A stretch of 64,000 nt of DNA. Origin: an uncultured Candidatus Saccharibacteria bacterium (lineage in GTDB: Bacteria > Patescibacteriota > Doudnabacteria > UBA920). Below the pieces are notes generated by a model. The model saw only the letters and a list, made by a program, of their open reading frames with translations, searched no databases and was not told where the DNA came from. This document shows positions 1 through 64,000 of this stretch, in pieces (position 1 is the stretch's first letter; every line of letters begins with the position of its first letter). Position numbers and translations under genes: made by a program. The stretch spans positions 201,481 through 265,480 of the forward strand of contig CAZHIA010000001.1 of NCBI GenBank assembly GCA_964532425.1, given 5' to 3'.

Positions 1-159
1 ATACGTCGGGTTTTACGTTTTGAGTTCGTTAGCGTTCGTCTATCTCGCTTTTCATGCAGGACTGCTTGTGGAGCGCATGTTTAGTTTGCTCATGCATAGC
101 TTCAGCAAACTAAAACCGCCACAACTGTGGCGGAGGGGTATGGTAGCGGAACTGGAATC

Positions 160-702
160 TTAAATTTGGCGCTGCGTGTCTTGGCTGGTGATGCATATTG
201 CCTGCAGCGCGGAATTCCACTTGCGCAGGAAGGTCGGAAACGTAACGTAATCAGAATTACTGCCGCCGTAGTCGACGAGGTAATAACAGCCGGTGTTCTG
301 GATAAAATTTGACGGCTCAATGGCATGATGGTCCATGCCTTTCAGCTCCTGTTGGGCCTCCGCCGGAAGCTGTCCCATGAGGGTGTGCATAGTGCTTTCG
401 TCGGGCATAGAGCCCGGGATGCGCCGCTGGATATTGACGAGTCCGAGGCTGCACATAGTAGGAGCTAAAAACGGAGACCGAAGGCTGTTCCAGGTCTTCC
501 ATTCAGTCCGGTTTTCGTGAATGCCGCGCGTAAAGACTTTCCATCCCCACTTGAATTCTGGCGCAATAAAACGGCCGTCTCCTTTCCAGAGCATTCGGGG
601 AATATTGATAACGACCCCCCAAACACCCCTAAAACTGGGGAATTTGAGGACAATACCATCCAGCACAACGGTTGTCCGGCAGGAACCTTTTTTTATTTCC
701 AT
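160..702 (-). CDS. hypothetical protein (function not recognisable)
   Basis: 180-aa ORF in a short intergenic context. No diagnostic motif recognised. Confidence 0.4.
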   Translation of the reverse strand: MEIKKGSCRTTVVLDGIVLKFPSFRGVWGVVINIPRMLWKGDGRFIAPEFKWGWKVFTRGIHENRTEWKTWNSLRSPFLAPTMCSLGLVNIQRRIPGSMPDESTMHTLMGQLPAEAQQELKGMDHHAIEPSNFIQNTGCYYLVDYGGSNSDYVTFPTFLRKWNSALQAICITSQDTQRQI

Positions 703-785
703 GGCTTCGTAATTTCTAGTGGTAGTATTATACCATCCCAGGCCGGGTCTGACAATTTCTCACCTACGAACTCATAAAACTATTC

Positions 786-863
786 CTACGAACGTACGAA
801 CCGATCGAACTACGAAAAGCAGTCATTCGTAGTTCGCAATTTTCGTACGCTCGTAGGAAATGT
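786..863. repeat. nested inverted repeats built from TACGAAC units
   Basis: Outer 18-bp inverted repeat ttcctacgaacgtacgaa / ttcgtacgctcgtaggaa (1 mismatch). Inner 11-bp perfect inverted repeat cgaactacgaa / ttcgtagttcg. Confidence 0.8.
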
Positions 864-916
864 ATGTATTTGGATTGTTCGTGTGTTTCTTGTTGTGATT
901 TTTCAGGATGATCGCG

Positions 917-3289
917 TCAAAGGAATTTCAGGCTGGCGAGCGGGCTTGTCTGTATATCGTTCGCCATCAGGTAATAAATTTTTCCGTTATGAAGTATGGC
1001 CATGCCATGTTGCCCCGCTGCTGTCGAAAAGTTGATGGCCGGGTCGCTCTGAAAACTGCCCGCGGATGACGCGGTTACGCTCGGGCTGCCTGCTAGTTGG
1101 GTTGCGACTGTTTCAATAGTACCGTCCGGATAAGGGAATACTTCCACACTGGCCCGTTGGCCGGTGCGACTGGTCAGGACTACGGTGCTGCCTTGGCTGG
1201 AAGCCTGCCAGTCCGGAGACAGCAACAGCTCAAATCCGGCACTCGGATCCTGGTATACTTCGGCAGTTGACGGAGCAGTTGGAGACGCCGTTCGAGTGTC
1301 CGGTTGGGGACCTTGTTGTGGTGCCGCTTCAGGGATGGTCGCGGTAGAAGGGGTTGTGGTAGAAGTAACCGCGCCTGCCGGCGCCGGGTTGTCAGGGATA
1401 AGATTTACCTGGCTTTGCCCCGTGGGGGAGCCGGCGAGGGCTGTATTACTGAGGCCGGTGGCAATGGTGGCTTTTGAACTCTTCTGCAATAGGAGCACCG
1501 CTCCTGCAATGCCTATTGCGGCAAGCAGTGCCGAGGAGGCGATCTTCAGCCTGCTATGGGGAGCTGCGTCTAATTGTGGTTCCTGTTCGTGTCCGTGCGC
1601 ATGGATATCGGTGACCGGCAGGTAGAAGGATGCAATGAGCCCCAAAAAAATAAACAAAGCGGCGTAAATGAATCCGTCTTTGGCGGCGTTTGTTGAAGCT
1701 TGCTTGGCAAGTTCGCCGATCTCTTGTGATATAACGGGCGGCGTATTTTGCGGTGCGACCCCGCTGGAGCCGAACTCGACATTATTTTGAGGATCACTGA
1801 CGCTTTTGATAATCCCCGGTTTAGCCTGGTCAGGCAGCACCGGGCTATTTTGCACGCCCCGTGAAAGGCCACTCACCAGCGAGGTGAGGACGGCGGCGCC
1901 GATGATGGCAGCACCGAGGCTGGACCCGACCTGCCGGAGCGTATTGTTGACACCGCTGGCCTCACCGGCTTCGCGCGGTGGAACGGATGACAGAGTTAGG
2001 TTGGAGATGGGAGCCATGACCATGCCCATGCCAACGCCAAAAAGGATGAGGCCGGGAATGAGGTGGTTGGCCGTTGCATCGGTGCGAACCAGAGTACGCA
2101 GCAGAAAGAGCGCACAGACCTCAACCAGCAGGCCGGCCTGTATAAGGTACTTCGGAGAAATTTTGCGCTGCAGTACGCCGGTCAGCGGCGCCATGACCAG
2201 GATGGTGGCTGACATGGGCAGCAGGGCCAGGCCAGTATGGAAGGCATCCAGCTGGCGTACGGACTGCAACCACACCGGTAATGCAAAGACCAGTCCGGTC
2301 ATACCGAGCGTCATGATGGCAACGGTAATGGAACCGGAAGTGAATTGTGAGTTTTGGAATAAATGGAGGGAGACCAGTGGTGTTTTGCCGGCAGCCTCGC
2401 GCCGTTTTTGCCACCATACGAATAGTCCCAAAAAGAGAAAACCGAGAATCATGGCGAAGGGGACTATGGAAAGGCCGCCTAAATGCAACTGATGTCCAAA
2501 CAGAGAAAATGTGTCTTTTGCCTTCCACCAGCCATACGTTTCAGATTCAATAATCCCAAAGACAATGCCGAGCAGTCCGATGGCAGACAGGGCAACGCCG
2601 CCCCAGTCAATCTGTGGTTTGCGCTCATCTTTTGATTCGGCCAGGAGCAGGAGCGAACCGAGTATGAGTACGGCCGCCACGAAGACGTTAATGCGGAACC
2701 CCCATCGCCAGCTGTAATGAGTCGTGAGGTATCCTCCCAACAGCGGGCCGATTGCTGAGCTCGCCCCGGCCACCCCACCCCAGATGCCGAAAGCTTTGGC
2801 GCGGTCCGCGCCTTTGAAGTTTGCTACGACGAGCGAAGCAGTCGCAGGCATCATCAGTGCGGCGCCGATACCCTCAATGACGGATTCTCCGATGATCATG
2901 GTGCCGACACGGTTGCTGATGGAAGCCAAAAAAGAGCCTACAGCAAAAATTCCGGCGCCGACCATGAACATGCGCTTGCGGCCGAACAGGTCACCAAACC
3001 GCCCGCCGGTAATTGTGAAAGCGGCAAGAATGAGTGAATAAGCCGTAATGACCCACTGCAGACTTTGTAAGTCGGTATGCAAGTCTTGGATCAGGGTCGA
3101 TAATGATACGTTGAGCAGCGTGGAGTCAATGATGATAATGGCAAGACCTAAAGAAAGCACGACCAGACCACCCCATTTGCGGAAAAAGGACTGGTGCTGG
3201 AGGGGGGTGGATCCAGGCTGAGTTTGGGCTCCTTTAGCTTCGGCTTGTTCTTGGTCTTCTCTGGTGGTTGGAATCGCGATTTCTGACAT
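917..3289 (-). CDS. MFS transporter, DHA2/EmrB-like (14 TMS) with long Ser/Thr/Pro-rich C-terminal extracytoplasmic extension
   Basis: N-terminal motifs GxLxDRxGRKxxL-like (GGRFGDLFGRKRMF) and multiple TM helices. About 250 aa of low-complexity TTPSTAT linker plus a folded C-terminal domain follow the last TM. Confidence 0.85.
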   Translation of the reverse strand: MSEIAIPTTREDQEQAEAKGAQTQPGSTPLQHQSFFRKWGGLVVLSLGLAIIIIDSTLLNVSLSTLIQDLHTDLQSLQWVITAYSLILAAFTITGGRFGDLFGRKRMFMVGAGIFAVGSFLASISNRVGTMIIGESVIEGIGAALMMPATASLVVANFKGADRAKAFGIWGGVAGASSAIGPLLGGYLTTHYSWRWGFRINVFVAAVLILGSLLLLAESKDERKPQIDWGGVALSAIGLLGIVFGIIESETYGWWKAKDTFSLFGHQLHLGGLSIVPFAMILGFLFLGLFVWWQKRREAAGKTPLVSLHLFQNSQFTSGSITVAIMTLGMTGLVFALPVWLQSVRQLDAFHTGLALLPMSATILVMAPLTGVLQRKISPKYLIQAGLLVEVCALFLLRTLVRTDATANHLIPGLILFGVGMGMVMAPISNLTLSSVPPREAGEASGVNNTLRQVGSSLGAAIIGAAVLTSLVSGLSRGVQNSPVLPDQAKPGIIKSVSDPQNNVEFGSSGVAPQNTPPVISQEIGELAKQASTNAAKDGFIYAALFIFLGLIASFYLPVTDIHAHGHEQEPQLDAAPHSRLKIASSALLAAIGIAGAVLLLQKSSKATIATGLSNTALAGSPTGQSQVNLIPDNPAPAGAVTSTTTPSTATIPEAAPQQGPQPDTRTASPTAPSTAEVYQDPSAGFELLLSPDWQASSQGSTVVLTSRTGQRASVEVFPYPDGTIETVATQLAGSPSVTASSAGSFQSDPAINFSTAAGQHGMAILHNGKIYYLMANDIQTSPLASLKFL

Positions 3290-3519
3290 ACGTAAAGAAA
3301 TGGTTTAATTTGAAAATGGGCAGTTGCTGTGACTGTCTTTCGTAGAGAGGCGCGCAGCCTCTGGTCCATGAGGGGTTTCTAATGAAAAGGCTTGGCCGAG
3401 TCAGGCCGTCTCTTATTAAGACGGACTGGCGGAGTCAAGTCTTGCTCGCGGTACGCACAAAGTGTATTGATTGTATCAAAATCCTTGTCGGGTATCAAAT
3501 CGGCGCTTGGAAGCAGACC

Positions 3520-3690
3520 GCTTCTCAAATTCCAAATCACAAGCATCAAATACCAAATAAATTCCAATACCCAATATTCAAGGCCTGCAGGATTTAGAAT
3601 TTGAAATTTGAATTTTATTTGATTTTTGGGATTTGGAACTTGGTGCTTTAACGGGTGGGCGTCTCCTGCCTGCCGGCAGGCAGGGTCAGT
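3520..3690. repeat. AT-rich CCAAAT/ATTTGG inverted-repeat element ending in GC palindrome CCTGCCTGCCGGCAGGCAGG (copy A)
   Basis: Imperfect long inverted arms around a CCTGCAGG centre, plus a 20-bp GC palindrome at 3665-3684. A related element lies at 24730-24870. Confidence 0.7.
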
Positions 3691-3764
3691 GTTCCCTACA
3701 CTACATGGTGAATGGGTGAGTGAATCATCCCTCAACTGAATCTCATATGTTATACTACTAATGT

Positions 3765-4865
3765 ATGCCAAAACGATTTTTATTTTTTATAGCAATTGCC
3801 CAATTGCTTATTATTTTGTTCCACTGGTTATTTTACCAAGCGTTCCTGCTTTTGTTCCCGTCGTTGCAGCCTCATCACCTCGGGGTTGCGTGGGCACTGG
3901 GAGTGTTGTCGGTCAGCTTCTTGTATTTTTCGGTCGTTGATTTTAATTCTGAGAATATCGTGGCTCGGGTCGGTTATATTGTAGCCGCGGCTTGGATGCC
4001 CGTATTCTTTTATTTATTTTTAGCCTCCGTCCTCTCCCTCTGCATATACCTGTTTTCTCGCGAGGTGAGTCTGATAGCAGCCCCGATTTTGTACGCTGCT
4101 GCCGTGGTATTGTCTGTGTACGGATTGGTGAACGCGCGTATGATCCGGATCACGAAAGTCAGGGTGCCGCTGCCGAATCTGCCCGCCTACTGGCACGGCA
4201 AGACAGCCGTAATGCTGTCCGATCTGCACCTTGGCCATGTGCTGCGTGAGGGGTACGCGCGCAAACTGGTTGCCCGCGTCAACGCGCTGCACCCTGACAT
4301 CGTCTTCATCCCGGGAGATTTTTTTGACGGGGTTCATACGACATTCAAAGAGTTGGCGGAATTGTTTAAAGGCATCGCTGCGCCGCATGGCATCTATTAT
4401 GTCAGCGGTAATCACGAGCAGATCGCCGGCATGAGAGTTTGTGAGAATGCTTTGGAAGAGACCGGAATTCGGGTGCTCGACGATCAAAAGGTGGAGGTAG
4501 AGGGTCTGCAGATAGTCGGCACTGCGTATCATACGGGCGAAACTGCGGAGAGCTTGCGGCAGATTTTTTCTGCAATGGGAATTGCGCGGGAGAAGCCATC
4601 CGTGTACTTGAAACATATTCCCGACCATTTGGATGCGGCAGCTGACGCCGGCCTGGATTTGCAGCTGTCGGGACACACCCATTTGGGGCAGATTTGGCCA
4701 TTCCGTTTCGTAACCCGCCGCTTGTTCGGCCAATTCGATTATGGCCTGCATTATTTTAAAGACATGGCTGTGTATACCTCAAGCGGCGTCGGAACTTGGG
4801 GACCGCCGATGCGGGTCTTTACCCGCTCAGAGATAGTCTCACTCACATTTATCAACAGGTCATAA
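3765..4865 (+). CDS. membrane-anchored calcineurin-like metallophosphoesterase (YkuE-like)
   Basis: N-terminal TM helices followed by the motifs LSDLHLGH, GDFFDG, GNHE and GHTH. Confidence 0.85.
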   Translation: MPKRFLFFIAIAQLLIILFHWLFYQAFLLLFPSLQPHHLGVAWALGVLSVSFLYFSVVDFNSENIVARVGYIVAAAWMPVFFYLFLASVLSLCIYLFSREVSLIAAPILYAAAVVLSVYGLVNARMIRITKVRVPLPNLPAYWHGKTAVMLSDLHLGHVLREGYARKLVARVNALHPDIVFIPGDFFDGVHTTFKELAELFKGIAAPHGIYYVSGNHEQIAGMRVCENALEETGIRVLDDQKVEVEGLQIVGTAYHTGETAESLRQIFSAMGIAREKPSVYLKHIPDHLDAAADAGLDLQLSGHTHLGQIWPFRFVTRRLFGQFDYGLHYFKDMAVYTSSGVGTWGPPMRVFTRSEIVSLTFINRS

Positions 4866-5048
4866 TATATCGAAACTACGAATTCTGCCTCCGCCAGTTG
4901 GCGGATGGCAGGACGAATTTCCGAAGAACTACGAATGCAGGCATTAATAGATTCGATGTATTTAATCAGTTCAGCATTTATAAAATACCCATTCGGATGA
5001 ATGGGTATTAATTTTGGCTGGCTTTTCGGCATGGCCCTGTTTTGCGCA

Positions 5049-5366
5049 TTACGCAGCTGGAGGAAACTCTCTCCGGAGGCGTGATGGCAGTTTGGAGGCG
5101 CGCATGGCAGCGCGGATCGTTTCTCCGTCTGGCGTCAGACGCAGCTTGCCGCGGAGCAAGTTTCTGCGCGCCAGTTCAGGCTCAGGGTCTGCCGGGGGAT
5201 TCACCGCCGTGACAAGGCCGTGGTCGATCAGTTCTCCGAGGTACGAGATGAGCAGGGTACTGCTGAGTTCTTCGCCGCTTTCCTCTTCGATGCGCTCGAG
5301 CAGGCGAACGAGCGTCGTGTCGGCAGAGTGGGGGAAAAACGCAAGCAAGCGACGGGCATCGAGCAT
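5049..5366 (-). CDS. small hypothetical protein, possible wHTH regulator
   Basis: Good SD (AGGAGG, 9 nt from the ATG) and an extended -10 (TGgTATACT) upstream, with a palindrome at the promoter. Weak helix-turn-helix-like pattern. Confidence 0.45.
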   Translation of the reverse strand: MLDARRLLAFFPHSADTTLVRLLERIEEESGEELSSTLLISYLGELIDHGLVTAVNPPADPEPELARRNLLRGKLRLTPDGETIRAAMRASKLPSRLRREFPPAA

Positions 5367-5440
5367 ACTATAGAAACCTCCTGTGTGTACTACCCATAGT
5401 ATACCATTTTTATGGTTGGCGGTTTATCTACATTAAACAC

Positions 5441-5476
5441 ACTGTCCAACCAAACACAGGACAGTGTGTTTTTTGT
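5441..5476. promoter_or_regulatory. palindrome ACACACTGTCC-N13-GGACAGTGTGT at the promoter of 5049..5366 (operator or plus-strand terminator)
   Basis: Perfect 11-bp arms followed by a T-run on the plus strand. It overlaps the -35 region of the minus-strand gene. Confidence 0.55.
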
Positions 5477-5799
5477 AGCGTTAGCTACCCTGCGGACGGC
5501 CGCCGCCATGGGAGGCCCGGCCTCCAGCCTGGGCTACACGGCGCCTCGTTTCTTTGTCAGCCGAGGCGAGTCCGCGCTTGCTTTTTCCACGTGCCATAGT
5601 CTCCACCCCCTTCCTGAGCTCTGTTACCTAAGCTGAGCCGTATAACAGAATTAGTGCTTAAGTTACTGGATATTTTTTGCTCCGAATATGTAATATCGCA
5701 TATGAATCGATTAGTGAAGTCAACCGGCTGCAAAGCCGTATATAATAGCTAACGGCAGAAGCTCGCAATGGTTACAAGTATTCGATAATTAAAATCCCT

Positions 5800-5825
5800 C
5801 ACGCAAGAGGGATTTTTTGGTGAAA
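5800..5825. terminator. bidirectional terminator after the SdpI-like gene
   Basis: aaaatccctcacgcaagagggatttttt. Confidence 0.8.
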
Positions 5826-5840
5826 GACAGCAGCTGCGAT

Positions 5841-6491
5841 TTACGCTTTGGGAATCTTCCGGTAAATAAAGTATGAGTATGCGGTGGTTGCCAGGGCAAA
5901 GGCCAGCACGGCACCCATGGTGAGCAGGAAAGCGGCTTTACCCGGAATAAGCGGAGCTGCTAGCATGAGCAGGCCGCAGGCTACCATCAGATACCCACCC
6001 ATCCGGTGTGTCTTGTTCCAGACATCCTCCGATGACATAGTCCACGGCGTGCGGATGCCGATAAACCAGTTCCGTTTGATCTTACCCATAGAGTTCCCGA
6101 GAATAATGAACAGCAGGCCAATGAGCAGCGGGGTAAGGGTGGCAATGTTTACAGAAAAGCCTAGATTGTACATGCCGCTTGCAATAAAGAGCAGGAGTAA
6201 CATGCCCAGAATTGCAGCTTTGAATACATGATAGACGGACGCGAAGCTTTCATACCGCTGCCGTCGCGGGTCCACAAGAGGGAGGAGCAGGAACAATGCG
6301 TACATGCCGGACAGCAGCGCTGGCAGGAAGAATGCGCCACCTGCGCGGCCCATGTACCCATTCACGCGTCCGTTGGCATCCCAGTGCGTTGCCACCAGCG
6401 CGGGGAAGTGGCGGTAGAAGTAAAAACCGAGCGCCCAGGCAGCTGCCAGCAGCAGCAGGGGAAGCCATTCTGTTTTAAGCGAAAATTTCAT
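5841..6491 (-). CDS. SdpI/YhfL-family membrane protein (DUF1648 + SdpI domain)
   Basis: Six predicted TM helices and a conserved GIRTPWTMSSEDVWNKTH motif typical of the SdpI family. It lies in an operon arrangement with the ArsR gene. Confidence 0.7.
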   Translation of the reverse strand: MKFSLKTEWLPLLLLAAAWALGFYFYRHFPALVATHWDANGRVNGYMGRAGGAFFLPALLSGMYALFLLLPLVDPRRQRYESFASVYHVFKAAILGMLLLLFIASGMYNLGFSVNIATLTPLLIGLLFIILGNSMGKIKRNWFIGIRTPWTMSSEDVWNKTHRMGGYLMVACGLLMLAAPLIPGKAAFLLTMGAVLAFALATTAYSYFIYRKIPKA

Positions 6492-6506
6492 AGTTGTGCC
6501 TTTGAA

Positions 6507-6779
6507 TTATTTTTTAGGATGGATGAATTTTAATATCTGTTCTGCCAGTTCTTCCAACACGCTCAGATTGAGCGAATAAAGAATCTGTTGCCCTCGCCTT
6601 CTTCCGGAAACCAGGCCGGCCCGTTTGAGGATGTCCAGGTGGTGTGACAGGGTTGGCATGGTGACAGGCAAATGCCGGGCAATTTCCGAAACAGCCATCT
6701 CTTTCTTCTTGAGCAGGTCAAGGACTGTTCGGCGGTTCGGATCGGAAAGCGCGGCAAAGGTTTCTGACAGTGGAGCCAT
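6507..6779 (-). CDS. ArsR/SmtB-family transcriptional regulator (SdpR-like)
   Basis: HTH with ELxVxELA....Q.TVSHHL-like pattern (MAVSEIARHLPVTMPTLSHHLDILKRAGLV). It sits directly upstream of the SdpI-like gene. Confidence 0.85.
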   Translation of the reverse strand: MAPLSETFAALSDPNRRTVLDLLKKKEMAVSEIARHLPVTMPTLSHHLDILKRAGLVSGRRRGQQILYSLNLSVLEELAEQILKFIHPKK

Positions 6780-7407
6780 GGGATAAATTAGATAATTAGA
6801 TATGTATCTAAATAATAGGACAGGCTAGCAAAAGTGTCAAGCGCGAAATCCGTAACCTAACAGGGAATTAATTTTGTTTGGCTCATTAGTCTGGCCTTTA
6901 GAAATATTTCGCATAATTTAAGGAGCAAGATGTGGAAATAGTCTTGTTACTGCCAATGAGGAGGCTCGTCGATTATTTGGCGGCATCCAATGATGCGTGC
7001 ACAATGTAAATTCCCTTGAGAATGCAGGACTCTACGGGGTATTACCCCGGAGTCTGCAGTGCACAGTCACTATCAGTAATCGCCGGAAAGGAGGTGGATG
7101 GCCATGGCAGGAAATAAAGGTCAGGGAAGAGGCTGGCATGGAGATAGCGAAGGCCATGCGGAGGCTGGCAGCCAGTCGCACAAGAATGACTGACATATGC
7201 GCAGGCAGGCCGCTGTGAGTTTTTACAATTTGGCAGGCTCTTTGAGCCACGGCGGGAGATGTCCGCCTCTACTTTTTGAAATGAAAAGCTGGGGCGGATT
7301 TCGTTTTGCTTTCGCGCGCCGGGTCGGCATCGCGGCGATTGAGTACAGCGGGCTTTTTCGGCTATACTATGGTATGGGTGTATATAACTATTTGAACGCA
7401 TTACCGT

Positions 7408-7854
7408 ATGTCAACACAACAATCTTACAATTTTTCAGATCCCGAAATTGAACAGTTACAGCATTTGCGGACCGGTTTTTTGGTTTTGCACAAAGTTCTC
7501 CTTGAATACCAGCGCAAGCAGTATGAGCGGCAGGTTGGGCGCGTGCTCAGCAAAGGCGAGCTATTCAAGCTCGTGGTTGGTGATCCTGCGTTTGGGTGGC
7601 TGCATCCGCTTTCGGAGTTCCTTGTCAGCATAGATACCGTGCTTGACGGAAAATCCCAAGCATCAGACATGAGCCTGTCCGACCTGTTCGGTTATGCGCG
7701 CAAGTTGATCGAGCCGGCCCAGGGAGGCAGCGAATTCCAGCAGAAATATTTTCAAGCAATCCAGGCTGACCCTACCGTTGCGTTGGCCCATGCGAAAGTG
7801 AAAGCGATTGCGGGGGCAGATGAAAAGCATGAAGGGAGCCACGCGGCAGTGTGA
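7408..7854 (+). CDS. hypothetical protein
   Basis: 148-aa ORF with an upstream TATACT/TATATAACT promoter-like region. Confidence 0.5.
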   Translation: MSTQQSYNFSDPEIEQLQHLRTGFLVLHKVLLEYQRKQYERQVGRVLSKGELFKLVVGDPAFGWLHPLSEFLVSIDTVLDGKSQASDMSLSDLFGYARKLIEPAQGGSEFQQKYFQAIQADPTVALAHAKVKAIAGADEKHEGSHAAV

Positions 7855-8008
7855 CCGCCAGTCTTTCCATATACGGCTGCGGCCCCGGCAACTTTCAGAT
7901 TCGGTATCGTACTTTACTCCCGGCGTTTTATCTGCGAGTAGCTGGGGTAATACTGCCAATGTTTGTACGTCTACATACGTGTGCAGTAAGAAATCCTATA
8001 CAACACAC

Positions 8009-8275
8009 ATGCCAACATTGACTGATCATGAGCGGATACGCGCATGGGCCCAGGAGCGGGATGCTCATCCTGCCATAGTCGAGGGAACCGAATCGGCCAA
8101 AGGCGAAGGCGTATTGAGATTCGATTTCGGCGACCCGAATGACAACCTTCGCCGTATCGACTGGGATGAGTTTTTCCAAATTTTTGATGAGCATGGCCTG
8201 ACTCTGCTCTATGATGAGGATGCAGAAAGCCGGTTCCATAAGTTCGTCTATCCGGAGCATGCGCACCGTGCATAA
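8009..8275 (+). CDS. small conserved hypothetical protein
   Basis: Internal ATG (MPTLTDHERIRAW...) of the 7808..8275 frame. Compact acidic domain with a WDEFF motif. Confidence 0.5.
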   Translation: MPTLTDHERIRAWAQERDAHPAIVEGTESAKGEGVLRFDFGDPNDNLRRIDWDEFFQIFDEHGLTLLYDEDAESRFHKFVYPEHAHRA

Positions 8276-8362
8276 TGAGCAGGAATTGTTCCAGCCTTCC
8301 CTTGAAGGCTGGTTTGTCTTTAGAGAGGAACATGAGTCAATGCAGGATAAACAGGAGGAACT

Positions 8363-9340
8363 ATGACAAGATTTTCCATGGGAGCGGTGGAGTGGTTTCC
8401 TTTTGAGGACCGCACACATGTCGCTACCGTTCTCGATCTCATAAAAGAGGCCGGAATTCCCAGCCTGAGGACATGTATTTCCTGGGCCGATGCTACCCGC
8501 GCAGGCGCGGACCGCTGGTTCGATTTTCTTTTGAACGAATTGGACCGGGCTGATATCGAGGTTATCCCGAACTTCTTTTACACGCCGCCGAGCCTGGCGC
8601 GCACCGCGCCGGATATGCCGGAAGGGAAAACTTCCTTTCCACCAAAGCGGCTTGAGGCCTACGCGGATTTTGTCGGATCGGTTATCGAGCGGCATGGCCA
8701 CCGGTTCGAATGGGTCATGCTCTGGAACGAGCCGGATAACGATGCATACTGGAATTGGAAACTTGACCCTGACAAACGGTTGTTCGCACAAATGTTCAAT
8801 TGCGCCGCCGACCGTGCTGTTGCGCTTGGTAAACGCGTTGTCCTTTCGGCCTGGGGCATTAAGGACGCCCAATGGCTCCAGCTCATGCACCGGCACGGCT
8901 GCCTGCAGCGTTCGCAGGCCGTGGGCGTGCATTGTTTCCCCGGTACCTGGGAGGACATCTGGTACGATTGGCCTGCGGCCTTGGGTACGTTTCGGGCAAT
9001 CCTTAAAGGACTCGGCTCGCCTGCTCAACTGTGGGCTACAGAAATCGGTTTCAGCACATGGGGAAGCGACGGCGATCGTCAGGCGCGCGAGAACGAACAG
9101 GTTCGGGTCTTTGACGAAGCCAACCGCGCGCTGGCCGAGGGGTTGGCTGACCGCATGTATTGGTATTCGGTCATGGACCAGCATATGGACACATTGACCG
9201 ACAATGCCTTAAACCAGGAAGGGAAGACTGCCGACATTAAGGCTTACCACTTCGGATTGGTAGAACGTTCCGGCCGCCGTAAACCGCTGTTTCTCCATTG
9301 GAAAGACTTAAATACACGGCTGGCAGACAAAGCTGCATAA
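8363..9340 (+). CDS. glycoside hydrolase, clan GH-A TIM barrel (GH5/GH39-like)
   Basis: LWNEPD motif (acid/base Glu in NEP) and ATEIGF motif (nucleophile Glu), as in GH-A retaining glycosidases. Confidence 0.65.
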   Translation: MTRFSMGAVEWFPFEDRTHVATVLDLIKEAGIPSLRTCISWADATRAGADRWFDFLLNELDRADIEVIPNFFYTPPSLARTAPDMPEGKTSFPPKRLEAYADFVGSVIERHGHRFEWVMLWNEPDNDAYWNWKLDPDKRLFAQMFNCAADRAVALGKRVVLSAWGIKDAQWLQLMHRHGCLQRSQAVGVHCFPGTWEDIWYDWPAALGTFRAILKGLGSPAQLWATEIGFSTWGSDGDRQARENEQVRVFDEANRALAEGLADRMYWYSVMDQHMDTLTDNALNQEGKTADIKAYHFGLVERSGRRKPLFLHWKDLNTRLADKAA

Positions 9341-9488
9341 GTCAATAATACCGCCTCGATGCACATCGAGGCGGTCTTTTATGATGAGAGGTTTGACTTG
9401 AGCTTTGAGCTCAAGCGTTTCTCGGCCATACGAGTCAAAACCCCGGCTGTACAGCCGGGGTTTTGGTCTTGTGTACTCGTGATCAGTA

Positions 9489-11348
9489 TTATGAGCTTGT
9501 CATACTGGAAGTTGTGCCGAGGAAGTTGAACAGCGCCTGCAGCGTGTTGCGTGTCAGCGGGATCGCAACCCAGCCGGGTGCAAGCGAGGCATGGTTCATC
9601 ATTCCCATCATGTCCATGCCGCCGCCCATTGGCATATTGCCGGGCATGCCCATATTCATTCCGCCGGGCAAGAGGGGCGACCCGCCGGAGCAATTCTGGC
9701 CGATATGGTGCGCAGGGTCAGTATCGTTCGGGTTGGTCGTGTGGTGTGCGGGATCATTGTCGACATTGCCGGAACAGTCAATGTAGTTGCCGTTCATCAT
9801 GGGGTAGCCGTTCGAATATGTGTACGGCGAACCCGGCTGCGTGGAAGTGGATGTCCCTCCGCCAGTTCCCCAGGGAATCGTGCTTGAGCTAAATACGTTG
9901 GGGTACATGGTAAGGAAGCTGCTCGGGACCAGAATCCAGCCGAAGACCTGGTTGCTGCCGATAGATCCGGGTGTGCTGGTGCCGGTGCCGCCTGATTGAG
10001 TGGCAGGCAGGGTTGTGGCTGTCGTGGTGGCGGATTGCGGCGAAGTGTTGCCGTTCTGATCATTTGCGGTAACAAAGTAACTGTACGTTGTCCCCGGATT
10101 CAAGCCGGTGTCCGTAAATGATACGGTCTGCGGACTGCTCGTACTGCCGGAGCTGGTCGAAGCGGCGGTCGTGCTGCCAATTTCCGCGCTGTTGCGGAAC
10201 ACGCGGAATACTACGTTGGCCGGGGTGGTGGAGTCAGTGCTGAAATTCCAAGTCAGGGTAATGGTGGTCGGTGAGGTTGACGAAGCCGCCAAGTTAACCG
10301 GGGTGGGAAGCGTGCTTGTGCCGGTCGTACTTGTCGCTGTGCTACCGCCGGTTGAGGAAGCCATGGGTGTTATAGATACGGTATATGTTTGCACTGACAT
10401 ATTTCCTGCCGGATCCGACGCAGTCAAAGCGTATGAAAATGCCGAGCTGCTTGCAGTGGTGGATGCCGGCGGGGTATCCGTATAGGTAGTCGCTCCCGGC
10501 GAAGTGGTTGCGAGGTGGCTGCCATCGCGGGAGACGTGGTAGCTGAGGTCAGTGGAAGTGTTGTCTGGATCGGTCGAAGCAGTCCAGTTCAAAACTACTT
10601 GTGACGGTACGGTAGACGTAGCCCAAAAGCCGGTCGGTGCTGTCGGAGCCGTGGTGTCCAGAGTGCTCGATGAGGTCGAAGTGTTATTAGTTGCTGGGGT
10701 GTTACTTGTCGTATTGCCGGTTGTCGCTGCCGCGGTTACTGTCACAATCCCTGTCATACCAATACCGCTCTGCGTGCCGTGGTAGCGGCAATAGTATTGG
10801 TAAGTTCCAGCGGTCGGAAATGCATGACTGTACGAGCCGCCGGGCTGGATGTTGCCGCTGTCGAATGAACTATCATTCGCCGTAACGGTGTGTGTGTTCT
10901 GTCCCTGGTTGGTCCAGGTTACGGTAGTTCCTTCAGGTACCGTGATGTCCGCCGGGTTGAAGGTATTGTCAGTGATAGTCACTGTTGACTGCTGGGTGCC
11001 CGTCGCTGTCGTGCTCGTCGTCGTGCTTGAAGCAGTTCCGGTTCCTGCTTCATTGTTGGCCGTCGTGCTTCCAGAGGTGGAGCTGGTGGTCGACTGTTGC
11101 GTGCTCGAGCCGGTGCTGTTCCCGGTATCCGCAGTCGAAGTTGCGGTGCCGGTCAAATTTGAAGCATTGCCAGTGCCGGTAGTGCTTTCCGTTGTGGTGG
11201 TTGCCGTAGATTGCTGCGTGCTGGTCGACGTATCGCCCGAGGTCGTAGTTTGGGCAAACGCATTCGGACCTGCGGTAAGCATCATGAGCGCTGCCAGACC
11301 GGCAAAGCTACCGATTCGCATCAAGCGGTGCATAAGATCTCCTTTCAA
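9489..11348 (-). CDS. secreted multi-domain protein: cupredoxin (type-1 Cu) domain + fibronectin-III repeats + His/Met-rich C-terminal metal-binding tail
   Basis: Signal peptide present. Cupredoxin signature: H...YYCRYHGTQSGIGMTG (Cys-His-Met ligands). FN3-like LNWTAS.. repeats. C-terminal PAHH repeats and GGMNMGMPGNMPMGGGMDMMGMM Met-rich motif. Confidence 0.75.
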   Translation of the reverse strand: MKGDLMHRLMRIGSFAGLAALMMLTAGPNAFAQTTTSGDTSTSTQQSTATTTTESTTGTGNASNLTGTATSTADTGNSTGSSTQQSTTSSTSGSTTANNEAGTGTASSTTTSTTATGTQQSTVTITDNTFNPADITVPEGTTVTWTNQGQNTHTVTANDSSFDSGNIQPGGSYSHAFPTAGTYQYYCRYHGTQSGIGMTGIVTVTAAATTGNTTSNTPATNNTSTSSSTLDTTAPTAPTGFWATSTVPSQVVLNWTASTDPDNTSTDLSYHVSRDGSHLATTSPGATTYTDTPPASTTASSSAFSYALTASDPAGNMSVQTYTVSITPMASSTGGSTATSTTGTSTLPTPVNLAASSTSPTTITLTWNFSTDSTTPANVVFRVFRNSAEIGSTTAASTSSGSTSSPQTVSFTDTGLNPGTTYSYFVTANDQNGNTSPQSATTTATTLPATQSGGTGTSTPGSIGSNQVFGWILVPSSFLTMYPNVFSSSTIPWGTGGGTSTSTQPGSPYTYSNGYPMMNGNYIDCSGNVDNDPAHHTTNPNDTDPAHHIGQNCSGGSPLLPGGMNMGMPGNMPMGGGMDMMGMMNHASLAPGWVAIPLTRNTLQALFNFLGTTSSMTSS

Positions 11349-11530
11349 AATTAATGGTTAAAAAGAGTCTTCCGATGAAGGTACTATTTTTGACGTATTT
11401 TGCCATGCATATAATGGCTATGGTCTTGTTCATCAAGAGTATTTATAAATACCTTTTATCTTCGGTCTTTTTGGGAAGCGGTGCTTGGGAAAGAAAAACA
11501 CCCTCGGAATGAGGGTGTTAAAAAATTTCG

Positions 11531-12436
11531 TCAGTAGACTGCGGTCTGCGGTGCGGCCTGTGTCGGCACCGCGGCAGCAAGGATATTTTTTGCGTAATTG
11601 ATCGGTATGGAGAAGCTTACGTTCCGATAATTCGAGGCAATGGCGTCATTGATGCCGACAACTTTTCCATTTGTATCGAATGTCGGTCCGCCCGAATGTC
11701 CCGGGTAGAGCTGCATGCTGCTTTGGAATAAATCCTGCAAATGCTGTCCGGGAGTGTCGGCGTTGCTCGGTACAATCTCCTCATGGAGCGATGACACTGT
11801 TCCGCCCGACGTAAAGTTGCTGAACTGGCCAAATGCATTTCCCATGCCCAAAACGGTCTGGCCGACGCGGAGCCCGGCGGAATCTCCCAGTTCTACGGTC
11901 GGATAATTGCTGCCTGGAATTTTCATGACTGCAATATCCTGCTGGGCATCCCGGTATACGACTTCCGCGTCATGAGTGGAGCCGTCCGCTAAGACTACCT
12001 GGTAGGTGGCGCTTGGGTCGGATACGACATGTGCGCAAGTCAGTAGATAGCCGTCCGACCTGACCAGGAAGCCGCTGCCGGCGTCCACTTCCATTTCGCC
12101 GGTGTTAGGCACTGAAATGGTCAGGTTAAAGAAAGGCAGAGTGAATATCGTGGCGTCAGGGGAGGGGGTAGCGGTCTTGTACCCGTAAATAGAGACTACG
12201 GCGGGGGAGATTTTTCCGATCGCTGCCTGCGCCTGGGTGCTGTCAGTCAAGGCTCCACTGGTCGCGGCCGCCAGTGTTGCGCGGCTGTCTGAGGGTCGTC
12301 CGGACAAAGTCCAGGAACCCTGAGCGCCGTTCATGCGGCGGCCGAGCTGCAGGGCGTGGCTTTGCACGAAGGAAGGTGCGGAAGCGACTGCGAGCGCCAG
12401 TAGAAAAATGGCGATAAATTTTCTTGGTGTAATCAT
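11531..12436 (-). CDS. trypsin-like serine protease (S1/HtrA-like, no PDZ)
   Basis: Signal peptide. Catalytic-triad motifs TCAHVV (His) and GHSGGP (Ser). Confidence 0.8.
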   Translation of the reverse strand: MITPRKFIAIFLLALAVASAPSFVQSHALQLGRRMNGAQGSWTLSGRPSDSRATLAAATSGALTDSTQAQAAIGKISPAVVSIYGYKTATPSPDATIFTLPFFNLTISVPNTGEMEVDAGSGFLVRSDGYLLTCAHVVSDPSATYQVVLADGSTHDAEVVYRDAQQDIAVMKIPGSNYPTVELGDSAGLRVGQTVLGMGNAFGQFSNFTSGGTVSSLHEEIVPSNADTPGQHLQDLFQSSMQLYPGHSGGPTFDTNGKVVGINDAIASNYRNVSFSIPINYAKNILAAAVPTQAAPQTAVY

Positions 12437-12481
12437 AGGTGTAGGTAATCGTGGTTAACTGTGGGTGGTATCCGGTAATGT

Positions 12482-13114
12482 ATGATGGCCATTACAGCAA
12501 AAAATTACATGGCTTTGCGGGTTGGCCAGTTAAGAATTTTCATTATGGAACCAGACAGAATCCATGCTTTAATAGCGAAAGCGGTGACCGGTATTTCCGG
12601 CGCGTGGGCGGATTTCGGCTCCGGCGACGGCGTATTTACCCTGGCTTTGTACGCCCTGGCCGATCCTGATACCGTGATTTTTTCCATTGATCGCGATGAG
12701 GAATCTCTTCAGGTGCAGCGTTTGCGTTTTTTAGCAAGTTTCCCCGCTGCACGCATAAATTATTTGGTTCAGGATTTTACCCAGCCGCTTATATTACCGA
12801 AACTGGACGGCATTCTCATGGCCAACTCGCTCCATTATGTCAGGGACCAGGCGGCGTTTTTATCGCGCGCTGCCCGGTTGCTTAAGCCGGGGCCGCCGGT
12901 CGAACAGGATCACGCAAAAGCAGGCGGAAGGATCGTGGTTATTGAGTATGATGACCGTCAGCCGTCGCCATGGGTCCCGTATCCGGTAGGGTTTCAGCGC
13001 CTGTCCGAACTGGCCCGCAGTGCCGGCTTGCAACCCCCTAAATTTTCCGGCACCGTGCCGTCCCTGTACGAAGGTTCGCTCTATTCGGCGATTATTTCGC
13101 GGAGGAGCAGGTGA
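12482..13114 (+). CDS. class I SAM-dependent methyltransferase
   Basis: Motif I DFGSGDGVFT and an acidic motif II. Confidence 0.7.
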   Translation: MMAITAKNYMALRVGQLRIFIMEPDRIHALIAKAVTGISGAWADFGSGDGVFTLALYALADPDTVIFSIDRDEESLQVQRLRFLASFPAARINYLVQDFTQPLILPKLDGILMANSLHYVRDQAAFLSRAARLLKPGPPVEQDHAKAGGRIVVIEYDDRQPSPWVPYPVGFQRLSELARSAGLQPPKFSGTVPSLYEGSLYSAIISRRSR

Positions 13115-13119
13115 CTATT

Positions 13120-13168
13120 TTCTGGCAAAACAAAAACATCCAAGGACATATTGTCTTGGATGTTTTTT
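13120..13168. terminator. bidirectional terminator
   Basis: caaaaacatccaaggacatattgtcttggatgttttttg. Confidence 0.8.
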
Positions 13169-13176
13169 GAAGCCTG

Positions 13177-13407
13177 TTATGCATTTTGACGAGCCGGCTC
13201 CGGTTGCAGTTCCTGGAGAGCCTCATCAAGCTGCCGCAGGCGTGCTTCTAGAATTTTTTTGCGCTGCTCAAGCATTTCTTTCTGCTCTTGCTTGGATAAG
13301 TGCGCGTGGTATCCGTAGCACATAAAGAATTTCCCCTGTACGTGAATGGAATGTGTCGACCTTTCAAGTGCTGGCCTCTGTATATTATTACGGACCGGTC
13401 GGAACAT
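13177..13407 (-). CDS. small coiled-coil protein (hypothetical)
   Basis: Lys/Glu/Gln-rich helix. The true start may be the internal Met (MCYGYHAHLSK...), which has an AGGGGAA SD. Confidence 0.3.
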   Translation of the reverse strand: MFRPVRNNIQRPALERSTHSIHVQGKFFMCYGYHAHLSKQEQKEMLEQRKKILEARLRQLDEALQELQPEPARQNA

Positions 13408-13495
13408 CCTTAACAGAGCGGATGCTCGTGCAGTTCGTACAAGACGTGAAAAAGAAAATCCGCCACAGCATCGCGCTGTGGCGGGCAGGTGGCAG

Positions 13496-13711
13496 CTAGT
13501 TGTCGTATGCCGAAATTTCGGTACCGGTTTCCTTGCAGTTCTTGCGCCGGCATTTCACGCGCACGTGCCCTTTGCCGGGCTGGAACTGCACGTGGCGTTC
13601 GGAATCCTCATGCTTGACCAATTGTTCGAGCAGCTTAGCTGCCGAAATGTTGTCTTCGGCAGCGAGTTTAATAATGGTCATAGCTGTATCTTCGCTGATG
13701 GTAATATCCAT
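13496..13711 (-). CDS. small ribbon-helix-helix-like protein
   Basis: AAGGAGGG SD upstream. The N-terminus fits a beta-strand plus two helices of RHH proteins. An own terminator lies downstream. Confidence 0.4.
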   Translation of the reverse strand: MDITISEDTAMTIIKLAAEDNISAAKLLEQLVKHEDSERHVQFQPGKGHVRVKCRRKNCKETGTEISAYDN

Positions 13712-13837
13712 ATGAGAATGACCCTCCTTGGTATTCTTGTAACTATACTATGATTTACCTATTTTGTCAACCATCACTCCTTGCCATTCCGAGTGAGGAG
13801 CAGTATACTGGTATGATCTTTAGTAAAGGAGGGTGGT

Positions 13838-14185
13838 ATGGCGCATTTGTATCTCAATACGAGTGAGCTGCTGGGGCAAGACCTTGCCGGCTTTCACATC
13901 GAGGAGTGGTACAGGCTTGAGTATGATACGGATCCGGGTAAAGCCGGGTGCATCGAACACTACAAATCCCGCGATTTGGCACTGGCCATGGGTGAGCGAG
14001 CCGGGGATGACGGACGGGATCTAACGCCGAAAGTGGTGTATGTGCTGACCCGGGACGGCCAGAACGGCATTAGCGTCGGTATGGGCTCCATGATTCTGGT
14101 TGATCCTGAAAAGGCACTGGCCAGATTACGGAAGAAGTACCAGGTGTCGATACCGCCGAAGACCGCCAAAGTTCTGGGCAGATAG
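13838..14185 (+). CDS. hypothetical protein
   Basis: 115-aa ORF with a GGAGGG SD, followed by a strong bidirectional terminator. Confidence 0.5.
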   Translation: MAHLYLNTSELLGQDLAGFHIEEWYRLEYDTDPGKAGCIEHYKSRDLALAMGERAGDDGRDLTPKVVYVLTRDGQNGISVGMGSMILVDPEKALARLRKKYQVSIPPKTAKVLGR

Positions 14186-14204
14186 GGCCGGTTTAACCGG
14201 CAGC

Positions 14205-14232
14205 AAAAAAGCAGCCGCATGCGGCTGCTTTT
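14205..14232. terminator. bidirectional rho-independent terminator
   Basis: aaaaaagcagccgcatgcggctgcttttt, a perfect GC hairpin flanked by A/T runs between convergent genes. Confidence 0.85.
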
Positions 14233-14246
14233 TCCAGAGGCAGTTG

Positions 14247-15500
14247 TTACCCCACGTTCGCTTGAACGGGTGAAAGTTCGGCAGCTTGGCTGCGAATTTT
14301 TGCAGCCACGGCCAGGAACTGGACACCGCTGATGAAGACCAGCATGGTACACCATTCCAGGGCGGTCTGTAGACCATAGCGGTCGGAAATACGCCCGACC
14401 ACGGCCGGGGCCAGGGTATCGCCAAGGAGGTGAATGACCAGCAGATAGACGGCGAAAGCAGTGGCATACAGTTCCTTCGGGACAATGTCGTGCATGACCG
14501 CGGTGGAAGGTCCGTTGTAGAACGACAGCAGCATGGTACCGAGGAAGAAAAAGACAAAGAACATCCAACGGCCGGATTGCGCCTGAATACCCGTATACAT
14601 GACTGGTCCGGCCAGCATCAGCGAGACAGCGACGGTCAGGCTGCGACCCCAGGCGAATTTTTGCTGAAGGCGGTCGGCAATGATGCTGCCAAGGAATACG
14701 CCGATGACGCCGGCAACCATAAGCGTCAGGCCTAATATGATGCTGGTATCCCGCAGGGTGTAGCCTTTGTAGCGCATGACGAATTCGACACCCCAGGAAA
14801 CGAACGCACCGACTCCAAAGGTGGTAAATATGCCGCTGCCCACCAGCCAGAGATACGTTTGGTTCTTAAGCAGCGTGCCGATCCCCGCGGTTTTTTCCCG
14901 GCGGGAGAAAGCTTTGTCCGGTAGCCGCGTGCTCAGCCATCCCAGCAGCAAGCCGGGCAGGGAGACAATAAAGAAGGCCAGGCGCCAATTGCTATGCGCA
15001 TAGTAAGCGACAATACCGCCGAGCATGGCACCGATGGTGCCGCCGGCGAACATTCCCGCATTAAAGACACCCTGGGCCCGGGCGCGCGCGGATTCCGGAA
15101 CGTTGTCCGTTATCATGGCAGTCGCCGCCGGGGCGTAAGCCGCCTCGCCGACCCCAACCAGGGAACGAATGCCAAGCAGGGTTTTAAAATTTTTGGCCAA
15201 CCCGGAAGTGAAGCTGGCCAGGGTCCAGAAGATGACGCCGCCAGCGATGATATCGCGCCGGGAGCGTTTATCCGACAGGATCCCTAAGGGCACGCTGGCC
15301 AGCGAGTGGACAAGCATAAACACCGTGCCGAGCAGGCCAAGTTGGAAATCGGAAATTAAGAATTCTTTTTTAATCAAATCGAAGAGCGGGAAAATAACTT
15401 GGCGGTCAACATAATTGATGAAGTTGATCGCCGTGAGGGTTAGCAAGATGATTTTTTGCTCGCGCGTGAGCTGTTTGAACATGTGTTTTGAGGTATACAT
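14247..15500 (-). CDS. MFS transporter (12 TMS)
   Basis: 12 predicted TM helices and the MFS signature G-x-L-x-D-R/K (LGILSDKRSRRDII). Confidence 0.85.
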   Translation of the reverse strand: MYTSKHMFKQLTREQKIILLTLTAINFINYVDRQVIFPLFDLIKKEFLISDFQLGLLGTVFMLVHSLASVPLGILSDKRSRRDIIAGGVIFWTLASFTSGLAKNFKTLLGIRSLVGVGEAAYAPAATAMITDNVPESARARAQGVFNAGMFAGGTIGAMLGGIVAYYAHSNWRLAFFIVSLPGLLLGWLSTRLPDKAFSRREKTAGIGTLLKNQTYLWLVGSGIFTTFGVGAFVSWGVEFVMRYKGYTLRDTSIILGLTLMVAGVIGVFLGSIIADRLQQKFAWGRSLTVAVSLMLAGPVMYTGIQAQSGRWMFFVFFFLGTMLLSFYNGPSTAVMHDIVPKELYATAFAVYLLVIHLLGDTLAPAVVGRISDRYGLQTALEWCTMLVFISGVQFLAVAAKIRSQAAELSPVQANVG

Positions 15501-15651
15501 TTGTCAGTCTCTATAGTATAAACGAAAATTCCACTTTTAAAAAATAGACTAAAAAAATCTCCCATAACCATGGAAGAATCGGATTCCAGTTTTTATTTTT
15601 TTGCAAAAAGCGCTAATATGAAAAGGTGTCATTAAGATTCAAATCCCCGAT

Positions 15652-16473
15652 ATGGATACACCCGAACATTCTCCCCTCAGCGACGACGCTGTGAACGAAG
15701 CTCCGACGCCTCCGGTACCAAAGAATAACGGCGAAGGTTTTCGTACCCCGAAGATAACAAATCGGACAATCCCGCAGAACTCGTGGCTGACCGACGCCGA
15801 TGCCGTCAAGCCGCAGGATAGGAAACTCATTATGCCTGCCATCGCCAAACGAGCGGCGCGGAAAAGCCATCCGGTCCGAAACGGCATTGTATGGATCGTG
15901 ATCCTGGCGGTGCTGGGATATGCCTCTTACCGCGCGTATTTGATGTTCGGTCCGGAAGCAAAACAGCACATGCAAACATCCGTCGGTTATGGGTCGCGAC
16001 CCGTTGCCGCCGATAACTCCCCGACAGGTACATTGCCGGTGACAGCCCAATTTGGCGACTCCGGGCAAGCCTTAGGCGCGTCCACCGGAACGGAGTCTTC
16101 AGTATTGGTAAATGCAACCAGTTCTCCTGCGAGCACAACTGCCGTAACAGTGGCGACGGCGACTTCAACTTCTCCTGCGGCTATTGGCGCTGGCTCTGCA
16201 CTGTCTCAGGGAGTAAGTAATCCAGGTTCACCGGCAGGCAATCCTACTTCGACAGCAGGCCGGCCGGGGTCGAAGTCTATTAAGATAAACGACAACTCCC
16301 TTGGTTACCTTAATGTGCGGAGCGAGCCGTCTTCATCCGGCAAAGTGATTACCCAAGTTCATCCCGGCGAGCAATATGCCTATGGCGACGCCAAATACGG
16401 CTGGTATGAGATTACCTTGGGAGCCGGCAAAACAGGCTGGGTCAGCGGACAGTACGTGACAGTGATAAATTAA
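15652..16473 (+). CDS. single-pass membrane protein with C-terminal bacterial SH3 (SH3b) domain
   Basis: One TM (IVWIVILAVLGYASY), a Ser/Thr-rich linker, and C-terminal YLNVRS...G..Y....GW..I-type SH3_3 motifs. Confidence 0.65.
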   Translation: MDTPEHSPLSDDAVNEAPTPPVPKNNGEGFRTPKITNRTIPQNSWLTDADAVKPQDRKLIMPAIAKRAARKSHPVRNGIVWIVILAVLGYASYRAYLMFGPEAKQHMQTSVGYGSRPVAADNSPTGTLPVTAQFGDSGQALGASTGTESSVLVNATSSPASTTAVTVATATSTSPAAIGAGSALSQGVSNPGSPAGNPTSTAGRPGSKSIKINDNSLGYLNVRSEPSSSGKVITQVHPGEQYAYGDAKYGWYEITLGAGKTGWVSGQYVTVIN

Positions 16474-16552
16474 TATGATTTAAAAGATTTAAATGATTGA
16501 GCAAGATTGCCAGGATACACTCTTGGCAATCTTTTTAATCGTGTCATTCTTG

Positions 16553-17166
16553 TCAATGTTTGTGCATCCACACCGTAAAATCTCCGCTATCGTAGCCGGA
16601 GACGATTTTGATATTGTCAGATAATTCTCTGCAGACCTCTCTGACCTCGTACCAGTTGTAAGTCAGGTATCGGTCGTCCGAGGTGTGGACCGCGCTATCG
16701 AGCATGTTAAAAGCTACTCCGCGTCGGGCGCGCCGGAACATGGTACGGATCATATCATAGTAATAATCCTTGCCTCCCGCGACATTGAATGTCATGGCTC
16801 CGGAGGCCAGGTAATAATCGAATGTGCGGTCGGTTGAGAAGATGTCGCCCACCGCGAATTCGGCTTCCGGGTATTCGTTCCGGGCCGCATCGATCATGGC
16901 CGGCACAATGTCTAAGCCGAGATAGCGGAAACCGGTAAACCGCGTCAGCAGAAAATAATAAAGGTCGCCAACACCACAGCCTACGTCCGCAACACTGCAG
17001 CCTGAAAGGTCCCCGATGCCGGCCAGATTCCTGAATCGTTCCAGCTGGTCCCGGATAGTTATCCAATGGAAGGCTTTGGGATTGTTGGGGCCGTACGCGG
17101 CCAAGGCACTGGCATAGAATTGGATAAGCCGCTTGCGGTCTGTCTCGCTCAAAGAAGTCATTGTCA
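16553..17166 (-). CDS. class I SAM-dependent methyltransferase
   Basis: Motif I VADVGCGVGDL. The start was trimmed to an internal ATG (MTMTSLSE...), because the longer 16553..17389 frame overlaps the next gene by about 60 bp. Confidence 0.75.
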
Positions 17167-17330
17167 TACTTATACAAGACGGAGTACAAAGTATCTCGTG
17201 TTCGCATCCGTTGCTGCCATTTGGCCAAGGAGTGCGCTTTTTAGGCATTTCGTAGGATTTAGCGCTGCCGGCCGTCCTAAAAGATATTATCCTATCGTGG
17301 GAAAGGTGCGCCGTTTTAGCAGATGCTTTT

Positions 17331-19559
17331 ATGGATCCGAACAGGAAGATTACGACCCAGGTATACCGCAGTTTTTTTGAGCAGCTCACCGATGCATTCC
17401 CGGCTCTGCTCGTCGTTTTTAACTTGCAGACAGGAAAATTCGTGTTTGCGAACAGGAGTCTCGAGCAACTGACGGGGTATTCTTTTAAAGATCTGGAAGA
17501 CGGCGGTTTGATGCGGGCAACCTCCTTATTACATCAAGATGAATTGGGGCTATTAACGGAAAAATTCCAACAAGGGCTGGCCGGGTTGCAGGAGTCCGGC
17601 GGGACTGAGGGTGCTTTTTTGGATCTCGAACACCGGTTGCGGCGGAAACAGGGTTCATGGGCGCGGCTCAGGACACAAGCTACCATATTCACGCGCGATG
17701 CCCAGGGCCGGCCGGAGCTGGTCCTGTTGTTTTCAGTCAGCTGCGCAGCGCGCAAGAAAAGGGCTGTGGCGCCCGGAGCGGCGAGCGAAGAAGCGATTGA
17801 ATCCAAGGTTCGTGACCGCACTGGGGCTTTGCTGGCTGCCCAGCAGAAGGTGATCAATGACCTGAAAAACATCCAGTACGCCCTGGACCAGTCTTCCATC
17901 GTAGCTATTACCGACAAGAACGGGGTCATCCAGTTTGTTAACGATAAATTCACGGAAATTTCCAAATACTCCCGCCAGGAACTCCTCGGGAAAACCCACC
18001 GGATCATCAATTCCCGCTATCATTCAAAAGAATTTTTTAAAGATCTGTGGGATACGATCCTGTCCGGCAGGGTTTGGCGGGGAGAACTGAAAAATCGCGC
18101 CAAAGACGGGACGTACTACTGGGTGGATACGACCATTACGCCGCTGCTTGACGAGCAAGGCAAGCCGAACCAGTTCATTGCCATTCGTAATGATATTACC
18201 GAGCGGAAGCATGCCGAAGATATCGTGCGGTACCAGGCACAGCATGATGCCCTGACCGCCTTGCCGAATCGCAAGGCGCTGGAAGACAGGCTGGCGCTGA
18301 CCCTGGCTTCTGCCGGGATTGTCCAACGGCCGGTTGGATTGGTCTTTTTGGATTTGGACCGGTTCAAGAACGTTAATGATTCGCTCGGTCACAGCATCGG
18401 TGACATGGTTCTCAAGGAGGTCGCAAATCGTCTGCAGGTCGCCGTTCAGGGGGATGACTTGGTCGCCCGCCTGGGTGGTGATGAATTTGTCCTCCTGCTT
18501 ACTCATCCGCTGGGCCTGGATGAAGTGACAAATACAGCGCAAAAAGTCCTCACTCACGTCGCTGTACCGATGAAGATCGGCAAATATCATTTGCACGTGA
18601 CCGCGAGCGCAGGCGTGGCTATGTATCCCGAAGACGGCCAGGACCAGCAGACGCTCATGAAGAATGCCGACTCGGCCCTCTACCGGGCAAAAAAGGCGGG
18701 CAGGAACTGCTACCGTCTGTTCAATAAGGAAGAGAATGCCCAAGCTTCGGCTCGGTTTATTCTCGGCAATGATTTGCGGCAAGCACTCGGGTCTGACCAA
18801 TTGGAACTGCATTACCAGCCGGTGGTCGACACGGAAAGTGGCCAAACAATAGCAACGGAAGCTCTGGTCCGCTGGAACCATCCGGATCTTGGGCTGGTCT
18901 ATCCCGGCGAGTTTATTCCCATTGCCGAAGAGCAGGGGTTGATCGTCGAGCTTGGCGAATGGGTCATGCGCAACGCCTGCCGGCAAATGAAAGAATGGCG
19001 CGCCCAAGGCATGCCGCCCTTTCGAATTTCCATCAACCTTTCCGCACCGCAATTTTCCGATGCGCAGCTGATACCGCTGGTCAGCGATATCCTGCAGGAA
19101 TCAGGCCTGACCGGAGAGCACTTGGAGCTGGAGATCACGGAAAGCGTGGCTGTAGAGAATTTTGACCGGACCAGGCAAAAGCTGCAAGACCTTCGCGATA
19201 TGGGCATTCATCTGACCATGGATGATTTTGGGACCGGGTATTCGTCGCTCAACTATCTGCGGCGTTTTCCGCTGCAGAAGCTCAAGATCGACCGGTCGTT
19301 CGTCCGCCACAGCATCGTCAGTCAACAGGATTCCAGCATCATCCAGGCCATTATCGCTATTGCCAACAATTTGGGACTGAAGATCGTTGCCGAAGGGGTG
19401 GAAACCATGGAACAGTATGAGCTACTCTTAAAATTGGGCTGCTTCCGTATGCAGGGGTATTTGATTAGCAAGCCGCTGCCGGCTCTGGATTTTGCCGCCT
19501 GGGTGAACAATGGCAGCAGTTGGCCGTCGGTTAAACTCTCGCCGCGCCGCCGGATTTGA
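17331..19559 (+). CDS. PAS/PAC-PAS-GGDEF-EAL c-di-GMP signalling protein
   Basis: Two PAS-like segments, GGDEF motif (RLGGDEF), EAL motif with ELEITES and the Mg-binding DDFGTGYSS. Confidence 0.9.
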
Positions 19560-19631
19560 CAGACTGGTGCGGGCATATAATAATACCCATATCTTTTCAA
19601 AATCAAACAGCTTATTTGGGGAAGTCCGGTC

Positions 19632-19705
19632 AGGTAAAGTTTCAAGTTATAAAGTAGAAAGTTATCAAGTTTCTGCAGTCACTTTCTACTTGATAACTTT
19701 ATAAC
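19632..19705. repeat. cluster of direct/inverted AAGTTATCAAGT / ACTTGATAACTT and AGTAGAAAGT / ACTTTCTACT repeats
   Basis: Seen directly downstream of the GGDEF-EAL gene. Confidence 0.7.
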
Positions 19706-19955
19706 TTGATAACTTTGTCTTATCCCGGCACTGTGCCGCAACTGTAAGCCCTGCCCTTTGTTCCGCCAGCTGGCGGAAAAGAGCGGGGGAGTCAGGTCGC
19801 CAAATAAGTCATGTGTTGTTCTCCCGAGCAGGACTGTTCGTATTGTTTTAACATCGCCTCGGGAGAGGCGGTTTTTTATTCGCCCAGCAGGAAGCGAATA
19901 GCCCGGCGCAGCACTTCCCGGAAGGACGAAGGCGGGTACAACCATTGAGAATCAC

Positions 19956-22514
19956 TTGATTCATACTTGTATGGAAACAGAAACTTCCACAATTGAAGAA
20001 GGACAACCCGGACAGGAGCCATTCGAAGGCCGCTGGTCGGAAACCGGCGAGAGCCAGATCGATCACCTGCTCTTACAGGTTGATTTGCATGAGCTTTCCG
20101 ATCCGGGGTCGCTCGAAGCTGCTGAACTGTCTCTGTATCCCGAGAATGATGATGAGGGGTTGGGGATGTTGCCGGAGACGGAAGGCGAAGCCGAATTTCA
20201 GGAAAAGTTCGGTTCACTTCCCGAACTCGTTGCCGCTCTGGGTCCGCAGCAGGTTGGTTGGGAAAAAGTCGCAGCCAGTTCCGGTGGCGATGTCTTAAAA
20301 CGCGACGGGCACGAGTGGGTGTTCCGGGACAAAGATGGGCAAGAGACGTCCGTGACGCAGGCAGTGCAGGGTACGGCAATAGAAGCTCGTCATGCCGGCA
20401 TTCTGGAACAGTTGTATAACCAGGGGTTTGCCGTTTCTGAATTTGAGCGCGACCGCGAGACATTGGTGCGGGAAGTGTATTTTGCCGATGAAAAAGGCCG
20501 TATCAGTTTTGAAGTCTATGCCTTCAACAAAGAACAGGATGGATTTGAATTAGATGCAGAGAGAGAACTTGGAGAGGAGAGTGTGGCCAGCAGTGCGGAG
20601 CCGGCACTTCCGGACTCTACTGCTATTGACGATTTGGAAATTGAACCGCAACAACTGACCGTGCAACAGGGGGAAGTTCTATTCGAAACAGCCGTATTAG
20701 GAACAGATATGGAAGCGGAAAGTTCGGACAGTGAACTTTCCGCGGTTGCACTGGAGCTGGATGAAGCCGGAGTTGCGCCCGAATTTTTTGATGATGGAGT
20801 TGTTGAGATCAAAACTGAAGATTTGACCCAGGTCGAACCGGCTGCCGAAGAGATGGCTGTGGATGCGCCTCCGGAAAAGTATGCGGTTTTGCCGAGCAGT
20901 GTTCCGCTGAAAGAGACAGTGATGCAAGCGGCCATGAATGTCGCCGTTGATGGACAGGCTGTCCGGACAGTGGCGGAACATGTATTGCCCATAGAATCCA
21001 TAGGAGTGATGGAAGCAATTTCTTTTGAAGCGCAAGGGATTGGAATTCAGGAACCTGAAATTGAAGCTCACCAGGTCCCGGCAGAGAGTGAGAAGCCAGT
21101 CACTGAATCCGCCGACAGAAAACAAGAGGGTGCAGTGCCGTTTATGGGAATACCGGATGCGATAGTTGTGCGGCAAGAAATAGCTCCGACAGCGGAAGAG
21201 ACAGTACAGGCATTAGGTAATTCAGCCATTGAAACAAGCCGCACGTCCGAAGTACAGCCCAGAGCCGTGCAGCAGAACGCTCCCACTATCGAACTGGCAA
21301 TTATGCCAGAAGTTTTCAGGACTGAGGCACCCGTTCAGGATATCCTGGCGACTGAATCCGCTACCGCAGATATCGAATCGTTGCTGGTGTCGCCAGTGGT
21401 TGCCGAGACGGTTCAAGCGGTTTTGCCTTCGGAAGCGAGCAGCGGGATTGAACTCGACACTGAGTATTGGATTGATTCAGAAACGGACACAGTGAGTATT
21501 GAAACCGGCCCTATGCTCCGGCAAGAAAGAGCTGAGTTTACTGAAGGTACACCAACCGTTGCCCCGGTAGAAATCGGCGGTGAGAAGCCCGCAGAAGGAT
21601 TATTTGAATTTGGAAGTAAACCGGAAATTGTAGAGACGACAGTACAGGAAGATTCTCACGCCAGCCAGGCTATTGAAATCGCTGCCGTATCCGAAGAAGA
21701 GTCCGAGATTCAAATCCAGGAGGATCTCGAACCCGCTCAGGAGTCTAAGCCGCGTCAGATTCAGGCTGTGCCGGAAAGGGTTTACTATGAATTTGCAACT
21801 CTGGAATCATTAGGTATAGCCGTGCAGGACGGTGAAGAAGCACAGGACCGGAGTATGCCTGAAATTTTACTTAAAGGCAGTTTCAAATCAGAACAGCGCG
21901 AGCCGGAGGAGGGGCTTGTGGCCGAATTAGAGGATGCCTCGGTTCGGTACACCAAGACAGTAACCGTCGAAGTGCCAGAGAGGTCTCCCCAGCAGCGGTC
22001 TGGCGAACCTCACCAAACCAGCGCAATAAGTGAATCCCGTAAATCCTCCAATGAGGTATCCACGGAGAAGCTTGGTATTTCGCTCGAAACGGAAGTTGTT
22101 GTAACTGGACAGGAGAGCGCAGTTCTTGTCGCTGAAGAAGATGTTTGGGAAGATCCGCGGGTCGAAACCGGGCAACCTGCGGTTCGGATAGCGGACATGG
22201 GGAGGCTGGAAACGGAGTTCAAAACACCAGCCGCAGTCGAGCCACAACCTATAATGAAGGCCACCCTGCTTCAGGATGGAGCAGAAACCTCCCGTTTTGC
22301 AACGCAGCTTGGTATTGAGTTGAACGAGTCCGTATCCGATGTACGGCAATCCGAATTCGCCAGTCAGCAGCAGCCGGCCTTACGAACCGTTTCGCGGACA
22401 GAAACGCTCGGTAGTGCGGTTCAGGCAGCCCGTCCGGTCTTGGACGCGGATGATTACGAGATGCAAGTGCCGCCAAATTTGCCGCGAGGGAAACGTTTGC
22501 AATTTGCAACATAA
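19956..22514 (+). CDS. very acidic low-complexity protein (Glu/Asp/Ala/Val-rich), unknown function
   Basis: 852-aa ORF. An N-terminal roughly 180-aa globular region is followed by about 650 aa of degenerate acidic repeats. It is co-directional with and 40 bp upstream of the ClpB-like gene. Confidence 0.6.
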   Translation: MIHTCMETETSTIEEGQPGQEPFEGRWSETGESQIDHLLLQVDLHELSDPGSLEAAELSLYPENDDEGLGMLPETEGEAEFQEKFGSLPELVAALGPQQVGWEKVAASSGGDVLKRDGHEWVFRDKDGQETSVTQAVQGTAIEARHAGILEQLYNQGFAVSEFERDRETLVREVYFADEKGRISFEVYAFNKEQDGFELDAERELGEESVASSAEPALPDSTAIDDLEIEPQQLTVQQGEVLFETAVLGTDMEAESSDSELSAVALELDEAGVAPEFFDDGVVEIKTEDLTQVEPAAEEMAVDAPPEKYAVLPSSVPLKETVMQAAMNVAVDGQAVRTVAEHVLPIESIGVMEAISFEAQGIGIQEPEIEAHQVPAESEKPVTESADRKQEGAVPFMGIPDAIVVRQEIAPTAEETVQALGNSAIETSRTSEVQPRAVQQNAPTIELAIMPEVFRTEAPVQDILATESATADIESLLVSPVVAETVQAVLPSEASSGIELDTEYWIDSETDTVSIETGPMLRQERAEFTEGTPTVAPVEIGGEKPAEGLFEFGSKPEIVETTVQEDSHASQAIEIAAVSEEESEIQIQEDLEPAQESKPRQIQAVPERVYYEFATLESLGIAVQDGEEAQDRSMPEILLKGSFKSEQREPEEGLVAELEDASVRYTKTVTVEVPERSPQQRSGEPHQTSAISESRKSSNEVSTEKLGISLETEVVVTGQESAVLVAEEDVWEDPRVETGQPAVRIADMGRLETEFKTPAAVEPQPIMKATLLQDGAETSRFATQLGIELNESVSDVRQSEFASQQQPALRTVSRTETLGSAVQAARPVLDADDYEMQVPPNLPRGKRLQFAT

Positions 22515-22554
22515 ATTCAGATGTCTTACCCGCTTCGCAATGGCGTCCTAAGGT

Positions 22555-24243
22555 TTGAATATAACAATTGAGGTAGTCCGTATGGTCGATTTTAACAAAA
22601 TTTCATATTACGACCTGAAGCTGGAAGCAATGAAGGGCAGGCTTGCGGCTGTTGTGGGTAGACGCGATGAGTTCTCTCGAATCTCGCGTGTCATTGCGCG
22701 TCATATTCATAATAACTGCATTTTGGTCGGGAATAGCGGCGTGGGCAAGACTGCGCTTATTCACGGGTGGGCTCAATCGACACTGTTGGATGAAAACCGC
22801 TCCATGCTTCCTATTGTGCAGCTTGAAGCGGAAAGTTTTGCGTCTTTCGGTTCGGCGGGGACCATCCCACTGCAGCGTTATAAGGAGGCGTTCGAATCCC
22901 TGCCCCCCTGTGTGTTGGTTATCGACGATTTTGGGGGGATCGTTTACAATAAACCGTCAGCCGTGCATACGATGCTCCAGCTGCTCAGACCGGTGGCGGA
23001 GAGTGGCCAGGTGCAGCTTATGCTCGTCATGGAAACCAAAGAACATAAATGGTTGGAGAACGAGCAGCCGAATTTTTTGAATTTTTTTGAGACCATTCCG
23101 GTCAAGGAACAATCGCATGCTGAGCAGTTGGAAATTTTAAAAAATTCTCAGGAGTGGTTCCGCAGCAAGCAGGCCGCGGGCGCGGATGATGTTTTGCTCG
23201 AACTTATTCTGCAGCTGGTGCAGCGGTTTGCCATGCTCGGGCAATTACCGGCTTCGGCTGTGAAGATTTTGGATGAAGTTCTGGCGCTTGCCCAGGCAGA
23301 AGGAAGAATGCAGGCCGCTGAATCCGACGTGTACCGGGTCGTTTCGGACAAAGCCGGTATCCCGCTGTCGCAGCTGCAAGTTTCGGAAAAAGAACAGCTT
23401 AAGAATTTGGAGCGCAATTTGAATTCCCGGATCATTGGGCAGCCGGCCGCGCTGAGTCGGATCGCCTCGACGATCAAGCGTGCCAAACTGGGTTTAAAAA
23501 ATCCGGGACGTCCGCTGGGTTCGTTTCTGGTGCTCGGCCCATCCGGCGTTGGTAAAACCGAGACGGCAAAATTCTTGGCCGAGACCGTATTCGGAAAGTC
23601 CGACAGTTTCATCCGTATCGACATGTCCGAATTCGGGCAGGAGCACACGGTGGCCCGGCTGATCGGCTCTCCCGCCGGCTATGTGGGGTTCGATGCGGGC
23701 GGCGGCCTCACCAATGCGGTCAAGCAGGAGCCGTACAGCTTGGTGCTGCTCGACGAGATCGAAAAAGCACACCCGAAGATTTTTGATATATTTTTGCAGA
23801 TCCTGGACGACGGCCGCTTGACCAGCGGGCAGGGTGAGACCATCGATTTCACCCAGACTATTGTCATGGCCACTTCGAATATGGGTGTGGAAGAGATTAT
23901 CAGGGGCCACGAGACGGGAGAAGATGTACATAGCGACTCGTTCTTCCAACAGCGGCTTGTGCCAGTGCTCTCGAAATCTTTCCGCCTGGAATTTTTAAAC
24001 CGATTTGACGCGGTGCTGGTATTCAAGCCGCTGACCGAACCTGATCTGTTGGAGATCGCCAAACTGGAAATTAAGAAGGTTGAGGCTCGCGTGTCCCGGC
24101 ACAACATCAAGTTCAAGATTGACCCTTCCGTACTTGTCAGGCAGATCAGAAACCTTGCAGATCCGCGTTTTGGCGCCCGCCCGGTCAAGCGGTTCGTAGA
24201 GACGACGTGCGAAGATTTGATTAGTAAAAAATTGTTACAATAG
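22555..24243 (+). CDS. truncated Clp/Hsp100-family AAA+ ATPase (degenerate D1 + canonical ClpB-type D2)
   Basis: D1 has Walker A GNSGVGKTA but an aberrant Walker B (VLVIDDFGG). D2 has IIGQ...LGPSGVGKTE, Walker B LLDEIEKAH, sensor/arginine-finger context and a C-terminal small domain. It is only 562 aa and lacks the N-domain and long M-domain. Confidence 0.8.
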   Translation: MNITIEVVRMVDFNKISYYDLKLEAMKGRLAAVVGRRDEFSRISRVIARHIHNNCILVGNSGVGKTALIHGWAQSTLLDENRSMLPIVQLEAESFASFGSAGTIPLQRYKEAFESLPPCVLVIDDFGGIVYNKPSAVHTMLQLLRPVAESGQVQLMLVMETKEHKWLENEQPNFLNFFETIPVKEQSHAEQLEILKNSQEWFRSKQAAGADDVLLELILQLVQRFAMLGQLPASAVKILDEVLALAQAEGRMQAAESDVYRVVSDKAGIPLSQLQVSEKEQLKNLERNLNSRIIGQPAALSRIASTIKRAKLGLKNPGRPLGSFLVLGPSGVGKTETAKFLAETVFGKSDSFIRIDMSEFGQEHTVARLIGSPAGYVGFDAGGGLTNAVKQEPYSLVLLDEIEKAHPKIFDIFLQILDDGRLTSGQGETIDFTQTIVMATSNMGVEEIIRGHETGEDVHSDSFFQQRLVPVLSKSFRLEFLNRFDAVLVFKPLTEPDLLEIAKLEIKKVEARVSRHNIKFKIDPSVLVRQIRNLADPRFGARPVKRFVETTCEDLISKKLLQ

Positions 24244-24424
24244 TTATTAGTAGTAATCTCGAATATGGCGAATACAGCGCAAATATACCAATAGTTATTG
24301 GCCGTTCAAATTTCAAAAGGTGGTGTGCTGTATTCGTATATTTGTGCTTGATTCGTATATTAGAGAATACTATTTTGAGATTACTCCTCCTCGATTATTA
24401 TTAGGGAATACCCCTTAAACGTAT

Positions 24425-24739
24425 ATGAACAAGAACGAGTTGATTCCATCACGCGAGTTGTCGCCGTCTCAATCAGCGGAAACCGAGGCACCTTCAGGCA
24501 TGTTGACCAAGGATGATGCGGAACGGGTGTATGCCGGCAGGCAGCACGATCTGGAACAGGTTCGCCCGTTTATTTGCCTGAAGTTCTACCATGAGATCAG
24601 CGAAAAGCTCGAGCGGGAAAAGCGCCAGTTCGACCGGTTACTGCATATCGAGGATAAAAAGCAGGACATACTCTCGCGCTACACCTTCGTGCTGAACCCA
24701 TACTTTTTTGAACAGAGGTTTATCGATCAACGAGCCTAG
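24425..24739 (+). CDS. hypothetical protein
   Basis: 104-aa ORF followed by the GC palindrome/terminator at 24761. Confidence 0.45.
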   Translation: MNKNELIPSRELSPSQSAETEAPSGMLTKDDAERVYAGRQHDLEQVRPFICLKFYHEISEKLEREKRQFDRLLHIEDKKQDILSRYTFVLNPYFFEQRFIDQRA

Positions 24740-24870
24740 TTGCAAATTTCCAATATCCAATTTCCAACCTGCCTGCCGGCAGGCAGGTTTCCAATAAAAT
24801 GTCTAATGCTCGAATTTGGAAATTATTATATTTGAAATTTTGTTAGGAATTAGAAATTGGGAATTTGAAA
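24730..24870. repeat. AT-rich CCAAAT/ATTTGG inverted-repeat element centred on CCTGCCTGCCGGCAGGCAGG (copy B)
   Basis: The same 20-bp GC palindrome lies at 24761-24780, flanked by ttccaatatccaatttccaa / gaaattgggaatttgaaatttt arms. Confidence 0.7.
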
Positions 24871-24874
24871 TTTT

Positions 24875-26158
24875 ATGCCTACGTCTTCTATTATTCTTGG
24901 TGAAAACATTTACCGCAATGTGCATCGGCCAATCGTGTTCCAGGACCATGACCGGCTGCGCCATACGTACATGCTCGGCAAGACCGGAGTGGGGAAGTCC
25001 ACGGTCTTTCAGAATATGTGCTTGCAGGACATCCGCAACCGGCACGGCGCCTGTTTTATTGACCCGCACGGCGAATCTATTGCTTGGCTGCTGGAACGTA
25101 TCCCAGAAAACCGCCTGGAAGATGTCATTCTGTTTGAACCTGCGGACGAGGACTGCTCATTCGGGCTTAACCTGCTTGAGGCCAGCAGCGAGCGCGAGAA
25201 AGATTTTTTGGTCTCCCAGGTCATTGAAATTTTTTACAAGCTATTCGATCCCGGACGAACCGGCATTATCGGCCCGCAATTCGAACACTGGCTGCGCTGC
25301 GCTGCGCTGACGGTCATGGCGGGCCCGGAAGGCGGGAGTTTAATAGAGATCCCCCGGCTGTTCATTGATAAGGGGTTTGAAGCCAAAAAACGCAAGTACC
25401 TCAAAGACCCGGTGGTCCTGGATTTTTGGACCAAACAAATGGCCGGCACTTCGGATTTCCACAAGTCAGAAATGCTCAACTACTTCACCTCAAAGTTCGG
25501 CCATTTCATGAACAATTCGCAGATGCGCAACATTATCGGCCAGCGCGTTTCATCATTCAATTTTGACGAGGTACTGCGCCAGGAAAAGATTCTACTGGTC
25601 GATCTATCCAAGGGCAAGATTGGAGACATGAATGCGCAAATGCTCGGGCTCATTTTGGTAGCCAAGTTGCAGGGGGCGGTGCTCAGGCGTGCCGCCGTAC
25701 CGGAGCAGGAACGATACCCGTTCTACCTGTATGTCGACGAATTCCAGAATCTGGTCACAGACACGTTCGCGTCCATGCTGTCCGAGTCGCGCAAGTACGG
25801 CCTCGGGGTGCATTTAACCAACCAGTACTTCGCGCAGCTGCCGCCGGCTATGCAAAATGCCGTGCTGGGCAACGTCGGCACGCTGCTGGCGTTTGAAGTG
25901 GGCGTGGAAGATGCACAAATCTTAAGCCGCGAATTTGCCCCTATCGACAAGGAAGACTTTATAAACCTGCCGCGCTTCTCGTTTTATATCAAGCTGATGA
26001 TTGATGGCAAGACAAGTGAGGCATTTTCCGGAACCAGTCTGCCGCCGGACAGCAAGGTCATGGCAGGCAACGGCGATCGTATTCGTCAGATCAACCGTCT
26101 AGCTTATGCCGTCCCGCGCCTTCTCGCTGAGGAGCTGGTGAAGAGTTATATGAGATAG
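24875..26158 (+). CDS. TraD/VirD4/TrwB-like P-loop ATPase domain protein (T4SS coupling-protein-like, no TM anchor)
   Basis: Walker A GKTGVGKST and Walker B YLYVDEFQNL, followed by the SESRKYGLGVHLTNQ motif typical of the FtsK/TraD/HerA clade. Confidence 0.55.
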   Translation: MPTSSIILGENIYRNVHRPIVFQDHDRLRHTYMLGKTGVGKSTVFQNMCLQDIRNRHGACFIDPHGESIAWLLERIPENRLEDVILFEPADEDCSFGLNLLEASSEREKDFLVSQVIEIFYKLFDPGRTGIIGPQFEHWLRCAALTVMAGPEGGSLIEIPRLFIDKGFEAKKRKYLKDPVVLDFWTKQMAGTSDFHKSEMLNYFTSKFGHFMNNSQMRNIIGQRVSSFNFDEVLRQEKILLVDLSKGKIGDMNAQMLGLILVAKLQGAVLRRAAVPEQERYPFYLYVDEFQNLVTDTFASMLSESRKYGLGVHLTNQYFAQLPPAMQNAVLGNVGTLLAFEVGVEDAQILSREFAPIDKEDFINLPRFSFYIKLMIDGKTSEAFSGTSLPPDSKVMAGNGDRIRQINRLAYAVPRLLAEELVKSYMR

Positions 26159-26339
26159 ATCGAGCTTTGAATATCGGTGAGGGTAATAACCATAACCATA
26201 GGGGAACAGCAGCGCATTCCATTTCTTCACGACCGTCAAGAAATGGAATGTGTTGTTATATGAGTGTAATATGCTGTCGTCTATAATGATGGTTTTGAGA
26301 ACGGTCGTCGTTCTTGGAGGGCTGTGATACAATAAGTGT

Positions 26340-27965
26340 ATGGAGATTCTAAAAAAATATTTCCACCATTGGCATATCTCCAATGCTTTTTTGGCAGCAC
26401 TTTTGTTTGTTTGTGGTTTGGCGGTGTATGCCAATACGTTTGGTAACGGCATGTTCTGGGATGACAACGATTTTATCCTGAACAATCAGTACGTTCAGCA
26501 TTGGCAGTATGTACCTAACATGTTCCGGGAGAATGTTATAGCCGGCTCTGGCCTGAATAGTAATTACTGGCGGCCGGTGCTGCTTCTGGTCTTTTCTACA
26601 GAGTGGCACGCCTGGCAGGGGTGGACGCCCGGATACCATCTGGTCAATACTGCATTCCATTTGGCAAATGACGTGCTGCTGTTCTTCCTCTTATTAGCTG
26701 TATTTCGCAAGCGAGCACTGGCATTTTTGGCAGCCCTTATTTTCCTTGTCCATCCGCTGCAAACCGAAGCGGTATCGTATGCTAACAGCCTGGGAGATTC
26801 GCTGTCAGTCTTTTTCATGTTCTCAGGATTGTTGCTGTATGCCCGGGCGATAGCTCTGGGTCGGCCTGCCTGGCGCCAGTGGCAGCCGTATGCTGCGGCT
26901 ATGTTGTACGCACTCGCTCTCATGTCGAAAGAGACCGCGGTCGTCATGCCTGGCTTGCTAGTACTGATCGACATCTTCGGGCATCACCAGTCGCGGCCTG
27001 AGAGTTGGAAAGAATTCCTGCGCTCTCTGCTCGGTTCCGTGAGGCGGACGTGGCCGTATTTTCTTCTGGCTGCCGTGTATATTGGACTGCGGGCTACGGT
27101 ATTGAATTTGGGCAACACATTCAACCTCTATAACGAGACTACGGTTTTTACTGCCAGCGTATGGGTTCGGATTTTGACTTTTTTCCGGATCCTTCTCGAA
27201 TATTTCGGCCTGATGTTCTGGCCGCGCGTCTTGCATATGGAACGGAGCGTGGCCATTGCCACCAGCCTGCGTTCTATTGATGTCTGGCTCGGCGGATTGC
27301 TGGCTGCGGGTTTGCTGGCCTTGGCAATCTGGCGTCTGCCCCGGCGGTCGGCGGTGAGTTTCGGCATATTGTGGTTCTTCTGTGCCGTATCCGTGACTTC
27401 CAACATTGCCGCGCCGATCAATGGTTTGCTGTATGAGCACTGGATGTATGTCCCTCTGGTTGGTATTTTTCTCGCTTTAAGTTCGCTCGGGATGCAGTTG
27501 TGGGGGCTGAAAAGCGCAGCGCTCAAGCCAGTGAGGGTTTTGCTGTTATTTTTTGCGGTCGTGATCCCGATCGGTTTTGCGGTCCGAGCCATAGCACGGA
27601 ATGTGGAGTGGCGCGACCCCGTCACTTTTTATACGCAAACGCTGCGGTATGCCCCGACCAGTTATCGTATTATCAATAACCTCGGTATGGAGTATGCCGG
27701 GCGCCAAATGTACCAGCCGGCGCAGCAACAGTACGAACGGGCGGTGCAGCTTGATATGACAAACCCGGTAGCTCACCACAATCTCGGCAATCTGTACGTT
27801 GCGGAGGGCAGGTACCGTGAAGCGGTTACCGAATATGAGACCGCTCTGAACAATGATCCAAAATTCCTTTTCTCGTATCGCAATCTCATCGGGCTTTATT
27901 TGCAGCTGGGCGATAAGCAGGCAGCCGAACGCTGGTACCTGCAGTTTCTGCAATACATAAAGTGA
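26340..27965 (+). CDS. GT-C fold glycosyltransferase (PMT/ArnT-like, DUF2723-type) with C-terminal TPR repeats
   Basis: N-terminal polytopic domain with a first-loop FWDD acidic motif. The C-terminal roughly 120 aa carry 3 TPR units (AHHNLGNLYVAEGRYREAVTEYETAL...). Confidence 0.7.
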   Translation: MEILKKYFHHWHISNAFLAALLFVCGLAVYANTFGNGMFWDDNDFILNNQYVQHWQYVPNMFRENVIAGSGLNSNYWRPVLLLVFSTEWHAWQGWTPGYHLVNTAFHLANDVLLFFLLLAVFRKRALAFLAALIFLVHPLQTEAVSYANSLGDSLSVFFMFSGLLLYARAIALGRPAWRQWQPYAAAMLYALALMSKETAVVMPGLLVLIDIFGHHQSRPESWKEFLRSLLGSVRRTWPYFLLAAVYIGLRATVLNLGNTFNLYNETTVFTASVWVRILTFFRILLEYFGLMFWPRVLHMERSVAIATSLRSIDVWLGGLLAAGLLALAIWRLPRRSAVSFGILWFFCAVSVTSNIAAPINGLLYEHWMYVPLVGIFLALSSLGMQLWGLKSAALKPVRVLLLFFAVVIPIGFAVRAIARNVEWRDPVTFYTQTLRYAPTSYRIINNLGMEYAGRQMYQPAQQQYERAVQLDMTNPVAHHNLGNLYVAEGRYREAVTEYETALNNDPKFLFSYRNLIGLYLQLGDKQAAERWYLQFLQYIK

Positions 27966-28037
27966 GCCGTTTATACTTTTTGACTTTTATATCCTGAAGG
28001 CGTATAGTGCAGGCACTTCAACCCAAAGGAGAAAAGT

Positions 28038-28496
28038 ATGGAAGCACCCAAAAAGTCAGGCATGGCCCTGGTGCCGGTTCGTACTGTGCATGGCTTTCCG
28101 GTCTTTTTCGAGAAAAAGCCTTCGGAAGAGTTCCTTGAGTCTGTCATTCATTGCGGCTCGACCGACATTAGCTGCGAATTTTGCGGTCGTTACCACTTCA
28201 CCCCGGACTTTCAGAATCAGGAAGGCGGGGAGAAATACGAAGAGTATTCCAAGAAAGCCGAGCTGAAACCGGGCGGCGAATTTGTCGAGCATGACGAGGA
28301 CATGGTTTCGTGGGGCATGCTTGACGGCAAACAGTACGTGGTCGACTGTCCATGCCATGCCGGCGTCGCGTATGAGCAGCTGTTCTGGAAACATCTGGAA
28401 CTGATTTCTGGCTACTCGATCAAACGGGCCGTACAAATGAAACAACATGCCGAACGGGTGCTCGAACGCGCTCAGGCGATTGTGGTTCCAAAATAG
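28038..28496 (+). CDS. hypothetical Cys/His-rich protein
   Basis: 152-aa ORF with CxxC...CPCH motifs and a strong terminator downstream. Confidence 0.5.
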   Translation: MEAPKKSGMALVPVRTVHGFPVFFEKKPSEEFLESVIHCGSTDISCEFCGRYHFTPDFQNQEGGEKYEEYSKKAELKPGGEFVEHDEDMVSWGMLDGKQYVVDCPCHAGVAYEQLFWKHLELISGYSIKRAVQMKQHAERVLERAQAIVVPK

Positions 28497-28504
28497 CGGG
28501 ACAA

Positions 28505-28540
28505 GCAAACAGGCCGCTCTCATTAAAGAGCGGCCTGTTT
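28505..28540 (+). terminator. rho-independent terminator
   Basis: aaacaggccgctct..agagcggcctgtttt hairpin plus U-run. Confidence 0.8.
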
Positions 28541-28663
28541 TATATAATCTGATCGATTCAGAAATACCAAATAATATGTCCGAAAAATGTCATGGTTTCC
28601 GTAGGGGCCGGTCGCGACCGGCCCGTACACAGGAACGTAGCTTCCTGCACGACATTGATCTGA

Positions 28664-29575
28664 TCAAAAGACGTACAGGAAGATGGAAATGCTGATCAGG
28701 GAAATTATGGTGGAAAGAATGATGCAATTGGCAACAAATTCCTTGTCCAACCCGTACTTTTCCGAAATGACGAACGCGGTGACAGCTGTGGGCATGGCAG
28801 CCATGAGGCCGGAGACCCTGGTTTGCGGCTGGTCTAAACCGCAAAGCGCGGCAGCCACAGCCAGGAGTAGGGGGAAAATGGCCAGCTTGAGCACGACACT
28901 CAACGCTGCCAGTTGGGCATGGCGCGGGTGGAACTTACCATGAAGGAAGCCGCCCAGGGCAAATAAGGCAACTGGGGAGGCAGTGGCGCCGAGCATGGCC
29001 AGCGTCTTATTTACAAAGCCGTCAATGGCCGGGATGCGGACAAAGCTCAATGCGATGCCGACTGCCAGGGAAACAATGAGCGGATGGCGGACAAAATCCA
29101 ATATGTATGTTTTGACATTTTTAGTCCGCAGTACGAAGAATTCCACGGCTAGAATAGAGAACGCCAGCCCTATGGCAAAATGCGCCGTACCTGCTACGAT
29201 GGCATCGGAGTATTGCTTTTGTTCGACTGCGCCCGTAACCAAGGGGAAGCCCATATAAATGGTGTTGCCGACCAGGGCGGTCAAATAGATGGCAGCCTTG
29301 AGTTTGCGCTCCATCCGGAGAAAGCTCAGCAGGAGGACGAGCAGGACGCTGAAACCGATGAGTCCGAGCACATTAAAGCCAAGCAGCCCGAGCAAGTGCG
29401 AGTTGGACCAGACCGTCTGCCGAAAGCTGCTCACAATCAGCGCGGGCAGGGAAATATAATATACGAACGTGTTGAGCACGTGTACCCACTCGTCAGTGAC
29501 CACATGCCTGCGGCGCAGCAAAAAGCCGAGGCCAATAATGGCGAATATGGGGAGTACTACCTGGATGATTTCCAT
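28664..29575 (-). CDS. AEC-family (auxin efflux carrier / MdcF-like) transporter
   Basis: 10 predicted TM helices. The N-terminus MEIIQVVLPIFAIIGLGFLLRR is typical of Mem_trans family proteins. Confidence 0.85.
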   Translation of the reverse strand: MEIIQVVLPIFAIIGLGFLLRRRHVVTDEWVHVLNTFVYYISLPALIVSSFRQTVWSNSHLLGLLGFNVLGLIGFSVLLVLLLSFLRMERKLKAAIYLTALVGNTIYMGFPLVTGAVEQKQYSDAIVAGTAHFAIGLAFSILAVEFFVLRTKNVKTYILDFVRHPLIVSLAVGIALSFVRIPAIDGFVNKTLAMLGATASPVALFALGGFLHGKFHPRHAQLAALSVVLKLAIFPLLLAVAAALCGLDQPQTRVSGLMAAMPTAVTAFVISEKYGLDKEFVANCIILSTIISLISISIFLYVF

Positions 29576-29585
29576 GTGTTTGTTT

Positions 29586-29775
29586 CTGAAGTTTTCTGTC
29601 TCAGAGACTGTCTGAAAAGAGATTTTTATGGCGATAATTCAGATTTTCGAGCGAAAGGCTTGAAGAAAAACGAGGTGTCCCGATGTCCTTCGGGACGGTG
29701 AAGTTTTGATGAAAGCCTTGCAGCCGAAAATCTGAATCTGCAGACAAAAAGAACTTTTCAGACAGTCTCTCATAA
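29586..29775 (-). ncRNA. highly structured ~190-nt 5' leader of the AEC transporter gene (candidate cis-regulatory RNA/riboswitch)
   Basis: Three nested perfect stems: outer 17 bp (agagactgtctgaaaag / cttttcagacagtctct), a middle two-part stem (cagattcagattttcgg / ccgaaaatctgaatctg), and an inner hairpin gtcccga..tcgggac followed by a U-run. An extended -10 TGTATAAT lies just upstream on the minus strand. Confidence 0.45.
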
Positions 29776-29796
29776 TATTATACACTATTTGTTCGA

Positions 29797-29819
29797 CAAA
29801 AAAGCTCCGGAAGCGGAGC
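29797..29819 (-). terminator. rho-independent terminator of 29834..30595
   Basis: Minus-strand ggctccgcttccggagcc hairpin plus tttttt. Confidence 0.8.
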
Positions 29820-29833
29820 CGTAATGCTGGCGG

Positions 29834-30595
29834 CTATTGTTCTTTAATCCCGAGCGCAGCGCTTGAATTGTTGAAATCAAGCTTGATCGCATTTTTAAAA
29901 TATCCAAGCGGGCCAAGGTTAAACGGCGGGTTGGTGGTAGATTTCTCTTGGGGCGCGTAGGCCAGGTACGCAGTGGCCTGGGTGCTGGGTATCCAAAAAC
30001 TTAAGTCAACAATCCTGTCCTCCCTGTACCCTATAGTGTAGCTCGTGAAGTCAATGTCCTGTTGGGCAAACTGCATAGAAGCGGGATCCGGCAAATATAC
30101 CAGTTTGAACAGATCCCCCTGAATGATTGCGTCGCTATTATTAATAACATGCAACCGGATTCCAATAAGCGAATACGAAATGTTGGGGTCAAAGACAGAC
30201 GAGTTGGAGCAGTTCGCTCCGAGCTTAACGAGCCGGGCAACTTCTTTTGGCTGGTTGGCGCTGCAGCTTCCAGCTTTGAGGCCGTCGATCCGGGTTATCG
30301 AAAGGAGTGTAAACGTGGCTTTGGGGTATTGGGTAATATGGAAGGGGATGGCGGCATCCGGGATCTGAGTCACGGTGTAGGGACGGGTTTGCGTGTCCCC
30401 GGCAGTTTGCGCGGCTGTTTGGTGGGTGGCTATCTCCGGGTTGGCGGGTTGGGGTTCGTTCAGGATGTAACGGACCAAAACACCCGTGCCAAGCAGCACA
30501 GCCAAAAGAATCGCTCCCAGCATAGCGGGATGCAAGGCGTGTGTGGACTTGTCTGGTGCTGGAACCGGAAGGCCCGGCGCGTTTTCAGTTCCCAT
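29834..30595 (-). CDS. membrane-anchored extracytoplasmic protein (DUF4352-like beta-sandwich?), hypothetical
   Basis: N-terminal single TM with an exposed body. SD and terminator are present. Confidence 0.5.
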   Translation of the reverse strand: MGTENAPGLPVPAPDKSTHALHPAMLGAILLAVLLGTGVLVRYILNEPQPANPEIATHQTAAQTAGDTQTRPYTVTQIPDAAIPFHITQYPKATFTLLSITRIDGLKAGSCSANQPKEVARLVKLGANCSNSSVFDPNISYSLIGIRLHVINNSDAIIQGDLFKLVYLPDPASMQFAQQDIDFTSYTIGYREDRIVDLSFWIPSTQATAYLAYAPQEKSTTNPPFNLGPLGYFKNAIKLDFNNSSAALGIKEQ

Positions 30596-30723
30596 TTTGT
30601 TTCGAAAGATTGCTTTCTGTCATTATACACAAAAAATCCTTTATATAAAAGCGGTTACCACAAGTCTATAGATTTAAAAAACCCTCCTGAATTTCAGGAG
30701 GGGAAGTCGTCTTGCTCGCGGGC

Positions 30724-31209
30724 TTACCGGCAGCAGATGGCTGCCTGCAGGTCTTCGTCATAGCGGCGATACTTGCAGGCCACGGCTGACTGGCACATGA
30801 GCACGTTCAGCTCGGGCGCGGACCGCTGCATCTGGCATTCCTGCTTGGTCGCTTTGATGCGGCTGACGTGGTCCCGGAGGCGCTCAGCTTCCTTGTCCAT
30901 GTCGATCTCAGGAAAAAGTTCCTGGATCGTCGGTTTCAGGTCAGCTAGGTCCTCGGCCAGGAATGGTACGGTTTCGGCTTCCGCCCATCCGTCTTCGTTG
31001 CGGGCCAGGAGCGTCGTTTCATACGACTCAGGATCGTACTGGACCCGCAGGGAGAAAACTGCCGGGTGGTACACGGCGCCAACCGTCCTGCCTTCGAGAC
31101 TTTTGACAAAGCGTTCGCGATGCAGGTGGATCTTTGCCGGATCGCTCTGGTGCGTGCGACTGCGTTCCTTGCGTTTCCACTTATGCCGCGTGTTTCTTGA
31201 GCGTGACAT
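30724..31209 (-). CDS. hypothetical basic protein
   Basis: Start placed at the internal ATG (MSRSRNTRHKWKRK..), which has a CAGGAGG SD. Confidence 0.4.
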   Translation of the reverse strand: MSRSRNTRHKWKRKERSRTHQSDPAKIHLHRERFVKSLEGRTVGAVYHPAVFSLRVQYDPESYETTLLARNEDGWAEAETVPFLAEDLADLKPTIQELFPEIDMDKEAERLRDHVSRIKATKQECQMQRSAPELNVLMCQSAVACKYRRYDEDLQAAICCR

Positions 31210-31497
31210 CGGGTTCCTCCTGAAATACTTGTTATTATACATTATTTTATCTTGTTTGTCAAGATTTACACCCGTGAGCCCAGAAACACGAATTGCTTAG
31301 GAAATATGGTGGTTTCTGTAACGTGCCGATTTATCGGCCACTGTAAGCCCCCTCAGCCCATCAATGGGCACGCTACAAAACCGATGAAACCCCTAACATT
31401 TTTGAGTTCTTTGATTCAGGTTTGCATAGCCGCTGGGAAAAGTTCCTTGTCATGAGCATCAAACTGCCTCGTCGCACAGACTAATTAATTTTTCTAT

Positions 31498-32664
31498 ATG
31501 CGAGCACTGGTATTTCATGGTTCAAAGAATGTGAGCGTCGAGCGGGTGCCGGATCCCACAATCCTGCAGCCCGCCGACGCTATCTTGAAAGTAACGCTAT
31601 GCGCCATCTGCGGCAGTGATCTTCATTTATACGACGGGTATGTCCCGACCGTGGAGGATGGCGACATATTAGGCCATGAGTTCATGGGCGAGATCGTCGA
31701 AGTCGGCAGCAAGGTCAAAAAGGTTAAGGTGGGCGATCGTGTCGTAGTGCCGTTCAATATCGGCTGCGGCCAGTGTTGGTTCTGTCAGAATGGACTGTGG
31801 TCGCTGTGCGATAACAGTAATCCCAACAAGGAGCTGGCTGCCAAGGTATTCGGTTATTCGCCCTCAGGGCTGTTCGGTTACTCTCATATTTTTGGAGGCA
31901 TTCCCGGTGGGCAGGCCGAGTTCGTGCGCGTGCCGTATGCGGACGTGGGGACCTTCAAGATGCCGGAGCGATTAAGTGATGAACAGGTGTTGTTCTTGGG
32001 TGATATTTTTTCTACCGGATACATGGCGGCCGAGAATGCGAACATTCAGAAAGGGGATACAGTGGCTGTGTGGGGCGCCGGGCCGGTCGGTCAGTTTACC
32101 GTTAAGGCTGCCTTAATGATGGGCGCGGGCAAGGTGATTGCGATCGATCGATTCGCGGAACGCTTGGAGCTGGCCAGGGCTTCCGGGGCTGAGGTTATTA
32201 ATTACGAGATTGACAATGACGTGGTGGGACAGCTGAAAGAAAAGACGGGCGGGCGTGGCCCGGATTCCGTGGTGGATGCGGTCGGCATGGAAGCGCATGG
32301 TATTGTGACCGGCCTGTATGACAAAATCAAGCAATCGGTTATGCTTGAGAGCGACCGGCCGACCGCGCTGCGCGAGGCCATCCAAGGCTGCCGTAAAGGA
32401 GGTACGGTTTCCATTCCCGGAGTCTACGCGGGACTGGTGGACAAAATCCCCATGGGAGCTGCCTTTAACAAAGGATTAACGTTCAAGATGGGACAGACGC
32501 ACACTCACCGGTACGTCGAGCCACTGCTTCAGATGATCGTTGAAGGCAAGATTGATCCCACATTCGTTATTACCCACCGGCTAAACTTGGACGAGGCGCC
32601 GGCCGGGTATAAGATGTTCCGTGACAAGGAAGACGGCTGCATCAAGGTGGTGCTGAGGCCTTAG
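31498..32664 (+). CDS. Zn-dependent medium-chain dehydrogenase (glutathione-independent formaldehyde dehydrogenase-like)
   Basis: Motifs [23 protein letters not shown], a structural-Zn Cys cluster ([15 protein letters not shown]) and a GxGxxG Rossmann motif (GAGPVG). Length 388 aa matches the FdhA-like subfamily. Confidence 0.85.
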
Positions 32665-32779
32665 TTTTGGCCTGATCGCGATGTATGGACGTTAGGATAT
32701 AAAAACGCCACGATACCGCATAGTTCGTGGCGGTGATGCCAGGTGAGGCGAGAATATCGCCGGACTTGGGAATGAGTCT

Positions 32780-33163
32780 CTAGTCGCAGCGTGAGATAGA
32801 AAGAAAGTCGCAGGGCTTATAATCCGAGTCCTCAGTTGTTTTGTATACGGGGGTATCTTCAGACACGATTTTGAATTGTTTTTCCTGGTTGCGGATGTCC
32901 TTGAGTGTCGAAAAGTTTTTATGGGTGGCGCGAAAATAGATATGTTGGCATCCTTTTCCAGGTGAATGGAAGATCCCTACAATTCCCTGTGATGGTCCTT
33001 TATACGTTGAGCAGAGGACCCATGTTCCGTGGTATCCCAGAGCTTCCCCTCTGGCGGCGGCAATGCGGTTAGCCTTGTCCTGGGCATCCCTCTGGCCACT
33101 ATTCATAATGAATAAGATGAAGGCCAGAAGCATGCCAATTACGACCATCGTTGAAAAATCCAT
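32780..33163 (-). CDS. small membrane-anchored hypothetical protein
   Basis: N-terminal TM helix. 127 aa. Confidence 0.45.
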   Translation of the reverse strand: MDFSTMVVIGMLLAFILFIMNSGQRDAQDKANRIAAARGEALGYHGTWVLCSTYKGPSQGIVGIFHSPGKGCQHIYFRATHKNFSTLKDIRNQEKQFKIVSEDTPVYKTTEDSDYKPCDFLSISRCD

Positions 33164-33307
33164 ACCTCCTCCTCAGGAGAATTGTATTCCTAAAAACAGA
33201 AAACGAAAAGAGTAGTCACAATGTCCGATTCTTCCTGTCTGGCATTGAAAATTTTAAAAGAAAGACCGCAGTGGAAATTTCCGCCGCGGTTGTTCGTTAT
33301 ACGCAGG

Positions 33308-33733
33308 TCACTTCTTCTTGTTTTTCTTCTTCCCGCTTTTCGATCGCTCGTTCTTCGACGGCGGGAAGACCAGGCAGGTATATTGGCCGGCCTTGAAGTA
33401 AATGCAGTCCTCAGAAATGGCCTCGGCGATCTTGGCTAGCTTTTTAAGAAGCAGGGGAATCTTTTCCTTGCCGAGGAAAGAGACTTCGTACTGGCGGCAC
33501 TCGTCGTACACCACCTGCTTGCCGTCGCTGCGCCAGAATCCGGCGGTCGGCAGGGTGGAGGTGTTGAACGCGCCAAAATGCCTGACCAGGAATTCGTGCA
33601 AGTCGTTTTCGATGGTGGATCCCTTGGCTTTGGTTCTCAACTTGTGTGAAGGGAGCAGGAAGTTGGCCGGACGGCCGAGATCGACCAGACGGTAGGAGCG
33701 TTCGTCTACCAGTTTGGCCCATTTGCTGCGCAT
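33308..33733 (-). CDS. hypothetical protein with Lys-rich tail
   Basis: 141-aa ORF. Confidence 0.45.
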   Translation of the reverse strand: MRSKWAKLVDERSYRLVDLGRPANFLLPSHKLRTKAKGSTIENDLHEFLVRHFGAFNTSTLPTAGFWRSDGKQVVYDECRQYEVSFLGKEKIPLLLKKLAKIAEAISEDCIYFKAGQYTCLVFPPSKNERSKSGKKKNKKK

Positions 33734-33883
33734 GGTGTATTCCTCCTCATGTAGGGTGTTTGCTTACTATACCTCAGTAATTTTGGCTTGTCAAAGCGCA
33801 AAACCAGACAATGCGCACTGTAAGGTACATTCTACCCGCGCGTCCGTATATTCATCTTATTTCCTAAAACAATCCGCACATTT

Positions 33884-34573
33884 ATGGCTACTACGCTGCA
33901 GTCCACAACCAATTCAGTGACGGCTTCGTTCCAGAATTTTTATCAAATTCTGATAAATTTTCTGCCGTCACTCATCGCTGCCATTGTCATCTTTATTATC
34001 GGCTGGATCATTGCCTCGGCCCTGGGATCTGCCGTAACGAGCATAGTCCGCACTATTCATGTTGACCGGCTTGCTGAGCGGTTTGGCCTGACGCAAATGG
34101 GCCAGCGCATTGGCAGGCCTATTTCTATTTCAGGCGTCTTGGGATGGCTGGTGAAGTGGTTTATTTTGGTCATCACCTTCGTAGCCGCGGCTAATGCCTT
34201 GAACTTGCAGCAGGTCAGTAACTTCCTGTATACGCAGGCTATTCCGTACTTCGGCAATGTCGTGCTGGCGGCTATTATTCTGATCATTGGCATCCTCGCT
34301 GCAAATTTCCTGTACGAGATCGTGCGCGACGCGCTCAAAGCCAGCCGCTTTTCCGCAGCAGATACCGTGGCCAGCATTAGCCGTTGGGCCATCCTTATTT
34401 TTTCCGGCATCGCGGCGCTGTCACAGCTGAAGATTGCCACCTTCTTTATGCAATACCTGTTTGTGGCCATTGTCTTCATGATCGCCCTAGCCGGAGGCCT
34501 GGCCTTCGGTCTCGGCGGCCGCGACCAAGCCCGTGACTTGCTCGGCAGCATGCGCAAGCCAAAACAGCCATAA
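33884..34573 (+). CDS. membrane protein with repeated 'conserved TM helix' (MscS-N-terminal-like TM_helix) segments
   Basis: Four TM helices in a repeated IxxAxxIFIIGWIIA pattern. A terminator follows. Confidence 0.55.
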   Translation: MATTLQSTTNSVTASFQNFYQILINFLPSLIAAIVIFIIGWIIASALGSAVTSIVRTIHVDRLAERFGLTQMGQRIGRPISISGVLGWLVKWFILVITFVAAANALNLQQVSNFLYTQAIPYFGNVVLAAIILIIGILAANFLYEIVRDALKASRFSAADTVASISRWAILIFSGIAALSQLKIATFFMQYLFVAIVFMIALAGGLAFGLGGRDQARDLLGSMRKPKQP

Positions 34574-34614
34574 ATAAAAGCGCCGAATAAGTCGGCGCAT
34601 GCGGCTGGTGGCGG

Positions 34615-34917
34615 TCATCGGTATAGCAGAGGTGTAATGAAGGGTATTTTGACTTCCGGGATCCAGATGTTGAACACGCAGAGAGCGATGAAAGTCGAGA
34701 CACAAAAGACTCCGAACGCTTTACTGAATTCCCAGAGCGTTGTTTCTTCTTCTGCCGGCCGGTGCACAAAACAGCTCTTGAACTCTCCCCAGAGCCAGAC
34801 AGGGAAATAGACAATCATGCCGAAACTGACTATGCCTGCCACGAATCCTATGGCGGTGATGATCAGTATGATTAACATGCCGAGCATTCCCAGTAGCAAA
34901 GAGATTAATCCACCCAT
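34615..34917 (-). CDS. small membrane protein, hypothetical
   Basis: Three hydrophobic helices. Terminators flank both sides. Confidence 0.4.
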   Translation of the reverse strand: MGGLISLLLGMLGMLIILIITAIGFVAGIVSFGMIVYFPVWLWGEFKSCFVHRPAEEETTLWEFSKAFGVFCVSTFIALCVFNIWIPEVKIPFITPLLYR

Positions 34918-35183
34918 AGTTCTCCTCCTGCTTGAGACATCTCCAGTATAGCACTGGCGAGACCGGAGTAAAGACCTTGCTGTAAGACGGCTGGTGGGGC
35001 GCAGTGTGTTAATAAAAAAAGCGACGGCGTGCCGTCGCGATTGTGAAGTGATGCTGTTGTCTAAGTGGTCATCTCACGTAGACCGCGTACCACGGAAGGC
35101 CGTCACCGGCATTAGTTGATTCGTTTCTAAATATTAAATCCGCCTGAACCTCTCGGGTCAGGCGGATGTTGGTGTGAGTTCGA

Positions 35184-35396
35184 TCACTTCTTTTCGCTGA
35201 TTTCCCAAACGTAATCCTCCTGGTTCCAACGGGCTTCGGACCGGTCAGGGAATCGGAGGGTGGTTGCATCCATCTTGATGCCCCGGTATTTTTTGACGAG
35301 CACATTGAACGATTCCTGGTCGCGACCTTCGCCTTGCTGGAAATCCAGGGCAAAGTTTATGGCATCAGAGAGCGGCGGAACGGTGTCTTGTGGCAT
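35184..35396 (-). CDS. small hypothetical protein
   Basis: 70-aa ORF with a terminator hairpin downstream at 35140-35170. Confidence 0.35.
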   Translation of the reverse strand: MPQDTVPPLSDAINFALDFQQGEGRDQESFNVLVKKYRGIKMDATTLRFPDRSEARWNQEDYVWEISEKK

Positions 35397-35418
35397 GGCA
35401 TTTGCTCCGGGTATTAGT

Positions 35419-35757
35419 TCAGGCTTGCACAGTTTCCTGTGCGGGCGCTGCTGATGTCATGCGGGCCGGGTTGATCTGGAGCAGGATGCTCGGATGGGCA
35501 ATGCGCCCATTGGAGAGCAGACACCGCGTCCGGTTGAGCCGGTAGAGAGGGGTGCCCGTAGTTGGGCGGATGAAGCCCAATATCTCGAGACGGTACACTG
35601 TCCTGGTCTTTTTGTAGTCTACCGTACTGCCGATGCGGAAATCTCCGCCAAAGCCGTCTGGAACGAAACTCGAGGGTTCCGTATCCAGTCTTTCGTCCGG
35701 TCTCAGCCGCGAAAGCGTTTTTTCGATAATCTGTTCCGATGTGAAATTCAAACTCAT
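35419..35757 (-). CDS. hypothetical protein
   Basis: 112-aa ORF. Confidence 0.4.
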   Translation of the reverse strand: MSLNFTSEQIIEKTLSRLRPDERLDTEPSSFVPDGFGGDFRIGSTVDYKKTRTVYRLEILGFIRPTTGTPLYRLNRTRCLLSNGRIAHPSILLQINPARMTSAAPAQETVQA

Positions 35758-35856
35758 AATTAATTCCTCCTGAACTTTTACTCACTGGTGAGAGACCAGA
35801 AAGTAATCTGGCTATTATACAATCTATAACTAATTATAGCAAGGGGTATTGAAAAT

Positions 35857-35881
35857 CCCCTCCATGGGGACCATGGAGGGG
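35857..35881. repeat. 25-bp perfect palindrome CCCCTCCATGGGGACCATGGAGGGG (copy 1)
   Basis: An identical copy lies at 37808..37832. The two copies bracket the genes 35953..37750. Confidence 0.9.
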
Positions 35882-35952
35882 AAATGAAAACGGCGGCACG
35901 CGCAATGGTGCCGCCGTTTGTTTTGACTTAGTGAATTGTGGTCGCTCGGGGG

Positions 35953-37116
35953 TTAGTCAGGAGAGCCGGCCGAAAGACCGAACTCTTCCAGATGACCGGG
36001 ACGATAGTTGAGCCGGAAGTATCGTTCCTCTTCCCGTTGTGGGGTTTCGCTGATGTAGTCAGGTAATCGCGAGACGATGAACTGCAACACCGGGAAGGTG
36101 CACAACTCGTCATTTACGGTCAGGCCGTTTTCCGCGCAGAATTTCCGCGCGACATCCCTGGCCGCGTCGCCGTAGTCATAGAGTAGCTGTGACCCGAAGC
36201 CTGAGGCAGGCAAGGTATAGTTGTGCCTGCGGTGAGCTTCATCAAGATACATTTCCAGAACAAAGGTGTGCTGGTAGAGGTGGTTGTCGCCGCGGATTTC
36301 CAGCGGACCGTAGCACAGGTGTACGCTGGACTTCCTGCCTTGCACGTTGAGGGGAACTTCGGTGCGGTGCGTTACGGATCGCATCCGGAACCCTTCGCGA
36401 TAGACCCCAACACCTCGCAGCTTCTTCGTCGATGCAATCTCGGTGGCGTTGTCTGCCACTACGATCTTGTCGCCGCCGTTAACCGGTACGTTCGCTTCGG
36501 CTCCGCCTACGGCAATCATCTTACCATTGACGAAACATGACGAGCCCGCCGGGATCTGAAGCTTGAACACTGCCAGTACGTCCGCAACCGAAGGGTTACT
36601 GAGCTGCGCGAACGGAATTTTGTGCTTCCGCCCGGAGGGGTTTTCGGTCACCGTGACCGAATACTTGCCCTTCGTCCCGAATTGGCGCTGGAGCTTGTTG
36701 TACGCTTTGCGATACGGCTCCTCGTAGATTGGATTGTAAGCGTACGCTGTGCGGGTGTCCCGAGGTTGTCCATGAATATATTGGGCACGGCTCGGAGAGC
36801 CAGAGCACACCATCTTGCCGTTCTTATAGACGGGTAGCAGGTGCCGCGCCATCGCAAAGATGGCTGACAGATCGTGTAAGAGGATCATGTCAAACACCGC
36901 AGCGTCATTGTGTGGCGGGCAGGGAAGTCCGCAGCGATCGCAGCACAGGCTATTGCTGGCTGCGCCGCCCCGCGCCATCCGGAGCGCCCTAATCGGGTTC
37001 CGTTCTCCCTGGTAGGAGACGGATGGCTTGCGGCCGCGCGACCTTTGATAGGCGGCGTGCATGATCACGTACTTTTGGCTACCCTGGGGGTAGCAATTCA
37101 CATCACTCTTTTTCAT
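35953..37116 (-). CDS. hypothetical protein (Cys-cluster CCDRCGLPCPPH), unknown function
   Basis: 387-aa ORF flanked by identical palindromes and a terminator. Confidence 0.5.
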   Translation of the reverse strand: MKKSDVNCYPQGSQKYVIMHAAYQRSRGRKPSVSYQGERNPIRALRMARGGAASNSLCCDRCGLPCPPHNDAAVFDMILLHDLSAIFAMARHLLPVYKNGKMVCSGSPSRAQYIHGQPRDTRTAYAYNPIYEEPYRKAYNKLQRQFGTKGKYSVTVTENPSGRKHKIPFAQLSNPSVADVLAVFKLQIPAGSSCFVNGKMIAVGGAEANVPVNGGDKIVVADNATEIASTKKLRGVGVYREGFRMRSVTHRTEVPLNVQGRKSSVHLCYGPLEIRGDNHLYQHTFVLEMYLDEAHRRHNYTLPASGFGSQLLYDYGDAARDVARKFCAENGLTVNDELCTFPVLQFIVSRLPDYISETPQREEERYFRLNYRPGHLEEFGLSAGSPD

Positions 37117-37342
37117 TAGGAATCCTCCTGATTTTTCGAAACATTTCTCAGCCCTTGAAAGTTGCTGAGAGGGGAATGCTCACTTAAAACAATGGGCATT
37201 TCTCTCTCAACTACTGACTCTTAATTATATAGTATTTTAGGCATTTTGTCAAGGATTTTGGCTTAATTATGAGTTATACCCCTATATTTATTGACCAAAT
37301 TCAACTCTTCTGCTATCATTCCCGGTTAACGGAGGAACTTAT

Positions 37343-37750
37343 ATGGTTAAACTGATTGCCATGCTACTGATGGTCGCGGTTGTATTCTCTGCCCTCGTCT
37401 ATGGCTGGGTGCTCATCACGTACGCGCCGGCCAAGCCATTCACGATCTTCGAAAAATGCGGGTTAGTGGTCGGTATTGTCTTTTCCGCGTACCTGTACAC
37501 CGTGTTAGCGGGGTTGGTTCGGTACGGTCCTGCACTCCGTTACAGCTTCATTTCGTTTCTGGTGGTCACGGTGCTGATTGCCTGGAACCCTGTGATCTTG
37601 CATTTAATAGGACGCGGCGCGATTAAAGAGATGCCGACCGTGATCTGGGCAGAGATGTTGCTCCGATTCTTGGTACCATTCCTGACCGCTTGCTTGCTAC
37701 TGCTGAACCGGTACTGCCAGCCGCACCAAGACCCCTTAGGCTCCCGGTGA
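37343..37750 (+). CDS. small polytopic membrane protein, hypothetical
   Basis: Four TM helices with GGAGGAAC SD. A terminator hairpin follows. Confidence 0.45.
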   Translation: MVKLIAMLLMVAVVFSALVYGWVLITYAPAKPFTIFEKCGLVVGIVFSAYLYTVLAGLVRYGPALRYSFISFLVVTVLIAWNPVILHLIGRGAIKEMPTVIWAEMLLRFLVPFLTACLLLLNRYCQPHQDPLGSR

Positions 37751-37807
37751 ACGGAGTTCGCCGAACTATAAAGACCTGAATCACTTCCGGGTCTTCTTTT
37801 TATTAAA

Positions 37808-37832
37808 CCCCTCCATGGGGACCATGGAGGGG
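37808..37832. repeat. 25-bp perfect palindrome CCCCTCCATGGGGACCATGGAGGGG (copy 2)
   Basis: Identical to 35857..35881. It also acts as a terminator for the CDF gene, being followed by a T-run on the minus strand. Confidence 0.9.
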
Positions 37833-37840
37833 TTTTGTCG

Positions 37841-38713
37841 TTAGTGGTCGTGCTTCAATTCTTCAAGGCCGACTTCTATGGTGGCGTGGCCGATGCCGTG
37901 CTGCTCAAGCAAGGTGGACTTGATTCGGTCGACGGTCTGGACTATCTCTTGCTTGGTTTCTTCTTCAAGGAGCACATGGCAGCTTAAGGCAATTTCATGG
38001 GAAGACAGTGACCAAATATGGAGGTCGTTGACGGAGATGACGGAAGGGATGCTGCCAATGGTCAACCTGACTTTGACTGGATCCAAACCTTTGGGCACGC
38101 CTTCCAGAAGAATATGGAGTGCGTCTTTGACCACAGAGACCGCACTTACTATAAGCATGCCCCCAATAATAATGCTGATAATCGGATCGAACACTGTCTT
38201 GCCGGTGAGCATGATCAGGAAGCCGGCTATGAGCGCCCCGACCGAGGCGAGAGTGTCGAACGCCATGTTCAGGTAGGCGCTCTTCATGTTCAGGTCTTTG
38301 GTGCTGTTCCGGAACAGGTAGGCGATGCTGCCGTTGACGAAAATGCCTGCCAGAGCCACGAGCACAATGGCTTTGCCCGCAACCGGGGAGGGCTTTAAAA
38401 TTCTCAGGTACGCTTCGTAAAAAATGAACAGCGCCAGGCCGAGCAGAATGAGGGCGTTGAGTAGGCCGGTCAAAATGCCGGCCCTGCCGTGGCCATAGCT
38501 ATGTTCCGTGTCAGATTTAGTGGCAGAGATCTTATTGCCAAAAAAAGAAATGACCAGGCTCAAGGAATCGGTGAGATTGTGGGCAGCGTCCGATATCAAA
38601 GCCAAGCTGCCGGACATAAACCCGACAACAAATTCAAAAATCGTAAAACCGGTGTTAATAGCTATACCGTACTTGAGTCGTTTGGCAATGGAGCCGTTGT
38701 TTTCGTTGTTCAT
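37841..38713 (-). CDS. cation diffusion facilitator (CzcD/ZitB-like) metal efflux transporter
   Basis: Six TM helices, motifs SLALISDAAHNLTD and HSYGHGR, and a C-terminal cytoplasmic domain. Confidence 0.85.
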   Translation of the reverse strand: MNNENNGSIAKRLKYGIAINTGFTIFEFVVGFMSGSLALISDAAHNLTDSLSLVISFFGNKISATKSDTEHSYGHGRAGILTGLLNALILLGLALFIFYEAYLRILKPSPVAGKAIVLVALAGIFVNGSIAYLFRNSTKDLNMKSAYLNMAFDTLASVGALIAGFLIMLTGKTVFDPIISIIIGGMLIVSAVSVVKDALHILLEGVPKGLDPVKVRLTIGSIPSVISVNDLHIWSLSSHEIALSCHVLLEEETKQEIVQTVDRIKSTLLEQHGIGHATIEVGLEELKHDH

Positions 38714-38997
38714 AAGTAAGAATAATTCTGCTTTATTATAGCAAAAAACCGCCTCAACCCGAAGGTGTGTTGGCGGTTTGTCGATTGCGCAAGTTGCGCG
38801 TTACACGCTGGTAGTCGATTGTGGTGCGTTCACAATTTGGTGCAAGCGGTCTGCGCATGGGTCGCAGAGAAAGACCCAGTGGCGGCCTTTCTTCCAGGTC
38901 TTATCCGTCCGGGTTTCCCATTTGGAGTCATTGTGGTATGGGCAACCGCGCAGGTCTGGCCCGGTACACTTGATGTTCTGCGGCTTAGACATGGGTT

Positions 38998-39564
38998 TCA
39001 ACCGATTCCGATGGATATCGTCGGGTCGAGTGGTCGCACGGGATGTGCTGTGTGCGTGTGTGGTGGTTCTTTGTGCTTGCGCCGAGCCTCGTCCCGGTAG
39101 CAGTAAAACTCGCTGCCGTCGCAAAGGACCGCGACATGGACCAGCTCGCGCCTGCGGGCGAGGTGCATGCAGTGGCGGTAATTCCAGTTCGTGTAAACGA
39201 ACCGGATGCCATCGTTTGGCCTGTTCCAGAACGGTGTGTCTTCCGCACCGTCGAACACGACATAGGCCGCTCCGCCCTTTTCGTTCGGTGTATAAAATTC
39301 GTGGCGGTTGACCTTTGTGCCTGTTCGGGGCCGGGGATAGGGCGGGCGCATCCAGATGCCGCCGATACCCACTATATCGTCGATCGGTCCGCGCTGGTAG
39401 ACGCCGGACAGAGCCCTGAGCTGTTTGGCTTTTTCTTGATCCAACTGGTCGACGTGGATTTCCGGAGGAACCCAGAAATATCCGAACTCGTCCCTGCGGA
39501 CCTGGTCCATTGTAATTCCCGTCAGCTCGGTAAAGAGACGCTCAAACTTTTTGCGCTTTGTCAT
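38998..39564 (-). CDS. hypothetical protein, possibly frameshifted with 38801..39124
   Basis: The 188-aa ORF ends inside an overlapping downstream frame whose product looks protein-like (HWVFLCDPCADRLHQIV). Confidence 0.4.
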   Translation of the reverse strand: MTKRKKFERLFTELTGITMDQVRRDEFGYFWVPPEIHVDQLDQEKAKQLRALSGVYQRGPIDDIVGIGGIWMRPPYPRPRTGTKVNRHEFYTPNEKGGAAYVVFDGAEDTPFWNRPNDGIRFVYTNWNYRHCMHLARRRELVHVAVLCDGSEFYCYRDEARRKHKEPPHTHTAHPVRPLDPTISIGIG

Positions 39565-39759
39565 AAGCCTCCTTGTAAAATGACTTACATTTATAGCAGA
39601 TTTTATCTTGTTTTGTCAATAGTAAAATAAAACCGCACATCCATGTTTGCACAAAGGTGGCCTTTGCGCATGGTATGCTTATTTTCCAAGTCCGTCTTTG
39701 TTCAATAAAAAGAGCGGCACTCCGGACCGAAGTCCGGCAATGCCGCCCAGGTGGCGAAC

Positions 39760-40218
39760 TTACGTGAAGTACTCTTCGAGGCGCTGGTTCAGTTCGGGTG
39801 TGACAGCGAACGTTCTGGTTGCCCCCATGCTGACATTCATTGAGGCACCGATCATTCGAACGAGGTCTTGCATTCTGGGGTTTCCGTTACTGTTTCTTGT
39901 CTGCGGGTGGTAGTAAAAGTCGACAGCAAACAGTGCGACAGTTTCGAAGAAGAATCCATAGAGGTCATCAGGGATCGGAACTTCGGTCCCGTCAGCTTTA
40001 AAAAGCTGGATGGGGAACACGCGGCGGACGGCTTCCGGGCTGGCCAGTTCGGATTCTGAGGCGTTGTTTAGTTCCGGGATGGGGATAGTGAAGCGGATGG
40101 TGTACCGCAGTTCTTTCCCGTTCCGTTTCAGGTACCCTTTGTATTCGCAGCCGTTGACTACCTGCTGGACATACAACTCAAATGAAAAGGGGATGCTCGG
40201 CGCTTGCACTTGTTCCAT
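39760..40218 (-). CDS. hypothetical protein
   Basis: 152-aa ORF. Confidence 0.45.
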   Translation of the reverse strand: MEQVQAPSIPFSFELYVQQVVNGCEYKGYLKRNGKELRYTIRFTIPIPELNNASESELASPEAVRRVFPIQLFKADGTEVPIPDDLYGFFFETVALFAVDFYYHPQTRNSNGNPRMQDLVRMIGASMNVSMGATRTFAVTPELNQRLEEYFT

Positions 40219-40301
40219 TGTTATACCCTCCTATGGGTGTAGATTGGCGGGTCCAAGAATTTTTCCTGATGGTGCGGTATACCGCGGTGACAGTCAAGCT
40301 G

Positions 40302-40610
40302 TTAGAGCACGGTGTAGCCGACGATCAGGGAGATGTGGGTGAAAAACGAGCTGTTTAACTTTTCCTTTGTAGACAGCTCGATGAGGCCGCTGTCAGTGAC
40401 AGAAAAGAGTGTTCCGGCAACTTCTTGGCCGGTAGCCATCATGAGCTTTATGGGCAGCTTGTGTTCTTCTCGCTCGCGTGCGAGCATCTGAAAATAGTTG
40501 ATGGTGACTTTTCTCCATGCATCGCTCTTGGTCAGGGCGCTGTTCGGCAGGTGGTCTAAAACCCATACTACGAATCCTCCGAAAAGAGCACATAAAACTG
40601 CTAATAGCAT
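40302..40610 (-). CDS. small membrane protein, hypothetical
   Basis: N-terminal TM helix. Confidence 0.35.
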   Translation of the reverse strand: MLLAVLCALFGGFVVWVLDHLPNSALTKSDAWRKVTINYFQMLAREREEHKLPIKLMMATGQEVAGTLFSVTDSGLIELSTKEKLNSSFFTHISLIVGYTVL

Positions 40611-40692
40611 AGATTCCTCCGTCCAAGTTGGATATACAACAGCAAAGGCCGCCTTTGTGTATGCTGGTCCGAGCGCAATGCGTATAATCTAC

Positions 40693-40941
40693 CTACCATT
40701 CGCCAAGCTGTCTTACCAGGTCCTGGACGCTGAAGTTGGGAATGGAGGCGGGGCCGATAACTTGCATACGTCCGCGCTTGGCGTTTGCTTGCATGAGTGC
40801 CAGGACGAGTCTGCCGCGGCTCGCTGCGTCAGCGCAGTTACCGAAGACTGGCGTGTCGTCTTTGATGGTAGCGGGATCAACCTTCAGAAATCCTGCTAAC
40901 GTATCGACCACCATTTGTCTTGTGGAAGTCGTGCTTGTCAT
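40693..40941 (-). CDS. small hypothetical protein (carrier-protein-like helical bundle?)
   Basis: 82-aa ORF with a GGAGGAAC SD. Weak resemblance to ACP spacing, but the phosphopantetheinyl Ser is absent. Confidence 0.35.
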   Translation of the reverse strand: MTSTTSTRQMVVDTLAGFLKVDPATIKDDTPVFGNCADAASRGRLVLALMQANAKRGRMQVIGPASIPNFSVQDLVRQLGEW

Positions 40942-41118
40942 TCTTGTTCCTCCTAAAACCTTTAGCCCTTGCTGCTGTCGTTTAGCTAAAGGACTTCCTA
41001 GTATACATTTAATAGTGCGCTCGTGTCCAGGATGGGTTGCAAGACAGCGGCACGGGCAGTGTTATAGAGGTGATCAAAAAGCGTACGCGGCTGCCGGGGC
41101 AGCGCGTACGCGTAGGGT

Positions 41119-41904
41119 TCATTCGAGGTCTGGGAGTGCGTTGGCATCGGCGAACATCTTGGAAGCGGCAGTCCTGTAGCGGATGGCTTCGTGGATATCG
41201 AGGTGGTCCGATTCGGTCCTAAGTTTTCCTTCCGCGTCAATGCTGATGTTGGGAAATTCCCGAACGATCGGTTCTACGAGGTACAAGGTATCGGCGGAAA
41301 GTCCGCCAGCTACCCCAAGTCCCACACCGGCATCTACGCTCGCGAGCGCCCGCAGGTAATCCAACATTTCTTCCGGGTCCAAAGGTTTTCCGGTGCCCCC
41401 GCTTGGGTCGAGCAGTACGTAGTCGACCAAGCCGCTGTACCCGTTCTTCACCTGGAACGCCAGTTCGACCGGGTTGTGATCGATCTTTTCGAATGCCGTG
41501 TGACCGATTTGGAGAACGATTGTCGGCCAACTGCCGAATTGCTCGCGGAATAGGTACAGGTTGCCGGGATTCGGCCAGGTCATGTTGAGCTGGAAGCCGT
41601 CAAAGTTCGGTCCGGCCAGTTCGATAATTTGCCCCAATTCGCTGACCAGGTTTCCTTCGTTCTTCGTTGTATAGTGGACCAGATTCAAAGTGTTCTTCTT
41701 GTCTACGAACAACTCCTTGATCCATTCCATTGCGGGGTAGCGGTTGGGCCATTTGTTCACGGCTCGTTGCAGCGTTTTGGAGCTTGCCAGGACCCCCACC
41801 ATAATTTGGCGGGCGGCTCGCATGGGGACTCGGGGAACGTTGCTTAACACGGTGTATACTTCGACGTCGCTCATGAAGCCGGTAATGCCTATGTAAGGCC
41901 TCAT
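41119..41904 (-). CDS. TIM-barrel protein resembling phosphoribosylanthranilate isomerase (TrpF-like)
   Basis: C-terminal half VLLDPSGGTGKPLD...GVGLGVAGGLSADTL...ISIDAEGKLR parallels TrpF phosphate-binding motifs. The N-terminal 100 aa are atypical. Confidence 0.45.
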   Translation of the reverse strand: MRPYIGITGFMSDVEVYTVLSNVPRVPMRAARQIMVGVLASSKTLQRAVNKWPNRYPAMEWIKELFVDKKNTLNLVHYTTKNEGNLVSELGQIIELAGPNFDGFQLNMTWPNPGNLYLFREQFGSWPTIVLQIGHTAFEKIDHNPVELAFQVKNGYSGLVDYVLLDPSGGTGKPLDPEEMLDYLRALASVDAGVGLGVAGGLSADTLYLVEPIVREFPNISIDAEGKLRTESDHLDIHEAIRYRTAASKMFADANALPDLE

Positions 41905-42056
41905 TGTCTTTCCTCCTTGGAAGTTCTTTGAAGACTTTGAATGGTATCAAGAAAGACTGTGATTGTCCAGGGATGCTATTTCAGGCGGTTGCAATATAAA
42001 GGGAGCTCTACGCATTATAAAAAACCGTCTCCGCGCTGGGAGACGGCAGTGCACTC

Positions 42057-42605
42057 TTAATGGACGTGTCCCTTCTTTTTCGGGGGAGGCGTTTCCCCGG
42101 TCGTTTCCGACCCGTTGTGCCTGAGGACAGCCGCGGCGTGGGCAATATCGTCATAGTCGACATCGAGCATTCCTTCGTGGTTCGCTGTGTGTAGCGTAAC
42201 ATGCGTCGGTCCGATGGCGGTGACTTTGCCGACTATGGTGGTACCGTCATTGAGCTGAAGCCTGACAATATGCCGGATGAATTTCAGGAACGGTGTAGCC
42301 GACGGATGGATGATCGTGCCAGGCTCTTTGAAGGAGACATTATGGGAGCCGAAATATTTCCGGCAAAATTTTACGAGGCGGATTTCTTCGGTGTCGTGTA
42401 CCGTGACGGTTATGTACCAACCGTTTGGGTGTTCGAAATAGCTGCTGATTGGCCGAAGGAAACTCCGGCCGCTGGAGGAGTCTGTCAGACGGAATGCCTC
42501 GCCGAAGGCTTTCATGAAATCCCATTCAAGCCCGAGCGGGACGATTATTTCCCACACGATGTTGCGCATAGTAACACGTGACTCGGCAGTGGGTGCTGGG
42601 TCCAT
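42057..42605 (-). CDS. hypothetical protein
   Basis: 182-aa ORF. Confidence 0.45.
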   Translation of the reverse strand: MDPAPTAESRVTMRNIVWEIIVPLGLEWDFMKAFGEAFRLTDSSSGRSFLRPISSYFEHPNGWYITVTVHDTEEIRLVKFCRKYFGSHNVSFKEPGTIIHPSATPFLKFIRHIVRLQLNDGTTIVGKVTAIGPTHVTLHTANHEGMLDVDYDDIAHAAAVLRHNGSETTGETPPPKKKGHVH

Positions 42606-42750
42606 CTATAACCTCCTTTACCGCCTCCTGTCGGCAATACTGCCCGATATGAGAGGCACTCATAGTATACCAATTCTCCTCTTAAATAAGAAATATTTTT
42701 TTTGCTGCCCACAATCGAAGTTGCTGCATCCCAATCCTAAAAAAAGTTTA

Positions 42751-42776
42751 CATTTTACTGCATATGCAGTAAAATG
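42751..42776. promoter_or_regulatory. 26-bp perfect palindrome CATTTTACTGCATATGCAGTAAAATG overlapping the start codon of 42774..43511
   Basis: Shares the CTGCATATGCAG core with the 44-bp palindrome family. Confidence 0.8.
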
Positions 42777-43511
42777 TTGAATATATTAACCGTTTGGAGA
42801 GATGGAGGAAATTCAAACGGGAACGCAGCGAGTGTTATGAGACAAAAAGATAAAAAAATCAGCATTAAGTATGTAGTCAAAAAACATTTACCTGAAAAGA
42901 AATCGAATACGCCACCTCTGTTTACGCCGGAGGAAGTGGCGAAACTGAAGACCGCAGGTAGTGTTGTACTTGGTATTGTCGTAGCGGCCGGAGCACTGAC
43001 GATTGCGGCCATGGCTCCAAATGCTCTGCAGCTCATCAAATTTCTGCCAGGGTTGAACAAGCGAAATAAGCGTTATTCTGAGAGCGAAGAAATTGCCAAG
43101 GCGGTGTACTATTTACGGGACAGGGGATATGTGGAATTGTTACCTCGTGGCAATGATTATGAAATACGGGTTACAAAAAAAGGACACAAGAGAATTTTAA
43201 AATTTGACCTTCAGAAGCTGGAAGTCCCGCGACCCGAAAAATGGGATGGCAAGTGGTGGATTATTATTGCGGATGTACCGATTAATGAGCGCGTGCATGC
43301 AGGCTATTTGAGGGACAAGTTCAAAGCCATGTGCTTTTTCCCGCTCCAAAAAACCGTATGGGTCTATCCGTACGATCCGCGCGACCAGGTGGATTTTGTC
43401 TCCTCGTACTTTAGCTTGGAACGGTTTCTCACCATATTGCGGGCAGACAAGCTGGATCCAGAAGATGAAAAAGAACTCACTTCTTTCTTTAAGGAACACA
43501 GTATACTCTAA
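42774..43511 (+). CDS. PaaX-like protein: N-terminal TM segment + winged-HTH + PaaX-C/Cas2-like domain
   Basis: The wHTH region EIAKAVYYLRDRGYVELL... is followed by KWDGKWWIIIADVP...LRDKF....FPLQKTVWVYPYD, which matches the PaaX C-terminal pattern. Confidence 0.5.
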   Translation: MLNILTVWRDGGNSNGNAASVMRQKDKKISIKYVVKKHLPEKKSNTPPLFTPEEVAKLKTAGSVVLGIVVAAGALTIAAMAPNALQLIKFLPGLNKRNKRYSESEEIAKAVYYLRDRGYVELLPRGNDYEIRVTKKGHKRILKFDLQKLEVPRPEKWDGKWWIIIADVPINERVHAGYLRDKFKAMCFFPLQKTVWVYPYDPRDQVDFVSSYFSLERFLTILRADKLDPEDEKELTSFFKEHSIL

Positions 43512-43541
43512 GTATATCTAGAAAGTAATCCATATCCTGTA

Positions 43542-43585
43542 GTCATTCTACAAAAAGCTGCATATGCAGCTTTTTGTAGAATGAC
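43542..43585. repeat. 44-bp perfect palindrome GTCATTCTACAAAAAGCTGCATATGCAGCTTTTTGTAGAATGAC (family copy 1)
   Basis: Seen directly. It doubles as a bidirectional A-run/hairpin/T-run terminator. Confidence 0.9.
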
Positions 43586-43784
43586 TTTCATTAGGTAAAT
43601 TTAATGAGGGCATAATCAATTTCTCAAGCTTGACGCTTATGGTGATATGGTGTTTAAATAGAGAGTCCGCACGGACTTACCTGATCCGAATAAAACCTAA
43701 CTTGCTAACCACATGTTGGGTTCGGAAAGGGACAACTGTTGCGCTAGACACGCAATGGTACTTCAATTTGAAAGAGGATTATAA

Positions 43785-44495
43785 ATGTCTGCTAAGCACA
43801 GACCTGCAGAAGTTTTTCGTCCTGTTGACCGGCTCACAGACCTCTTCACCCGGGTATACCAGGAAATGAAGAAGGGTCAGCGCAGCCCGGAGATGGATAA
43901 GGCACTGCTGGATTCGCTCCAGTGGTATCACGAAAACCGTTTGGGGATTGTCATACGTACCGAACCGAAGAAGGCCGCTGTCACCCCTGAAGAAACTCAG
44001 AGGCTTCTTTCCATTCCGATATTTGATTCGACGATTGATTGGAGGATTCAGCGCTACTGCAAGCCGCTGGGCATTCACTACGTCGGCGAACTTTATCTTA
44101 TTGAATGGAAGTACCCCAGAGACCAGAAGCACTCGCAATCCGTGGCGCGGGCAATGGTGGAAGACTTTCTGATCGGCCTTGGCTTTCCTCCTGCGGCGAC
44201 GCTCGAAGAGCTCGACTGGAAACCGCCGTACGACAACGACGAGTTTCGTCGTCTGCTCGATCAGCCCATCGAAACCATAACAACCCAGCACTTTAGTTAC
44301 CAGAGGATATTTCTCGGGTGGAAATACGACAAGATGAGAGAAGTATTTATCGGAGATGCCTTTGGTAAATCCAAACGGGACAACGACTACTTCCGTTCTT
44401 TCCGGGAACACGGCAAGAAAGACAAAGGGCTGCACGCAGGGATGTGGGCAAGAGGCTGGAAGCGGCCCGTTGCATTGGAGGTGGCCAATGGTTAA
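43785..44495 (+). CDS. hypothetical protein
   Basis: 236-aa ORF, overlapping by 8 nt (ATGgtTAA) with the next gene. Confidence 0.5.
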   Translation: MSAKHRPAEVFRPVDRLTDLFTRVYQEMKKGQRSPEMDKALLDSLQWYHENRLGIVIRTEPKKAAVTPEETQRLLSIPIFDSTIDWRIQRYCKPLGIHYVGELYLIEWKYPRDQKHSQSVARAMVEDFLIGLGFPPAATLEELDWKPPYDNDEFRRLLDQPIETITTQHFSYQRIFLGWKYDKMREVFIGDAFGKSKRDNDYFRSFREHGKKDKGLHAGMWARGWKRPVALEVANG

Positions 44496-44736
44496 CTGCG
44501 GCAAGTGCGAGAAAGCGGCGCGGTGGCGGTTAATAACCAAGACCGAAGGTTTTGGGAATTCGGATGCTGGCGGTGCAGCCCATATCCGTTACGCCTGCGA
44601 TGGCCACAGGGACGAGGTGAAGGGGGAGATGGAAGTTACCATCGCTGACGGCGAACGAGCGTGCGGCAATCCGCTGTATCCGCAGTTCTCCAAACTCGGA
44701 TTCGGCCCCGTTCAAACCGTTCCGTTCCGGCAGTAG
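44488..44736 (+). CDS. small zinc-ribbon protein, hypothetical
   Basis: CGKC...C.GH motif. Translationally coupled to the upstream gene. Confidence 0.4.
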   Translation: MVNCGKCEKAARWRLITKTEGFGNSDAGGAAHIRYACDGHRDEVKGEMEVTIADGERACGNPLYPQFSKLGFGPVQTVPFRQ

Positions 44737-44855
44737 CAAGACATGTATTTACACAACCAGCATACGTGCTGGCACGCAGCGCGCGTCTCGGATTCTATCC
44801 GGACGCGCGCTTTCTAATTGTTCCCACAAAGGTCACCTTCGTTTATTCAAAATAT

Positions 44856-44886
44856 AAAACCACCCTTCGACAAGCTCAGGGTGGTT
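44856..44886. terminator. conserved bidirectional terminator hairpin AAAACCACCCttcgacaagctcaGGGTGGTT (family copy 1)
   Basis: Sits between convergent genes. Near-identical copies lie at 46025 and 56218. Confidence 0.8.
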
Positions 44887-44918
44887 ATGGAGACGAAAAG
44901 CACATGGCGCCGTTTTGC

Positions 44919-45128
44919 CTATTTTGGTTCATCGTGCCCGGGGTCGTCCAATCCAGCGGCGATGTTGACTGCCTCTATGGATCGCTGCATTGCTTCGTTG
45001 TCGACAACCTCCGCAACCTGGTCGTACGTTAGCATGGCTACCATAATTGTGGCTTCCTTCAGTTCCCTGTCAGTCATGAAAAGGTTAGCCCGCAACTTCT
45101 GCTCGAAGAATGCTCTTTTTTCTCTCAT
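44919..45128 (-). CDS. small hypothetical protein
   Basis: 69-aa ORF with a strong GGAGGAAAGT SD. Confidence 0.4.
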   Translation of the reverse strand: MREKRAFFEQKLRANLFMTDRELKEATIMVAMLTYDQVAEVVDNEAMQRSIEAVNIAAGLDDPGHDEPK

Positions 45129-45287
45129 ACTTTCCTCCGGTCGTAAGATAGCTTAGGATAGCATGGCGTACGTACGCTGTCCAGAATGGGCAAACCCGGC
45201 ACCTTTACAAATAGTCCCTGCATTGCTATTCTGAATTTTCCATGATCCGGCCTGCGGGCAGGGGATTGGATGGAGAGGAGGAAGTGA

Positions 45288-45629
45288 GTGATTAAGTCGA
45301 ATGAGCGGGAAAAAGGGGATGTGACGATCGTGGACATTAGCGGGCGAATATCGCTCGGGCAGGGTGCAGACAGTTTGAGGGAAATAACCATTGACCTGGT
45401 TCGCAGAGGTCGGAAGAAGGTTATTCTCAACCTGGCCGAAACTTCTTACATCGACTCCAGTGGTATAGGGGAACTCGTGAGCGGTTTTACCCGTCTGGCC
45501 AATCACGGCGCTGAGCTTAAGCTGCTGGTTATTGGAAAGCGGCTTAAGGACTTGCTCAAAATGATAGGACTTTATACAGTCTTCGACATGTTCGAGGACG
45601 AAAACGAAGCTGTCCGAAGTTTCCAGTAG
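45288..45629 (+). CDS. STAS-domain anti-sigma-factor antagonist (SpoIIAA-like)
   Basis: YIDSSGIGEL phosphorylatable-Ser motif. 113 aa, with a GTG start and a GGAGAGGAGG SD. Confidence 0.8.
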   Translation: MIKSNEREKGDVTIVDISGRISLGQGADSLREITIDLVRRGRKKVILNLAETSYIDSSGIGELVSGFTRLANHGAELKLLVIGKRLKDLLKMIGLYTVFDMFEDENEAVRSFQ

Positions 45630-45641
45630 TAGGGAGGGAGA

Positions 45642-45992
45642 ATGGTAAAATTCAACATCACGGAAATTCAGGATGTCACCGTCCTTGATGCGTCGGGCAG
45701 GATCACACTCGGCGAAGGCTCGGTAATGCTACGGGACACATTCCGCGCGCTGGTTGCCGAAGGGAAACGCAAATTCGTTCTGTGTGTCGGTGATGTCAGC
45801 TACATCGACTCTTCCGGCATCGGCGAAATGGTCTCCGGACAGCATGTGGTAACCAAGAGCGGCGGAGAAATCAAACTCGCCGCGCTCACCAAACGCGTGA
45901 AGGACCTGCTTCAGATCACCAAGCTTTATACCGATTTCAGCGTCTACGACACTTCCGAAGACGCCGTCGAGGCGTTTCTGAAGGCGAAATAA
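45642..45992 (+). CDS. STAS-domain anti-sigma-factor antagonist, tandem paralogue
   Basis: YIDSSGIGEM motif. About 40% identical to the upstream gene. Confidence 0.8.
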   Translation: MVKFNITEIQDVTVLDASGRITLGEGSVMLRDTFRALVAEGKRKFVLCVGDVSYIDSSGIGEMVSGQHVVTKSGGEIKLAALTKRVKDLLQITKLYTDFSVYDTSEDAVEAFLKAK

Positions 45993-46024
45993 TAAGCACA
46001 AACAAATGGGGCACGTCCCTACAC

Positions 46025-46058
46025 AAAACCACCCTAGCTAGAACAAAGGGTGGTTTTT
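46025..46058. terminator. conserved terminator hairpin AAAACCACCCtagctagaacaaaGGGTGGTTTTT (family copy 2)
   Basis: Seen directly after the STAS pair. Confidence 0.8.
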
Positions 46059-46176
46059 ATATATCTTTGATGGACAAAATCGTTTACGAAGATTACGAAG
46101 GTGACCTTTGTAAATTCAAATTAAAAAGGCGGCACTGCGTGAGTGCCGCCGTTCTGTTTTGACGGTCTATAAATAT

Positions 46177-46362
46177 TTAGCCTCCTCCTGGCTCTAGTTT
46201 TTCTCCACAGTAGGGACAACACCATACGCGGTTGAGTTGGGGCTCTTGCAGGGTGAAGTAAAATACACCCCAGAAAACAGCGCCGAGGTCTTGGAACTGC
46301 TTTACATGCATTCCGTATGGCCTGCCCACCCCTTTGGGGCACTTATGCTCCTTCAAAGACAA
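46177..46362 (-). CDS. small Cys-rich protein (CPYCGEK zinc ribbon), hypothetical
   Basis: The ORF starts with TTG. An own terminator lies at 46125-46165. The start is uncertain, and an internal ATG is possible. Confidence 0.3.
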   Translation of the reverse strand: MSLKEHKCPKGVGRPYGMHVKQFQDLGAVFWGVFYFTLQEPQLNRVWCCPYCGEKLEPGGG

Positions 46363-46474
46363 CCTCCTTCCCTTCGTTCTTGGCTTATATCTCCCCGTTT
46401 GATAATTCCCAAAAGACGCTTTATTTTACCAAAAACTTTCGCAAAAGCAAAGGCATATTTAATGTATCTAATGT

Positions 46475-46518
46475 ATTATTCTACAAAAAGCTGCATATGC
46501 AGTTTTTTGTAGAATAAT
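46475..46518. repeat. 44-bp palindrome ATTATTCTACAAAAAGCTGCATATGCAGTTTTTTGTAGAATAAT (family copy 2, 1 mismatch)
   Basis: Seen directly. Confidence 0.9.
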
Positions 46519-46638
46519 CATGATTGAGTATGGGAATATACGAAGATGACCATTGTATGGGGACCTTTGTAACACAAAACCACCGCATGAGCGGCGGTTT
46601 AAAGTTTTTTTGTGGGGATACCTGGCCTACTTCGCTTT

Positions 46639-46953
46639 TCAGGCTACGCTGATCTCTGTGAAAAAACCTTTAAGCATTTCTTTCAGAACTGTTTTTCCTT
46701 TGGTTGTTTTAAAATACCTTTCCCTTTTTAGTGCATCAAATTTGTTCGGAAAAGCTTCATAAAAAATTAATTCAAGCGGTCTGCGATTTCGGGTGGAGAT
46801 ATTTTTTCCAGAATTATGATCTTTAACTCTTGTTTTTAAATCTTCAGAGTACCCAATATAAAACAGTCTATCTTTCAGGCTGCGGAGAATATAAACATAG
46901 TAAAATTTTACTGGCATATGTTTGTTTATACTATTTTGGTTATAGTATATCAC
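46639..46953 (-). CDS. GIY-YIG nuclease-family protein (small, URI-domain only)
   Basis: FYYVYILRS..DRLFYIGYSEDLKTRVKDHNSGK....RP..LIFYE motifs. The start is probably the internal Met (MPVKFYYVY). Confidence 0.75.
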   Translation of the reverse strand: MIYYNQNSINKHMPVKFYYVYILRSLKDRLFYIGYSEDLKTRVKDHNSGKNISTRNRRPLELIFYEAFPNKFDALKRERYFKTTKGKTVLKEMLKGFFTEISVA

Positions 46954-46963
46954 TAATTAAAAC

Positions 46964-47100
46964 AGCCCTGAACCACTCGGCCTGAAGGCCTTGGGTACAG
47001 GGCATGTATCAGTCGCTCATGGCTGCACTAGCCCTGAACCAGTCATCCGCCCAAAGCGGATTCCGGTACAGGGCATATACCACTCGCACTTTCATGTATA
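46964..47100. repeat. two tandem ~66-71-nt hairpin-containing repeats (AGCCCTGAACC...GGTACAGGGCAT...ATGGCTGC)
   Basis: Seen directly, immediately 3' of the tmRNA gene on its strand. Confidence 0.7.
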
Positions 47101-47137
47101 TGGCTGCGCCATATACCCGAGCAAAGCGAGTGGTATA

Positions 47138-47526
47138 TGGTGGAGATGCCGGGAGTTAAACCCGGGTCCAAAACGTATCGATCTTCCCATTATTCACAAG
47201 ATTAGTCGGTTATTGTACCTCTATGATATCCAACCGACAACGAATCATAAAGGCTGATATACAAGTCTTGTTCCCGGCAGGTATATCGGCCACCGGGCTA
47301 GCAACCTCTAATGAACCCACTAACCCCGAGCGGAGGTGCGCGCGGGAGTGAGGTAACAACCTAAAGTTAGGCCATTACAGGTGCGAGGTCGGCGTTTTGA
47401 AACGCGGCCACTACCTTTTGCCAGGAATTGGCATTTGTTGGTTGATCGCAGGATTTTCGAGGTCAGCAATCGTGCTCGTCTTGCATATGAAAAGATGTCA
47501 AAGTTCTGTCAAAAACCGTCATCCCC
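47138..47526 (-). ncRNA. ssrA: tmRNA (SsrA), one-piece
   Basis: On the minus strand the 5' end is GGGGAUGACGG and the 3' end is GGACCCGGGUUUAACUCCCGGCAUCUCCACCA. The 7-bp acceptor stem has a G3-U pair (alanine identity). A T-arm with a 7-nt loop is followed by ACCA. An internal tag-like frame follows a UAGUG context, analogous to E. coli UAGUC-GCA: GCC GCG UUU CAA AAC GCC GAC CUC GCA CCU GUA AUG GCC UAA (AAFQNADLAPVMA*). Confidence 0.7.
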
Positions 47527-47823
47527 ATAAAAAACTTCCAGAGGATAGTCCTGTACCCGACTCAAAGGAGTGGTATCAGGGCATCCCCGTGGATAATACT
47601 GTAGCATAAATTTTCCGTCAGGTCAATAAATTGGGTAAAAGACGACTTTTATATGCGCTAATTTATGGCTTATATAAGCCATAAATATATATTAATATTG
47701 ACAATATGACTAAAATGTTATATAATATACGGATACTTTCCAAGTATCAAAAAGGCTTTGCTGTGTGCCTTAACCAAACACTTCACGGCTCTTTATTGAG
47801 CTTTCAAAGGAGGTTCATTCCCA

Positions 47824-48413
47824 TGAATGAACAGATTTTTGACACCATCACGGTCGAATTTGATATCCTGTATCATGCATCGATCGAGCTGAGTGAGAAT
47901 GGAACATTTTCCATCACTCAGAAGTGCCAAGACGACCACGCCACGGCCAAAATCGCTAACAAGGACATCGAAGCTCTTGAGGCAGCTCTTCGGGAGGGTT
48001 TTAGAAACCCTAAAAACCGGCATGCGATTCACAGCATCTCGATCACGTTCAACAAGATGCGGCTCCCTCGGATGCAGATGTATGTCCCGGACAGTCAGGA
48101 CGAAAACGGTTTTCGGCAAGGGCTCGGGGTGCATGGCTTCGATGGGTTTACATTCATTTCTGATTGTGACCCGAAGTCAAAGCTGGTCACGATTATGATC
48201 CATCCGCACCAGATCACCGACGCCGACAAGACCTACGAGCAAGTTTTTAAGGCCTTCGTTGGCTTTGCGAGAAAGACTGTGCAGTTTGCGCGGAGTGGCG
48301 ACGCGATTACTAACCTTATTCGCGCGCTGCGCAAGCAGCCGACGGATGAAGGCTACATCTCCCGGGCCATTCACACGGCCTACGGCGAGATGAGCAAGCA
48401 GGCTCGCTACTAG
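47824..48413 (+). CDS. hypothetical protein
   Basis: Start at the internal ATG with an AAGGAGG SD (MNEQIFDTITVEF...). Confidence 0.5.
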
Positions 48414-48462
48414 TCGCGCAGAAGTGTACTAAGGGAATTTGGACCACACCGGGAGGGTGTAA

Positions 48463-48645
48463 ATGAAGCTATTTCTGCTCGTTTTTGAAGACAACCAGCT
48501 GGAGCTGGTTGACGCCGGGTGCATTTACACTTCTCCGGAAGTCGCGGAGGGTGTGAGAGTTGTCCGTCAGGGAATGTGGCCGGATCGGACGCTTGTCGTC
48601 CGGCCTATGGATGCCGACACGCGGAAGAGTTTCGCCGCGGTTTAG
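48463..48645 (+). CDS. small hypothetical protein
   Basis: 60-aa ORF with a GGGAGGG SD. Confidence 0.4.
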   Translation: MKLFLLVFEDNQLELVDAGCIYTSPEVAEGVRVVRQGMWPDRTLVVRPMDADTRKSFAAV

Positions 48646-48701
48646 TCGGCCAAACCAAAAAGAGGGAAGATGAATCGAGCGTTGTCCTGTGACGACGCGC
48701 A

Positions 48702-48744
48702 CTGCCGCCAAGACATCTTCGGATGTTGAGGCGGCTTTGTTTTG
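48702..48744. terminator. repeated terminator hairpin CTGCCGCCAAGACATCTTCGGATGTTGAGGCGGCTTTGTTTT (copy 1)
   Basis: An identical 40-nt copy lies at 49645..49688. Confidence 0.85.
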
Positions 48745-48824
48745 TCCGCTTACAATATAAAAACCGCCACAACACCCAAGACTTCGGGTGCGGGCGGTGT
48801 TTGATGAGCGACCAGGCTGCTCGG

Positions 48825-49142
48825 CTACTTCCGTTCCCAAACAACGGAATTCCAACCGGGCTTCCAGTTCGGTTTGTTGGGCACGAACTTTTTGACCGGC
48901 AGATCCCGCAAGCAGGGGAACTGATTGGTATCTGCCAGCGTTTCGGGATTGGCTTCGATGAATACCCGGATGAGCTTGATGTCGTTGGTGGATACGCCGT
49001 TCGACCAGGATCCTTTCGCGGCGATGGCTGCCGCCATCTGTTCCACATCCCTCCAGTCTAACGGCGGGGCGAGATTGATTTGGGCAAGCTGGACGCTGTC
49101 TTGCTTACCCACCGAGCCTTCGAGGCTCATTAAGCAGTACAT
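48825..49142 (-). CDS. hypothetical protein
   Basis: Start at the internal ATG (MYCLMSLEG..) with a GGGAGGAAG SD. A terminator lies at 48762-48806. Confidence 0.45.
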   Translation of the reverse strand: MYCLMSLEGSVGKQDSVQLAQINLAPPLDWRDVEQMAAAIAAKGSWSNGVSTNDIKLIRVFIEANPETLADTNQFPCLRDLPVKKFVPNKPNWKPGWNSVVWERK

Positions 49143-49294
49143 TCTAACTTCCTCCCTACTTGTGATGTTGGAACACACATAAAGATGCCATGTTTATGGG
49201 GTATTGTCAATTCAGCGTAGGCTGCATGCAATTGACAAATACCATAGAAGAGTGGTATTTTTGTTTGTTAGTGAACAACCCAAAGGAGACCAAA

Positions 49295-49603
49295 ATGAAA
49301 GTGCAAGTAGTTTCGTGGAGAGGCTATGCCAGCACCATGGATTTCATTCATGGTATGAGGCAAACTTTTACAGGGTTGCTTGTGTCAGGTGACACAACAC
49401 TCTTAATCACTTCAGTCGACGGGCTGGGACTTCAAGCCGCACGCCTCAACGAGAAAGAATTAGAGTACAAAGTTGAAGGTGAGGTGGAAGTTTCCGAAGA
49501 ATTTGTCCGGCGAGCGGAGGCCTTTGCGGCAGCCAAAGACGAACTGGGCACGCACGCACAAGAATTTAAGGCACTCGTCCCCAAAGGGGCCGGAACACTC
49601 TGA
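49295..49603 (+). CDS. hypothetical protein
   Basis: Start at the internal ATG (MKVQVVSWRG..) with an AAAGGAGA SD. Confidence 0.45.
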   Translation: MKVQVVSWRGYASTMDFIHGMRQTFTGLLVSGDTTLLITSVDGLGLQAARLNEKELEYKVEGEVEVSEEFVRRAEAFAAAKDELGTHAQEFKALVPKGAGTL

Positions 49604-49644
49604 AACGTTTGCACAATCTGAGTGCAGAACGGTCATCTTCTATA

Positions 49645-49688
49645 CTGCCGCCAAGACATCTTCGGATGTTGAGGCGGCTTTGTTTTTG
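49645..49688. terminator. repeated terminator hairpin (copy 2, identical to 48702..48744)
   Basis: Seen directly. Confidence 0.85.
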
Positions 49689-49769
49689 CTTATGTAATGA
49701 GACGTACTGAATACAATAGAGTAACTTTAAGCCGAAATGGTATAATACCATTGCTTAATTATAGTAAAG

Positions 49770-50657
49770 ATGCAACACGAACTTAGGACCTATTCTCCAT
49801 TTGAAAGCGAAAAGGGCAATAGCGGGAGATATAACCCCTTATACGAGTCTGTCCAAATTTCATCGTATGAAGGGTATATTGCAAACCCCGACCGCCAAGT
49901 GGCTTGTTTTTCCCTGGAAGCGGAAATGCAGGCAAAAGGGTTTGAAACCACGGCCATCGGCAATCAAACCGGAATTTTCAGGGTATTTAAAAATAAGAGA
50001 CTTTTTGGGTTGGCCCAAATGACTTTTGACAATACGGCCAAGTCCCATGGTGTGTACTTGCGTTTTATCGATCCGGACGGAACGTTCCATAAGCAGTCGG
50101 TAATCTTAAACCCCAAAGAGTATGACAAGGACGACTTTGAAAACATCCCGCTCGCAGATGCCATAGAGGGCATGACCCAATATTCCGAAGCTCGGCAAAA
50201 AGCATTCGAAGCTTACAAGGCGTCTTTAATAGAAGCGGTCAATAAGGGAAAGCGAAGCGAAAAATATGAAAGCTGGTTCAAAGTTGAACAATATATAACA
50301 AATGAGAACCTAATTTTTTACCGGCTTATAGATTCCATAGGAGGGGAGCTGAGAGATTTTCCTCACTGCACCAATCGGGTCAACCATGACCGTTTGAATA
50401 CGTTAATCGCACATTGGATGGACTTGGACATAGACGATACTCAGTTTGCGCGATCGCTCTTGAAGGACCCAAAGAGCGGGGACTTCCTGTACCCGGAAGA
50501 CTACGAAAAAGTCATACTCAATGACCTTGCGAAAGACGGCGATGACGAAACCGTGAGAGACTTACGCGCCTTCCTGGGCCATGCTTTCCAATACAGACAC
50601 ATTGGACGAATAATCCATACAATTGAGCATAGCCCATACTTTCAAAAATCAACATAG
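49770..50657 (+). CDS. hypothetical protein
   Basis: 295-aa ORF with a terminator hairpin at 50668-50700. Confidence 0.5.
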   Translation: MQHELRTYSPFESEKGNSGRYNPLYESVQISSYEGYIANPDRQVACFSLEAEMQAKGFETTAIGNQTGIFRVFKNKRLFGLAQMTFDNTAKSHGVYLRFIDPDGTFHKQSVILNPKEYDKDDFENIPLADAIEGMTQYSEARQKAFEAYKASLIEAVNKGKRSEKYESWFKVEQYITNENLIFYRLIDSIGGELRDFPHCTNRVNHDRLNTLIAHWMDLDIDDTQFARSLLKDPKSGDFLYPEDYEKVILNDLAKDGDDETVRDLRAFLGHAFQYRHIGRIIHTIEHSPYFQKST

Positions 50658-50812
50658 AAACCATTCGAAAACCGCTAGCCCTCCGCCAGCGGTTATATGT
50701 AAAAGAGGAACTGACACCTTGTTTGTTTATTAGAATATAGTACCGGAGGCTTCTGCTGGTGAATACATAGTCCTTTGTAGAATATCAAAATTTACAAAGA
50801 TTATCTTTGTGT

Positions 50813-50851
50813 ATGGGGGACTGAAGGAGTAAGTTTGAGATTTCTGCTATT
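50813..50851. repeat. direct repeat ATGGGGGACTGAAGGAGTAAGTTTGAGATTTCTGCTATT (left copy)
   Basis: Its partner lies at 57705..57747, with a 17-nt identical core GGACTGAAGGAGTAAG plus extended similarity. The pair brackets the low-GC island. Confidence 0.7.
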
Positions 50852-51074
50852 TTTGAAACCGCGCTCTAGGGCGACTTTGTTTTGCAAAGGTCCCCACGCA
50901 ATGGTCACCTTGGTATACCTTGGTATATGATTTGGTCGTTCGGAAAAGAAATAATAAACTATTTCAATAATTTCAATAGCAATAAATAAGTCTTCATGCG
51001 CCTTATTTATTTATACTTGTTAAATAAGCCAAAAAATGGCATACTATCTGTGTAAATTACTATAGCCAACAATA

Positions 51075-53498
51075 ATGTTGAAGATCTATCTAAAACAAGA
51101 CTGGGATTATCCATCCAATTACGATCCCAATACTAACCCCGGACACTTCGCTGGAAGAGATAAAGAGAAGAAAGAATTAGTCGATGAATTCCTGCGTAAA
51201 GATAACGGTAGTATTTTAATTAGCGGCGCAAGAGGTGTCGGTAAAACCTCTTTAGTTTACTACGCATTAAAAGAGTCTCAAGTAAGAAATACAAATATTA
51301 TTCCTATTGTCCTTAATGCATCTCAATTAGAGCTCCATACTTACCAGGTAACTACTAAGGATAAGGATTTGCCTTATGTTATTATAGAAAACCTGATCAG
51401 AAGACTATACGGGTATTTTCAGACAGATGGTACTAAAGTAGAAATTAGTAACAAAAATTATCAAAAGTTAGGCAACCTTTACAAGAAAGCCACGGCTAAA
51501 GAATATAGTCACTCTGAGCGATATGGAAACAAGGATGAATCTGTTGACGAAAATACCGTTGAAGAAACAAATACAGCTGAATCTACTTTCGATAAAAAAT
51601 CTCTTATTAACCTATTTTACTTAATAGGCATTTATACTCTATTTGCTGATCAATATTTTAATATAGAATATTGGAACAAAATAATTGGCATAACCTTTTT
51701 ATTTATACCCACATTTAGTTATAAATATCTATTTAAATCTGTTAAAAAGAACTTAAGTAAACTTAGCAAATCTAATTCCGCAGAAGATTTATACAAGGAA
51801 GATAATTCTTTGGGCAATCTTGAATATGAACTGAATTCTCTACTAAAAGAGTTATGCAAAGAAGGCAAAAAAGTCATTTTTGTCATTGACGAACTGGATA
51901 AGTTGGAAGATTCTCAAGAGTCAGAATCTAAAAAAGTATTTGAAATTATTAAAACTTTTAAGAATCTTTTTACTTTATCTTCTGCTTTGTTTGTTTTTAT
52001 TACTAGTGATATTTCATATAATACTGTAATGGCAACGAGAGCAGAACGTAGAATGTATTACACTTTATTTACTAATCGAATCTTTTTAAATCGGCCAGCG
52101 TATACTGACTTGGTTAAATATCTTAAAGGTATTGTAGATTATGTTGACAATAGTTTAACCAAAGATCGACCAGAGTTTACAGCCTTAGAGCAAAAGGATA
52201 GAGAGAAATTAAATGGTCTCTTCAATCATTTATGTTATGAAGCAAAAGGAGACTATTTTGAGCTATCTTTTGTTATTAGAGACTACATTAATGATTACAG
52301 TACAGAAGGCGAAAAACAACCAATAATCAATCTTGAGGACGATAAATACTTCGGCTTTGATGATAGGCTGAAAGCTAAACTACAAATAGTAGTAGCTCAA
52401 ATATACGATATAAATAAAAATCCAGTCCAATCACGTTGGCATGAGAATGATGGAATACTATCACAGCTTTATGGTTTCTTTGAGCGTAATCTCGCCAAAG
52501 GAACTTTTAGAATTAACCAGAAAACTGAAAATCAGTTAATAAAAGATGATTTAATCACTTACCTAAAAAGATTAGAAATTATTAAACTTCTAAAAAAAGA
52601 ACCGGAACAAGAAAATTCGGAACCAGACGTTGTCCATGTTTATCAATGGACAAATAACATTCCTGGAGAAAAAAGCATTCCAGATATTCCCGAAGCTCCA
52701 AATACTTTATTTAATGAAGAGCAAGCTTTTATTAATATCGCTAAGAAATACGTTCAATTAATTAACGATATTGATGACTTGGAAACCGATGCTAAAAATG
52801 TTGCTGAAGGAAAGTTTGAAAGAGGATCCTATGATTTTGAAACTGGAATAATTCAAACCCGTGATGCCAGCTCCATAACTGGTATTAATGCCTTTAACTT
52901 TTTTGAAAAATACGATGACTATATTTCCGGATTACTTGATTCTAAGCCCGAACATATTAATAAAGCAGATTTAAAGAATTTCACTAAGGAATTTGAAGAA
53001 GAGTTAAACAAGATTAAAGAGGCTACACTAAATATATTTAAAAATCTACTAATTAAAGTATTTAACTCTACAGGTTTTCAACATGGATTTGCCACTTTAC
53101 CCGAAGACGGCTCATTATTCACAAGCCTGAATGACTTAAGGACCGAAGTTGTTAATAAAGGAGTTCCACATTTTGTAGTATATAACTTAGACCCTGAGAA
53201 ATCTAAGCAGCTTTTAGTTACTCAAAATATAGACCTGAATATTTTGAGTAATGAAACTATAAAGTTACTGGATAAAAATTTATCGTATAGAATACTCAAC
53301 ATTCAAACTAATTCAGCACTAGACTACTCAAATAAAAATAAGTACAAAGATCAAAAGACTGAAACTACTAAAGGCAAAAGTAGAGTAACCGAGTTTACAA
53401 AAACGTCCGATTCATTTATTAACCTTGTAGCTAATAATGATTTATCAGTTTATCCTGAAATGCTAAAATCTGTTCATGATTGGTTTAATAGTAAGTAA
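51075..53498 (+). CDS. KAP-family P-loop NTPase (STAND-like, PifA-like) with membrane hairpin inserted between Walker A and B, plus large unknown C-terminal region
   Basis: FAGRDKEKKEL..x..ILISGARGVGKTSL Walker A, then two hydrophobic helices (LINLFYLIGIYTLFADQYF, IIGITFLFIPTFSYKYLF), then Walker B VIFVIDELDKLED. About 30% GC, against about 55% for the window. Confidence 0.65.
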   Translation: MLKIYLKQDWDYPSNYDPNTNPGHFAGRDKEKKELVDEFLRKDNGSILISGARGVGKTSLVYYALKESQVRNTNIIPIVLNASQLELHTYQVTTKDKDLPYVIIENLIRRLYGYFQTDGTKVEISNKNYQKLGNLYKKATAKEYSHSERYGNKDESVDENTVEETNTAESTFDKKSLINLFYLIGIYTLFADQYFNIEYWNKIIGITFLFIPTFSYKYLFKSVKKNLSKLSKSNSAEDLYKEDNSLGNLEYELNSLLKELCKEGKKVIFVIDELDKLEDSQESESKKVFEIIKTFKNLFTLSSALFVFITSDISYNTVMATRAERRMYYTLFTNRIFLNRPAYTDLVKYLKGIVDYVDNSLTKDRPEFTALEQKDREKLNGLFNHLCYEAKGDYFELSFVIRDYINDYSTEGEKQPIINLEDDKYFGFDDRLKAKLQIVVAQIYDINKNPVQSRWHENDGILSQLYGFFERNLAKGTFRINQKTENQLIKDDLITYLKRLEIIKLLKKEPEQENSEPDVVHVYQWTNNIPGEKSIPDIPEAPNTLFNEEQAFINIAKKYVQLINDIDDLETDAKNVAEGKFERGSYDFETGIIQTRDASSITGINAFNFFEKYDDYISGLLDSKPEHINKADLKNFTKEFEEELNKIKEATLNIFKNLLIKVFNSTGFQHGFATLPEDGSLFTSLNDLRTEVVNKGVPHFVVYNLDPEKSKQLLVTQNIDLNILSNETIKLLDKNLSYRILNIQTNSALDYSNKNKYKDQKTETTKGKSRVTEFTKTSDSFINLVANNDLSVYPEMLKSVHDWFNSK

Positions 53499-53585
53499 AG
53501 TTTACCGAATGCGTGGTACTAGAGGCTTTGAATTTGGCAAACTATTTTGCTCTAAATAAGGCATTTTTGGGCAAATAATATCAAT

Positions 53586-54245
53586 ATGACCACTAAGGAA
53601 CAAGTGCTTACTTTAATTTTCCAAGCTGTTCCGTCTTTCCAAAATTCAAAGATTTGGAAAGAGCATTTAGAATTTTGGGGAGATACAGAAGAACGAGGCT
53701 TGTACAATGATACGGCTGAATTGGCTAGATATATGGCGGAACAATATAAGGCTGGGGAAACTAAGGAACTTCCAGCATTATTCACATTGATTGAAAAGTT
53801 GTACCTCGAGGGAGATCATTACGTCAAAGAATTGGCAACAATTGGATTCTTAGAAGATCTTCAAGGCCAATTTGGTAATGCTGAAATAAAATCTGAGGTA
53901 TTAGAAAAGTATCTTGGACCTGAATCACAAAAATGGTGGAACTATTTAAATAACATTTGGTCAGGCAAGCTAAAGGAAAAATATCAATGGTTCCATGAGC
54001 GTGTTACTGAAATCGTCAATGCGCTTGACCCCTGGTATTTAATTTCAGGAGGTGCCCCCAAAGATGAATATAGCCAGGAAGTTACCCGAATTATAGCTGG
54101 TCTGAAGGATTGCGAAACGGAAGAGGATGCAAGGCAGCTTGTACTTAAACATTTAGGTGGCGAAAACAGTAGCAAAGAAGCTTGCGCCAAGATTGCCCAG
54201 CAGGTTTTCAAAATTTGGGAACAAATATTATTTTCCAAGGAATAA
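53586..54245 (+). CDS. hypothetical protein (island gene 2)
   Basis: 219-aa ORF, low GC. Confidence 0.5.
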   Translation: MTTKEQVLTLIFQAVPSFQNSKIWKEHLEFWGDTEERGLYNDTAELARYMAEQYKAGETKELPALFTLIEKLYLEGDHYVKELATIGFLEDLQGQFGNAEIKSEVLEKYLGPESQKWWNYLNNIWSGKLKEKYQWFHERVTEIVNALDPWYLISGGAPKDEYSQEVTRIIAGLKDCETEEDARQLVLKHLGGENSSKEACAKIAQQVFKIWEQILFSKE

Positions 54246-54249
54246 TTGT

Positions 54250-55176
54250 ATGTGGCCATTTAAGAAAGAAAATAAAAAATTCATGCTGCTTCAATCGGAA
54301 AAAGAAGGCAGGCCGGTTTGGATAACTGTCGATGGCAGCTTGAAAAATTTAGCAAAAAAAGATGAAACTCCCTGGTGTCTTTGGCTTGGAATACAAATTG
54401 AATCCCAAAAAGGATTACCGGACGAAAAGGAAGCAAAAGAGTTGAATGATTTTGAGGATGAAATTCAGAATAAATTATCAAAAATTGGTAAAATTCATTT
54501 TGTTCTTAGAACTACCTGGAACGGCCATCGGGACTTGTATTTTTACTTAAGTAAGGCAAAAGAATCCCATGAACTCCTATTGGGTATTACAAATTTACCA
54601 AAACCGCCGAAACAATTTCAATATGAAATTTCAAAAGACCCAAATTGGCAATCTGTTAATTGGGTATTTGAGCAACTAGATAAACAGCCTAAATCAGACA
54701 ATCCGAAAGATGAGAATAGTGTGACTTTGTTTGCTTTCAACAGCAATGAGAAACTGAAATCTCTTGCATATAGGGCTTTGAATGATGCAATAGAATTTAT
54801 GAAGAAAGATGGAAAATTTAACCCTTTCTGTTTAACAGAAAAAGAACTTTGGCGTCCAAAGTCCATTGGCGTTAATGAAAATATTCAAGAAATAGAAAAA
54901 CACATTGGTGTCTTACAAGACGAAACCATTGCTGTTTACTGCCATAGTGGTACAATCGGCATTCCGCCTTTTGGTAAAGAGGTAAACTGGCCGACACAGT
55001 TTGCAATATTTGTAAAAGCTTATGATAAAAACGAAGATAAAGGGTACTTGATTTTTCAGATGTATCGTCCAAGGACTGAAGCGGAAGGATTTGCTATATT
55101 AGGAAATACCACAATAGCACCAACTCCTAATATTTTTATTCATAGCTGTTTTCACGAAGGTGGCCTTTGCAAGTAA
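54250..55176 (+). CDS. hypothetical protein (island gene 3)
   Basis: Start at the ATG of MWPFKKENKK... 308 aa, low GC. Confidence 0.5.
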   Translation: MWPFKKENKKFMLLQSEKEGRPVWITVDGSLKNLAKKDETPWCLWLGIQIESQKGLPDEKEAKELNDFEDEIQNKLSKIGKIHFVLRTTWNGHRDLYFYLSKAKESHELLLGITNLPKPPKQFQYEISKDPNWQSVNWVFEQLDKQPKSDNPKDENSVTLFAFNSNEKLKSLAYRALNDAIEFMKKDGKFNPFCLTEKELWRPKSIGVNENIQEIEKHIGVLQDETIAVYCHSGTIGIPPFGKEVNWPTQFAIFVKAYDKNEDKGYLIFQMYRPRTEAEGFAILGNTTIAPTPNIFIHSCFHEGGLCK

Positions 55177-55747
55177 TTTGGAAAAACGAATGAAAAGAAG
55201 AGGGCATCTGTGGTTGCGGATTTCAGAAGAATCTAATGCCTTAGATAATCTCCAAAAAGCATATTCATTTATCATTCAAACCCATTCTGATGAGAATGCT
55301 TGGAAATGGGTTATATTAAGTATCCACTCCGCTTTATTCAGTTTTGCTATATGCGCTTTAAAAGGTACAAGTACTATAAATGTAACTATTCAGACAAAAA
55401 AAGGTGAGAGATTGATTAGTTTTCCTGAAGCGATCGAAATGGTACAGGACGAGAATCGGATGAGAATGACCGTGATGAGTAAGCATCTCCAGTTAACAGA
55501 TGACGAAAAGCGCTCGATAGATAGGCTGCATACAGAATTTCGAAATGAATTAGAACATTACATACCTAAATTATGGGTAATTGAAGTTCCCATGCTGCCG
55601 AAGATGGTTACTCACTGCTTGGATGTAATTAGATTTTTAGCTATTGAGTCAGGTAATTACGATCATTTTAGTGGCTACCAAAAACGAAAAATCAAATCAC
55701 TGATTTTCCAAAGTAAGAAATTTCTTACAAAGATGACCTTCGTTTAA
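55160..55747 (+). CDS. hypothetical protein (island gene 4)
   Basis: 195-aa ORF overlapping the previous stop. The true start may be the internal Met (MKRRGHLWL). Confidence 0.4.
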   Translation: MAFASNLEKRMKRRGHLWLRISEESNALDNLQKAYSFIIQTHSDENAWKWVILSIHSALFSFAICALKGTSTINVTIQTKKGERLISFPEAIEMVQDENRMRMTVMSKHLQLTDDEKRSIDRLHTEFRNELEHYIPKLWVIEVPMLPKMVTHCLDVIRFLAIESGNYDHFSGYQKRKIKSLIFQSKKFLTKMTFV

Positions 55748-55826
55748 ATACCTGTTTCTACAGGTATTTTCATTTAGCATGGTATTATTATAGGAGGAGT
55801 GCTACCTATAATTTGGTAATAGATAC

Positions 55827-56150
55827 ATGCTCAGGTTTTTAAAAACTCTCCATACTGTTATCTGGGTAATAATGGCCTCTGCCAATTTTTTGGCTTTTTA
55901 TTTTGCCTACATCGGCAGATTTGATGCCTGGTTTTGGGTACCCTGCTTACTCATAGTGGGTGAGAGCATAATAGTAGCCATGAACGGATGGCACTGCCCC
56001 ATAACCCCGATTGCGGCGAAGTACACGAAAGACCGAAATCCAAACTTTGATATTTATTTGCCTCAATGGTTAGCCGAATACAATGTCCGAATCTTTGGCA
56101 TACTCATAGTCTTGGAAATCATTATTGTTCTGGCCAAAAGATATAGGTAA
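55827..56150 (+). CDS. small membrane protein (DUF2784-like), island gene 5
   Basis: Two to three TM helices and a GWHCPITP motif. Confidence 0.5.
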   Translation: MLRFLKTLHTVIWVIMASANFLAFYFAYIGRFDAWFWVPCLLIVGESIIVAMNGWHCPITPIAAKYTKDRNPNFDIYLPQWLAEYNVRIFGILIVLEIIIVLAKRYR

Positions 56151-56180
56151 AAAGTACAAAAAGGTACCTGACACCATTTT

Positions 56181-56212
56181 GTTCCCGGATTTAACTCCCG
56201 GCATCTCAACCG
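56181..56212 (+). repeat. partial copy of the tmRNA 3' end (T-arm + acceptor 3' strand), inverted relative to ssrA
   Basis: gttcccggatttaactcccggcatctcaaccg matches ggacccgggtttaactcccggcatctccacca (the ssrA 3' end) at 27 of 32 positions. Confidence 0.75.
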
Positions 56213-56217
56213 TATAT

Positions 56218-56252
56218 GAAAACCACCCTTCGACTAGTTCAGGGTGGTTTTG
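56218..56252. terminator. conserved terminator hairpin AAAACCACCCttcgactagttcaGGGTGGTTTT (family copy 3)
   Basis: Differs from copy 1 at only 3 loop positions. Confidence 0.8.
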
Positions 56253-56255
56253 TGT

Positions 56256-56864
56256 TTACAAGGCACCGGGTACCTTTTCTGTTCCTTGCTTGGCAACTGC
56301 GAGGAAGACGTATTTGCGGGCCTCCCACTTCTTGCGGTCAGAAATCTCGCGGCTGTCTAAATACTTAAGACATGGACCTCCTAAACTCATTAATTCGGGC
56401 TGCCAGCGGGTGGACATGTAATACATCATCGGCGCTATCACGATTGGGGACTGAGATTTCTTTTTACGAACAAGCAGCTTATTACCTTGGTCTTCGTAGC
56501 CGCCACCCAAAGCCCAAACGAAGACTCCTGGATATTCTTTCAAGATCTCGGGGCAAATGGCGGAAAAAGCCAACCAGTGAATGATGGAAGCCGGGGCCAT
56601 ACCAAAGGCGTCCAGCTCCCTGAGGACCGTTGTGGTAATCATTTCGCGTTCGTTCAAAAATCCTCGAATCTCTACGGTTTCGGTTACATGTCTGCGGTAA
56701 CTATCGTACTTGTCTCTGACCGTTTGGGAAATACAAGTCATCCGTTCCTGGGCATGCGGAGTTTTCCGGTGGGCCGCCCGAAACATTTCTTCAAATGTTT
56801 TGGAGCGGTCAATGTTCACCGTAACCGGCAGATGTATGCCAAAAACTTCCTGTGCCTCAATCAT
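56256..56864 (-). CDS. hypothetical protein
   Basis: 202-aa ORF with normal GC. Confidence 0.5.
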   Translation of the reverse strand: MIEAQEVFGIHLPVTVNIDRSKTFEEMFRAAHRKTPHAQERMTCISQTVRDKYDSYRRHVTETVEIRGFLNEREMITTTVLRELDAFGMAPASIIHWLAFSAICPEILKEYPGVFVWALGGGYEDQGNKLLVRKKKSQSPIVIAPMMYYMSTRWQPELMSLGGPCLKYLDSREISDRKKWEARKYVFLAVAKQGTEKVPGAL

Positions 56865-56977
56865 AAACCCTCCTTAATATGGTTGACTCGAAATCGCTCT
56901 TGCTCCTAAACGGACTCAGCAGGAGTAGGGGTTGCAATAAGGTGTCGTGTGCCTTTTTTGTCCCACACCCATTGCTC

Positions 56978-57019
56978 ATTATTCTAAAAAAGCTGCATAT
57001 GCAGCTTTTTGTAGAATGA
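56978..57019. repeat. 44-bp palindrome family copy 3 (CATTATTCTAAAAAAGCTGCATATGCAGCTTTTTGTAGAATGAT)
   Basis: Seen directly. A TTGACA-N17-TAGACT promoter-like sequence lies about 45 bp downstream. Confidence 0.9.
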
Positions 57020-57121
57020 TAAGATTTTCAATGATTACCTTTGCGTGTCTGTCTTGACAAATTATAGTAGTCATAGTAGACTTTGTAGTCTTATAAAGAT
57101 ATGGAAGTAGGGGGGATTAAA

Positions 57122-57571
57122 GTGGAGGATATTGAAAGAAAGATTGTCCGTCCGGCAACTCGCCGTGACTGGCCGCGATTCGCATATGGTTTGGACAAGG
57201 CTCGAAAACTATTTGTGGCAGACGGAACGGAAGTGTATTTCCGTCATCTGCAAGTGGTGGAAGTCCACCGTCCGGTAACCCGTACTTTCACTAAATGGTG
57301 GGGTCTCAGAAAGTACCAAGAATCGTTCGATGAAATCGAAGAGGCGATATACTTCCAACCATCCGGTAGTGAGACGGCGTCGGACTACTTCTATTTCCGC
57401 TTCTATGAAGAAAAAGTGCTCTTGAAGGACTTGCCGGACGAAACTCTGTTCATTGCGACGGATAAGTTTGTGCGGAGGGGTGGTCGCATTGTAAGGAAGA
57501 AGAAGTCTTGGCTGAAGAAACTTATTTCAGCCCTCACACCCGCACCTGAGCCGGAGATTGTTCCTGCCTAG
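57122..57571 (+). CDS. hypothetical protein
   Basis: GTG start after an AGGGGGG SD. The longer frame starts at 57101. Confidence 0.45.
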   Translation: MEDIERKIVRPATRRDWPRFAYGLDKARKLFVADGTEVYFRHLQVVEVHRPVTRTFTKWWGLRKYQESFDEIEEAIYFQPSGSETASDYFYFRFYEEKVLLKDLPDETLFIATDKFVRRGGRIVRKKKSWLKKLISALTPAPEPEIVPA

Positions 57572-57704
57572 GCCATCAAACACGAATCGTTTAAAGTCTT
57601 TCAAGGCCGGGGGAGTTAGTGGCCTGTTAACCCCTTTCTCATTCGCAAGCGCCCCGCTTGCGAATTTTTATTTGTCAAACAACTGTGGTACCTTTTCCGT
57701 TCAT

Positions 57705-57747
57705 ATGGATGGTGGACTGAAGGAGTAAGGTGGAAATCTCTGTCATT
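57705..57747. repeat. direct repeat ATGGATGGTGGACTGAAGGAGTAAGGTGGAAATCTCTGTCATT (right copy)
   Basis: Partner of 50813..50851. Confidence 0.7.
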
Positions 57748-57796
57748 GACGAATACCAGTTAGTGTGGTATTTTTGACTGTCTAAGGAGGACACAG

Positions 57797-58423
57797 ATGG
57801 AACTGCATTACGATTTGTCTCTCACGCGGATAGCGGATCCCGGCATGTATCAAAGGACTTCCAATTACGATACATTCTTTAATGAGCATTCGCACCCCTC
57901 TCTTCAGGAGATCGACGATTTTCTGGCCGCGGCGTTTGGCTACCGGATGACCGAGGAACATGATTTCGAGAACCGGCTCATGCCGACATCCGCAGCTGCC
58001 GCTGCGCCGAATAATCCCATCGAGCAATACTTCGTGCGAACAGCCATTTTGGCGAGGAATGCGCAACGCAGCGCCCGTCAAGGATTTCAGGCTCCGGCAA
58101 CGGACGAAGCCCGATTGCTCATCGACTATGAAGAGGCGCAAGACCGGAAGTTGAGCGTCTTCGTCGCCATCGGTATCGGGATCAAAAGAGCCGCGGCACT
58201 TATTGAAACCGAAGACCGCTTGCACAAAATGGTCCTCGAGCATCCTGACGGCGGCTTTGCTCTCCTCAAAGAAGTTTGGCAGGAGAACAGAGACGGCATC
58301 CAACAGGAGATCAACGAGCGTGCTGAGCAACTCACCGAGGATGAGGCCAAAACGCTGCTGGCAAAGGCGTTCGGTCTCGACTTCGAGCAGTACAACGAAA
58401 TCTTTTACGAACAGCCGTCTTAG
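57797..58423 (+). CDS. hypothetical protein
   Basis: 208-aa ORF with an AAGGAGG SD. Confidence 0.5.
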   Translation: MELHYDLSLTRIADPGMYQRTSNYDTFFNEHSHPSLQEIDDFLAAAFGYRMTEEHDFENRLMPTSAAAAAPNNPIEQYFVRTAILARNAQRSARQGFQAPATDEARLLIDYEEAQDRKLSVFVAIGIGIKRAAALIETEDRLHKMVLEHPDGGFALLKEVWQENRDGIQQEINERAEQLTEDEAKTLLAKAFGLDFEQYNEIFYEQPS

Positions 58424-58519
58424 GGGCGGCCTGCTGCCAATCGCAGAGCACACAGAACAAAGTGTGCTCTTATTTTATTGCAATTATGTTTGGCCACTTG
58501 AATGACCTTTGAAAATTTA

Positions 58520-58558
58520 AACGCTCGTCCAAGAATTCCAATCTTGGACGAGCGTTTG
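58520..58558. terminator. bidirectional terminator
   Basis: aaacgctcgtccaagaattccaatcttggacgagcgttt, a perfect 14-bp stem. Confidence 0.85.
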
Positions 58559-58572
58559 CGTGTGGTGGCGGG

Positions 58573-58965
58573 TTAGGCCACCTTGAAGTTCCACTGGCCG
58601 TTGTTGTGGACGTGGAGGTAGGAGGGGACGCCGGACTTGCTCGGGACTTGGAATACGATTACGGCGTCGGTCCCTGGGTAGTACTCCACGTTCGAGATGT
58701 AGTGGAAGTCTCCACCGCAGATGAGGTGGTGAGACTCGGCTTGGCGCCTGGACCGCGGACAGTCGTGGGTTACGGTATCGATCCGCACGTGGACTTCACC
58801 GCCATTGTAGTTTACGGCGACGATCGTCCGTGTTCCGCTTGCGGTATTCGGAATATCGAACGACGCAAATTCCAGTCCGCCGGGAAGACTCTCGAGCACA
58901 GTGGCTCGCCTGAGCACTTCTCGCGCTCTGGCAACATCGAAAGAAACGGTTGTGTTTGTGGACAC
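58573..58965 (-). CDS. hypothetical protein
   Basis: 130-aa ORF. Confidence 0.45.
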   Translation of the reverse strand: MSTNTTVSFDVARAREVLRRATVLESLPGGLEFASFDIPNTASGTRTIVAVNYNGGEVHVRIDTVTHDCPRSRRQAESHHLICGGDFHYISNVEYYPGTDAVIVFQVPSKSGVPSYLHVHNNGQWNFKVA

Positions 58966-59451
58966 TTTAGTGCCTCCTTAGAATCCCTCATCCTGTTAGG
59001 GACTGCTTAGTCTATAATAAACAGGGTAGTTTGTCAATGGCTTTTTTAATAAGTTAAGGTCGTTCCAGGACTGGAAAATAACAAATTTCTTAGATAAATA
59101 TAAAGACGCTCTCATTTCGAGAGCGTCTCAATTGCGAGCCATAGCGTTGGGATTCCGACGACGAGCATGGAAGCCGCTATGTGTCTGTTGACTGAACGGG
59201 GTGCGGTGCGGAAAACCATACAGCCTCCGCAGAGAACAAGGAATAATCCGAGCAGCAAAAGAAGCATCTGTCCCTCCTTAACTGATAATGGTAATAAAGT
59301 AGGGAGTTGGCGTCAATAGTTGGATTTTTTTCTTTTGATCGAATTCATTACTAAATACCCCCGAAAAAGTGGTATTTTTGTATATCTTGACATATGCTTA
59401 AAAATATGCTAGAATAATTGTTAAAATCAATTCCAAGTTTAAGGGGGTAGT

Positions 59452-59907
59452 ATGGAAGTCCTCGATTTAACTTTCTGCAAAACGACTCAAGGTGGCAAGT
59501 ACCACCTTGGCCGCGTCGATCTCAATTCGATCGCCGACGAGCAAGTTCGCAGATTCGTCGAAACCCTGGTCCGCACTAAGCAAATCGTGTTCGACTGGGG
59601 GATGGATGTCTTCTGGGTCCACCCTACGCCGTTTGCGATAAACTACGAAACCGGCGCGATTCGCCGGACCGACACCAACGCCGAGATCGGCAACGATGGC
59701 TGGATCCCGTGCGATCCGCTGGACCTGCATTCGGCCCTCTCCTCGGTATTCGAAGGGGAGTGGGGACCGAGTTCGGTGGACAGCATCCTGAGCATGGAAT
59801 GTTCGGGGGTGCGTGTTGACCTCTGCGGCACAAAGACGTACGGCCCAGAGGATCCCAAGGGGTTTATGGAAAGCCTCAGGCGCGAGCTGGTTTCGCAACA
59901 GGGATAG
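59452..59907 (+). CDS. hypothetical protein
   Basis: 151-aa ORF with an AAGGGGG SD. Confidence 0.5.
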   Translation: MEVLDLTFCKTTQGGKYHLGRVDLNSIADEQVRRFVETLVRTKQIVFDWGMDVFWVHPTPFAINYETGAIRRTDTNAEIGNDGWIPCDPLDLHSALSSVFEGEWGPSSVDSILSMECSGVRVDLCGTKTYGPEDPKGFMESLRRELVSQQG

Positions 59908-59916
59908 GAGGGTGTC

Positions 59917-60138
59917 GTGAAATTGTTCGTCTACTGCTTTACTGGCCAAGAGAGCTCCCTCATCTTTACATCGCCGCTCGACTCAGAAGCGATGTGGGCC
60001 TACTTGGCCTCTCAAGACGGGGTGAGCGTCGAAGACGCCAAAGAGCAGTATCGCATGCAGGTCAGGGAGGTAAACCCTGCCGAGACTACTCAGGTAGTGA
60101 ACTTCTACTGCACTGACGGTCTTATTACTCTGAGGTGA
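59917..60138 (+). CDS. small hypothetical protein
   Basis: GTG start with a GGAGGG SD, coupled to the upstream gene. A terminator lies at 60160-60200. Confidence 0.4.
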   Translation: MKLFVYCFTGQESSLIFTSPLDSEAMWAYLASQDGVSVEDAKEQYRMQVREVNPAETTQVVNFYCTDGLITLR

Positions 60139-60261
60139 GGCGGGTGCACGGAAATAGCCTGGAATTCCAGGCAACAACGGTGGCCGTTAACTCGTGCCAC
60201 CGTTCTTTTTATTTATAGGTAAACCGTATAAGATCACAAACATCGTTTTAACCCCACGTCT

Positions 60262-60305
60262 ATTATTCTACAAAAAACTGCATATGCAGTTTTTTGTAGA
60301 ATAAT
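60262..60305. repeat. 44-bp perfect palindrome TATTATTCTACAAAAAACTGCATATGCAGTTTTTTGTAGAATAATGA (family copy 4)
   Basis: Seen directly. Confidence 0.9.
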
Positions 60306-60362
60306 GAACTGATAAATAATAACCGCTCCGAGAAGCTCGGAGCGGTTTTGTGTTTGGCGTGA

Positions 60363-60944
60363 CTACTTGGTGTTTAAGGGTGAGGCGCGGAAGGCGCGGG
60401 ACCTGCTGGCGATATAATAAATCTCATCCGCAGCATCGATGCAGAACATGGCGATGAGCTCGGCAACCATCATTACTACGACGCCCAGTACAGCCGCGAA
60501 CAGTCCTGCACCTATGGTAGCGAACCAGTCCGTTTTGGACATGTAGCAAAGGACAGCCGGAACCCCAGCCCATATACCGCCGATGGTAAGTGAACCGTAA
60601 TAGACGAGCCTATCCGCATTGTAATCGCCGCCGCACAAGGAATAAATCAGGCCCATGAGTTCATCCCGTTCCGAGATGTAAAGGGAAACAGCTATGAACC
60701 ACAGACCCCACAAGAAAGAGCGCGACAGCCAGACGGCAACCGGCCAGGGGACATGGGAGGAAACCCATAACCCAGCAGACAAAGCCACCAGCCCGGCAAT
60801 GCCCATCACGACCAACAGCCTGAATACCTCAAGAGCACACTCCTTTTTAGTCACAAAGCCTCCTATGGTTTGAGTGTGGTGAGTATACCAAAAGCCGATG
60901 TCTGGAGCAATCCCCAGAAGGCTGCCTTCTGGGGTACAATGCAT
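60363..60944 (-). CDS. polytopic membrane protein, hypothetical
   Basis: Five to six TM helices. Confidence 0.45.
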   Translation of the reverse strand: MHCTPEGSLLGIAPDIGFWYTHHTQTIGGFVTKKECALEVFRLLVVMGIAGLVALSAGLWVSSHVPWPVAVWLSRSFLWGLWFIAVSLYISERDELMGLIYSLCGGDYNADRLVYYGSLTIGGIWAGVPAVLCYMSKTDWFATIGAGLFAAVLGVVVMMVAELIAMFCIDAADEIYYIASRSRAFRASPLNTK

Positions 60945-61177
60945 GTACCTAGAGCAATATCGTAAAGGGGTGAGTAACCATTATATAAGCCTTGACGTCA
61001 TAAGGTTTTTCTGTTACTATGCGAGGTCTTTTCCGCGAGGAAGAGACGGGGCAAACCTTCCCTTGCAAAGCAAAAAAGGATGCAGGAGGAAATCGTAGTA
61101 AAAAGGACGCACAATCCTTGCAGTGCCAAAGAAGTGCATATACCGCTCGACTTTTCTAGAAGAAAGGAAGAAAACAA

Positions 61178-61938
61178 TGTCTTTGGATATCAGCAAACTC
61201 CCGGAAAAAACCACGCCCGAGAAGGCAATCTTCTGGCGTGGAGACGAAGGATTCCTGTTCGGCACGCTGTACGTTTGCCCGCAAGCAGACGGCATGCTGG
61301 TCCGAAAGGAATTCACCGAGACTCACAAGGACGTGACTTCCACTGTCATGGCCCACGGGGAAGGCTTAACTCTCCCTAAGGGCTGGGAAGTGGACACGAT
61401 GTGGTATGACGATGAGTATCGGGTTGCCAACTGGGTGAGTTACACCATTCGAGTGAGGCACCAACTGCGCCAGCTGCAACGCGGTGGCGGCATTCCAAAA
61501 GAGGTGGGCTACCTGGTTGCTGGAAATCTGCAGCTCGGTGAAGCCTTCAACTTCCGTAACTTCCGCAATTACGTCTACGGCCAGGATCTTAAGTACCTGC
61601 CGTTCGTCATTGGACCCGAGCACTTCCGGTTCAACATCTTCAATCCAACGCCGGAGCGGGTGCAAAAGGGCCTGGAGGATTTCAAAACTCTCTTGGACAA
61701 ACTTGAGGGGTTGATTTTCTTCCTTCCCGAAGTGCTTGCTGACGTGTATGCGGTGGTGCGGCTGGATGAGGTGAAAAACGCGAGTCCGCTTATCCCGCAC
61801 GCGAAGTCCGAAGTCGAGTTGCGTCTGAAAGACTCGCTCCAGCCTTACAGTAAGGAGTTCGGATACCTCTACAAGGACCTGCCGGGACCGCAAGACGTGA
61901 AGGTGTTTGACTACGATATGTTTGCAGCAAAAAAGTAG
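61178..61938 (+). CDS. hypothetical protein
   Basis: Start at the ATG with an AAGGAAG SD (MSLDISKLPE..). A GC-rich terminator lies at 61955-61985. Confidence 0.5.
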
Positions 61939-62103
61939 CTGCAACTAACGACCCCGCCCGGGCGCACGTCTGGGCGGGGATTTATTAATGAGTGTGCAAA
62001 TAAGGTAGCTCATTCTATTGACGGTCTATTTTAAATATGCTTTAATACGAGGTCGTTGGTTGTAGAAACTGTAATTCCAGAACATCAATTTAAAGGAGTG
62101 AAT

Positions 62104-62385
62104 ATGGGTTCCATAACCTATACACCGCCTCCGGCCACGCTTTCATGGTGGCGCTGGCTGCTGGCCCGCTTGCCGCGGTTTTGCAAGTACTGCGGAAAAC
62201 ACTACGTACGAATCAGCGGCGGTCCCGAACGCTTTAACCCGTTCGTGCCGCTCGGCGAAAACGGACGCGGCTGTCCGGACGGCCACGAAGGCTACTTGGA
62301 CGCTTTCCACGGCTACTTCATAGAGCGAACACACGTGGACAACGTCAAATCGCAATCTGTGTCGACACTCACAGACACTGCCTAA
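62104..62385 (+). CDS. small Cys/His-rich protein (CKYCGK...CPDGH), hypothetical
   Basis: AAAGGAG SD with an internal ATG start. Confidence 0.4.
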   Translation: MGSITYTPPPATLSWWRWLLARLPRFCKYCGKHYVRISGGPERFNPFVPLGENGRGCPDGHEGYLDAFHGYFIERTHVDNVKSQSVSTLTDTA

Positions 62386-62516
62386 CAAAGCGAACTCGCA
62401 CCAAGACCCAGCGAGTCTAAACAAGGGTCTTAATTTTTTTTATGAACACTCCACCCGGGAAGTGTTATAATGCATTTACAGCATGTACGTGCGGAATTTA
62501 AGGCTAACATTTAAAT

Positions 62517-62912
62517 ATGGGTAATCAACTTCCTGAAAATGTAATCATAGGAACCATCGGTGAGATTTTAGTGCAACTTCGCCTATTGGAATACGGAATC
62601 CAGGCGGCTCCGCCCATTAAAGATTCTGGAAATGATCTTATCGCAATCAAAGGCGAGGTTGCAAGATATCTTCAAGTAAAAACTACCACTATAGAACGGT
62701 TTACAAATTTGCACTTCCCTGAAATCTATCATATAGCTGCTTTTGTGAACTTGAAACTAGACGAGCAACAAAGGGTTTTGCTCGACCAATCAACAATCTA
62801 TCTGCTCACCAAGAGTGAAATTGCAAGCAGATCCTCTTACACAGTAAGTGATTTGGAGCTTAATCAGTACCAACTCAACGCACAGAATCTTGACAGACTG
62901 TTTTCAAATTAA
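62517..62912 (+). CDS. hypothetical protein (possible PD-(D/E)xK-like small nuclease fold)
   Basis: A GNDLIAIKGEVARYLQVK segment resembles the D...E.K core. This is weak. Confidence 0.4.
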   Translation: MGNQLPENVIIGTIGEILVQLRLLEYGIQAAPPIKDSGNDLIAIKGEVARYLQVKTTTIERFTNLHFPEIYHIAAFVNLKLDEQQRVLLDQSTIYLLTKSEIASRSSYTVSDLELNQYQLNAQNLDRLFSN

Positions 62913-62995
62913 ATGAAGCAATCTGTAAGATCAAAACGTAGATTATCTTTATATACTTATTGCCCTTGGGGTTTTTATGAGTCTTAACACAATTT

Positions 62996-63694
62996 ATGAA
63001 CAGAGATCATTTTGAAAGGCGACCCGAACAAGAACTTCCTGGGAAGCACATGGATGACATTCTTGCGGAATTGGCTGCTACGGATTTTCGAGGTCGGAAT
63101 TTTGCCGAGTATCAAATCCAGAGACCGGTACAAGCGGATCATGTAAAGGCAGCCTTACATTTACCTTTCGAGATCGCGATAACCGAACTGGATAACGAGC
63201 TCATCCTGACGACTCATTCTTCCGAGGTTCGGTCAACCGGTTCGGATTACATCAATAGGCAATTGAATTCAAGGCTGTCATTCCACACCCACAACGATAG
63301 GCGCGACGGTATAATTGTTGACACACCTTCATTTCAGGATATTGTCGTGGCCACCGCTACGAGTAACCGGACGAAACAACTCGTAGCCCACGCGACTGGC
63401 ATTACGTACTTTGGTCACATGACGAAGCATCCGGTTACGGGCGAAGACTTGTCCAGATTACAGAAAAGCGTAGGTGAAATATTTAATGAGTATCAAAGAT
63501 ATATTGGAGCGGTACTTCATAGGAACTGGGTAACAAAAGCACGGCCATTCATAACAGAAAAATATTCCTTAGCGGAAAGAACTCAACTTGCAAAAGATTT
63601 CATTAAAAAATCAGGTATGTTAATAGCCGAGGCTGCTTGGGAGGATGTAGAGAATATAAATAAATTCATGAGAATTATAAATCTTGAAGAATAA
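62996..63694 (+). CDS. hypothetical protein
   Basis: 232-aa ORF. Confidence 0.5.
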   Translation: MNRDHFERRPEQELPGKHMDDILAELAATDFRGRNFAEYQIQRPVQADHVKAALHLPFEIAITELDNELILTTHSSEVRSTGSDYINRQLNSRLSFHTHNDRRDGIIVDTPSFQDIVVATATSNRTKQLVAHATGITYFGHMTKHPVTGEDLSRLQKSVGEIFNEYQRYIGAVLHRNWVTKARPFITEKYSLAERTQLAKDFIKKSGMLIAEAAWEDVENINKFMRIINLEE

Positions 63695-63699
63695 ATTAT

Positions 63700-64000
63700 A
63701 TGAAGAATTTTAGCGAAGGTGCGGAGCGCCACGAGGAGGTGCGCGATTATATTCAAACGTTCGACGAATTGCGCGCCCTGGGAAAAGTGGGATTTGAGGG
63801 CGGGGAGCGGGTAACGTTCCAGCCGTACGGGCGATACGAAGAGGGCAGACAGGAAGGCGTAGTGCGGTTGTGGGAAGAAGCCCCGGATGTTATTCAAATA
63901 AAATTTATGGGCAGCAAGGCCGGAGTGCCGTATCCGGACGATGAGCGGGTAACGCGGGAGCAGTTCGAGGCCAGGAAAGACATTTGGAAAATCCGGAAAG
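63700..64000 (+). CDS. hypothetical protein (3' truncated by window end)
   Basis: The ORF runs off the end of the window. Confidence 0.45.
   Translation, partial: MKNFSEGAERHEEVRDYIQTFDELRALGKVGFEGGERVTFQPYGRYEEGRQEGVVRLWEEAPDVIQIKFMGSKAGVPYPDDERVTREQFEARKDIWKIRK

Follow-up and report, generated by a model that had tools for sequence, protein, structure and literature searches.

Within the window, by which the whole 64-kb stretch of DNA under analysis is meant, the direct repeats B1 and B2 are best explained, with a probability of roughly 55%, as homologous copies of a short intergenic module that forms one tile of a local mosaic in the spacers of small gene cassettes, most of them orphans. 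In addition to B, the tile set of this mosaic comprises the palindromes Q and M, modules A and C, the promoter module P and nested-hairpin terminators, all copies of which lie between 39.6 and 60.4 kb, with none in the stretch from 1 to 39 kb. Recurrent modules would fill the spacers of a variable region that surrounds the tmRNA gene over about 20 kb (39.6-60.4 kb).

The two copies of B are intergenic, share the same strand and are separated by a start-to-start distance of 6,896 bp, and the sequence-only reading, which had placed direct repeats about 6.9 kb apart at these sites, is thereby confirmed. Taken literally, its statement that they bracket a low-GC island and two adjacent genes holds as well, since B1 is located left of the drop in GC content and B2 beyond the genes for a 202-aa and a 156-aa protein. 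The best ungapped alignment of the copies (50810-50851 versus 57706-57747) matches at 34 of 42 positions (81%), with the 16-mer GGACTGAAGGAGTAAG as the longest stretch of uninterrupted identity. No third match of this 16-mer was present in the 64-kb window with up to three mismatches allowed, nor did an nhmmer profile made from both copies retrieve a third B copy in the window. When the whole window was shuffled 30 times with its dinucleotide content preserved and each shuffle was compared with itself, a single one gave a direct or inverted match of at least 42.6 bits. Because only one in 30 shuffles did as well and a third match is absent, the similarity of B1 and B2 is moderately but genuinely above chance. 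A fortuitous likeness of two AT-rich intergenic sequences that both contain a Shine-Dalgarno (SD) sequence would be in keeping with that one shuffle and with the expectation, by our own arithmetic, of about 0.5 pairs of sites in 64 kb sharing an exact 16-mer, which is thus not rare. It is nevertheless highly improbable, as the flanks of the 16-mer contribute 18 more matches in 26 positions and both copies are intergenic, on the same strand and each preceded by an M-type element. Moreover, a second collinear match upstream (50774-50812 versus 57008-57046, 79% identical), which represents module A, strengthens the non-chance reading and, together with the shared M flank, argues strongly against coincidence. 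Independent Logan assemblies of the same organism (L004, equivalent to window positions 49657-57016, and L001, equivalent to 56990-59929) are 100% identical over both copies. Searches of viral, genome and metagenome collections found no homolog of B and nothing similar outside the source organism, and for the locus as a whole the collections searched returned the same organism alone, with no relatives.

Table. Coordinates (window positions) of the repeat copies, the neighbouring modules and the tmRNA-associated features.
Feature	Position	Strand	Remarks
Repeat copy 1 (module B1)	50810..50851	+	M flank ATGGGGGAC, then AAGGAG, TAAG, TTT (start codon lost), GAG ATT TCT GCT ATT
Repeat copy 2 (module B2)	57706..57747	+	ATGGTGGAC, then AAGGAG, TAAG, GTG GAA ATC TCT GTC ATT
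Degenerate right half of palindrome Q plus module A1	50760..50812	+	includes 17-bp palindrome M at 50794-50810; directly upstream of and contiguous with B1
Full palindrome Q (56978-57021) plus module A2	56978..57046	+	homolog of 50760-50812 (72% overall, 79% over 50774-50812)
659-bp block between A2 and B2	57047..57705	+	promoter, 156-aa gene, terminator, M-like remnant
Promoter in 659-bp block	57054-57082	+	TTGACA-17-TAGACT
156-aa gene in 659-bp block	57101-57571	+	
Intrinsic terminator of 156-aa gene	57641..57665	+	11-bp stem followed by T run; 40 nt upstream of B2
M-like remnant in 659-bp block	~57680-57702		
Module C'	50853..50917	-	inverted copy of 46537-46603 (79% over 67 nt); M at 50898-50914 plus decayed terminator hairpin; starts 1 nt past B1
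Module C (partner of C')	46537..46603	+	M (46540-46556), then ATGGGGAC, then terminator; adjoins GIY-YIG gene
Promoter module P of 208-aa gene	57746..57774	+	TTGACG, 17 nt, TG-extended TATTTT; internal inverted repeat AATACCA..TGGTATT; starts where B2 ends
Low-GC tract	50918..56176	+	34% GC; gene GC3 0.25-0.49
Displaced tmRNA 3' end	56177..56216	+	last 36 nt of tmRNA plus 4 nt, 35/40 identical; right end of low-GC tract; inverted relative to intact gene
Intact tmRNA gene	47138..47526	-	
Small GIY-YIG gene	46639..46953	-	just downstream of tmRNA 3' end; GC 32%, GC3 0.29, island-like and unlike all other neighbours

The borders of B are sharp and in each case coincide with the start of another recurrent module, namely C' at 50852/50853 and P at 57746. 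The first 11 nt of B correspond to a flank that is also found after M at 46557 and, as reverse complement, at 50897. Upstream of B1, positions 50760-50812 resemble 56994-57046 and not the sequence preceding B2, hence A and B are adjacent at the first locus and 659 bp apart at the second. Among the further tiles, M is clearly enriched (nine matches where 0.3 would be expected, none of them outside 39.6-55.8 kb), and the 46-bp palindrome Q occurs in four near-perfect and two degenerate copies between 42.7 and 60.3 kb. Homologs of P are located at 49232, at 49210 on the reverse strand, at 59350 and at position 8240 of the foreign contig L013; the copies at 49232, 49210, 57746 and in L013 each precede an SD sequence and an ATG by a few tens of nucleotides, and the copy at 59350 is followed by a second promoter.

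Since the window provides two copies only and relatives were not recovered, the history of this arrangement is deduced and not observed. In the most likely history, a unit of Q, A and B would originally have served as the 5' region of a cassette gene and would then have been duplicated inside the region, after which the gene body behind B would have given way to different modules (C' at copy 1, promoter P at copy 2). At the second locus, a self-contained cassette of 659 bp with promoter, gene and terminator would have come between A and B. Additive islands at tRNA and tmRNA genes are known to gather cassettes of differing origin, which results in mosaics (PMC6917214).

With respect to its anatomy, B consists of two parts: the usual right flank of palindrome M (ATGGnGGAC), and a specific stretch of 30 nt that carries the consensus SD sequence AAGGAG, a GTG 4 nt further on and six conserved codons (E-I-S-A/V-I). 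The SD consensus is the best-conserved core of B, and its distance to the GTG is below the usual spacing. In the frame of the GTG of copy 2, conservation extends over the six codons that follow, two of the changes being synonymous (GAG/GAA and ATT/ATC); over the first 18 nt of this frame, the mismatches between the copies fall on codon positions 1, 3, 3, 3, 2 and 3, a third-position bias which, with six mismatches, reaches p of about 0.1 per frame by our own calculation and is not significant alone. An intact gene starting with MEIS(A/V)I was not found in the 64-kb window. At present, B most likely represents the vestige of a translation start and has little or no function left; the start codon is gone from copy 1, and copy 2 lies off the mRNA of the adjacent promoter.

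The sequence-only reading had offered a conserved leader peptide with its ribosome-binding site (RBS) as an alternative, and of this the consensus SD core and the six codons kept in frame between the copies stood up to analysis, while the leader peptide did not. That B supplies the functional RBS and start of a short peptide, 15 aa long at copy 2 and 30 aa long at copy 1, which regulates or is coupled to downstream expression, would agree with the strong SD followed by GTG or TTG and with the position of the ORF of copy 2, whose 15 codons end with a TGA at 57775-57777, only 7 nt ahead of the SD of the 208-aa gene. It appears unlikely, however, because the conserved frame begins with TTT in copy 1. 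The two short ORFs that had been named do exist, yet they occupy different frames relative to the aligned nucleotides and encode unrelated peptides, the 30-codon TTG ORF of copy 1 being outside the conserved frame. Furthermore, B2 is situated between the terminator of the 156-aa gene and the -35 element of P, and is thus unlikely to be present on an mRNA. Downstream of copy 1 follow a terminator-like module and then the ATPase gene's own promoter region, and from 51016 onward the sequence is shared with the ATPase gene in L013. As in attenuator leader peptides and uORFs, a strong SD and a short ORF precede a gene; on the contrary, the peptides of B are not conserved, and B2 is upstream of the promoter instead of in a 5' UTR between promoter and gene. 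An alternative terminator/antiterminator structure was not found at B, where the predicted folds differ between the copies and give no structure signal (z-scores of -0.16 to +0.47), and no Rfam model matched B at an E-value of 1 or better, the tmRNA being the only feature in the window to pass its gathering threshold.

A different role would be that of a site at the DNA level, in which B and the adjoining M mark where a cassette begins, as a boundary element for protein binding or recombination, or in which B acts as an upstream activator or UP-type site for P. In both copies, B follows M or an M-like element plus ATGGnGGAC, locus 1 departs from the loci carrying M and C right after GGGGAC, B2 covers positions of about -37 to -78 with respect to promoter P, and M and Q are strongly enriched and limited to this region. 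A role of this kind is nonetheless doubtful: the remaining P copies (49232, 49210, 59350 and L013) are devoid of B upstream, B is asymmetric, a recombinase gene is absent and two copies are too few to define a binding motif. A further reading, which is highly improbable, holds that M and Q delimit the cassettes of a shuffling system not described before, with a wHTH/Cas2-like (PaaX_M) gene at 42.8-43.5 kb as its head, accompanied by its own cognate palindromes; B would then represent the conserved 5' end of a cassette (RBS and start) that begins directly behind the M flank GGGGAC, with the 659-bp block from A2 to B2 as an inserted cassette and locus 1 as the matching empty junction.

It had also been proposed that the repeats are attL/attR-like scars, i.e. 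that B1 and B2 represent the duplicated core of a site-specific insertion of the 6.9-kb segment or the substrates for its excision. Direct repeats on the same strand around a segment that holds compositionally foreign DNA would fit this proposal, as would the identical core of 16 nt, att cores typically being direct repeats of 16-20 bp (PMC6917214). Nevertheless, it is largely refuted here and retains very little probability. In searches against Pfam, PADLOC and PHROGs, no ORF of the segment itself or up to about 7 kb away was found to encode a recombinase, integrase or transposase domain, and a recombinase domain was likewise absent from all ORFs between 39 and 64 kb. The interior of the segment is composite, combining the 34% GC tract with genes of 47-49% GC. 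The ends of that tract do not agree with the repeats either: some 65-90 nt separate the end of B1 from the GC drop to its right (~50918-50940), with module C' in between, and B2 is located 1.5 kb to the right of the island's right end, past the normal-GC genes for the 202-aa and 156-aa proteins. The tmRNA 3' fragment, which lies inside the segment, marks a boundary better than the repeats do, and DNA homology to the nearest foreign relative, L013, is limited to the ATPase cassette and ends at 51016 and 53554. Moreover, B is without internal dyad symmetry, and on either side it adjoins further repeated modules instead of unique flanks.

The low-GC island belongs to the tmRNA locus and is not delimited by B, given that the displaced tmRNA 3' end is found at its right end. 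The products of the tract comprise an 807-aa KAP/STAND-type P-loop ATPase, a DUF7674 protein, a DUF695 protein and proteins of 185 aa and 107 aa. As in tmRNA-integrated genomic islands of the Islander type, the tmRNA gene is intact, and its 3' end recurs as a displaced copy where the DNA of deviant composition ends on the far side; on the other hand, gene and fragment are inverted relative to each other instead of being direct repeats, and no integrase was found. They would form direct repeats only once a postulated inversion of 46604-50852 is reverted. The foreign low-GC DNA is tied to the tmRNA gene and appears to have been split by an inversion. Compared with the att repeats of tRNA and tmRNA islands (Williams 2002; Islander; in PMC6917214), the repeats share the property of flanking foreign-composition DNA beside a tmRNA gene, but B is not part of the tmRNA, lies off the composition boundaries and is devoid of an associated recombinase; the att-type relic of this locus is the inverted tmRNA fragment.

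The preferred reading of B as a tile of an intergenic mosaic finds counterparts among the interspersed repeats of other bacteria. The BIMEs of Escherichia coli consist of REP units plus extra motifs, and pneumococcal BOX elements are built from boxA, boxB and boxC modules (PMC3049150). In a similar manner, short modules (Q, M, A, B, C, P and the terminators) recur here in varied combinations, orders and orientations in intergenic DNA; they measure 17-70 nt, several are palindromic (Q and M), and they are often placed beside terminators or gene ends with sharp, reused edges. This likeness concerns architecture, and no sequence similarity is claimed. In contrast to BIMEs and BOX elements, the copies seen in the window are confined to about 20 kb and missing from its other 39 kb, and B itself is present in two copies, is non-palindromic and resembles an RBS with a start codon. 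By way of analogy only, the region may also be compared with integrons: palindromes are found at the 3' ends of genes (M at 44826, 55154 and 55727), an RBS-containing sequence (B) comes right after a conserved flank, and a gene-sized block present at one locus is missing from the homologous one. Integron cassettes begin just upstream of their RBS, and attC sites comprise 57-141 bp, whereas M has 17 bp with a 1-nt centre; in addition, an integrase is absent here, and the cassettes possess their own promoters and terminators and point in both directions.

As lineage-specific intergenic scrap without a detectable homolog elsewhere, B itself matters little. If it were taken for an att site, wrong island borders and a wrong notion of the island's mobility would follow. 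The map of the island is corrected in that the low-GC DNA is not bounded by the B repeats. B is useful as a pointer to a variable region adjacent to the tmRNA gene, the spacers of which are made from a small set of reusable modules, and the split tmRNA island and the Q palindromes, which emerged as by-products of the analysis, are of greater interest than the repeat itself.

The two sequences that the sequence-only reading had put forward as direct repeats are present at 50813 and 57705, and their best ungapped alignment delimits the two copies of the intergenic repeat B (B1 and B2), which are identical at 34 of 42 positions and start 6,896 bp apart. The longest run shared by both copies is the exact 16-mer GGACTGAAGGAGTAAG. 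Within the window, no third occurrence of this 16-mer was found with up to three mismatches allowed, and an nhmmer profile built from both sequences detected no further copy. An assembly artefact is excluded, since run SRR11567520, assembled independently in Logan, yields three contigs (L024, 43557-48730; L004, 49657-57016; L001, 56990-59929) that are 100% identical to the window and together span both copies of B and all junctions discussed here. Beyond the window, the pattern TGGNGGACTGAAGGAGTAAG (or its version with an ATGG start) matched none of 2.9 million viral contigs, one of 185,579 species genomes and six sequences in JGI metagenomes. Flank similarity was seen for none of these seven outside matches (0/7), which were thus attributed to chance and rejected as homologs, so that B has no homolog across the viral contigs, species genomes and JGI metagenomes.

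Both copies are embedded in a mosaic of intergenic modules (see table), whose order is Q-half, A, B, C' at the first locus and Q, A, a 659-bp block, B, P at the second. Q is a perfect palindrome of 38-46 bp (ATTCTACAAAAAGCTGCATATGCAGCTTTTTGTAGAAT), of which the first locus holds a degenerate right half. Module A lies directly 5' of B1, and its second copy, matching at 79%, is located 659 bp left of B2; the sequences immediately 5' of B1 and B2 are unlike each other. Module A contains the 17-bp palindrome M (consensus ACAAAGGTnACCTTTGT), for which the window has nine matches, all within 39.6-55.8 kb, versus 0.3 expected. Copies of M are mainly found at gene 3' ends or beside terminators, and two GC-rich ones reside inside the low-GC island, each at the end of consecutive genes. 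The right edges of both B copies are abrupt and fall at the starts of other recurrent modules, namely C' and the promoter module P, and past the B/module edges the identity of the two loci is only 41%. The copies of P at 49232, 49210 (opposite strand) and 57746, as well as that of the metagenome contig L013, are followed by a Shine-Dalgarno (SD) sequence and an ATG a few tens of nucleotides downstream, while at 59350 a second promoter intervenes before the gene. With its built-in inverted repeat, P is reused ahead of unrelated small genes. L013, at 35% GC, shares with the window not only P but also a nested-hairpin terminator (8763-8807, resembling window 48797-48754), and neither P nor Q was found in viral contigs. 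In addition, a 43-nt terminator-like sequence, comprising a nested hairpin and then TTTGTTTT, forms an exact direct repeat with a spacing of 943 bp. Two small genes and the divergent promoters P/P' are enclosed by its copies, of which the first contains the end of one Logan contig and the second the start of another.

Coordinates of modules, palindromes and neighbouring features (window positions unless a contig is named)
Feature	Position	Remarks
B1	50810-50851	
B2	57706-57747	
Module A	50774-50812; 57008-57046	
Q, near-perfect copies	43541-43586; 46475-46518; 56978-57021; 60262-60305	
Q, diverged copy	42745-42784	
Q, degenerate right half	50760-50784	
M	39651, 40642, 44826, 46095, 46540, 50794, 50898, 55154, 55727	
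C'	starts 50853	inverted copy of 46537-46603, 79% over 67 nt
C/C' arms	46537-46603; 50853-50917	
P	starts 57746	TTGACG, 17 nt, TG-extended TATTTT; internal inverted repeat AATACCA..TGGTATT
P homologs	49232; 49210 (opposite strand); 59350; L013 8240	L013: soil-metagenome contig
P spans	49175-49269; 57746-57781; 59350-59385; L013 8240-8276	TTGACA, 17 nt, TG-extended TATTTT
659-bp block	promoter 57054-57082; terminator 57641-57665	also 156-aa gene, M-like remnant
43-nt terminator-like repeat	48701-48743; 49644-49686	
Low-GC tract	50918-56176	34% GC
ATPase gene	51075-53498	807 aa
tmRNA gene	47138-47526	minus strand
Displaced tmRNA 3' fragment	56177-56216	plus strand, 40 nt
tmRNA-GIY-YIG spacer	46954-47137	53% GC
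23-nt repeats in spacer	46994; 47065	71 nt apart
67-nt imperfect palindrome in spacer	47074-47139	
PaaX_M gene and palindromes	42745-43586	
Palindromes at PaaX_M homologs	L021 461-498, 1188-1227; L018 2960-2997, 3659-3704	
170-nt imperfect palindrome	29603-29770	
77-nt palindrome	783-859	
Hairpin CCCCTCCATGGGGACCATGGAGGGG	35854-35881; 37805-37832	either side of gene 35953-37116

In the reading preferred here, to which a probability of about 0.55 is assigned, B is probably an inert translation-start relic: the 5' region of a cassette would have been duplicated, and the gene body would later have been replaced, leaving B behind. Following the M flank, B carries AAGGAG and then TAAG. In B2 these are succeeded by GTG GAA ATC TCT GTC ATT, opening the frame M-E-I-S-V-I-D-E-Y-Q-L-V-W-Y-F-stop, and in B1, in the matching register, by TTT GAG ATT TCT GCT ATT, which reads F-E-I-S-A-I-F-E-T-A-L-stop. 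The six differences within these first 18 nt occupy codon positions 1, 3, 3, 3, 2 and 3, two of them being synonymous; with only six events, this pattern is suggestive of a former coding start. A working small ORF at B appears unlikely. Of the leader-peptide/RBS element proposed from sequence alone, the stub of SD plus start stands, but a conserved leader peptide does not, given that B1 has no start codon in the conserved frame; moreover, the 30-codon TTG ORF noted at B1 runs in the +1 frame, so that the peptides of the two short ORFs are not homologous. B2 lies 40 nt 3' of a terminator with an 11-bp stem and directly 5' of the -35 of P, and is therefore not expected to be part of the transcript of the 208-aa gene. 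On the 3' side of B1 follow the terminator-like C' and the ATPase gene's own upstream region, which is conserved with the gene in L013 from 51016 on. RNA folding gave no structure that was stable or common to B1 and B2 (z-scores near 0), an Rfam search gave no match on B, and both the leader-peptide and the Rfam class were rejected for B on the features tested. Equally doubtful is a DNA-level boundary or binding site tied to M. The first 11 nt of B (ATGGnGGAC) also trail M at 46557 and, as reverse complement, at 50897, and only the last ~30 nt are specific to B.

It had also been suggested that the copies, which bracket the low-GC tract, could be att-like scars, which is now very improbable. 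No recombinase, integrase or transposase domain was detected in the ORFs of the bracketed segment or within ~7 kb, and PADLOC and PHROGs returned nothing useful for 10 local proteins. The segment itself is composite, as genes with 47-49% GC come after its low-GC tract. Instead of at B, this tract ends at a duplicate of the terminal 36 nt of the tmRNA gene plus 4 nt (35/40 identical), and islands that have integrated at tRNA or tmRNA genes are classically delimited by such a displaced 3' end of the gene (PMC6917214). The nearest foreign relative is an ATPase (81% protein identity, contigs L013-L015), and since the DNA match of the window to these contigs covers 51016-53554 only, the unit that comparison shows to be transferable is the ATPase cassette, well away from both copies of B. 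The att class was hence rejected on the features tested. Similarly remote is a chance resemblance of the two copies: when the self-comparison of the window was set against 30 dinucleotide-preserving shuffles, a match of at least 42.6 bits arose in only one of them. The repeat exceeds chance, though taken alone not overwhelmingly, and its weight is raised by the second, collinear match of module A just upstream.

As Williams reportedly described in 2002, a displaced 3' end of a tRNA or tmRNA gene marks the borders of islands integrated at such genes. Here, gene and displaced fragment lie on opposite strands and thus form inverted, not direct, repeats. Directly 3' of the tmRNA 3' end resides a small GIY-YIG gene (32% GC, GC3 0.29). 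Of 22 genes examined from 42 to 64 kb, no other one outside the low-GC tract has island-like composition. One C/C' arm adjoins the GIY-YIG piece and the other the main low-GC tract. A flip of 46604-50852 would yield the order tmRNA(+), GIY-YIG(+), C', ATPase to 107-aa gene, tmRNA 3' fragment(+). This order would be that of a canonical tmRNA island, ~5.9 kb long, with att repeats in direct orientation and without a surviving integrase. The odds are about even that such a tmRNA-integrated island was later split by a 4.25-kb inversion, against the certainty of which counts the identity of only 79% between C and C'. B1 would form the inner right end of the inverted segment, and B2 has no such relation. 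The left GC border was also searched for the tmRNA fragment in direct orientation, and the best local score there did not exceed the random range. A GIY-YIG gene suspected 5' of the ATPase in L013, which would have favoured an ancestral order of GIY-YIG followed by ATPase, was discounted, as the 113-aa ORF of that contig has neither a Pfam GIY-YIG hit nor similarity to the GIY-YIG gene of the window. The tmRNA is full length according to Rfam, with an unusual predicted tag (ANSWQKVVAAFQNADLAPVMA), and its gene is set among orphan cassettes; no SmpB was found among the neighbouring ORFs scanned with Pfam. The spacer towards the GIY-YIG gene holds two 23-nt repeats and an imperfect palindrome.

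Homologs of the KAP/STAND-like P-loop ATPase encoded in the tract were examined on contigs L013-L017. In L013-L015 and L016 the gene adjoins HEPN_AbiU2 or GmrSD genes, with a serine recombinase or rolling-circle Rep protein and LOOT RNA also beside it, and these neighbours identify the ATPase as mobile, defence-type cargo. The 81%-identical homolog adjoins HEPN_AbiU2 and the 46%-identical one GmrSD and the Rep gene; LOOT RNA (RF03000), on which literature searches brought up nothing of use, is present in both contexts, and L013 opens with the serine recombinase. 3' of the ATPase in the window, DUF7674 and DUF695 genes are found instead. The 208-aa protein 3' of B2 is a strict orphan with no relatives in the protein search, the clusters of seven local proteins contain this organism only, and a 31-aa cluster representative (P0004) tried as a relative proved unrelated. 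Megablast of window positions 42.6-60.4 kb found nothing matching among plasmids and phages.

A gene encoding a wHTH/PaaX_M protein, with a Cas2-like domain, lies between two palindromes, of which the one in the promoter is degenerate and the other, 40-46 bp long and located just past the stop codon, is near-perfect. PaaX_M homologs with 55% and 50% identity are framed in the same way, and one of these two is from a Candidatus Doudnabacteria contig; no clear flanking palindromes accompany a homolog of 33% identity (L022). The outer arms of these palindromes are conserved (ATTCTACAAAA / CATTTTAC) and their centres vary, and they are likely the cognate binding sites of the protein. Further copies recur every 3-6 kb through the variable region of the window. 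Elsewhere, two long palindromes and a duplicated hairpin were noted (see table), as was a cluster at 19956-27965, which may belong to a mobile or conflict system; it encodes an 852-aa protein without family match, a ClpB/ClpA-like AAA+ ATPase, a TPR protein and a protein that matches TraD/VirD4-like coupling proteins.

BIMEs are modular interspersed repeats, and the mosaic of Q, M, A, B, C and P is alike in form to these and to pneumococcal BOX elements. The latter are likewise modular interspersed repeats (PMC3049150), while additive islands at tRNA and tmRNA genes have a mosaic make-up (PMC6917214) similar to that of the present region. In contrast to both, the mosaic described here is confined to ~20 kb of the 64-kb window, and B comprises two copies without a homolog. 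Better leads than B are the putative inverted att relic of the tmRNA gene and the palindromes tied to the Cas2-like regulator.
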